Shown here in pieces: positions 1 to 36,438 of a stretch of 36,438 nt of DNA (position 1 is its first letter; each line of letters starts with the position of its first letter). Origin of the DNA: an uncultured Alphaproteobacteria bacterium. GTDB taxonomy: Bacteria > Pseudomonadota > Alphaproteobacteria > Rhizobiales > TMED25. The DNA is taken from assembly GCA_938074435.1 (NCBI GenBank), contig CALJEH010000065.1, forward strand, positions 1 through 36,438. Direction: 5' to 3'. The notes below the pieces were generated by a model. That model searched no databases. It worked only from the letters and a program-made list of their open reading frames with translations, and was not told where the DNA came from. The position numbers and the translations under genes were made by a program.

Positions 1-2
1 CA

Positions 3-653
3 TATAAACAATCATCAGATCAAATAGACAAAGTTAAATCTCACTCAAGAAATGTAAAAATCATAAATTTTCTAATATATTCATCATTAGTAATAATATC
101 TATTCTAATATTAACTCAATACATCATAAAAACAGATACAAGTAATATTAGTAATACTGTAGATTTACAGAATGCTGACACTAAAGATTATGTAAATATA
201 TCGGAAAAAATAATAGAAATTGAGAATTCTATAATTTCTGGTGTAGATGAATATAATCAGTTTTATGAAATAAAGTCAGAAAAAATAATAAATTCGTCTG
301 CTAACGCTGAAATCTTAGAACTTATAGGAATAAGTACAAAGTTAATTCTTAGAAATGAATATAAAATGAATATAATTGGTGATACAGCAATCTATGATAG
401 TAAAAGAAAACATCTCAAACTGAATAGTAATATTGAAATATCCTCAAATCAAACACCCATAATGTACATAAAAAATTTAGACATTAATCTCTCTAAAAAT
501 ATTATTAGCAGCCCTGGTCCAGTCTTGGTTAAGTATAATGATATTTGCATCAAAGGGAAAGAATTTGTAATAAGTGAGAACGGTAATAAAATAAAATTTA
601 CAAAAGGTGTAAATCTTAAATTCAAGGATACAATGTCGTGCCAATTATCTTAA
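3..653 (+). CDS. lptC: LPS export protein LptC, 5'-truncated by window edge
   Basis: The frame of ORF 366..653 is open back to nt 3: YKQSSDQIDKVKSHSRNVKIINFLIYSSLVIISILILTQY (basic stretch plus TM anchor), then a beta-rich domain. Lies directly upstream of lptA-lptB. Confidence 0.8.
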   Translation, partial: YKQSSDQIDKVKSHSRNVKIINFLIYSSLVIISILILTQYIIKTDTSNISNTVDLQNADTKDYVNISEKIIEIENSIISGVDEYNQFYEIKSEKIINSSANAEILELIGISTKLILRNEYKMNIIGDTAIYDSKRKHLKLNSNIEISSNQTPIMYIKNLDINLSKNIISSPGPVLVKYNDICIKGKEFVISENGNKIKFTKGVNLKFKDTMSCQLS

Positions 654-1141
654 AAAAATTATTAGCTTTGGTAATTGTTATAATTATCTTTATCCCAAAT
701 TATTTACTTGCATCTCAACACAGCTTCTTAAAACTTAGTGACTCTCCCATAAGTATCGAGGCGAGCTCTCTTGAGATCATTCATAATGAGAATAAGGTTA
801 TAATGGACGGTAAAGTAAGAGTCATAAATGAAAGCTTAGCTCTTACTACTGATTATATGGAACTTTACTACAATTTGGTTGACTCAAATAATAGTATTGA
901 AATTACAAGAATATATTGTGATGGAAACGTTTTAATTGATTTTGATGATCAGCTTATAACAAGCCAGGTTGCAGAATATGATCTAAAATCAAATACATTA
1001 CTTTTAAAGAAAGATGTTTTAATTAGTAAAAATGAAGGAAATAATATTAAAGCCGAAGAAGTGCTTGTTGATCTTAATACAATGCGCATTACAATGAAAT
1101 CAAATGAAAGAGTAAGGGCATTTATTACACCAAACAATTAA
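638..1141 (+). CDS. lptA: LPS transport periplasmic protein LptA (OstA family)
   Basis: Signal peptide, 'PISIEASSLEI', 'MDGKVRV' and C-terminal 'RVRAFITP'; between lptC and lptB. Confidence 0.85.
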   Translation: MPIILKKLLALVIVIIIFIPNYLLASQHSFLKLSDSPISIEASSLEIIHNENKVIMDGKVRVINESLALTTDYMELYYNLVDSNNSIEITRIYCDGNVLIDFDDQLITSQVAEYDLKSNTLLLKKDVLISKNEGNNIKAEEVLVDLNTMRITMKSNERVRAFITPNN

Positions 1142-1153
1142 TATGAGAACTTG

Positions 1154-1882
1154 ATGACAAACCATGCACTCACCATTGAAGATATTGCGAAAGATTATAA
1201 AAGTAAAAATGTAATCAATAATATATCAATGGCAATCAATCCCGGTGAGATTATTGGTTTATTAGGACCAAATGGTGCTGGTAAGACAACATTGTTTTAT
1301 ATAATTATGGGACTGATTAAACCAAATAGTGGGCAAATAAAATTAGATGGGTATGACATTACCAAACTAGCTATGTATAGTAGGGCTCGATTAGGTATAA
1401 GTTATTTGCCTCAAGAGCCTTCGATATTTAGAGGCATGAATGTTACGGATAATATAAATTGTGTTCTAGAAATCACCGAGAAAAATAGTAAACTTAGAAA
1501 AATAAAACTAGAAAAATTAATTGAAATATTTGGACTTGAAAAAATACAAAAAAGTCCAGCAAGGGTCCTTTCAGGAGGTGAAAGGAGAAGAGTAGAAATT
1601 GCAAGGGCTATTGCTACCCAACCTAAGTATATTTTAATGGACGAACCTTTTTCTGGTGTTGATCCAATCGCAATCGAAGAAATCAAGAAAATTATCCGAT
1701 CGTTAAGTGATAACAATATCGGAATTATAATAACAGATCATAATGTTAGGGATACACTTAGTTTAATTGATCGAGCTTATCTTATTTATGAGGGTAGAAT
1801 TTTAATAAGTGGGTCATCTGATGAAATATTAAAAAGCAATGACGCAAAGAAGGTTTATTTAGGCAATGACTTTAATATTTAG
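1154..1882 (+). CDS. lptB: LPS export ABC transporter ATP-binding protein LptB
   Basis: Walker A GPNGAGKTT, YLPQEPSIF, LSGGERRRVEIARA, ITDHNVRDTL. ATG at 1154 (TTG at 1151 is an alternative). Confidence 0.97.
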   Translation: MTNHALTIEDIAKDYKSKNVINNISMAINPGEIIGLLGPNGAGKTTLFYIIMGLIKPNSGQIKLDGYDITKLAMYSRARLGISYLPQEPSIFRGMNVTDNINCVLEITEKNSKLRKIKLEKLIEIFGLEKIQKSPARVLSGGERRRVEIARAIATQPKYILMDEPFSGVDPIAIEEIKKIIRSLSDNNIGIIITDHNVRDTLSLIDRAYLIYEGRILISGSSDEILKSNDAKKVYLGNDFNI

Positions 1883-1891
1883 TTGGATATT

Positions 1892-3211
1892 ATGAGCCTT
1901 GGATTAATAAATTTAACTAAATTAAACCAAGTTCAAAGTCTCTCCCCACAGGCTCAGCTTACAATAAAATTATTGAGTCTGAACAATGCTGAACTTGAGA
2001 ACTTTCTTGAAAAAAAAATAGAAGATAACCCACTTCTTATTGAAAAAGAATCTTCAACAAAGGACGATTTTCAAGTCCAACCATTTACCGATAAATATAC
2101 TAGAAATTCTGTGAATTTAGACATGATAAATAATGTCAGTTATTCCAAGTCATTAAGAGAACATCTAATTGATCAACTTACTATTTCTAATCTCAATGTA
2201 AGAGAAAAGATTGTTTCAAATTATTTAATAAATACACTCGATGATGCAGGTTATATTACTGAAGAAGAGGAAAGAATTTGTCAAACACTTGGTATTGATC
2301 TGAATTTTTATAACTCAGTTGTCACAAAACTTCAAAGTTTTGAACCGACGGGAGTCTTTTCAAGATCACTTAAAGAATGCCTCACATCACAACTTACCGA
2401 GAGAGGTCTAATAAATAAACAACTAATCCTTCTACTTAATCATATCCAATTACTTGCAGATGATAATTTTAAGAAATTACTGCAAATAATGAATATTACA
2501 AAAGAAGAACTTTCTGACTTAATAAAAATAATTAGGAAATGTAATCCTAAACCAGGACTTAATTACTCAAAGGATACGCTAGAAGTAATTACTCCTGATA
2601 TTGTGATTAAAAGAAACGAAAGTGGTATGTATTCTATAAAATTAACTCAGAATTATTTTTCCAATATAATAATTGATGCAACATATAAAGATGCAATTCA
2701 AAATAAAGTAAAGAATAATGATTCTTTATACGGTCATTTCACAGAAGCTAAAATGATACTAGCCAGTATAGCTCAAAGACAGAAAACATTATTGAAGGTT
2801 GCATATGAAGTTATGCTTCAACAACGTAATTTTCTTGAAAATGGTATTAATTTTATGAAACCATTAAATTTAGATAAAATTGCCAAAATTACAAATCTAC
2901 ATATTTCAACAATAAGTAGATCAATTCAAAATAAATTTATTGAAACACCCCGGGGAACTTTTGAAATGAAATATTTCTTTGACTCAGGTCTTTCTAAGAA
3001 AAACTCCGATGAAAAAATATCATCCAAATCTATAGAAAACAGAATAAAAGAATTGATAAAGAATGAAAAAAAAGATGATATTTTATCTGATGATAAGATA
3101 GTAAGATTATTGGAGGATTTTGACATAAGAATTGCTAGAAGAACTGTTGCTAAATACAGAACGAAGCTGAATATTTTACCATCGTCAAAAAGAAAGAATA
3201 AGTTTTTGTGA
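1892..3211 (+). CDS. rpoN: RNA polymerase sigma-54 factor
   Basis: RpoN box ARRTVAKYR, HISTISR helix-turn-helix, ETPRGTFEMKYFF, Region I Gln/Leu-rich N-terminus; follows lptB. ATG 1892 preferred over TTG 1883. Confidence 0.97.
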   Translation: MSLGLINLTKLNQVQSLSPQAQLTIKLLSLNNAELENFLEKKIEDNPLLIEKESSTKDDFQVQPFTDKYTRNSVNLDMINNVSYSKSLREHLIDQLTISNLNVREKIVSNYLINTLDDAGYITEEEERICQTLGIDLNFYNSVVTKLQSFEPTGVFSRSLKECLTSQLTERGLINKQLILLLNHIQLLADDNFKKLLQIMNITKEELSDLIKIIRKCNPKPGLNYSKDTLEVITPDIVIKRNESGMYSIKLTQNYFSNIIIDATYKDAIQNKVKNNDSLYGHFTEAKMILASIAQRQKTLLKVAYEVMLQQRNFLENGINFMKPLNLDKIAKITNLHISTISRSIQNKFIETPRGTFEMKYFFDSGLSKKNSDEKISSKSIENRIKELIKNEKKDDILSDDKIVRLLEDFDIRIARRTVAKYRTKLNILPSSKRKNKFL

Positions 3212-3245
3212 TAATCTATTTAAATTTTAAGGGAGTTTTTAAACA

Positions 3246-4241
3246 ATGGTTACTAAGATTGATATGCACACTCATGTTGCACCAAGAGAGGCTGTAAAAG
3301 TTGCAGATAAAGGAGGGAATTGGCATGGTGTAGAGTTTTATCGAGATCAAAATGATAAACTCACAACATCCTTTGGAGGGGAAACAATGGCTTTACCATG
3401 GCCTAGAAAAATGGAAACTCCGCAAGATAGATTAAAATCTATGAGTGAAAGAGATGTTGATGTTCATGTTCTAAGTATGAGTCCACTCATGCATTGGCAT
3501 AAACTTGATAGTAAGAATGCCAAGTCTTATGCTATAGATGTAAATGATGACATCTCAGATTATGCAAATATAGATAATAAAAGGTTTCAGGCTCTATGTT
3601 TTTTACCATTACAGGATACAGATGCATCAATTTATGAATTAGAAAGATGTGTCCAATCAAAAAAAATGATGGGTGCCATGGTAGCCACAAACATCAATGG
3701 AATGGATTGGGATAACGATAAGCTATATCCCGTCTTGGAGGCTGCTAATAAATTGAAATGTTTAGTATTTTTTCACCCTACAAGGGGCAGAGCAAACTCA
3801 TGGCTACAAAATTATCATCTTAGAAATCTTATTGGTAACCCACTTGAAACGACTGTTGCTATGGCAAATATTATTTTTGGAGGCATATTAGATAAATTGT
3901 CCGACTTAAACTTATGCTTTGCTCATGGGGGCGGCTTTATGCGACAAGGAGTTGGACGCTTTGATCATGGATATAGGGTAAGAGATGAAGCTAAACTGAA
4001 TATTTCATCACTACCTTCAGAATATTTAAAAAGTTTCTATTACGATACTATAACACATTCTGAGGATGGATTAAGAAACTTAATAGATATTGTAGGTATA
4101 GATAGAATTTTCCTTGGAAGTGATTATCCCGCAGATATGGGAGAGCCGTATCCAGTGGATTTTGTTAATAATTCGAATCTCCTATCTGTAGAGGAAAAAG
4201 AAAAAATACTAAGTAAAAATATTTTATCTTTCTTAAAATAA
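3246..4241 (+). CDS. Amidohydrolase_2 family metalloenzyme (ACMSD-like decarboxylase/hydratase)
   Basis: IDMHTH (HxH), FFHP, NLIGNPLETT, AHGGGF, GRFDHG, LGSDYP motifs; RBS AAGGGAG upstream. Confidence 0.85.
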   Translation: MVTKIDMHTHVAPREAVKVADKGGNWHGVEFYRDQNDKLTTSFGGETMALPWPRKMETPQDRLKSMSERDVDVHVLSMSPLMHWHKLDSKNAKSYAIDVNDDISDYANIDNKRFQALCFLPLQDTDASIYELERCVQSKKMMGAMVATNINGMDWDNDKLYPVLEAANKLKCLVFFHPTRGRANSWLQNYHLRNLIGNPLETTVAMANIIFGGILDKLSDLNLCFAHGGGFMRQGVGRFDHGYRVRDEAKLNISSLPSEYLKSFYYDTITHSEDGLRNLIDIVGIDRIFLGSDYPADMGEPYPVDFVNNSNLLSVEEKEKILSKNILSFLK

Positions 4242-4253
4242 TGAGGATACAAA

Positions 4254-4661
4254 ATGAAAAATAATAAAAAACAAAATGAGTTATCTAGAACTTTTGCTGA
4301 AAGGCGCAGTCATGTATACCCAGCACACAAGTGGCTAGCGGAAAAATTTCCTGAATATGTGCGAATAATGCTGGATTTAGACTATGAAATAAGACAGAAA
4401 ACAAGAATATTTGATGAAAAAATGCATGAATTATTTCATATAATTGCTCTTGCTGTAAAAGGATCAAATCCTCATAACCAACAACACTTAAAAGCACACA
4501 TAAAAAAAGGCCTACAATTAGGATTGGCTCCAGAAGAAATTGCTGAAGCTTTAATGGTTTGCGTTAACCCAGGTGGGGCTATGGTTCTCACATATAGCGT
4601 AACTTGTATGCTTGAAGCAATAGATGAATTGAAACAAGAAGGCTGGGAAGAACCAAAATAA
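4254..4661 (+). CDS. Carboxymuconolactone decarboxylase (CMD/AhpD-like fold) protein
   Basis: 'DEKMHELFHIIALAV...HLKAHIKKGLQLGLAPEEIAEAL' CMD pattern; no AhpD CxxC; RBS GAGGA. Confidence 0.8.
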   Translation: MKNNKKQNELSRTFAERRSHVYPAHKWLAEKFPEYVRIMLDLDYEIRQKTRIFDEKMHELFHIIALAVKGSNPHNQQHLKAHIKKGLQLGLAPEEIAEALMVCVNPGGAMVLTYSVTCMLEAIDELKQEGWEEPK

Positions 4662-4679
4662 AGTAAATTATCTATCTAA

Positions 4680-5783
4680 TTAGATATTAGCTAATGGAAC
4701 CGGCTGACCCGTTTCTGATGCTTCAGCCATCGCTAAAGTTACAGCTAATGTCTGTCTTGCTTCTTTAGCTGTTGTTAGGTGGCATTTGGACCCTGTTGAC
4801 TGTGCATCTAGCCATTCTTTGGTTTCATCAGCTATTCTTCCGAACATGACCCCATCCGCCCACTCACCTGATGACCTACTTCCCAAAAATGCAAGTTTTA
4901 ACTTTTGGTCTTCAGCATAAGCGTTACTATAACCATGCTCTGAATATAATATCTGATCCCTATGATCGTCATCAATTAAAATAACTCCATCTCGACCCAT
5001 AATCTCAAGCCTTACACTTTGTCCAGTTGTGGGGAAACCACCTGGTAAAGCATAACAAATGTCAAAAGAGAATACCGCACCTGTTGAATATTTTACCATG
5101 GTCAAGCTTATATCATCTACGTCATAACCTTGATCACGAAAAATAGTTCCATGCCCCATTGCCTGTACTTCTATGGGTGATACGTCTGGACCCAAACACC
5201 ACCCTATATAATCAACATTGTATGTAATTATATCAAGTATGGGTGTAGCCTCTGGACATCTCTTAAGTATTTCAAGCATATTTGTTCTTGTATTATAAAC
5301 TCGTGTCATTCCACCAAGAATGGGGCCTAATTTTCCTTTTGAAATCTCATCATGAGCCACAAAATACTTTTGAAGAAATCTTTGCGAATAGCCAATTCTC
5401 AGATCAACTCCTTTTTCTTCAGCTAGTTTTGATAGTCTATCCCCATCTTCAATCGTTAGTGCAAGTGGTTTTTCAACCAGAACAGATTTCCCAGCACTTA
5501 TGGCAGCCTCTACAGACTCTCTGTGCTCATCCTCTGGGGTTGAAACAATTATAACATCGACGTTAGGATCATTTATTACTTCATAGTTGTCAGTGGTAAA
5601 TCCATTAGCATTAGTTGATTTTGCTAACTTTTCTGCAAATGTCTCATTTACATCTGAAACGACAAGATATTTCACTGCTGAATGAAGTGCAGCAAGTTTT
5701 GCTCTATGAGTACCAATCCTGCCCGAACCAATTACACCGACACCTATCTGTCTTTTCTTATAACTATTGCCTGATATTATCAT
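4680..5783 (-). CDS. Gfo/Idh/MocA family NAD(P)-dependent oxidoreductase
   Basis: GVIGSGRIG Rossmann motif, VLVEKP, GYSQRF. Confidence 0.9.
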   Translation of the reverse strand: MIISGNSYKKRQIGVGVIGSGRIGTHRAKLAALHSAVKYLVVSDVNETFAEKLAKSTNANGFTTDNYEVINDPNVDVIIVSTPEDEHRESVEAAISAGKSVLVEKPLALTIEDGDRLSKLAEEKGVDLRIGYSQRFLQKYFVAHDEISKGKLGPILGGMTRVYNTRTNMLEILKRCPEATPILDIITYNVDYIGWCLGPDVSPIEVQAMGHGTIFRDQGYDVDDISLTMVKYSTGAVFSFDICYALPGGFPTTGQSVRLEIMGRDGVILIDDDHRDQILYSEHGYSNAYAEDQKLKLAFLGSRSSGEWADGVMFGRIADETKEWLDAQSTGSKCHLTTAKEARQTLAVTLAMAEASETGQPVPLANI

Positions 5784-6805
5784 GCTACTTCTCTTTTAGG
5801 TATTCCACCCTTTTCCACATATGAATACCTCTCCATAAGCTCAGGAGCTAAACTTCTCCTGTGTTCTGTTGGAAATGATATCCACATACGTAGTAAATGT
5901 CTTTTCAATTTAGGATCATCATAATCCTCATAATCTTCTCTCGCATGCAATATTTGATGATTATTGATAAACTGAATATCTCCTTGTTGGAAACCCATAG
6001 ATAATCTAAGAGATTCTCGTTCACTTATCTCTTGAACAACATCTAGTGCTTCACGTTGGAGTTCTGTTAGTGCAAGATGCTCCCCATGACGTGCAACAGA
6101 CTCAAAAAATGCTCTTGAAGTAATTCTTGATGTTAATTTGCCATCATGATAGCTAAACATGGGGCATGTGTACCATGGTTGTTCCCCTTCTGGATTCTCT
6201 CCTCTCCAATCAAGATTAAATGGTTGATGCAATACTTCAATTAGATCAGGTCTTTCTTTTCTCAAAACATTATGAATAGTGAGTGCTGATACTAGATAAC
6301 TTGCCCCACCTTTTTTAGCTTTTCTTTGACAAAATAATCCAACTACATCAACTGGTAATTGATCGGAATGGAAGTCCATTTTAAGTTTGGTTTGATACAT
6401 TCTTGTTGTCGGATCTGATATGGATTTTCCTTCATCTGTAACATGTCCGAGTAAGTGACCCCTTGTGTTTTGTGATACAGGTGTACCCAAATGAATACCA
6501 ATTCCCCAATAAATTAACTCACATTCATCGTCTGTGTATTTATCTCTATCAATTCCTCTAATCAATACAAAACCAAGTTGGTTTTCTAGAACATCATATA
6601 ATGAATGGATTTTTTTTGATAATGTTGGCAATACAAAATCTTCTTTATGGAAAGGAATTTTAATATCATTCTCTATCAAATATTTAAGTGCTTCATCTAT
6701 TTCTTTAAGCTCTAGATCATTAAGGTGTAGCAGCCACTCAATTGAGTTTTGTATTTCAGGTCCAACCCAAGCTGCTCGTTCATTGACTTCATTATTTAAT
6801 ACCAT
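5780..6805 (-). CDS. TauD/TfdA (clavaminate synthase-like) Fe(II)/2-oxoglutarate dioxygenase
   Basis: FHSD (HxD), distal ILHAR, RHLLRMW. Start moved to ATG 6805 (MVLNNEVNERAAW), 2 nt after the TerC stop; 4-nt overlap with the next gene. Confidence 0.88.
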   Translation of the reverse strand: MVLNNEVNERAAWVGPEIQNSIEWLLHLNDLELKEIDEALKYLIENDIKIPFHKEDFVLPTLSKKIHSLYDVLENQLGFVLIRGIDRDKYTDDECELIYWGIGIHLGTPVSQNTRGHLLGHVTDEGKSISDPTTRMYQTKLKMDFHSDQLPVDVVGLFCQRKAKKGGASYLVSALTIHNVLRKERPDLIEVLHQPFNLDWRGENPEGEQPWYTCPMFSYHDGKLTSRITSRAFFESVARHGEHLALTELQREALDVVQEISERESLRLSMGFQQGDIQFINNHQILHAREDYEDYDDPKLKRHLLRMWISFPTEHRRSLAPELMERYSYVEKGGIPKREVA

Positions 6806-6807
6806 AT

Positions 6808-7494
6808 TCAAATATCCTTCTTTCTTGACTTCACTAATACACGCGCGGTAACTACCACGAGAACTGCACATGAAACAGATCCAATAAATCCATTATCCTC
6901 ATTCATGAATGAAAATATAACCTGATTACCTTTATCTGTAAACAAAAGATGACCAGAAATCCAACCCAAGAGTCCGCCTCCAAACCAGATAAGAACTGGA
7001 TACTTCGAAAAAACATTAAGTAGGAAAGAGCTGCCAATAAATAGAAGAGGAATTGCTAAGACTATTCCAAAAATAATGAGTGGAATTGATCCGTGAGCTG
7101 CCGCGGCAACTGCAAGAACGTTATCCAAACTCATCGCTGCATCAGCAATCGCAATTGTAAAAATTACTTTAACTAATGTTTTTGCTTCACCTTTATCTTG
7201 ATGATGATTCTCATCTTCAGGTAATATTAATTTTATTGCAATCCATATAAGCAGAATCCCACCAATAGTTCTTATATATGGTACATCCAAAATTAATGTA
7301 ACTATACTTGCGAAAATAATCCTGAGCAAAATTGCTGTAGCTACGCCAAAGAACATGCCAATTCTTTTTTGTTTTTGAGGCAATCCTCTGCAAGCGAGAG
7401 CAATCACAATCGCATTATCACCACTTAGAATTAGATCAATCCAAACTATTTGAAGAACAACAACCCAATCAATTGCGCCTAAGAACGAGCCCAT
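6808..7494 (-). CDS. TerC family (YjbE-like) integral membrane metal-handling protein
   Basis: DLILSGDNAIVIALA and ADAAMSLDNVLAVA signature motifs; multiple TM segments. Confidence 0.92.
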   Translation of the reverse strand: MGSFLGAIDWVVVLQIVWIDLILSGDNAIVIALACRGLPQKQKRIGMFFGVATAILLRIIFASIVTLILDVPYIRTIGGILLIWIAIKLILPEDENHHQDKGEAKTLVKVIFTIAIADAAMSLDNVLAVAAAAHGSIPLIIFGIVLAIPLLFIGSSFLLNVFSKYPVLIWFGGGLLGWISGHLLFTDKGNQVIFSFMNEDNGFIGSVSCAVLVVVTARVLVKSRKKDI

Positions 7495-7517
7495 TCAGTG
7501 TTTATCCCAATTCAGTA

Positions 7518-8567
7518 TCATAAAAAATCATTCCGAGGTAAAGAAACCGGTTCACCAAGCTCAACTGATAAATCCGCAGCTTGATAAACTTGCATAACTA
7601 ATTTTGCTTCTTCTCCTGTCACCATAACTGGAGTATCAAAAACTATTGAATTTATGAAATGATTTATCTCTTCGTGCATTGAACCTGCAAAAACATGATC
7701 TATTTGTTCGCCCGGCATTGAAGAAAGAGGGTACCTGATTCCATCCCTTGTTGTGTTAAGCTGTATGTCCTTGTGCGAGTCATCAATTGTAAGCGTGCCA
7801 TCAGTTCCAACAATCTCAATGAATGCTTGTACGTAATTCGGATAACCAATTGGAAGAATCCAACCAATTCCAATTGTGATAGTTGTTCCATCATCCATTG
7901 TAATCATTACCCATTGATGATCTGGAGTCTCACTTTTTCTTGAAAATAATTTACCTGAAGTTTGTGAATATACTCTGATTGGTTTTCTTGGTTGCATTGC
8001 CCACAGAACAAAATCTAAATCATGAACGCCAGCAATCGAGGTAGGTGACATTTTTGACCTTCCAGTAATCTTTTCACCAAGTTCCCTTGTTGAGTTCCTT
8101 GATATAAGACATGTAACAGGATCACCTATCAGCCCTCCCTTTAATGCCTTGTTGATATATGCATATCTTGGATCAAATCTTCTGGAATAACCTACAGTCA
8201 TCTTTAAATTATTTTTACTTGCAAGTTCAAGTGCCTGGTCAGTTTCAGCTATTGTTGGCGCAATAGGCTTTTCTACAAAAACATGTTTCCCTTTCTCTAA
8301 ACATTCCATCACAATTGGGAAACGGACTGTTTCTGGTGTCATAGAAATGACAATAGCATCTATACCTGGATCATCCGCAAGCTCTCTCCAATTATTAGTA
8401 ATTTGATCAGGTTTTAACTCTTTTTTGAGCTCTGCCACTCTATGCTCGTCTATTTCTGCAATAGATAACCGGTCAATTAGGGGGTTTTTTCGGCAAGCCG
8501 CTGCTCTTATACCACCAACCCATCCAGCACCAATAACTGCTGCATTTATTTGATTTAACTTTGCCAT
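7518..8567 (-). CDS. Gfo/Idh/MocA family oxidoreductase
   Basis: VIGAGWVG, HVFVEKP, GYSRRF, GVHDLD; likely start ATG 8567 (MAKLNQINAAVIG). Confidence 0.9.
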   Translation of the reverse strand: MAKLNQINAAVIGAGWVGGIRAAACRKNPLIDRLSIAEIDEHRVAELKKELKPDQITNNWRELADDPGIDAIVISMTPETVRFPIVMECLEKGKHVFVEKPIAPTIAETDQALELASKNNLKMTVGYSRRFDPRYAYINKALKGGLIGDPVTCLISRNSTRELGEKITGRSKMSPTSIAGVHDLDFVLWAMQPRKPIRVYSQTSGKLFSRKSETPDHQWVMITMDDGTTITIGIGWILPIGYPNYVQAFIEIVGTDGTLTIDDSHKDIQLNTTRDGIRYPLSSMPGEQIDHVFAGSMHEEINHFINSIVFDTPVMVTGEEAKLVMQVYQAADLSVELGEPVSLPRNDFL

Positions 8568-8665
8568 GTTAGAAAATAAATTCCATTTTAAAAACAAACT
8601 AACTTTAGCATAGAGAATTTAGTTTTCATTAAAAAAAATTATATTTTAACGAAAATTAGGCTCTA

Positions 8666-8693
8666 TTGACAAGAGGTCGATTTATTGTAAGTA
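8666..8693 (+). promoter_or_regulatory. Candidate sigma-70 promoter for the prpD-like operon
   Basis: Exact TTGACA at 8666-8671 in the divergent intergenic region; the -10 is only weak (TAAGTA at 16-nt spacing). Confidence 0.35.
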
Positions 8694-8735
8694 TTAAACC
8701 CTAATTATCTAATGTATTGCTAGGGGGGAACACAA

Positions 8736-10112
8736 ATGGATATAGCTCAAACATACGCGAAGTATACAAAAGAACTTAAATACGATGATCTAACAGATGA
8801 TGTAATTGATCATGTCAAAAAATTAATCCTCGATATAATGGGGAATGATATCGGCGGCTATGAATGGATGGAATCTGGACCCTCAATACTTGAAGGTATT
8901 AGAGTAATTAATAGAAATGCAAAAGGTGCAACTGTTTTGGCTACCGGTGAAAGGATGGCTCCCGAGTGGGCTTCATTTGCAAATGCATCCATGGCACATA
9001 GTTTGGATTATGATAATCATCACGCAAAAGGTGTAATTCATGCTGGAGGAAGTGTTGTAAATTGTGCCTTGGCAGCTGCGGAGGAAAACAACCTCAGCGG
9101 GAAAGAATTAATAACCTCTGTTGTAATTGGTTATGAAATTGCATGCAGATTAGCAATGGCATTAGGACCTCATTCATCACATGAAATGGGTTTCCACCCA
9201 ACAGGAACATGCGCAACTTTCTCGGGTTCTGCAATAATTGGTCGTGCTAGGAAAATGTCAGAAGAACAAATTGTCAATGCTATGGGATTAAATGGATCCC
9301 AAGCTGCGGGATCTATGCAATATGTTGTAAATGGAGCTTGGAACAAAAGGACTCACCCAGGAATTAATACCCACTCAAGTTTTATTGCGGCCACACTTGC
9401 TCAGTCAGGTTTTATTGGAGCAGCAGAAGTATTTGAAGGCAAGCAAGGTTTCCTCCAAGGCTATGCATTAAGACCAATACCAGAGAATGCAACCAAAACA
9501 CTTGGTAAAAGTTATGAAACACTCGAAAATGCCATTAAGCCGTTTCCATTATGTCGCTATAACCACCAAACTCTTGATCTAGTAATTGATTATCAAAAAG
9601 AAAATAACATTGATACCAAAAGGATTAGTAAAATTGTTATTGATATGCCTACCTATGGTGTGCAACTATGTGGCTCTCCAATTGAGCTCAAACGTAACCC
9701 AAAATCTCCAGTTGATGCCCAATTTTCAGGTTGTTTTGCAGCTGCTTTAGCTTTAACTGAAAAAAGAGCAGATATGCAAATCTTTACATCAGTCCTGGAA
9801 AAAGGTATGACCGATGAATTCAGGAGATTATTATCAATAACTAATATTAAACAAGCGGATGATCTGGATGCAATTCATCCTGAATTCTGGCCGGGTAGGA
9901 TTACGATGACAATAGATGATAAAGATGTTGAACTATACGGTAAGCACATGCGAGGTGAAAAAGAACGTCCAATGTCTATTGAAGAAGTACAAGATAAATT
10001 TAGAGATTTAAGCCCAAACCATGATAGTAAAAAATTAGGTGAAGTATTTAGTGTTATTAATGATCTAGAAAACGCTAATATTGATGACTTATTATCACCG
10101 CTTAGAAAATAA
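8736..10112 (+). CDS. MmgE/PrpD family protein
   Basis: AHSLDYDNHH, GYEIACRL, GFHPTGT, AEVFEGKQGF, KPFPLCRYNH; G-rich RBS AGGGGGG. Confidence 0.92.
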   Translation: MDIAQTYAKYTKELKYDDLTDDVIDHVKKLILDIMGNDIGGYEWMESGPSILEGIRVINRNAKGATVLATGERMAPEWASFANASMAHSLDYDNHHAKGVIHAGGSVVNCALAAAEENNLSGKELITSVVIGYEIACRLAMALGPHSSHEMGFHPTGTCATFSGSAIIGRARKMSEEQIVNAMGLNGSQAAGSMQYVVNGAWNKRTHPGINTHSSFIAATLAQSGFIGAAEVFEGKQGFLQGYALRPIPENATKTLGKSYETLENAIKPFPLCRYNHQTLDLVIDYQKENNIDTKRISKIVIDMPTYGVQLCGSPIELKRNPKSPVDAQFSGCFAAALALTEKRADMQIFTSVLEKGMTDEFRRLLSITNIKQADDLDAIHPEFWPGRITMTIDDKDVELYGKHMRGEKERPMSIEEVQDKFRDLSPNHDSKKLGEVFSVINDLENANIDDLLSPLRK

Positions 10113-10134
10113 TAACATAACAGGAGTTATATGA

Positions 10135-11235
10135 ATGTTTAAGATTGCAAAAATTGAAGCATGTGCTGTTGCTATTCCGCTAAAAATGCCAATCAAAATG
10201 TCTGGGATACTGATTGAAACATGTGATAATTTAGTTGTAAAAGTAACAGATTCAGATGGAAATATTGGCTGGGGTGAAGCTTCATCAGCACCAACAATGA
10301 CAGGTGAAACTGTTGAGGGGCTTGTTGCTGCAACGAAATTTATGGCAGACAGACTCGAAGGAATTGAAGTCACAAGTAATGATGAACTAGTCAATCTGAT
10401 TGAACCTCTCATGGTAGCGAACCATAGCGCAAAATCAGCGATTGATGGCGCATTATATGATCTGATTGGTAAACATTTAAATAAACCGATGTATGAAATT
10501 CTTGGTGGAAAAAACCGTAAAAATGCTCCAATGTTTTGGATGATCGCAGGAAGCAATGATGAACTTGAATTAGCAAAGGCAAGAATTGACGAGGGATATG
10601 TTGCCTTTAAAGTTAAAGTTGGGATGAATGAACCATCACATGACCTTGATAGATCAGAAAAATCAAGAAAAATTTGTGGTGATAATGTCCATGTGTCCGC
10701 GGATGCAAACCAAGGATATCGTCCAGAAGATGCGTTCACCTTCGCAAAAGGAGCAGGCAAAGCTGGGCTAGACTTCTTTGAACAACCTGTTCATGGTCAT
10801 GATATAAAATCAATGGCAAAATGCGCAGAGTTATGTGAAGTTCCAATTGGTGCTGATGAAGGAATTCACTCAATAGAAGATATTCAGAAACACTATGATC
10901 ATAATGCCGCAATGGGCGGCAGCCTCAAATTAATAAAATTAGGTAGTGCACAAGGGGTAATGGAGGGAGCAAAATTAATGCAGAAATTATCAATGTCTGT
11001 AAATCTTGCAGGAAAAACTGCCGACACAAGCATTGCAAGTGCAGCAATTTCTCATTTAGCAGTATCTCTTCCTACACTTGAATGGGATGCAAGTGTTACC
11101 AATCAATATCTAGTTGATGATGTAGCCAAGAACCCAATCCAAGTTATCAATGGAAGAATAATTACGCCCGATGGACCTGGACTTGGTATTGAAGTTGATG
11201 AACAAAAGATCGAACAATATAAACGTGCAGTATAA
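10135..11235 (+). CDS. Enolase superfamily, muconate-lactonizing-enzyme subgroup protein
   Basis: GWGEA, FKVKVG (KxK), metal ligands in DAN/EQP/ADE, second Lys in SLKLIKLG, PGLGIEVD; RBS AGGAG. Confidence 0.92.
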   Translation: MFKIAKIEACAVAIPLKMPIKMSGILIETCDNLVVKVTDSDGNIGWGEASSAPTMTGETVEGLVAATKFMADRLEGIEVTSNDELVNLIEPLMVANHSAKSAIDGALYDLIGKHLNKPMYEILGGKNRKNAPMFWMIAGSNDELELAKARIDEGYVAFKVKVGMNEPSHDLDRSEKSRKICGDNVHVSADANQGYRPEDAFTFAKGAGKAGLDFFEQPVHGHDIKSMAKCAELCEVPIGADEGIHSIEDIQKHYDHNAAMGGSLKLIKLGSAQGVMEGAKLMQKLSMSVNLAGKTADTSIASAAISHLAVSLPTLEWDASVTNQYLVDDVAKNPIQVINGRIITPDGPGLGIEVDEQKIEQYKRAV

Positions 11236-11241
11236 ATAAAT

Positions 11242-12222
11242 ATGGCTGTTGTTAACCTTGGTATTCTTGGAGTTGGGAATTGGAGTAAAAAACTAGCAAC
11301 TACGATTCAAAATATTGATGATGCAAATTTGTTAACATGCTTCAGCAGAACAAGTCATACAAGAGAGGAATTTGCTCAAAAATTTGGTTGTGAACCATCA
11401 ATATCCTTTGATAAATTTATCAATGATAAAAGGATCGATGGAATAATAATTGCTACACCTCATACAACACATGTAGATCTGATTTGTTCAATTGCTCAGT
11501 GTAAAAAACACATAATGGTTGAAAAGCCTCTAGCTTTGTCGAGTATAGATGCAAAAAGATGTGTTGAAGTAACAAAGGAAAACAATGTGCTCCTTCAAGT
11601 TGCCCATTACAGAAGATTATTACCAGCAACAAGGTTATTGCATTATAAAATTACCAATAATAACCTCGGAAAAATACACCTAATAGAAAGTAATTTTAGT
11701 CGACCTTTTGGACCAGACCCCAACAGGCCATGGAGAAATAATGAAATAGAAGCTCCAGCTGGTGCATTCACAGCGCTTGGTGTTCATATGATAGATAATC
11801 TGATATATCTCGGTGGTGATGTACAATCTGTAAATGCGCTAAGTAGCGTTTTAGATGAAGACAAGCCCCTAGATGATATAACATCTGTTCTAATAAAATT
11901 TAAAAGTGGAGCTCATGGAGTAATCAACACCTCCTTGAGATTACCATTCATTGCAAATATATGTGCTCAAGGTAATTTAGCCTCTGCCTGGAGTGAAGAC
12001 GATGGTAATAAATTTTTTATTCAAAAAATAAATGAAGAAAAAAGAACAGAAATTACATTAGATAAAATTGATGGTGTAGAACAAAATTTGAGGAATTTTT
12101 GTAGCTCTATAGTCAACCAAATAGAACCTGAAACAAATGGTGAAGAGTCCTCGAAAGTTGTAAGAGTCCTTGAGGCCATAGTTGAGTCTTCAGATAAAGA
12201 AGGTCTTAATATTCAAATATGA
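11242..12222 (+). CDS. Gfo/Idh/MocA family oxidoreductase
   Basis: GILGVGNW, ATPHTTH, HIMVEKP, LGVHMID. Confidence 0.9.
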   Translation: MAVVNLGILGVGNWSKKLATTIQNIDDANLLTCFSRTSHTREEFAQKFGCEPSISFDKFINDKRIDGIIIATPHTTHVDLICSIAQCKKHIMVEKPLALSSIDAKRCVEVTKENNVLLQVAHYRRLLPATRLLHYKITNNNLGKIHLIESNFSRPFGPDPNRPWRNNEIEAPAGAFTALGVHMIDNLIYLGGDVQSVNALSSVLDEDKPLDDITSVLIKFKSGAHGVINTSLRLPFIANICAQGNLASAWSEDDGNKFFIQKINEEKRTEITLDKIDGVEQNLRNFCSSIVNQIEPETNGEESSKVVRVLEAIVESSDKEGLNIQI

Positions 12223-12308
12223 AAATACCTCAATTTAATATTAATAATAGATTATTTCTATGTACTTACATCTTAAAAATAGCCTTCTTTTTGGAGATCA
12301 ATTATTAC

Positions 12309-12337
12309 TTGCTATATCAAATTAATGCGACTATCTT
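12309..12337 (+). promoter_or_regulatory. Sigma-70-type promoter of the TRAP operon
   Basis: TTGCTA (12309-12314), 17 nt, TATCTT (12332-12337), in the intergenic gap before dctP. Confidence 0.6.
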
Positions 12338-12348
12338 AAAAGTCTATA

Positions 12349-12366
12349 CGTGTCGTACCCGACACG
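12349..12366. promoter_or_regulatory. Inverted repeat in the dctP leader (operator or 5' stem-loop)
   Basis: CGTGTCG-TACC-CGACACG, perfect 7-bp arms, GC-rich in an AT-rich gap. Confidence 0.55.
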
Positions 12367-12397
12367 ATTCCAAACTATTTTTTAGGGAGAATATGAT

Positions 12398-13471
12398 ATG
12401 TTAAAAGATAGAAATATATTTATGATTTGTGCGCTAGCGCTCACTTTCATAATTACATCAGTGACTTCTGCGTCGGCTGAGAAAATTAAACTAAGAATTG
12501 CATCAGGCCATCCAACTGGAGTTGTCTATGCAGGATTAATGCAAAGTTATTTTCAACCAATGCTAGCTGAAAGAGTAGCTGAGCGTACTGATCATGAGAT
12601 TCAATGGATTGAAGGATATAGTGGAACAATTGCTAAAAACCCAGAAGTTCTTGAAGCAGTTCAAAATGGTATAACAGATATTGGTGGAATGTGCTTCTGT
12701 TTTGAGCCATCAAACTTACCATTACATGCTTTTCAAGTAATGCTACCATTTGGTACAATGAATCCAATGACAAGTCTTAGAATCGCTCAAACAGTTTATG
12801 CTCAAGAGCCATACCTAACAAATGTTTTTGAAGATGATTTCAATCAAGTACTTCTAGCCAGGATAACAGACCAAGGTTACAACCTTGGTACCACATTCCC
12901 TTGGAAAGATCTTTCAGAACTAGAAGGTGAAAAAATAGCTGGTGCTGGTCTAAACCTAAATTGGCTAGACTATGCTGGTATTACACCCGTACAAGGCACA
13001 CTTTCAGAAGCCTACACAGGTCTTCAAACAAACTTATACGAAGGTTGGGTTATGTTCCCAAGTGCATGGGTTAACTTGAAGCTTTATGAACATGGTGATC
13101 ATTACACACTAATTGGTTTTGGTGCTATGACATGGCATGGGTTAACAATCAACAAAGACTCATATGCCAAACTTCCAGACGATGTTAGGGAAATATTACA
13201 TGAAGTTGCAATGGAATATGAAGAACAAGTTGGTATTGTGAACAAAAGGGAATACCCTCAACATCTTGACACACTTCGTGATAAGATCACTGTTACAGAA
13301 CTCCCAGCTGACGTAAGAGCTGCATGGGCTGAGTCACTTGCTGATTGGCCACAATCAGTAGCAAGCGACCTTGAATCAAAAGGCTTACCTGCAGTTAGGG
13401 TGCTAAACCTTGCACTTGATGCTGCTGAAGCTCAAGGGTACAAGTGGCCTGTTCGTTACGTTGTTGAATAA
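12398..13471 (+). CDS. dctP: TRAP transporter substrate-binding protein (DctP family)
   Basis: Signal peptide ending ASA-E, 'LEAVQNGITDIG', 'EAYTGLQT', 'INKDSYAKLPDDVREIL'; followed by small and large TRAP subunits. Confidence 0.92.
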   Translation: MLKDRNIFMICALALTFIITSVTSASAEKIKLRIASGHPTGVVYAGLMQSYFQPMLAERVAERTDHEIQWIEGYSGTIAKNPEVLEAVQNGITDIGGMCFCFEPSNLPLHAFQVMLPFGTMNPMTSLRIAQTVYAQEPYLTNVFEDDFNQVLLARITDQGYNLGTTFPWKDLSELEGEKIAGAGLNLNWLDYAGITPVQGTLSEAYTGLQTNLYEGWVMFPSAWVNLKLYEHGDHYTLIGFGAMTWHGLTINKDSYAKLPDDVREILHEVAMEYEEQVGIVNKREYPQHLDTLRDKITVTELPADVRAAWAESLADWPQSVASDLESKGLPAVRVLNLALDAAEAQGYKWPVRYVVE

Positions 13472-13485
13472 AATAATCTAATAAC

Positions 13486-13513
13486 TCACAAGATGCCCCC
13501 GGGCATCTTGTGA
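13486..13513 (+). terminator. Intercistronic stem-loop between dctP and dctQ
   Basis: TCACAAGATGCC-CCCG-GGCATCTTGTGA: 12-bp perfect stem with 4-nt loop, no U-tract. Confidence 0.7.
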
Positions 13514-13533
13514 AGTCAATTCTTCATAAAAAA

Positions 13534-14046
13534 ATGTATTTAATTAGACTAAGTGATAAAATAGCAAAAGTAATGATGATCATTGCTGCAGTATGGGCGT
13601 TTTCCCTAGCTTTCCTCATTCTTGCTGATGCATTATCAAGAAGTTTCCTTAATTATCCTTTAAATGGAACAAAAGATATAGTAGAAAACTCAATCGTTGT
13701 GATTATCTTCTTTCAAGCCGGTTACGCCATACGCTCAAGATCAATGCTGCAATCAGACATATTAGTTTCACAGGTATCTCCAAAGATAAAAAAAATTCTT
13801 TTAATTATAGGATATTTACTAGGTATGTTTTTCTTCTATGTCATGATTACTGGAAGTTGGGACCTCGCTTTCCAAGCTTTTGCTAAGGGTGAATATGAAG
13901 GTGAAGGTGCATTAAAAGTCCCTACTTGGCCAACAAGGTTTATTATTATATTTGGTAGCATATTCTGCTTCCTAAACTATCTGGTTCTTGCAATAGTGGA
14001 CATTTTCAACCTAGATGATGATGAAAGTTGGGCTAACAATGATTGA
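13534..14046 (+). CDS. dctQ: TRAP transporter small permease DctQ
   Basis: Four TM segments, 'ADALSRSFLNYPL', 'VPTWP'. ATG 13534 preferred because GTG 13510 lies inside the hairpin. Confidence 0.88.
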   Translation: MYLIRLSDKIAKVMMIIAAVWAFSLAFLILADALSRSFLNYPLNGTKDIVENSIVVIIFFQAGYAIRSRSMLQSDILVSQVSPKIKKILLIIGYLLGMFFFYVMITGSWDLAFQAFAKGEYEGEGALKVPTWPTRFIIIFGSIFCFLNYLVLAIVDIFNLDDDESWANND

Positions 14047-15376
14047 ATTTGAACTAATACTTATAGGTTTATTACTATTCTTTGTGGCTATTGGTGTACA
14101 CATTGTTATTGCGTTAGGTGTGACTGCTGTACTTGGTGTTTATTTTGCATATGGAGATTTTGGGATGGTCCAAAAACTCGTAGGAAGCACATCATATGAA
14201 GGACTTCGTAATTATGTTTTTGCTGTTATCCCTCTATTTATGTTAATGGGTGAATTTATAAGTAAGTCAGGAACAATTACTGATGTATACAGAGGAATTC
14301 AAAGAGGATTAAGAAGATTGCCTGGCAGGCTTGCTCTTGCAACAGTGATGGGTAATGCGATATTCTCATTCGTGACAGGTGTATCAATTGCATCAGCTGC
14401 TGCTTTTACGAGAATTGCTTACCCTGAAATGAAGAGGCACAGATATAATAACGGTTTCTCGCTCGCATCAATAACTGGATCTAGCGTTCTTGGAATGTTA
14501 ATTCCACCAAGTGTTCTAATGATTGTTTGGGGTATACTTACCGAAAGATCTATTGGCCAGATATTTCTTGCTGGTGTTATTCCAGGTTTATTGCTTACAG
14601 GTCTATTTATTGTCTATATACTCTGTGCTGCATTAATTATGCCAAAACTTGTTGGTTTGAATAAAGATGGCACGCCGATTGCAAGCACTGATGAAGTAGA
14701 AGATGAAAATTTAGAAACAGAAGGTAGTGTTTTGTGGAGTTCAATATGGCTATTTGGTATAATAGCAACTGTTTTAGGTGGTATTTGGGTTGGTTTTTTC
14801 TCACCTACAGAAGGTGCAGGTGTAGGAGCTGCATTGGGATTAATATTAGCAATATCAAAGGGTGCAACTACAAAAGACATCATTGGAACTATCTTATCAG
14901 TCGGAAGAACTTCAGCACCAATACTTTTACTGCTGTTAACTGCATCTCTTTACTCAAGATCACTAGCTATGACTGGTGTTACTTCAACCATACAAGATTT
15001 ATTCCTCTCTACAGGTTTTGGTTATGTTGGGATTGTACTTTTAATGATGCTCATATGGTTTATCTTAGGCATGATTATTGATAGTATTTCTATAATGCTT
15101 CTGACTGTTGCAATCTTTGAACCAATTGCTGTATCATTAGGAATCGAGCCTATGGCATTTGCAATATTAGGAATCATTGCTATTGAGGCTGGGCTCTTAA
15201 CCCCCCCATTTGGTCTACTAGTCTATACCGTAAAAGCTTCTGCAAGAGATAAAAATGTTCGACTTGGTCAGATATTCTATTATTCAATTCCTTATTGGAT
15301 CATTATGTTGATTACAGTAATGTTGTTACTTCTATTCCCAGGAATTGCAACGTTTTTACCTAATCTATTATTTTAA
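14039..15376 (+). CDS. dctM: TRAP transporter large permease DctM
   Basis: VIPLFMLMG, LGMLIPPS, FSPTEG, GLLTPPFG; ATG 14039 overlaps the dctQ stop (ATGATTGA). Confidence 0.95.
   Translation: MIEFELILIGLLLFFVAIGVHIVIALGVTAVLGVYFAYGDFGMVQKLVGSTSYEGLRNYVFAVIPLFMLMGEFISKSGTITDVYRGIQRGLRRLPGRLALATVMGNAIFSFVTGVSIASAAAFTRIAYPEMKRHRYNNGFSLASITGSSVLGMLIPPSVLMIVWGILTERSIGQIFLAGVIPGLLLTGLFIVYILCAALIMPKLVGLNKDGTPIASTDEVEDENLETEGSVLWSSIWLFGIIATVLGGIWVGFFSPTEGAGVGAALGLILAISKGATTKDIIGTILSVGRTSAPILLLLLTASLYSRSLAMTGVTSTIQDLFLSTGFGYVGIVLLMMLIWFILGMIIDSISIMLLTVAIFEPIAVSLGIEPMAFAILGIIAIEAGLLTPPFGLLVYTVKASARDKNVRLGQIFYYSIPYWIIMLITVMLLLLFPGIATFLPNLLF
14668..14683 (+). promoter_or_regulatory. Consensus sigma-54 (-24/-12) site inside dctM
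   Basis: TGGCACG-CCGA-TTGCA, with the exact GG-N10-GC spacing. Confidence 0.45.
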
Positions 15377-15395
15377 AATCATATTTGATATTTGA

Positions 15396-15471
15396 TGGTG
15401 CCCTGACCTAGATTTGAACTAGGGACACAACGATTTTCAGTCGTTTGCTCTACCAACTGAGCTATCAGGGC
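15396..15471 (-). tRNA. tRNA-Phe (GAA)
   Basis: Reverse complement GCCCTGATAGCTCAGTTGGTAGAGCAAACGACTGAAAATCGTTGTGTCCCTAGTTCAAATCTAGGTCAGGGCACCA: 76 nt, cloverleaf, encoded CCA. Confidence 0.97.
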
Positions 15472-15521
15472 ACAGTGTATACTTACACATGAATATTTAT
15501 ATGAATTTTTTTATGAGAAGT

Positions 15522-15716
15522 CTAGTGATCTTTTTTCAATACATCACTTAAATCTATACTATCATAAATGGTCTCATCATTGATCTTTTCGCCAGGTATA
15601 TAATACCTTCCAGACAACCAATTACCTAAATCTTTATTGGCACACTTATCTGAACAAAAAGGAGCATATTCACTTTGATATTTATTGCTGCAAATTGGAC
15701 AGTTTTTATTATTCAT
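15522..15716 (-). CDS. yacG: DNA gyrase inhibitor YacG
   Basis: CPIC...PFCSDKC..KDLGNW zinc finger; usual position before tRNA-Phe. Confidence 0.93.
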   Translation of the reverse strand: MNNKNCPICSNKYQSEYAPFCSDKCANKDLGNWLSGRYYIPGEKINDETIYDSIDLSDVLKKDH

Positions 15717-15761
15717 ATCTTATATTAGTATTTTACTTATCAATAATGACAAAAGTTGGCT

Positions 15762-16181
15762 TTAATTAACAAAATATTCCCTAATACCGGAACTTGTTCC
15801 ATCCTTTAGTATAATTTTTATTGAAACTTTTTTAGTAGATGGAGGAATTATACGAAACCTCTCTATGTCCTTTACTTGCCTATTGCACATTGGAAGCACC
15901 AATATATTATTTGGTTGCGCTTCATTTATCCCATATCTAACTTCTTTTATTGAACATCTATTCTCTATTAGATATTCAAATCTAATTATTAAATTAGAGC
16001 CCTGGGAATCAAAAACTAACCATGTTTCTTTGGTAGTTGTATTTTGTTTATGACTACTCGTAAGCAGAAATAAAAGAAAAAATAAGGTTGTTAATATGAT
16101 AGTAAATAAAATTTTATATTTATTATTTTTTAAAATTTTACTTATCTTTCCATCTATATTTAGCGTCATAGCCAACGCCAT
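15762..16181 (-). CDS. Hypothetical membrane-anchored protein (start uncertain)
   Basis: Single N-terminal TM segment after a Lys-rich stretch, then a beta-rich domain with two Cys; fills the maf-yacG gap co-directionally. Confidence 0.7.
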   Translation of the reverse strand: MALAMTLNIDGKISKILKNNKYKILFTIILTTLFFLLFLLTSSHKQNTTTKETWLVFDSQGSNLIIRFEYLIENRCSIKEVRYGINEAQPNNILVLPMCNRQVKDIERFRIIPPSTKKVSIKIILKDGTSSGIREYFVN

Positions 16182-16743
16182 TCAACAGATTTGAGGTTTG
16201 GTATAGTGGGAGACCTACAACTGAAGAATATGATCCAATAATTTTTATTACAAATGAGCCTGCAATCCCCTGAATAGCATAACCTCCAGCTTTATCATAC
16301 CACTCCTTTGATAGTATATAAGAAACTAATTCTTCATCTGATAATCTCTTAAATTTTATTCTCGTTTCAACTAATTTAGAAATATATTTCCCATTCTGAT
16401 CACGAAGGCTTAGTGCTGTATATACTCTGTGATTTCTTCCAGATAATAATTGTAAAGCCTTAACGGCATCATCTTCATTATTTGGCTTTTCCACAATTCG
16501 TCTGCCTACAGCAACGATAGTATCTGCTGCTAAGATTATAGAATTTTTTATTTTAGTCATTTCATATACAGCCTCAGCCTTACGTCTGGCTAGTGAAATA
16601 GCTCTTTGCTTTGGCAGTATCTTTGAATCATCTATAAATTCATTTATATTCGAATCTTCGATCAAGTCAGGGAAAACTCCAATTTGTTCTAAAAGACTTT
16701 TCCTTCTTGGGGATTTACTTGCTAATACTAATTTTAAAGTCAT
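16138..16743 (-). CDS. maf: Maf family nucleoside triphosphate pyrophosphatase (YhdE type)
   Basis: LASKSPRR, AADTIV, LSGRNHRV, DKAGGYAIQG. Confidence 0.95.
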   Translation of the reverse strand: MTLKLVLASKSPRRKSLLEQIGVFPDLIEDSNINEFIDDSKILPKQRAISLARRKAEAVYEMTKIKNSIILAADTIVAVGRRIVEKPNNEDDAVKALQLLSGRNHRVYTALSLRDQNGKYISKLVETRIKFKRLSDEELVSYILSKEWYDKAGGYAIQGIAGSFVIKIIGSYSSVVGLPLYQTSNLLNGVGYDAKYRWKDK

Positions 16744-18050
16744 CTCTGATTTCGATTTTTTCTATCCAACCTTCTTCTTAATGAATTCGCATGTGAAATG
16801 AGTCCTTCATGCTCTGCAATAATAATTGCACTTGGTGCTAATTCATTTAGTGTTTCCTCTGAACATTCTATTATTGATGTTTTTTTCATGAAATTCTGAA
16901 CTGAAAGACCGGATGAGAAACGTGCTGATTGTAGCGTTGGCAAAACATGATTTGTTCCAACAACGTAATCGCCTAATGCTTCTGGTGTGTATTTTCCAAT
17001 AAATATTGCTCCGGCGTTCTTTATGTTAGGAATTAGATCTGATGCATAATCAGTACATAATTCTAGATGCTCTGGTGCTAAATAATTAATTAATTCTGAA
17101 ATATCAGTATTGCTTCTGCAAACAATTATACTCCCATATTGATTCCAACTTTTTTTAAGTGTTGAGTTATCATCAAAATGACTTAGCCTATTTTTAATTT
17201 CATCAATAATTTTTGAAGCAAATTTGATGTCTTTCGTTATCAATATTGATTGTGCATTATCATCATGTTCGGCCTGAGCAAAGAGATCTTCTACTACCCA
17301 ATCAAGCTCCATATCCTCTTCAGCAACTACAACAACCTCTGAAGGACCTGCAACCATATCAATCCCAACATCACCGAATACCTGTTTCTTAGCTCCAGCA
17401 ACATAACTATTACCTGGACCAACAATCATATCAACTTTCTGAATAAAAGAGGTCCCATATGCAAGAGCAGCTATTGCTTGAGCTCCTCCAATACGATAAA
17501 TTTCTTTTATTCCACATATATGTGCTGCAGCTAATATAGGTTCATTGATAGTCCCATTAATTGATGGTGTAACCATTGCAATTCTGTCAACACCTGCAAC
17601 TATTGCTGGAATAGCGTTCATCAATACAGAGCTTGGATATATTGCTTTCCCACCTGGAACATATAAACCGACTGACTGAATTGGTGTCCATTTCAAATCA
17701 ATCTTTGTATCTACATTATCCTTATATTTAATATCCGTAGGTTTGAGTTTTTTGTGATAATTGAAAATCCTTTTATAAGCAAAATCGAGTGAGTTTCTAA
17801 GATCAGAACTTATATTTTTGTAACTATCCTCTATCATTTTGTTTGGGATTAGCAGATCATTTTGGTTTAGCTTATTTTTATCAAATTTGTTTGTAAATTC
17901 AATTAGTGCTGCGTCACCATTTTCTTTTACTGAATTAATTATATTATTAACGTCTTTTACGACATCATTAAAATTCGATTGTCTTTTTTTATTTAACTCA
18001 AAAAATTGCTCCATTGAGTCTTTGTCGTCATAATGGTAAATTTTATTCAT
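16740..18050 (-). CDS. hisD: Histidinol dehydrogenase
   Basis: GLYVPGG, GGAQAIAALAYG, IDMVAGPSE, AQAEHD, APEHLEL, NHVLPT. Confidence 0.98.
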   Translation of the reverse strand: MNKIYHYDDKDSMEQFFELNKKRQSNFNDVVKDVNNIINSVKENGDAALIEFTNKFDKNKLNQNDLLIPNKMIEDSYKNISSDLRNSLDFAYKRIFNYHKKLKPTDIKYKDNVDTKIDLKWTPIQSVGLYVPGGKAIYPSSVLMNAIPAIVAGVDRIAMVTPSINGTINEPILAAAHICGIKEIYRIGGAQAIAALAYGTSFIQKVDMIVGPGNSYVAGAKKQVFGDVGIDMVAGPSEVVVVAEEDMELDWVVEDLFAQAEHDDNAQSILITKDIKFASKIIDEIKNRLSHFDDNSTLKKSWNQYGSIIVCRSNTDISELINYLAPEHLELCTDYASDLIPNIKNAGAIFIGKYTPEALGDYVVGTNHVLPTLQSARFSSGLSVQNFMKKTSIIECSEETLNELAPSAIIIAEHEGLISHANSLRRRLDRKNRNQR

Positions 18051-18062
18051 TTTATTTCTTAT

Positions 18063-19358
18063 CTATACTATTCTCTCAATAATTGCACCGCAATTGGATA
18101 ATTTTTTTTCAAGTGAGTCAAAACCCCTATCAAGATGATAAACTCTATCTATGACAGTCTCTCCTATTGCTGTTAATCCAGCAATAACCAGCGAAACAGA
18201 TGCCCTTAAATCAGTTGCCATAACTTGTGCACCAATAAGGGTCGACTTACCGCTAATTATCGCTTTATCACCATCTAATATAATATTCGCTCCCATTCTA
18301 ACTAATTCTTGCACATGCATAAATCTATTTTCAAAAATTTTTTCATTTATTATTGATACCCCCTTAGCTTGTGTGAGTAGTGCCATAAATTGTGCCTGTA
18401 AATCGGTTGGAAATCCTGGGTATGGTTGTGTTGTAATTTCAATCGGAGATAATTCCTTATTTTTATTTTCAACTAAAATACCCTCACCTGTTTTTCTTAC
18501 ATTACATCCAATTTCTTGAAGTAATCTCAGTGGTAATTCAAGTGTTTCATCATCACAATTATTGAGTGTAACTCTACCTCCTGTTGCACAACAAGCTATT
18601 GCATAAGTTCCGGCTTCAATTCTATCTGCCATAATTTTATGATTTGCACCGCCTAATCTTTCTTGACCTTGAATAAATATAGTGTTGTTACCTGATACCT
18701 GAATATTTGCCCCCATTTTATTAAGGAAAATAATTAAATCTTTTGTTTCTGGTTCCATAGAGGCATTTGATATTGTTGTCTCACCTCGAGCCAAGCATGC
18801 TGCCATCATTAAATTTTGAGTTGCTCCAACTGACTGTTTTTTTAAATTAATATTTGCACCTGTAAGCCCATTTCTTGCACGAGCAATTACATAGCCCTTT
18901 TCTATTTCTATTTCTGCTCCTAATTTTTTAAGCCCATCCAGGTGGATATCAACCGGTCTTGTTCCGATGGCACATCCACCAGGCATTGAAACCTTTGCAA
19001 ATTTCTCTCTTGCCAGTAAAGGACCTAAGACAAGAAAACTAGCCCTCATCTTTGATACATTTTCATAATCAGCATTCAAGCTTAAAAATTCTTGTAATTT
19101 TATACGTGTTCTTGATCCATTAGTATTATTTTGGTTAATCGAAGCTTGAGAATTTTCACCTCGTTCAATAACTGCTCCTAAATTACTCAGTATTAATTCT
19201 AGTCTACTAATATCACTTAAATTTGGAAGATTATCCAGGATCAGTTCTTGATCCGTCAAGATACTCGCTATCATAATCGGTAGTGATGCATTTTTTGAAC
19301 CAGAGATTTGAATAGATCCTTCTAATGGTGTCCCACCAATAATACGAATTTTAACCAT
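18063..19358 (-). CDS. murA: UDP-N-acetylglucosamine 1-carboxyvinyltransferase
   Basis: GSKNASLP, MRASFLVLGPL, PGGCAIGTRP (catalytic Cys), FPTDLQAQ, DLRA; ATG 19358 (MVKIRIIGG). Confidence 0.98.
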   Translation of the reverse strand: MVKIRIIGGTPLEGSIQISGSKNASLPIMIASILTDQELILDNLPNLSDISRLELILSNLGAVIERGENSQASINQNNTNGSRTRIKLQEFLSLNADYENVSKMRASFLVLGPLLAREKFAKVSMPGGCAIGTRPVDIHLDGLKKLGAEIEIEKGYVIARARNGLTGANINLKKQSVGATQNLMMAACLARGETTISNASMEPETKDLIIFLNKMGANIQVSGNNTIFIQGQERLGGANHKIMADRIEAGTYAIACCATGGRVTLNNCDDETLELPLRLLQEIGCNVRKTGEGILVENKNKELSPIEITTQPYPGFPTDLQAQFMALLTQAKGVSIINEKIFENRFMHVQELVRMGANIILDGDKAIISGKSTLIGAQVMATDLRASVSLVIAGLTAIGETVIDRVYHLDRGFDSLEKKLSNCGAIIERIV

Positions 19359-19482
19359 CTTTTTTATCACTCGACTTCTGATTTTTTTCTTTCAGCATAT
19401 TTGCTTGAGCTTTTCTTTTCTTAAGATTTTCTTTTAACGCCCTAGCTAATTTTTGATTGTCTTTTTTTTTCAATTTTGCCAT
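19351..19482 (-). CDS. Small basic protein (43 aa) upstream of murA, absent from the ORF track
   Basis: Hand translation MAKLKKKDNQKLARALKENLKKRKAQANMLKEKNQKSSDKKDG*; its stop overlaps the murA ATG (ATGGTTAA). Confidence 0.75.
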   Translation of the reverse strand: MAKLKKKDNQKLARALKENLKKRKAQANMLKEKNQKSSDKKDG

Positions 19483-19503
19483 ATTGTCGAATAACTAGTG
19501 TTT

Positions 19504-19531
19504 TTGACAAACTATTTTGCCAATATAATAT
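19504..19531 (+). promoter_or_regulatory. Promoter of tRNA-Thr
   Basis: TTGACA 19504-19509, 16 nt, TAATAT 19526-19531, just upstream of the tRNA. Confidence 0.5.
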
Positions 19532-19534
19532 TAA

Positions 19535-19609
19535 GCCGCAGTAGCTCAGTGGTAGAGCGCACCCTTGGTAAGGGTGAGGTCGAGTGTTCAATCCACTCCT
19601 GCGGCACCA
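19535..19609 (+). tRNA. tRNA-Thr (GGT)
   Basis: GCCGCAG acceptor stem, anticodon arm CACCC-TTGGTAA-GGGTG, T arm GAGTG-TTCAATC-CACTC, CCA end; 75 nt. Confidence 0.97.
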
Positions 19610-19674
19610 TTTGTTCAATATATATAGAAAAAGAATATATTGAAAATCCTTTATTAGTTATTTACTCTATATAA

Positions 19675-20139
19675 ATGAAAAAAAAACTTCTAATTGTGTC
19701 AAATCTCCCATCAAAAAATACTAAAATTTTATTAGACGAAGTTGAGACAGGCGCAAAATCAATAAATGCAAAAGATCTTGAAATTGTTGCACATAATGCC
19801 ATAAATGTCGATTACGAGTTAATATCTGAATCTTCTGCAATAATAATAGGTACAACAGAAAACCTTGGGTACATGAGTGGAATAATCAAGGATTTTTTTG
19901 ATAGAAACTACTATAAGTGCCTGGATAAAACGAATGGACTTCCCCATGCAATTTATATTCGAGCAGGTCATGATGGGACCGGTTCTGAAATTAACCTAAA
20001 AAAAATTATTACAGGATTGAAGTGGAAAGAAATTCAAAAACCACTTATATTAAAAGGTGTTTGGAGAAATGATTTTAAGAAAGAATGTTTTAATCTTGGG
20101 GCAACCATTGCCGCAGGACTGGATGCTAATATTTACTAA
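19675..20139 (+). CDS. Flavodoxin-fold protein (WrbA/FMN reductase-like)
   Basis: 'IIGTTENLGYMSGIIKDFFDR', 'IRAGHDGTG', C-terminal 'LGATIAAGL'. Confidence 0.85.
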   Translation: MKKKLLIVSNLPSKNTKILLDEVETGAKSINAKDLEIVAHNAINVDYELISESSAIIIGTTENLGYMSGIIKDFFDRNYYKCLDKTNGLPHAIYIRAGHDGTGSEINLKKIITGLKWKEIQKPLILKGVWRNDFKKECFNLGATIAAGLDANIY

Positions 20140-20159
20140 ATCTATTTTATAGGCTGGAT

Positions 20160-21515
20160 ATGTTTACAAAAGTTAAAAAAAATTCCATAGAGATCAATAT
20201 CTTAAATAGCCATGATTTATCTAATTTCTTGAATAATCACAAAGAACACCAGAATTGGATCCATGAAAACGATTTTAAGGCATCTCCAGGGCAATTTCTG
20301 ATTATTCCATCAAGTGATGGACAGATTGAAAAGATACTTGTAGGAAGAAGTGACTCAAATGATGTTTATCGTGATTTTTTTTGTTATAAATTATCTAAGT
20401 GTTTACCCAATAAAAGCTACCATTTCTCCAACCTAGAAGAAGGTTCGACTCTTCCTTATCTTAGCTGGGCACTTGGTTTCTATAGCTACAATTCATCACA
20501 AAAAAATAATTCTAAATTATACCTACCAGAAAAAATTTCAAAGGAAGTACAAAATCTAGTTAAAAGTATTTTCTTCACAATGGATTTAATTAACCATCCT
20601 GCTAATGTATTAACTACAGAAAACTTTGCAAAAACTATTAGAGAATATTTTGATGATTTGGGTTGTAAAGTACATGAGATTTCTGGTAAGGAACTTATTA
20701 AAAAAAATCTTCCATTAATTTACGAAGTTGGTAAAGCAAGTGACCACCCACCGCGTCTGATTGATATCCAATGGGGCAAAAAAAATAGTAAAAAGATAAC
20801 ATTGATAGGTAAAGGTGTAACTTTTGATACTGGTGGGTTAGATATAAAGCCATCATCTGGTATGTTATTGATGAAAAAGGATATGGGTGGTGCTGCAAAT
20901 ATTTTAGGACTTGCAAGTATGCTTATTCTCAATAAAGTTGATATAAATCTCAGAGTTCTAATACCTATTGTGGAGAACTCCATTTCAGGTAACTCTTTCA
21001 GACCAGGTGATATTTTAAAATCTCGTAATGGAACAACAGTTGAAATTGGGAACACTGATGCTGAAGGTAGATTAATACTTGCTGACTCTTTGACATTAGC
21101 CGATGAAGAAAATCCTGAAATAATCATTGATATGGCAACATTAACAGGAGCTGCTAGAGTAGCTATGGGTCCTGAGATAGTTCCTTTCTTCTCAACAAAC
21201 AAACAAATTGCAGCTACTTTACAAGATCTATCATTTAAGGTTCAAGATCCTGTCTGGCAAATGCCATTTTTTGAGCCCTATGGCAAATGGCTTAATAATG
21301 ATATATCTGATATAAATAATTCACCAAATACTCCATTTGCAGGATCTATAGTTGCAGCAGAATTCTTAAAAAAGTTTATCAAAAATACAGAAACTTATCT
21401 CCATTTTGATGTTTATTCATGGAATAATGGGACAAATTCTAATATTCCAAAAGGTGGGGCAGCACAAGGTATTAGGGCTATTTATCAATTATTAGTCGAT
21501 CATATTAAAAATTAA
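20160..21515 (+). CDS. Leucyl aminopeptidase (M17 family)
   Basis: GKGVTFDTGG, MKKDMGGAA, NTDAEGRLIL, DMATLTGA. Confidence 0.96.
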   Translation: MFTKVKKNSIEINILNSHDLSNFLNNHKEHQNWIHENDFKASPGQFLIIPSSDGQIEKILVGRSDSNDVYRDFFCYKLSKCLPNKSYHFSNLEEGSTLPYLSWALGFYSYNSSQKNNSKLYLPEKISKEVQNLVKSIFFTMDLINHPANVLTTENFAKTIREYFDDLGCKVHEISGKELIKKNLPLIYEVGKASDHPPRLIDIQWGKKNSKKITLIGKGVTFDTGGLDIKPSSGMLLMKKDMGGAANILGLASMLILNKVDINLRVLIPIVENSISGNSFRPGDILKSRNGTTVEIGNTDAEGRLILADSLTLADEENPEIIIDMATLTGAARVAMGPEIVPFFSTNKQIAATLQDLSFKVQDPVWQMPFFEPYGKWLNNDISDINNSPNTPFAGSIVAAEFLKKFIKNTETYLHFDVYSWNNGTNSNIPKGGAAQGIRAIYQLLVDHIKN

Positions 21516-21525
21516 TAACATATTG

Positions 21526-22366
21526 GTGCAATATTAATATTTATCACCTTATTCATAATTTAATTGATATCAAAAAAGAGCCAAGCTTCCTATCTGAGAC
21601 AGTTTCTGAGGCAATCTATGGTGAATTTTTTCAAGTTGAAGAAGACTTGGAAAATTGGGTTTTTGGTAGGTTACTTACAGATAATTACTCCGGTTATCTA
21701 CCAAGAAGTGCTCTACGTAAAGACGAAATTAACCTCAATGCCACTCGATTGTATATTAATTCTAATTGCGCAAGCATATATTCAGAGCCGGATCCAAAGT
21801 CCCCAATAATAAACACTTTATTCAGAAATTCGCGTATTATAAAAAAAACAAACAACTTGAATGGGTTTTTTGAGGTCGATTCTGGAATTGGATACATAAA
21901 TGAAGCTCATGTATCTCTTTCAAAAAAAATGACTATAGCAGATGATTTTGTAAAAATAGCATCCTCATATATTGGAACACCTTATAAATGGGGTGGCAGA
22001 ACTATTCTTGGAGTAGATTGTTCTGGATTAATACAAACTTCTCTGCATTCTCTTGGTATTAAATGCCCTAGGGATACTAAGGATCAAATAGAAGTACTTG
22101 GTAGTCAAATTGAGATGGCTCCGGATTATAAAGATCTTAAAAATGGTGACATAATTTTCTGGGAGGGGCATGTTGGAATTTATATTAAACCCAACAAAAT
22201 TTTGCATAGTAATATGACCACAATGGACACAAGAATTGAAAATTTTAATAAAGTAAAAAGAAATCTCGAGAAAGTTAACAAGATAATAATCTCTACTAAA
22301 AGGATTGATGAAAAAATAAGAACATTTCAGTCAAGTAAAGCGGAGGATATTAATTTCTTTGTATAA
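21526..22366 (+). CDS. NlpC/P60 (C40) peptidase with SH3-like N-terminus; 5' end anomalous
   Basis: PYKWGG, DCSG, HVG catalytic motifs. The frame is open from 21509 and encodes IDIKKEPSFLSETVSEAIYGEFFQV upstream of the first canonical start (TTG 21647). The start given here is the out-of-frame GTG 21526 and is tentative. Confidence 0.8.
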
Positions 22367-23916
22367 TCATTCTTTGGTCTATTGAAGATATTCTCTGTAT
22401 AATCAGACTCGATTATATTTCCAGAATTAATTACAAAGACTCTATCAGCTATGTACCTAATCACCCTTAAATCATGACTAATAAATAGGTATGCTGTGTT
22501 ATATTTCTCCTGTAAATTTATCAAAAGGTTTAGAATTTGAAGCTGAACTGTTGAGTCGAGAGAACTTGTTGGCTCATCTAAAATAAGTAGCTTAGGTCTT
22601 AAAATTATAGCTCTTGCAATTGCAATTCTCTGTCTTTGTCCTCCTGAGAATTCATGAGGATACCTGTTAATGTGCTGTATTGAGAGTCCTACATCTTTGA
22701 GTATTTCATAAGTCATATCTAATCTTTTACTAGAACTTAATTCTATCTTCTGTGAAATTAACCCCTCTTCAATTATTTGTCCTATTGTCATCCTAGGTGA
22801 TAATGAACCATAAGGATCTTGAAATACAATTTGGAGATCTTTTCTTTTTGAATTCAATTGAATGCGATTTAATTTTGAAAAATCTTGACCCATGAAAACA
22901 ATCTTTCCTTGACTCTTGATTAGTCTAAGTATTGATAATCCTATAGTTGTCTTGCCTGAACCTGACTCTCCCACAAGTCCAACTGTTTCACCCAAATTGA
23001 TTGAGAAATTAATATTCTTTAAGATCTCATTTGTTTGTGTCTTCATTAGAGGTTTTTTTTGTATATAATTTACAGATAAATTCTCTACCTTGAAAATCTC
23101 AAGCGATTTATTCATTTTTTTCTTTTTAAGCTGAAGTCTGCGCGCATTTACAAGTTGTTTTGTGTAAGATTTTTTTGGATTTTGGAATATACCCTCAACC
23201 TCACCACTTTCAACAACTTTTCCATCCTGCATAACATAAACAAAATCAGAAAAGTCTTTTACTATACCAAGATCATGTGTAATAAACAGAATTGCTAAGT
23301 TTAATTCATCCTGTAATGATTTTAATAAATTTAAAATTTCATATTGTATTGTTACATCTAATGCTGTTGTTGGTTCATCTGCAATTAATAGTTTAGGGTT
23401 ATTCGATAGTGCCATTGCTATCATAACTCTCTGCCTTTCTCCACCAGATAGTTGATGTGGATATCTAGCAAGTTTACTTTCGGGATCACTAATCATAACT
23501 TTTTTCATTAACTCAATTACTTTATTTCTTATTTCATTCTTATTAGCTAATTTATGAACTAACATTCCCTCACTTATCTGTTTTTCAACTGTATGAAGGG
23601 GATTTAGAGAACTTAATGGTTCTTGAAAGACCATTGAAATTTTGTTACCACGAATTTTATTAAGTTGATCTGATGGAATCTTAGTCAAATCTTTTTTATC
23701 AAATATTATCTGACTATTATTTTGTATTATTGATGAATTAGGGTTTAAACCAAGTATAGACAGTGCTGTCAGAGTCTTTCCAGAACCAGATTCCCCAACA
23801 ATTGCAATTGTCTTCCCTTCTGGTATATTAATCTCAACATCACTAATTTGAAAATCTGCTTCAGTTAAACCTTTAAACTTCATGTTAAAATTTTTTATTT
23901 CTAATAAATTTTTCAT
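22327..23916 (-). CDS. yejF: Peptide ABC transporter double-ATPase YejF
   Basis: Two GESGSGKT Walker A motifs, YPHQLSGGERQR and YPHEFSGGQRQR; last gene of the yej operon. Confidence 0.9.
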   Translation of the reverse strand: MKNLLEIKNFNMKFKGLTEADFQISDVEINIPEGKTIAIVGESGSGKTLTALSILGLNPNSSIIQNNSQIIFDKKDLTKIPSDQLNKIRGNKISMVFQEPLSSLNPLHTVEKQISEGMLVHKLANKNEIRNKVIELMKKVMISDPESKLARYPHQLSGGERQRVMIAMALSNNPKLLIADEPTTALDVTIQYEILNLLKSLQDELNLAILFITHDLGIVKDFSDFVYVMQDGKVVESGEVEGIFQNPKKSYTKQLVNARRLQLKKKKMNKSLEIFKVENLSVNYIQKKPLMKTQTNEILKNINFSINLGETVGLVGESGSGKTTIGLSILRLIKSQGKIVFMGQDFSKLNRIQLNSKRKDLQIVFQDPYGSLSPRMTIGQIIEEGLISQKIELSSSKRLDMTYEILKDVGLSIQHINRYPHEFSGGQRQRIAIARAIILRPKLLILDEPTSSLDSTVQLQILNLLINLQEKYNTAYLFISHDLRVIRYIADRVFVINSGNIIESDYTENIFNRPKNDYTKKLISSALLD

Positions 23917-23917
23917 C

Positions 23918-25030
23918 TCAGTCTACAAAAACCTTTCGTGGGTCAAATGCGTCCCTTACGCCTTCACCAATAAAGATTAGTAGACTGAGTAAAATAGCTA
24001 TCCCAAAAAAACTAGTCAAACCTAACCACGGAGCATGAATATTATTTTTTCCTTGTGCTAATAATTCTCCAAGAGATGCGGAACCTGGAGGCATTCCAAA
24101 TCCCAGAAAATCTAGAGAAGTAAGAGTGACAATTGATCCATTAAGTATAAATGGAAGAAAAGTTAAAGTTGCAACCATCGCATTTGGAAGCAAATGTTTA
24201 AACATAATCTTCATATTTGATACACCTAATGCGTGGGCAGCCAGTACATACTCAAAGTTTCGAGATCTTAAAAACTCTGCTCTAACAACTCCAACCAAGC
24301 TTACCCAAGAGAATAATAAAAGAATGAAAAGAAGTAACCAAAATGATGGGGTAATAACTGCTGAAATAATTATTAATAGATATAATGATGGTATGGAATT
24401 CCATATTTCAATGAATCTCTGAGTGATAAGATCCGTTAAGCCTCCAAAGAAACCTTGAATTGCTCCCATAAAAATACCAATAGCAGATGATAGAATAGTT
24501 AAAAGCAAACCAAATATTATAGATATACGAAAACCATATGCTAACCTCGCCAATACATCTCGTCCCTGATCATCAGTCCCCAACCAGTTCCAATTCCAAA
24601 TTGTGCATCTCCTATCATCAATCCCCAATGAATAATTTTGACATCGTGTTTCTTTGTCAAGTAAGAATGATGGTGGTGAGGGGGCAGGCACTGGTAATTC
24701 ATAATTTATTGTCTTATAATGATACCTTACTATAGGCCATATCATCCAACCATTTCTGATGATTTCGTCTGATATAAATGGATCCCTATAATCTGTTACA
24801 GCAAGAAAGCCTCCAAATTTTTCTTCAGGATAATCCACCACTGTAGGGAATAATAGTTCCCCTTTATAAAAGGCTAATATGGGTTTGTCGTTTATTAAAA
24901 ATTCAGAAATCAATGTAATAATAAACAAAACAAGAAAGAGCCTTAAAGATATGAATGCACGCTTGTTTTTTCTAAAATTTCCAATCCTCCTATATGTTAT
25001 AGGCGAAAGATTATTTTTAATACCAATCAT
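23918..25030 (-). CDS. yejE: Peptide ABC transporter permease YejE
   Basis: NWLGTDDQGRDVLAR, VVRAEFLR, HLLPNAMVATLT, GEGVRDAFDPRK. Confidence 0.92.
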   Translation of the reverse strand: MIGIKNNLSPITYRRIGNFRKNKRAFISLRLFLVLFIITLISEFLINDKPILAFYKGELLFPTVVDYPEEKFGGFLAVTDYRDPFISDEIIRNGWMIWPIVRYHYKTINYELPVPAPSPPSFLLDKETRCQNYSLGIDDRRCTIWNWNWLGTDDQGRDVLARLAYGFRISIIFGLLLTILSSAIGIFMGAIQGFFGGLTDLITQRFIEIWNSIPSLYLLIIISAVITPSFWLLLFILLLFSWVSLVGVVRAEFLRSRNFEYVLAAHALGVSNMKIMFKHLLPNAMVATLTFLPFILNGSIVTLTSLDFLGFGMPPGSASLGELLAQGKNNIHAPWLGLTSFFGIAILLSLLIFIGEGVRDAFDPRKVFVD

Positions 25031-25046
25031 AATTTACGACTAACCC

Positions 25047-26144
25047 TCATAATTCCCTTTTTTCAAAATCTATTCTTGGATCTATCCAATGGTATATTAA
25101 ATCAGATATAAGATTGATGATTAATCCAATGAAAGAAAATATATAAAGTGATGCAAATACAACTGCATAGTCTCTATTTACGATTGACTCAAAGCTTAAT
25201 AAACCAAGTCCATCAAGTGAGAATATTGTCTCAATTAAAAGTGATCCTGTAAAAAATGCAGAAATGAAAGCTGCAGGGAATCCAGAAACTATAATTAACA
25301 TCGCATTTCGAAAAACATGCCTTTTTAAAACTTGCTTCTCAGTAAGTCCCTTTGCTCTTGCAGTCAATACATACTGCTTTCCTATCTCATCAAGAAATGA
25401 ATTTTTTGTTAGTAAAGTTGTGGTTGCAAAAGCTGCCAAAACCATTGATAAAAGAGGTAATGTTATATGCCAGATATAATCAATAACTTTTCCAAGTATG
25501 CTAAGCTCATTAAAATTATCTGATGTTAGCCCCCTAAGAGGAAACCAATCAAAATAGCTTCCTCCAGCAAAAAATATAATTAAGAAAATAGCTACAAGAA
25601 AACCTGGCAATGCATAGCTTATGACTATTATTGTGGAAGTCCAGAGATCAAACTTGGTTCCATCCCTAATCGCTTTCATCATGCCGAGTGGAATTGAAAT
25701 TAAGTATGAAATTAGAGTCATCCAAAGCCCTAGTGATATAGAGACAGGAAGTTTTTCAATAATCAAATCAATTACCCTAATATCTCTGTAATAACTTTCA
25801 CCAAAATCGAATCTTATATAATTTGTGATCATTTGATAAAATCTTTCTAAAGGGGGTTTATCGAATCCAAATTGTTTCTCTAATTCTAATATAAATTCTG
25901 GATCTAATCCTTGGCTGCCTCTATACTTATTATTTATATCTGCGTTTTGTCCACTTTGTGTAAAATCACCATTGAAGCCACCCGAAACACGAGAAAGTGC
26001 AGAATTATCAGTACCATCAATTTGAGATATGATCCTCTCTATTGGACCACCAGGTGCAAATTGGATAATTAAGAAGCTTATTGCCATAATTCCCAATATA
26101 GTAGGTATAATTAGGAATAGTCTTCGGAGAGTATATACAAACAT
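25047..26144 (-). CDS. yejB: Peptide ABC transporter permease YejB
   Basis: QFAPGGPIE, FGFDKPPLER, TKNSFLDEI, DPRIDFE. Confidence 0.93.
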   Translation of the reverse strand: MFVYTLRRLFLIIPTILGIMAISFLIIQFAPGGPIERIISQIDGTDNSALSRVSGGFNGDFTQSGQNADINNKYRGSQGLDPEFILELEKQFGFDKPPLERFYQMITNYIRFDFGESYYRDIRVIDLIIEKLPVSISLGLWMTLISYLISIPLGMMKAIRDGTKFDLWTSTIIVISYALPGFLVAIFLIIFFAGGSYFDWFPLRGLTSDNFNELSILGKVIDYIWHITLPLLSMVLAAFATTTLLTKNSFLDEIGKQYVLTARAKGLTEKQVLKRHVFRNAMLIIVSGFPAAFISAFFTGSLLIETIFSLDGLGLLSFESIVNRDYAVVFASLYIFSFIGLIINLISDLIYHWIDPRIDFEKREL

Positions 26145-26175
26145 CTTATTTTATATTAGATAACGATGCGAATAG

Positions 26176-27999
26176 TTATTTACTCCACCAAGTGAGTAAA
26201 TTGACATTGTATGCTGGCAAATTTTCATTAAATCCAAAAATATCCCACCTAGCAATTCTAAGTCCCTCTGAGTAATAATGAGGTATAACATAGTAATTCC
26301 ACTTAAGAACTCTATCTAATGCTTTCGTAGAAGCAATCAAATCTGCTCTAGTCTCAGAGTATATTATTTTATCAATCAGAACATCAACGGCTTCATTTTG
26401 TATACCAATAATATTTCTGCTGCCAGCTGAGGTTGCAGATTCAGATCCCCAATAATCCCTCTGTTCATTCCCTGGAGATAAGCTTTGAGGAAAGGTCGCC
26501 ACAACTAAATCAAAATCAAATTGATCGATTCTCTCCTGATATTGTGCGGTATCAACAAGTCTTATACTTGACTCAATACCAATTGATCTCAGGTTTGTTT
26601 GAAATTGACTGATTATCCTCTCCATATCCGGTTGTGAAATTAAAAACTCAATCACAAAAGGTTGTCCATCTGACTTATTGGTTAATTTTCCATCATTTAT
26701 ATCATAGCCTGCTTCTTTTAGAAGAATTTGTGCTGATTTGAGATTATTTCTAATATTTTGAGTTGTTCCCCCAACAGAGTTTTTGTACTCCTTATTAAAC
26801 ACATCATCTTGAACTAAATTACTAACTTCAAGCAATATTTCATTCTCCCTACCTTCTGGCAAAAAAACAGATTCTAGCTCAGAATTATCAAAGAAACTAT
26901 CAATCCTTTGATATTGATTATAAAACAAATTAGAGTTTAGCCATTCAAAATCAAATGCTAGATTTAATGCTTTTCTTACAGAAATATCCTTAAACTTATC
27001 TCTTCTTAGGTTCATGGCAAAAGCCTGCATCCCTTGAACATTACTTAGTTTAAATACTTCAAGTTTGACATCACCATCGTCCTTTGCAGTAAAATCATAC
27101 CCCGTAGCCCATCTTTTTGAGGAATTTTCGAATACAATATCTATTTCACTTGCTTTAAATGCCTCAAGCTGAACTTGTCTATCTCTAAAATACTCAAAAA
27201 CCAGCTCATCAAAGTTATGAAACCCCTTATTGACTGACAAATCTTTACCCCAATAATCTGTTACTCTTTGATATACAACGTTTTTATTAACATTTACTTC
27301 TTTAAACTTATATGCGCCTGAACCTAGTGGAAAATCTAGCGTAGTATCTCCAAACAAACGTCCATCACTCTCCCAATAGTGTTTAGGTAGGATTGGGAAT
27401 TGACCCGTAATTAATGGCAGCTCCCTATTTCCTGATATGTCAAAATTAAATCTTATTATTTTGTCTGATAAAACATCAATATCGACAACATTATTGTAAT
27501 AATACTTGTAATTTGGATTTATTTCTTTGAGTGTTTCAAGTGACCATTTAACATCTTGTGCGGTTATTCTCTGCCCATCATGCCATCTAGCATCATCTCT
27601 AATTTTAAATATCACGTATGAATAATCTTCAGGATGATATACGCCTTCAGCCAACAACCCATAATAAGAGAATGGCTCGTCATCAGAATTTTTTAATAGA
27701 CTATCGTATATGTAATAGCTACTCCCAATCGCTGGAACTCCCTTCATATTGAATGGGTTTAAGGTATCGAAAGAACCTATGGCTGCTTGAACAAGAGTCC
27801 CCCTTTTTGGTGCTTCAGGATTTACATAATCAAAATATTGAAAATCTTCACTGTATTTAAGATCATCGCCAAGTGTTAAACCATACATCCAACTTATATT
27901 TTCAGTCGTGATATGCTGGGAACTGTCGTCTGCATTTGCATATACAGATTGAGTTAGGAATGTAATTAAAAATGCTAAAATATTTAGTTTTTTAAACAT
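26176..27999 (-). CDS. yejA: Peptide ABC transporter substrate-binding protein YejA
   Basis: FDYVNPEAPKRG, FDTLNPF, LAFDFEWLN, SLSPGNEQRDYW, ALDRVL. Confidence 0.92.
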   Translation of the reverse strand: MFKKLNILAFLITFLTQSVYANADDSSQHITTENISWMYGLTLGDDLKYSEDFQYFDYVNPEAPKRGTLVQAAIGSFDTLNPFNMKGVPAIGSSYYIYDSLLKNSDDEPFSYYGLLAEGVYHPEDYSYVIFKIRDDARWHDGQRITAQDVKWSLETLKEINPNYKYYYNNVVDIDVLSDKIIRFNFDISGNRELPLITGQFPILPKHYWESDGRLFGDTTLDFPLGSGAYKFKEVNVNKNVVYQRVTDYWGKDLSVNKGFHNFDELVFEYFRDRQVQLEAFKASEIDIVFENSSKRWATGYDFTAKDDGDVKLEVFKLSNVQGMQAFAMNLRRDKFKDISVRKALNLAFDFEWLNSNLFYNQYQRIDSFFDNSELESVFLPEGRENEILLEVSNLVQDDVFNKEYKNSVGGTTQNIRNNLKSAQILLKEAGYDINDGKLTNKSDGQPFVIEFLISQPDMERIISQFQTNLRSIGIESSIRLVDTAQYQERIDQFDFDLVVATFPQSLSPGNEQRDYWGSESATSAGSRNIIGIQNEAVDVLIDKIIYSETRADLIASTKALDRVLKWNYYVIPHYYSEGLRIARWDIFGFNENLPAYNVNLLTWWSK

Positions 28000-28049
28000 A
28001 GGATAAATATAATTTATTATATTTCTAATGTCTAATTTAAAAGAATGTA

Positions 28050-28595
28050 TTATTCAATCTTAGATGTTGAGTCGGGAGATATATTATGAAGATAAGCAAT
28101 TAAATCGGCTCTATCTTCAGGTTTTCTAATACCTGCATAACCCATGATAGTTCCAGGTAACCATTTTTTTGGATTTTCAAGAAAATGAAATAAATTATCA
28201 AATGTCCAAGCCTCACTATTTGAACCTTTTTCAGCTAGAGCGCCTGAATAAGCAAATCCATCCACACTAGCCATTTGACGATCAACAATATTATAGAGAT
28301 TTGGTCCAATTTTGTTTGGAGCTCCTGCTTCATAATTATGGCATGAAACGCATTTTTTTGCTACTTTTTCTCCATTTTCAGCGCTTGCAAGAACAAGTAG
28401 TTCCATAACGTTTATCTCAACGATCTCAACTTCATCCATTAGTTGTTCAGCCTCAACTGGAACATCTACTATATATGCCTGTTGCTCAAGCTCATCCTCG
28501 TGATAGAAAAAATCTGCAACAATAGTTAGAACAAGAATAAATAAAGCAGTACCAAGTAAAGCTCCAACTATTTTATTTATTTCAAAACTATCCAT
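28050..28595 (-). CDS. cycM: Membrane-anchored cytochrome c (CycM/c552 type)
   Basis: MDSFEINKIVGALL anchor, CVSCH heme motif, GPNL, PGTIM axial Met; start ATG 28595. Confidence 0.9.
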   Translation of the reverse strand: MDSFEINKIVGALLGTALFILVLTIVADFFYHEDELEQQAYIVDVPVEAEQLMDEVEIVEINVMELLVLASAENGEKVAKKCVSCHNYEAGAPNKIGPNLYNIVDRQMASVDGFAYSGALAEKGSNSEAWTFDNLFHFLENPKKWLPGTIMGYAGIRKPEDRADLIAYLHNISPDSTSKIE

Positions 28596-28724
28596 ATGAG
28601 TGCATCCAAATTCAATATTTTTATATATTAAATGGTTCTTTAAAACCACAAAAAAATTTACTAATATTCAATAATATTGATATTTAATATCATAAATTTT
28701 GTTAATGAATATAAATCAATTAAA

Positions 28725-29456
28725 ATGAACGATACGATTATTATTATACCTGCAAGAATTGGTTCTTCAAGACTACCAAGAAAACCCTTATTAAAAATTA
28801 ATGGAAGGGAGATGATACTTCATGTATGGGATAAAGCGAAAAAAACGAAGGCTGACAGAGTTGTGGTTGCAACAGACTCTCCAGAGATAGCAGAGGTTAT
28901 TAGCAAAGAGGGTGGCCAAGCAATTATTACAAGTACTACCCATCAAAGCGGCACTGATAGAATTTATGAGGCTCTTTATAAACTAGATAATGAAAAAAAA
29001 TACAAATATATAATAAACCTACAGGGCGATCTTCCTAACATCACATACAATATAATTAATCTTGGCATAGATAAAATTAGAAATACAAATGCTGATATCT
29101 TGACTTATTACAGAGAAATTGACGATAGAAATGAGGTTAACAATCCTAATATTGTTAAAATAGCAACACATAGAGATAAAAACAATGAACTGAATGCCCT
29201 CTACTTTTCACGGGCAGCCATTCCCTACGACGCTAATGTATTTTTTGAACACATTGGTATATATATTTATAAACGAAATGCATTAGATCAATTTGTGTCT
29301 ATGGATCCATCAACACTTGAAACTACAGAGAAATTGGAACAACTAAGGGCCTTGGAGGGATCAATGAAAATTAATCTACTTTTAGTAAAAGATAAAATCA
29401 TTAGCATTGATACAATAGATGATGTAGAAAGATTAAGTAATATTTCTGATAATTAG
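28725..29456 (+). CDS. kdsB: 3-deoxy-manno-octulosonate cytidylyltransferase
   Basis: IIPARIGSSRLPRKPL, SGTDRI, NLQGD, LEQLRAL; ATG 28725. Confidence 0.96.
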   Translation: MNDTIIIIPARIGSSRLPRKPLLKINGREMILHVWDKAKKTKADRVVVATDSPEIAEVISKEGGQAIITSTTHQSGTDRIYEALYKLDNEKKYKYIINLQGDLPNITYNIINLGIDKIRNTNADILTYYREIDDRNEVNNPNIVKIATHRDKNNELNALYFSRAAIPYDANVFFEHIGIYIYKRNALDQFVSMDPSTLETTEKLEQLRALEGSMKINLLLVKDKIISIDTIDDVERLSNISDN

Positions 29457-29465
29457 GTATAAATA

Positions 29466-30329
29466 ATGAATAAAAAAATTGTTTTCCAAGGAGAGATGGG
29501 AGCGTATTCTCATATTGCTTGTCAAAAAAAATACCCTGATATGGAACCTATCCCAGCCGCAACTTTTGAGGATGCCTTTGCGAAAGTAAAAAATAAAGAA
29601 GTTAAGTATGCTATGATTCCAATCGAAAATTCTCTTGCTGGAAGAGTAGCAGATATCCATTATCTATTACCAACTTCAGATCTCTATATTGTTGATGAAT
29701 TTTTTCTTCCAATAGAACATCAATTAATTGTTGTTGATGGTGCTTCTGAAAAAACAATAAAAAATGTGATGAGCCATCGTCATGCATTAGGTCAATGCAG
29801 AGATATTATTTCAAAATTAAAACTTGATAAAATAGTTGCTGCAGATACTGCAGGTTCCGCAAAGATAATATCTGAAAACAATGATATAACCACTGCTGTA
29901 TTAGCAAGTGAACTTGCTGCAGATTTCTATGGATTAAAAATTTTAAAAAGGAATGTTGAAGACGCAAATCATAATACTACAAGATTTATAATATTATCAG
30001 CTGAACCTGATGACGCAGAACCAAATAAAAAACCTACAATTACTAGTATGGTATTTAGAGTTAGGAACGTTCCTGCAGCACTTTATAAAGCTATGGGTGG
30101 TTTTGCTACAAATAGTGTAAACTTAACAAAACTAGAGTCATATATTATTGGGGGTAGCTTTTCTGCAGCGCAGTTCTATGTTGATATTGAAGGACATCCC
30201 CACGATGAAAACGTAAGATTGGCCCTAGAAGAATTAGACTTCTTTTCAAGTGAATTAAGAATTCTTGGCGTTTATTATGCAAGTGATATGAGAAAAAAAA
30301 TAAACAACCAAGAAAACTTTCTAAAATAG
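29466..30329 (+). CDS. pheA: Prephenate dehydratase
   Basis: FQGEMGAYS, PIENS, NTTRF, ACT domain NLTKLES. Confidence 0.96.
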   Translation: MNKKIVFQGEMGAYSHIACQKKYPDMEPIPAATFEDAFAKVKNKEVKYAMIPIENSLAGRVADIHYLLPTSDLYIVDEFFLPIEHQLIVVDGASEKTIKNVMSHRHALGQCRDIISKLKLDKIVAADTAGSAKIISENNDITTAVLASELAADFYGLKILKRNVEDANHNTTRFIILSAEPDDAEPNKKPTITSMVFRVRNVPAALYKAMGGFATNSVNLTKLESYIIGGSFSAAQFYVDIEGHPHDENVRLALEELDFFSSELRILGVYYASDMRKKINNQENFLK

Positions 30330-30384
30330 AAGCAGATAAGACAAGTATAAACAACAAGTATTAGTACCAATATCAAAATTCATT

Positions 30385-30393
30385 TGTTATACT
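30385..30393 (+). promoter_or_regulatory. Extended -10 promoter of SRP RNA
   Basis: TG-T-TATACT ending 7 nt before the RNA 5' end. Confidence 0.55.
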
Positions 30394-30400
30394 TAATACC

Positions 30401-30495
30401 GAGAAGTTAGTATTGGACGTAATTGTCGCCAATCGGGTCAGGTCTGGAAGGAAGCAGCCCCAACGATTTTCTTACGGGTCAACAACTGACTTCTC
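30401..30495 (+). ncRNA. ffs: Signal recognition particle 4.5S RNA
   Basis: Domain IV motif TCAGGTCTGGAAGGAAGCAGC; ends pair (GAGAAGTTAG / CTGACTTCTC); usual position upstream of dnaX. Confidence 0.95.
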
Positions 30496-30507
30496 ACTTT
30501 ATTTTCA

Positions 30508-32076
30508 TTGAATACTGAGAAGAGTAAGTTGCCTAACACAGACTATAAAATTCTTGCAAGGAAATATAGGCCAAGTTCTTTTGCTGAACTTATTGGTCAA
30601 GATAGCATGGTTAGCACCATTTCAAACTCAATCCAATCAGGTAGAATCCATCATGCCTACCTATTCACGGGAATTAGGGGCATTGGTAAAACTACTACAG
30701 CTCGTATTCTGGCACGAACACTAAATTATACCTTGAATAGCAATGAATACACGCCTTCAATTCATTTAGATAAGATTGGATTGAACTGTGAGGCAATCAT
30801 AGAGTCTCGCCATCCTGATGTTTTTGAAATGGATGCAGCCTCAAATACCGGCATAGATCATGTACGTGAGATTATAAATTTCGCTCAAACAAAACCAACA
30901 ATGGCAAAGTATAAGATATTTATAATTGATGAAGTTCATATGTTATCAAAACAGGCATTTAATGGCTTATTGAAAATATTAGAAGAACCCCCCCAACATG
31001 TTATCTTTATATTTGCAACTACTGAAATTGAAAAAATCCCCATTACAATTTTATCAAGATGTCAAAAATTTAATTTAAAAAGAATTAATACTCCTATTAT
31101 GAGCGATTATCTCAGAGTTATTAGTGAAAAAGAGTCGATAAATATAGATAATGACAGTATCAATATCATTTGCGCATCTTCTGAAGGTTCAATGAGGGAT
31201 GCCCTATCCATTCTTGATCAAGCATCATCACTCTGTGATGGTAATATAACATCTGAGATGTTATATGAAATGCTCAACCTTAATGATGTTAATTTTGTAA
31301 TTAGCTTATTCGGGAAACTTATTGAGAGCAAATCAACTGAAATAACAGAGAAAATAAAACAAATATATGAAAATGGTTTTGAGCCCTTATCATTGGTAAG
31401 AGATTTATCAAAAATCACTCATATTGCTTCAATGATCAAACTCGGCATTTCAACACAAAGTGATGTTTTGTCCAGCGAACAACATTTAGAAATTAAATCA
31501 ATAATTAGTGATGTTGATATTTCAACACTCGTACACATGTGGCAAATATTGTTGAAAGGAAACACAGAAATAAAAAATTCCTTCGATCAAAGCATTTCAC
31601 TTGAAATGCTTTTGATAAAATTATGTTATTCAAATCAATTACCTCCTATAGAGGACATTATATCAAAAATTGAAAACAGAATGAGTGATAATGAAACTGA
31701 TGATAATGTGATTAAGTCAGAAACAAAAAAAAACAGCGAACTCACAGAGAATCCAATAGAGGAACTTATCATTCCTGAGTCTTATGAAGATATGAAATCA
31801 TTATTAATTGAAAATGACATGAGATTGATAACAGATATAGATAAGTTTGAAGTTATTGAATATAGGATTGGTCAAATAGATTTAACCTCAAATGATGAGA
31901 TTAACGAAGACATTATCAATTTATTACAAACAACACTTCAAAACCTTACAAATATCAAATGGGACATAAACTTTATTGGGAAGACCTCCCAAATAAATGG
32001 AGAAAGCTTAACTATAGAAAATATAAAAAAGCACTTTCCTGATGCTAAAATAATAAGTGAAGAAGATAATATTTAG
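30508..32076 (+). CDS. dnaX: DNA polymerase III subunit gamma/tau
   Basis: LARKYRP, GIRGIGKTT, DAASNTG, IDEVHMLS, SRCQ; TTG start. Confidence 0.97.
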   Translation: MNTEKSKLPNTDYKILARKYRPSSFAELIGQDSMVSTISNSIQSGRIHHAYLFTGIRGIGKTTTARILARTLNYTLNSNEYTPSIHLDKIGLNCEAIIESRHPDVFEMDAASNTGIDHVREIINFAQTKPTMAKYKIFIIDEVHMLSKQAFNGLLKILEEPPQHVIFIFATTEIEKIPITILSRCQKFNLKRINTPIMSDYLRVISEKESINIDNDSINIICASSEGSMRDALSILDQASSLCDGNITSEMLYEMLNLNDVNFVISLFGKLIESKSTEITEKIKQIYENGFEPLSLVRDLSKITHIASMIKLGISTQSDVLSSEQHLEIKSIISDVDISTLVHMWQILLKGNTEIKNSFDQSISLEMLLIKLCYSNQLPPIEDIISKIENRMSDNETDDNVIKSETKKNSELTENPIEELIIPESYEDMKSLLIENDMRLITDIDKFEVIEYRIGQIDLTSNDEINEDIINLLQTTLQNLTNIKWDINFIGKTSQINGESLTIENIKKHFPDAKIISEEDNI

Positions 32077-32088
32077 AAAGGATTAATA

Positions 32089-32409
32089 ATGGATTTTTCT
32101 GAAATTATGAAACAAGCAAATAAATTACAGGATAAAATGAAATCCGCGAAAGAAAATATTGAAAATATAGAATGTGAAGGTTCTTCGGGTGGTGGTCTTG
32201 TTAAAGTTATAGTCAATGGTAATGGAGAGCTAAAAAAAATTGACATTGATCCTAGTATTTTAGTTGCAAGTGAAAAAGAAATAGTTGAGGATCTCATAAT
32301 CGCAGCATTCAGTGATGCAAAAACAAAAATCAATTATGAGGTAGCAAAAAAAATGAAAGAAATAACTGGGGGGCTACCCCTTCCTCCTGGCTTCAATCTT
32401 GGTTTCTAA
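32089..32409 (+). CDS. ybaB: Nucleoid-associated protein YbaB/EbfC
   Basis: GSSGGGLVKV, EDLIIAAFSDA, GGLPLPPG; between dnaX and recR. Confidence 0.95.
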   Translation: MDFSEIMKQANKLQDKMKSAKENIENIECEGSSGGGLVKVIVNGNGELKKIDIDPSILVASEKEIVEDLIIAAFSDAKTKINYEVAKKMKEITGGLPLPPGFNLGF

Positions 32410-32412
32410 ATA

Positions 32413-33018
32413 ATGTCTTCTAAAGAAATTAACGAGATAGATAATTTTATTCGTTTATTATCAAAACTACCTGGACTTGGTCCCAGATCTGGGAGGAGAG
32501 CTGCACTTGAGCTGATCAAAAGAAAAGAACAACTTCTTTTACCATTGAAAGATTCACTCATTGAGATTTATGAAAAAATAGTGCTTTGCCAAGTCTGTAA
32601 TAATATCGATCTGAAGTCTCCATGCTCGATATGCAGCAATCTAAATCGTAATGATAAGATTCTATGTGTTGTTGAAGAAGTAGCTGATTTGTGGGCAATT
32701 GAGAGAGCAGGAGCGATAAAAGGTTACTATCATATTCTAGGAGGTGTGCTTAATGCACTGGATGGAATAGGCCCTGAAGAGCTAAATATAAATAAATTAG
32801 CACATAGAATTGAAAATAATAATATTGAGGAAGTTATACTTGCGCTTAGTGCAACTATCGATGGTCAAACTACAATGCATTTTTTGAGTGATCTATTGAG
32901 TAAGTATAATATTAGAATTACAAAATTAGCACATGGTATTCCAATTGGTGGAGAACTTGATTATTTAGATGATGGAACACTCACACAAGCAATTTTATCT
33001 AGAACGGATGCTGACTAA
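32413..33018 (+). CDS. recR: Recombination mediator RecR
   Basis: LPGLGPRS, C4 zinc finger, Toprim CVVEE, GIPIGGELDYLD. Confidence 0.97.
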   Translation: MSSKEINEIDNFIRLLSKLPGLGPRSGRRAALELIKRKEQLLLPLKDSLIEIYEKIVLCQVCNNIDLKSPCSICSNLNRNDKILCVVEEVADLWAIERAGAIKGYYHILGGVLNALDGIGPEELNINKLAHRIENNNIEEVILALSATIDGQTTMHFLSDLLSKYNIRITKLAHGIPIGGELDYLDDGTLTQAILSRTDAD

Positions 33019-34103
33019 TCTTTAGTTTTATCTTTATTGATTAAATTTTGATCGTTTGGTGCTTCTTCAATCAGATCAATTTTACGTCCGCTTGTTGCAA
33101 TTTTTTTTGATGAAACGATTATCTTTTCAATATCGTTATTGGCTAGATTAAAATGTTTTTGTAGGTCTTGTACCCTGTTAGTTAATCTGTCTACATCAAG
33201 TAAGATATTACCAACCTCACTTTTTATAATACCTAATTGCTTTTGCATTTGGGCATCACGTATTAATGTTTGAAGAGTTTGCACTGTTAACATTAGTGAA
33301 TTGGGAGAAACAATTGTGATTCCAGTCCTATATGCTTTTTGAATAATATCTCCAAAATTTTCATATAAATCCGCATAAATCGACTCAGATGGAATAAACA
33401 TAACCAATGGCTCTCTTACCTCTCCTGGAACTTTATATTTTTCAGCTATATCACTAACATGCCTCAAAACATCTATTTTTATCCTTGAACTAGCTTTTTT
33501 TATTTCTTCTGATGATTTTGCAGATCTCAGTTGATCAAAACTTTCTAGAGGAAATTTTGAATCAATTGCTATAACCTCATTTGAGTTTGGCATCCTAATT
33601 ATGCAATCAGGTCTTTTCCCATTTGTTAAAGTATGTTGAAATGAGAAGAGATTATTTGGCAATGCGTCCGCAATTATTGACTCCATTCTGCCCTGACCAA
33701 AGGCCCCTCTTTGTTGCTTATTAGATAAAATCCCTTGTAAATCAATTACATTATTTGATAAGTCAGTAATATTTTTTTGAGCATTATCAATGACTGCGAG
33801 TCTTTCAGATAATTTAGTCAAATCTGCGTGTGTTTTCTCACGACTTTCTTTTAATTCTTCTTGTACCTTCTGATTAATCTTATCTTTTACCTCATCTATG
33901 GAATTTCTTAATCTATCATGATTTCCATTAAATAAGTCCGCTAAAGATTTAATTTTCAAATCTAATTCATTATTTTGTTTCAACAACTGTGTAATTTCAT
34001 TAACTGAGACTCTGCTATTTTTTTTACTTTGAATCAGCAGTAAAAATATTAAAATTGTTGAAATTGCTAATATAATTAGAATTATTAATATGGTATCAGG
34101 CAT
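33015..34103 (-). CDS. rmuC: DNA recombination protein RmuC
   Basis: N-terminal TM, coiled coil, RGAFGQ, RPDC, IDSKFP, MFIPSE. Confidence 0.93.
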   Translation of the reverse strand: MPDTILIILIILAISTILIFLLLIQSKKNSRVSVNEITQLLKQNNELDLKIKSLADLFNGNHDRLRNSIDEVKDKINQKVQEELKESREKTHADLTKLSERLAVIDNAQKNITDLSNNVIDLQGILSNKQQRGAFGQGRMESIIADALPNNLFSFQHTLTNGKRPDCIIRMPNSNEVIAIDSKFPLESFDQLRSAKSSEEIKKASSRIKIDVLRHVSDIAEKYKVPGEVREPLVMFIPSESIYADLYENFGDIIQKAYRTGITIVSPNSLMLTVQTLQTLIRDAQMQKQLGIIKSEVGNILLDVDRLTNRVQDLQKHFNLANNDIEKIIVSSKKIATSGRKIDLIEEAPNDQNLINKDKTKD

Positions 34104-34180
34104 TTTTTCTTAATTTGTAGATTGTACTATTTATTTTAATATGTTTTCAATTAAAATACTAATTTAATATAGAGTAATTT

Positions 34181-34693
34181 ATGATCCATCAAATTCTTAC
34201 AATTCCTAATAAAATACTTCGAGAGAGATCTGAAGAAGTTACAAATATAGATAGAAATATTATTAAAACTCTTGATGATATGGCAGAAACCATGTACGCA
34301 GCCCCAGGTATAGGACTTGCTGCAATTCAGGTAGGTATAAAAAAAAGACTGGTTGTGATTGATTGTGACTACAATCAAGAAACGAAAAAAAACCCCCATT
34401 ATTTTATTAACCCAGAAATTATTTGGAGATCTGAAGAAAAAAGCTCCTATAAAGAAGGATGCCTGTCTATTCCAGAATATTATGAGGAGATAGAAAGACC
34501 ATCTAAATGTAAAGTAAGGTTTTTAGACAAAAAAGGCACAACCAAAGAACTTGAATGTGAAGGAATTCTTGCAACATGTATACAACATGAAATAGATCAC
34601 CTAGATGGTAAATTATTCATAGATTATCTATCAAGGCTCAAAAAGTCTTCAATAGAAAAAAAATTTAAGAAAATAAATAACCGAAAAAATTAA
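34181..34693 (+). CDS. def: Peptide deformylase
   Basis: GIGLAAIQ, EGCLS, QHEIDHLDG. Confidence 0.98.
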   Translation: MIHQILTIPNKILRERSEEVTNIDRNIIKTLDDMAETMYAAPGIGLAAIQVGIKKRLVVIDCDYNQETKKNPHYFINPEIIWRSEEKSSYKEGCLSIPEYYEEIERPSKCKVRFLDKKGTTKELECEGILATCIQHEIDHLDGKLFIDYLSRLKKSSIEKKFKKINNRKN

Positions 34694-34703
34694 AGTTTTT
34701 ACA

Positions 34704-35633
34704 ATGCGATTAGTTTATATGAGTTCGTCTGAATTTGGAGTTCCAGCTCTTAAGAGTCTTCTTTCCTCCCATCATGAAATTGCTGCAGTGTATACTCAGC
34801 CTCCAAAAAGATCAGGGCGTGGAATGAAATTCACTAAATCTCCAATTTACAAGATTGCAGAAGAGCATGAATTATTAATCAAAACCCCATACAATTTTAC
34901 AGATGAAGATGAAATTAGATCACTGAGCCAATTAAGCCCTGATATAGGGGTTGTTGTATCATATGGATTAATTATCCCTAAAAAGTTTCTATCTATTCCA
35001 AGATATGGTTTTCTCAATATTCACCCTTCACTTCTACCCCGGTGGAGAGGTGCAGCACCAATCCAAAGAGCCCTAATTGAAGGAGATAAGGTCACTGGAG
35101 TTAATATTATTAGGTTAGATGAAGGTCTTGATACAGGCGATATTTGCAAATATATCGAAACACCAATAAATATGGATGATAATTACGCCACACTTGCGGC
35201 AAGATTATCTGAAATTGGAGCGCAACTTCTTATAGATTCTCTAACAGAATTATCAAATGGAAGTATTAAATTTGTAAGGCAAAAAGAAAAAGGCATCACA
35301 TATGCAAAAAAAATCTTCAAAGAGGAAACTAAAATCAACTTTAATAAACCATGCAGGAATGTTTTGAATTTAATAAAAGGGCTTAGCCCATATCCTGGTG
35401 GGTGGTTTAGCTATATAGATGGAGAGAATAGTTTTAGAGTAAGAATTCTCGATGCGAGTGAAAATAACTTGTCTGGTTCACCTGGTGAAATATTGGATAG
35501 TAATCTAACGATTGCCTGCTCTGACAAATCAATTACCCCTATACTAGTTCAGAAGGAAGGCAAGAATCCAATCCAAATTGGAGAATTTCTACGTGGGACC
35601 AAAATTATTAAGGGAAGCATACTCAATCAATAG
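34704..35633 (+). CDS. fmt: Methionyl-tRNA formyltransferase
   Basis: NIHPSLLPRWRGAAPIQRA, GLDTGD; follows def. Confidence 0.97.
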   Translation: MRLVYMSSSEFGVPALKSLLSSHHEIAAVYTQPPKRSGRGMKFTKSPIYKIAEEHELLIKTPYNFTDEDEIRSLSQLSPDIGVVVSYGLIIPKKFLSIPRYGFLNIHPSLLPRWRGAAPIQRALIEGDKVTGVNIIRLDEGLDTGDICKYIETPINMDDNYATLAARLSEIGAQLLIDSLTELSNGSIKFVRQKEKGITYAKKIFKEETKINFNKPCRNVLNLIKGLSPYPGGWFSYIDGENSFRVRILDASENNLSGSPGEILDSNLTIACSDKSITPILVQKEGKNPIQIGEFLRGTKIIKGSILNQ

Positions 35634-35648
35634 CAACAATGACCATAA

Positions 35649-36392
35649 ATGAGATATAAACTACACATCGAGTATGATGGGACAAACTATTCCGGCTGGC
35701 AAAGACAGGAAAACTCATCATCAATTCAAGCTAACATTGAGCAAGCAATAGAAAAATTTTGTGGTATGAAAGTAACTGTAAATGGTGCCGGAAGAACTGA
35801 CTCTGGTGTACACGCTTCGGGACAAATAGCTCACTTCGACTTGGACGAGGAGAAAGATCTGAATACGATAATCCATGCTATAAATTTCTACCTAAAGTAT
35901 GAGAAAATTAGTATTTTAAATGTTGAAAAAGTTCCAGATAATTTTGATGCTAGATTCTCAGCAATAATGAGGTATTACAGATATAAAATTATAAATCGAC
36001 AAAGCCCTCTTACTTTCCATAGTAATACTCATGCACACATAAACCAAAGATTAGATATTTCATTAATGCAACAGGCTGCAGATTATTTTATTGGTAAGCA
36101 TGATTTTACTACATTTAGATCTGCAAGCTGCCAGTCTAAATCACCAGTCAAATCTATTGAAAATATTATAGTTAGTAAGGAAAAAGAAAAGATCTATGTT
36201 GATTTTATAGCCAAATCTTTTTTACATACTCAAGTAAGATCAATTATGGGCTGCATTATCAAAGTCGGAATGGGATCGTGGAATCTATCAATGATTCCTG
36301 AAATTATTGAAGCAAAAGACCGAACAAAATGTGCAATGCTTGCTCCATCTTGTGGTTTATATCTAAGAAAAATTGATTATGGTTCTATTTAA
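35649..36392 (+). CDS. truA: tRNA pseudouridine(38-40) synthase
   Basis: EYDGTNYSGWQ, GRTDSGVHA, HDFTTFR, FLHTQVR. Confidence 0.97.
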   Translation: MRYKLHIEYDGTNYSGWQRQENSSSIQANIEQAIEKFCGMKVTVNGAGRTDSGVHASGQIAHFDLDEEKDLNTIIHAINFYLKYEKISILNVEKVPDNFDARFSAIMRYYRYKIINRQSPLTFHSNTHAHINQRLDISLMQQAADYFIGKHDFTTFRSASCQSKSPVKSIENIIVSKEKEKIYVDFIAKSFLHTQVRSIMGCIIKVGMGSWNLSMIPEIIEAKDRTKCAMLAPSCGLYLRKIDYGSI

Positions 36393-36414
36393 ATAGTTAA
36401 GCAAATAGTTAAGC
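36391..36414. repeat. Exact 12-bp tandem duplication
   Basis: AAATAGTTAAGC twice, starting within the truA stop codon. Confidence 0.8.
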
Positions 36415-36438
36415 GTTAAAATAATTATAAATAAATTC

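Follow-up and report, generated by a model that had tools for sequence, protein, structure and literature searches.

A twelve-gene locus of marine OCS116-group Alphaproteobacteria probably dedicated to organic acid breakdown

Gene content and layout of the locus

We analyzed a 36,438-nucleotide window (numbered from its first letter) from the genome of an uncultured marine alphaproteobacterium of the OCS116 group (genome G000, 1.26 Mb, about 33% GC). The window includes 12 adjacent genes that encode an uptake system and nine enzymes. An open reading frame listing and Pfam searches recovered all 12 genes of the block claimed in an earlier sequence-only reading, at the coordinates given there and with tight junctions, and agreed with its family assignments.

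The block opens on the plus strand with an ACMSD-like metal-dependent amidohydrolase (Amidohydro_2, Pfam accession PF04909, 5.6e-28; positions 3246–4241). A CMD-family protein (Pfam accession PF02627; 4254–4661) follows after 12 nt, and its match of 2.3e-5 is barely over the cut-off. A minus-strand operon begins with the GFO_IDH_MocA gene gfoB (Pfam; 7518–8597) and continues with a TerC/YjbE-type membrane protein (TIGR03717, 215 bits versus a cut-off of 134.8; 6808–7494), a TauD-family Fe(II)/2-oxoglutarate dioxygenase (Pfam accession PF02668, 1.2e-36; 5780–6871 as an open reading frame) and a second GFO_IDH_MocA protein, GfoA (Pfam; 4680–5783). The TauD frame is probably over-extended, with the gene spanning 5780–6805: orthologue alignments begin at a methionine at 6805, which places the TerC stop 2 nt away instead of creating a 64-nt overlap. 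The GfoB start likewise probably lies about 10 codons downstream of the frame start, because only 349 of 359 residues align with relatives. The GfoA start overlaps the TauD stop by 4 nt and, judged from this sequence arrangement, GfoA is translationally coupled to the dioxygenase. An Rfam search around TerC returned no riboswitch.

The gfoB and prpD starts diverge from each other across 138 nt (8598–8735). This control region contains an ATTGACA motif that all 12 aligned sequences from the genus share without change, followed by a conserved T-rich/GTAA stretch and then a G-rich ribosome-binding site ahead of prpD. A generic promoter scan of the region gave a score not above shuffles.

On the plus strand, Pfam identified an MmgE/PrpD-family protein (8736–10112), an MR_MLE enolase of the MLE subgroup (10135–11235) and a third GFO_IDH_MocA protein, GfoC (11242–12222), separated by gaps of 22 and 6 nt. 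After a further 175 nt come the plus-strand genes for a TRAP importer: the solute-binding protein DctP (Pfam accession PF03480, 2e-19; 12398–13471), the small membrane subunit DctQ (Pfam accession PF04290, 1.2e-23; 13510–14046) and the large membrane subunit DctM (Pfam accession PF06808, 8.4e-75; 14015–15376), the last two overlapping by 32 nt. A minus-strand tRNA-Phe gene (15396–15471; Rfam and ARAGORN) marks the right boundary. GC content is 0.34–0.39 in the block versus 0.26–0.33 in its flanks. These are genuine genes and not chance reading frames, because 14 further genomes of the genus hold orthologues of each at 60–98% identity.

Conservation within the family and in distant bacteria

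In all genus members examined, and in a sister genus, the block occupies a syntenic position between rpoN and maf-hisD-murA; G005, G013 and G001 and the sister-genus genomes G015 and G018 carry it at this locus. GfoB is 80–94% identical among genus members and 83% identical in the sister genus, DctP is 73–98% identical in relatives, and all 16 OCS116-family orthologues of the CMD protein show 81–96% identity, about 90 of 135 alignment columns being invariant. Compared with G005, the block has a pS of 0.39 (background 0.42, p=0.2) and a pN of 0.029 (background 0.048, p=0.017); compared with G013, pN is 0.120 (background 0.208, p=0.0017). Overall, the non-synonymous divergence of the block is roughly half that of its flanks, and low pN is common to all 12 genes. 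Since it occupies a single locus within the family and its synonymous divergence is like that of the flanks, the block, called an island in the sequence-only reading, is not a recently acquired one.

In Acidimicrobiia, Verrucomicrobiota and other Proteobacteria, orthologues of the PrpD-like and TauD-like genes (50–73% identity) have genes for enolase, Gfo, ACMSD-like and CMD proteins beside them. Among 19 non-OCS116 loci centred on PrpD orthologues (60–73% identity), TauD, enolase and Gfo genes each occur in 11, Amidohydro_2 in 12 and CMD in 6, and an enolase-GfoC pair (40–54% identity) adjoins PrpD in 11. A module comprising TerC-TauD-GfoA and CMD-amidohydrolase (module A, 56–75% identity) recurs in loci L087 and L088, the latter from an unrelated alphaproteobacterial MAG in which TerC is 56% identical. 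The TauD-then-GfoA order recurs in both loci and in L098, L103, L105 and L106 (56–73% identity), and GfoB orthologues of 46% identity occur in L036 and L092. TauD-TRAP adjacency takes three architectures: that of the present window, one in soil proteobacteria and one in 8–11 marine Rhodospirillaceae loci. Clusters in other phyla also carry family III CoA-transferase, MenB/BadI-like crotonase, thiolase, IclR and PF04199 cyclase genes. The enolases and CMD proteins of other phyla are only 30–36% and 16–19% identical to those of the block and are thus possibly not orthologues. The queries used detected none of the other block families in 30 of 66 TauD-centred loci, so the dioxygenase serves other contexts too.

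These observations bear on whether three unrelated modules merely lie side by side. Sub-modules do occur apart: G017 has TauD-GfoA-CMD-amidohydrolase on one contig and PrpD-enolase-GfoC on another, PrpD and GfoC are absent from the sister genus, and some genus members lack the TRAP genes, so that neither PrpD/GfoC nor the importer is indispensable. Against a mosaic, orthologues from all three blocks neighbour each other in Acidimicrobiia, Verrucomicrobiota and unclassified MAGs, the arrangement is maintained in two genera, and pN is low throughout. A failure of the three blocks to co-occur elsewhere, which the sequence-only reading named as evidence against its proposal, is thus not what we found. 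Synteny, divergence and cross-phylum co-occurrence make a mosaic very improbable, though two sub-modules can live apart.

Relationships of the encoded proteins

No enzyme of the block scored above a curated NCBIfam cut-off (no equivalog), with top scores far below. We found no characterised orthologue for any of these enzymes, and all close homologue titles were MAGs or SAGs.

The dioxygenase has only two PDB sequence matches, 7n7v (3e-51) and 5eqn (3e-46), named by Foldseek as TtnM and phosphonate hydroxylase. TtnM and FrbJ are its only solved sequence relatives, and TtnM, a hydroxylase of dialkylmaleic-anhydride biosynthesis, is the closest (3e-51 by sequence, 32–33% identity, TM 0.71–0.78). 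Sequence comparison assigns the enzyme to the TtnM/FrbJ branch of the TauD family, and its H146-x-D148...H287 motif is invariant in 15 of 15 orthologues. A review describes the dialkylmaleic anhydride unit of tautomycetin as made by TtnMOPR from 2-oxoglutarate and propionate. The top NCBIfam match of the coupled GfoA is inositol 2-dehydrogenase (117 bits versus a cut-off of 355).

The PrpD-like protein, which has 309 homologues at E<=1e-60, best matches a Bacillus subtilis IRG1-like protein (3e-26), IDS epimerase (4e-21) and CAD (2e-14) in the PDB. By alignment it keeps the carboxylate-binding core of its family: CAD positions D93, H103, H159, K207 and K272 are retained, while T97 is replaced by His, H277 by Cys and Y318 by Leu. 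It is predicted to dehydrate, isomerise or epimerise a polycarboxylate. The enolase scores 185 bits to mucon_cyclo (cut-off 335), and its KxK motif, Asp/Glu/Asp metal ligands and second Lys align with YkfB, NSAR and MLE. DctP is divergent, falling below both NCBIfam cut-offs, with 4n6d (2e-13) as its top PDB match.

The amidohydrolase is similar over its full length to human ACMSD (top PDB match, 1e-53). All 22 aligned relatives retain its HxH, His177, His227-GGG and Asp293 unchanged. The equivalent of the second-subunit Arg235 of ACMSD is retained, and that of Arg47 is Ala. This enzyme is a probable decarboxylase or hydratase. The CMD protein resembles carboxymuconolactone decarboxylase and has no CxxC, and its PDB matches, to gamma-CMD proteins, are weak. 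In alignments the metal and acid/base residues of the amidohydrolase, dioxygenase and enolase are intact, and these three enzymes are predicted from those residues to be catalytically competent.

A candidate pathway and its alternatives

As the sequence-only reading had proposed, the enzyme set matches no described pathway that we could find, and our literature search returned nothing on the combination. The same reading had noted that a ring-cleaving dioxygenase, CoA-transferase and thiolase are missing. This holds for the locus but not for the host genome, which elsewhere encodes an intradiol dioxygenase, family I and III CoA-transferases, a MenB/BadI-like crotonase and thiolases.

What we observed is the gene content, its synteny, the selection acting on it and its co-occurrence across phyla; every chemical step and the substrate class are proposals built on these observations. 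Our preferred reading, held with somewhat less than even confidence, is that a polycarboxylic acid carrying substituents or hydroxyl groups is imported by the TRAP system and then undergoes 2-oxoglutarate-dependent hydroxylation, NAD-linked oxidation and CoA-free decarboxylation. The acid would enter through DctPQM, and the TtnM/FrbJ-like dioxygenase would hydroxylate an unactivated carbon. GfoA would then oxidize a hydroxyl, either the new one or one already present, to give a ketone, and the beta-keto or vinylogous acid so formed would be decarboxylated by the ACMSD-like metalloenzyme and the CMD-like protein. The PrpD-like protein, enolase and GfoC may form an accessory module for the same carbon skeleton, contributing (de)hydration, epimerisation or lactone opening and one more oxidation. 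The locus would require no CoA ester, and its products would pass to the CoA-transferase, crotonase and thiolase encoded elsewhere. The most likely substrate is a di- or tricarboxylic acid of the citrate, aconitate or dialkylmaleate class that is substituted or hydroxylated, or else a relative that forms a lactone.

Among the nearest known systems is the tautomycetin/tautomycin dialkylmaleic-anhydride cassette, in which the route of TtnM, the nearest solved relative of the dioxygenase, builds a small polycarboxylate. That cassette reportedly also includes a dehydratase of PrpD type, a CoA-transferase of family III and a cyclase of PF04199 type, families that neighbour the dioxygenase in the cross-phylum clusters. 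It is biosynthetic, however, and lies inside a polyketide cluster with a condensing enzyme, whereas the present block has a TRAP importer, three Gfo proteins and ACMSD-like and CMD-like proteins but no condensing enzyme; dioxygenase-TtnM identity is only about a third. The biosynthetic nature of TtnM and FrbJ could suggest that the block itself makes a small maleic-anhydride-type or related acid. We consider this the least probable reading of all, as Pfam detected no condensing enzyme (citrate-synthase/lyase type), PKS or NRPS in the block, an uptake system is attached, and the neighbours elsewhere include catabolic-type IclR, CoA-transferase and thiolase genes.

Oxygenolytic desulfonation is unlikely, though better placed than the other alternatives. 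Here the dioxygenase would hydroxylate the sulfonated carbon of a TRAP-imported organosulfonate and free sulfite, Gfo/HIBDH-type dehydrogenases would process the aldehyde, and TerC may export the anion. A TRAP importer, TauD-family Fe/2-oxoglutarate dioxygenase and product-processing NAD(P) oxidoreductase are clustered in the sulfo-ASDO system (SqoKLM-SqoD-SquF), as outlined in PMC10507154. Further support comes from a YeeE/YedE-like Sulf_transp gene adjoining PrpD in G017, NitT/TauT-type ABC genes in L045 and L040, HisD-like genes in 3 of 19 PrpD loci, tartronate-semialdehyde/sulfolactaldehyde-reductase-like HIBDH genes in 12 of 66 TauD loci, and five TauE/SafE matches with no NIR_SIR match in G000. 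ATP sulfurylase genes occur in four related soil loci, but these are close kin. The block dioxygenase belongs to a different branch from that of sulfo-ASDO, its oxidoreductases are of Gfo type, and six more enzymes are present. Three Gfo proteins, PrpD, the enolase and two decarboxylase-type proteins exceed the needs of a small sulfonate. Neither the two sequence matches nor the Foldseek matches listed include an Escherichia coli TauD-type or sulfonate dioxygenase, although the database may hold no SqoD entry, and a canonical TauD paralogue (C79, 222 bits to taurine dioxygenase) lies elsewhere in the genome. TerC is not known to export sulfite. Slightly less probable is non-phosphorylative oxidation of a sugar, sugar acid or lactone, with Gfo oxidizing an anomeric or ring hydroxyl, the amidohydrolase opening the lactone and the enolase dehydrating the acid. 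The top NCBIfam matches of the Gfo proteins are inositol, levoglucosan and xylose dehydrogenases, and the 1.26-Mb genome G000 yields 17 Gfo and 9 Amidohydro_2 matches (medians 4.5 and 2 in 22 order-level genomes of 2.3–5.6 Mb), with several further clusters combining such families. The block would then be one of many paralogous routes, as PMC10444878 proposes for SAR202, likewise marine oligotrophs with many small catabolic clusters from few superfamilies; in SAR202 the genomes are about 3 Mb and the expansions are of enolases, dehydrogenases and lactonases, with COG3618 and COG4948 paralogues, whereas in G000 Gfo/Idh/MocA and ACMSD-type amidohydrolase_2 are the expanded families. The sugar reading does not account for PrpD, CMD or the dioxygenase. 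Moreover, the amidohydrolase is of ACMSD decarboxylase type with no lactonase among its 42 PDB matches, the enolase, with its Lys/Lys pair, falls in the MLE subgroup and is not of acid-sugar dehydratase type, and the block has no aldolase, kinase or KdgD-type gene.

Each non-oxygenase family of the block has a member that acts on ring-fission products (LigC, ACMSD/LigJ/LigI, PcaC, CatB). A lower pathway for such products (of muconate, carboxymuconate or pyrone-dicarboxylate type), imported or supplied by the genome's own intradiol dioxygenase, is nonetheless less probable again. PDB matches of block proteins include ACMSD, LigJ, LigY, MLE and CMD, IclR regulators occur in 8 of 19 PrpD loci, and G000 encodes a catechol-1,2-dioxygenase-like protein (C63), a bicupin and FAH pair (C24) and family I CoA-transferase subunits (C68). 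The C63 gene, however, is unlinked to the block and scores 178 bits versus a cut-off of 392, and a search for a LigB-type enzyme found none. The beta-ketoadipate (CatB/PcaC) and protocatechuate 4,5-cleavage (LigC/LigI/LigJ) pathways share the MLE-type enolase, CMD, Gfo and amidohydrolase_2 superfamilies with the block. The block nevertheless lacks a ring-cleaving dioxygenase, enol-lactonase, aldolase, CoA-transferase and thiolase, and all its scores, including that of the enolase to muconate cycloisomerase, are under the equivalog cut-offs; those pathways in turn have no counterpart of its PrpD-like and 2-oxoglutarate dioxygenase genes, to which the ring-fission reading gives no role. The kynurenine and 2-nitrobenzoate pathways share with it the amidohydrolase metal ligands, HGGG motif and second-subunit Arg of ACMSD, but Arg47, which binds the substrate carboxylate, is missing, and Pfam detected neither 3-hydroxyanthranilate dioxygenase nor aminomuconate-semialdehyde dehydrogenase near the block.

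The sequence-only reading proposed that the substrate may be a cyclic or heterocyclic compound; the best lead points to a substituted polycarboxylate resembling maleate, aconitate or citrate. The conservation of the cluster in distant bacteria, together with its lack of a match among described pathways, suggests that the twelve genes probably break down an organic acid. We infer that in the OCS116 family they form a catabolic locus, resident for a long time and under strong constraint, that acts on an organic anion imported by the TRAP system.

Layout and conservation of the locus

We identified twelve genes within 3246-15376 by ORF listing and Pfam. A gene for an ACMSD-like amidohydrolase (Amidohydro_2) and one for a carboxymuconolactone-decarboxylase-like (CMD) protein lie at the left end (+ strand), a GfoB-TerC-TauD-GfoA operon in the middle (- strand), and a PrpD-enolase-GfoC run, followed after 175 nt by the TRAP transporter genes dctPQM, in the right part (+ strand). 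GfoA, GfoB and GfoC are Gfo/Idh/MocA oxidoreductases. The tight junctions described in the sequence-only reading were confirmed, for example by a 4-nt overlap between TauD and GfoA. Orthologue alignments begin at the Met at 6805, which makes a longer TauD ORF, reaching into TerC, a probable over-extension.

The block is preceded by lptC-lptA-lptB-rpoN and followed by tRNA-Phe, a family-less 139-aa ORF and maf-hisD-murA. The 139-aa ORF (15762-16181, - strand) has a hydrophobic N-terminal stretch, overlaps the maf start, matches no Pfam or NCBIfam family and retains 40-76% identity in relatives. The window also encodes an oligopeptide-type ABC system (22327-27999, - strand) with an SBP_bac_5 protein, two permeases and a double ATPase; the permeases are conserved to the level of the block genes (77-87% identity). 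An Rfam scan detected no riboswitch or sRNA within the block, and just two tRNAs and the SRP RNA in the window. Predictions from a generic promoter/terminator scan did not exceed those in shuffles (49 against 53.5 expected; 3 against 7.6), and each of the 24 RNA runs listed for the window contains at most 0.21 of the sampled words. An inverted repeat (GTGTCG-TACC-CGACAC, 12340-12365) lies 5' of dctP and is present in some genus members only.

Each of the 14 further genus genomes contains the PrpD-like protein, at 84-97% identity, one copy being cut by a contig end. All 20 window genes used as queries are collinear in two of these genomes (G005 and G013). In a third (G001) and in locus L037, a beta-hydroxyacid-dehydrogenase-like gene stands in place of the three TRAP genes. 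This substitute (L014:12044-12946 in G001, also in L037) is a tartronate-semialdehyde/threonate-dehydrogenase-like HIBDH gene, and a 62% identical copy occurs on contig C90 of the window's own genome (G000). In the sister genus (G015 and G018), the block occupies the same place without PrpD and GfoC.

Block proteins are better conserved than those of their neighbours. We compared synonymous (pS) and non-synonymous (pN) divergence by Nei-Gojobori counts between the 12 block genes and 21-23 background genes of the same window. Block and background pS were 0.39 and 0.42 against G005 (p=0.2), and pN was 0.029 and 0.048 against G005 (p=0.017) and 0.120 and 0.208 against G013 (p=0.0017), with p values that are indicative only, as the compared genomes are kin. 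The low divergence of the block is constraint, not recent transfer. Given the adjacent tRNA-Phe and the elevated GC of the block, we considered recent horizontal acquisition within the family, and rejected it because block pS equals background. A mosaic of three unconnected modules, which the sequence-only reading had allowed, is unlikely.

Enzyme families of the block

The dioxygenase belongs to the TauD/TfdA family of Fe(II)/2OG dioxygenases by facial triad and fold. The HxD...H triad (H146, D148 and H287) is invariant in 15 of 15 sequences, and Foldseek matches to the predicted model (pLDDT 84, pTM 0.86) are all 2OG dioxygenases. A sequence search of the PDB matched just two solved proteins (E<=0.01), and Foldseek names its two solved relatives as TtnM, of tautomycetin biosynthesis, and the phosphonate hydroxylase FrbJ, with lysine/arginine hydroxylases, TmpA and BBOX far behind. 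No TauD/SqoD-type sulfonate dioxygenase occurs among the PDB sequence matches (E<=0.01) or the Foldseek rows listed. NCBIfam returned only weak matches to BBOX and TmpA, and ESM Atlas only generic 'TauD/TfdA family' clusters. According to a review, TtnMOPR build the dialkylmaleic anhydride unit of tautomycetin from 2-oxoglutarate and propionate. A literature search on TtnM/FrbJ gave nothing relevant among the matches listed, and no publication naming PDB entry 7N7V was found in the literature searched.

Over its full length the amidohydrolase resembles ACMSD (1e-53 to the human protein). Metal ligands and the HGGG motif are present, and all 22 sequences compared share H8, H10, H177, H227-G229-G230 and D293. 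We take Arg47 and Arg235 of human ACMSD to be its substrate-carboxylate-binding arginines. The equivalent of Arg235, R238, is invariant; the Arg47 position is Ala, and the best PDB match is an R47A mutant entry. Pfam detected neither 3-hydroxyanthranilate dioxygenase nor aminomuconate-semialdehyde dehydrogenase in the block. Assignment as a true ACMSD is rejected on the Ala at the Arg47 equivalent and the absence of ACMSD-pathway partners from the block. Judged by its residues, the protein is a competent metalloenzyme, predicted to act on a substrate other than that of ACMSD.

A CMD gene adjoins an ACMSD-type amidohydrolase_2 gene three times in G000 and again in other phyla. These pairs lie at 3246-4661 in the window, on G000 contigs C79 (L074:3719-6304) and C29 (L081:1413-3026), and at L046:4280-6857 and L032:4005-5550. 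CMD proteins share a mere 16-19% identity between pair sets. The recurrent pair may constitute a two-protein decarboxylase.

We assume that the active site of cis-aconitate decarboxylase (CAD/IRG1) comprises D93, T97, H103, H159, K207, K272, H277 and Y318. The PrpD-like protein retains D93, H103, H159, K207 and K272, the D/H/H/K/K core of the family, and carries His, Cys and Leu in place of T97, H277 and Y318; on these three changes CAD is rejected. Its nearest relatives, at low identity, are a B. subtilis IRG1-like protein (3e-26) and iminodisuccinate epimerase (4e-21), and the low-identity alignment places a Cys at the H277 position in this branch as well. 2-Methylcitrate dehydratase was also rejected, the sole PrpD model match in NCBIfam scoring 40.9 bits against 950, and Pfam detected neither prpB nor prpC in the block. 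Among the matches listed, at least 120 of 309 PrpD homologues have generic names only.

Aligned with YkfB, B. cereus NSAR and (chloro)muconate cycloisomerases, the enolase displays the MLE-subgroup KxK (strand 2), the Asp/Glu/Asp metal ligands and the Lys of strand 6. It scores 185 bits against the TIGR02534 cut-off of 334.95, which rejects muconate/chloromuconate cycloisomerase. In dipeptide (L-Ala-D/L-Glu) epimerases, a DxD after strand 8 presumably holds the substrate ammonium. The enolase has EWDAS versus FDFD in YkfB, with the first Asp alone aligning, and is thus not assigned to this activity.

The TRAP set is complete, with PF03480, PF04290 and PF06808 adjacent; the best solved relative of DctP is 4n6d (2e-13), and DctP falls below NCBIfam cut-offs. 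TerC exceeds the TIGR03717 (YjbE subfamily) cut-off (215 bits versus 134.8). The family name implies a yybP-ykoY riboswitch upstream, which is absent from the Rfam matches, and gfoB is just 23 nt away. TerC alone passes a curated NCBIfam cut-off, and no block enzyme does. A beta-ketoadipate pathway, of which the sequence-only reading had been reminded, is rejected because Pfam detected no ring-cleaving dioxygenase, enol-lactonase, CoA-transferase or thiolase in the block.

Related clusters in other lineages and in the same genome

A scan for PrpD loci, with one genome per species, yielded 34 loci: 14 of OCS116 type, 18 from other lineages (60-73% identity) and 2 distant. We counted neighbours in the 18 other-lineage loci and the locus of G017, a larger OCS116-family genome (n=19, four under 8 kb). 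TauD orthologues, enolase and Gfo each occur beside PrpD in 11/19 loci, Amidohydro_2 in 12/19, CMD in 6/19, a parvulin-like protein and IclR in 8/19 each, and CoA-transferase III in 7/19. Lineage titles include Acidimicrobiia, Nitriliruptorales, Verrucomicrobiales, Chthoniobacterales, Flavobacteriales and Bauldia. We take the TtnM cassette also to contain a PrpD-like dehydratase, a CaiB-type CoA-transferase and a PF04199 cyclase; if this content is correct, four families of the cassette neighbour each other in the clusters found here.

A locus scan with TauD alone returned OCS116 kin and one other only, so that an alignment-based scan was needed. In this reciprocal scan, with a TauD alignment, we took the best 80 of 128 relatives, all with MAG or SAG titles. 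Among the 66 non-OCS116 loci in these 80, TauD is accompanied by Gfo (19 loci), Amidohydro_2 (18), enolase (17), HIBDH-like genes (12) or PrpD (7), and by none of them in 30.

Two recurring modules were apparent. Module A (TerC-TauD-GfoA ... CMD-amidohydrolase, 56-75% identity) occurs by itself in L087 (from G017) and L088. Module B (PrpD-enolase-SDR-GfoC) stands alone on a separate G017 contig and has an MFS-PrpD-enolase variant in a Flavobacteriales MAG. The module A amidohydrolase on contig 4 of the 4.1-Mb G017 genome (L087:13585-14684) is represented by two ORFs (201 and 174 aa) with a DDE transposase upstream, and the gene may be broken.

Soil proteobacteria and 8-11 loci of marine Rhodospirillaceae also have TauD adjoining a TRAP system. 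In eight marine Rhodospirillaceae MAGs (L096, L097, L099, L100, L101, L104, L108 and L109), a TauD orthologue with 59-62% identity lies between an amidase gene and a fused DctQM gene, the latter accompanied by a 459-aa putative binding protein that matches no family; in L096, L097, L099, L104 and L108, TauD is next to maf-hisD(-murA), the housekeeping genes that also adjoin the OCS116 block. Four closely related soil proteobacterial MAGs (L090, L094, L095 and L142) encode a LysR-enolase-TauD-HIBDH-HIBDH-TRAP-GlcD-like cluster, with ATP sulfurylase two genes away.

Phylum labels are intermixed in the PrpD tree. The OCS116 clade (support 100/100) nests with G017, one Acidimicrobiia MAG and one Flavobacteriales MAG (95/83). 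This mixing indicates that PrpD was transferred between phyla, a signal that MAG binning errors could inflate.

The G000 assembly (1.26 Mb, 115 contigs, 90% complete) contains 17 Gfo and 9 Amidohydro_2 matches. Across 22 order-level genomes (2.3-5.6 Mb) the medians are 4.5 and 2, and the larger family members G016 and G017 have 22-29 and 15-18. Several G000 contigs encode related clusters: BKACE, a canonical TauD, 2-hydroxyacid dehydrogenase, CMD, Gfo, amidohydrolase and Gfo (C79, L074); a ThDP enzyme, CMD, amidohydrolase and ABC transporter (C29, L081); two MLE-like enolases with Gfo and MFS (C42, L073); family I and III CoA-transferases with a MenB/BadI-like crotonase (C68, L079); and HisD-like, cyclase and CoA-transferase III genes (C97, L078). 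The C68 CoA-transferase/crotonase genes share 54% and 61% identity with genes inside the L046 cluster. In small clusters, also on C113 (L075), C90 (L076) and C87 (L077), these families reappear in varying combinations with TauD, CMD, enolase, HIBDH, CoA-transferase III, cyclase and amidase genes. A single intradiol dioxygenase of catechol-1,2-dioxygenase-like type (C63:1100-1978, L086; 178 bits, below the cut-off of 392) stands outside any catabolic cluster, beside a D-amino-acid-dehydrogenase-like gene and housekeeping genes (rpoZ, smpB and dapA).

A candidate pathway and its significance

An organic anion would be taken up, hydroxylated by the TtnM-like dioxygenase, oxidized by the coupled GfoA and decarboxylated by the ACMSD-like and CMD-like proteins; PrpD, enolase and GfoC could then isomerize, (de)hydrate and oxidize the product further. 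We infer every chemical step of this scheme, which is the most economical mechanism. A substituted or hydroxylated polycarboxylate is our tentative candidate for the substrate, just short of probable; we favour it on account of the TtnM link, the partnership with PrpD and neighbouring genes for CoA-transferase III, crotonase, IclR and cyclase.

The likeliest of three less probable alternatives is an organosulfonate pathway like sulfo-ASDO, described in PMC10507154. Scattered sulfur-related neighbours in other genomes favour it. G000 has five TauE/SafE matches (C95, C36, C66, C29 and C69) and one Oxidored_molyb (C66), and no match to NIR_SIR (sulfite/nitrite reductase) was found in this 90%-complete genome; the TauE/SafE set with the missing NIR_SIR hints at organosulfonate use without assimilatory sulfite reduction. 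Slightly less likely is a sugar or sugar-acid route, of the kind proposed for SAR202 in PMC10444878. Consumption of a ring-fission product is the least likely of the three. G000 encodes an intradiol dioxygenase, CoA-transferases and thiolases elsewhere and has no match to LigB. A biosynthetic cassette, the setting of TtnM itself, is unlikely.

A doubtful but broader proposal is an undescribed CoA-independent hydroxylate-oxidize-decarboxylate route that would strip carboxyls from an abundant carboxyl-rich dissolved organic compound, using a TtnM-like dioxygenase, a Gfo dehydrogenase, an ACMSD-like/CMD-like decarboxylase pair and a PrpD/MLE helper module. If so, the route would belong to a family of such modules, and the 17 Gfo and 9 amidohydrolase_2 matches in 1.26 Mb would mark OCS116 as a specialist on this compound class.

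Our literature search found no description of a PrpD/TauD/amidohydrolase/MocA/TRAP or CMD/amidohydrolase/Gfo/TauD combination, and only irrelevant matches for MmgE with TauD in catabolism; the matches listed that name OCS116, judged by their entries and the opening of their abstracts, included none on its genomes or this cluster. The building blocks and operon logic are familiar; the combination itself is unprinted in the literature searched and belongs to no curated family.

The OCS116 lineage is marine, widespread and uncultured, and its genome is minimal. A locus of 12 genes that keeps its place in two genera, and whose proteins are more tightly constrained than those of neighbouring housekeeping genes, is therefore likely central to the OCS116 diet. 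Acidimicrobiia, Verrucomicrobiota and Proteobacteria from soil, sediment and wastewater, known from MAGs only, carry the same core gene set, so the substrate should be common, and its turnover is currently attached to no pathway. The block is of interest mainly as an orphan pathway that is conserved and constrained, occurs across phyla and belongs to an abundant marine clade without cultured members. The identity of the DctP ligand would give functions to orphan TauD-family, PrpD and ACMSD-like branches together, would make OCS116 nutrition testable and could help culturing.
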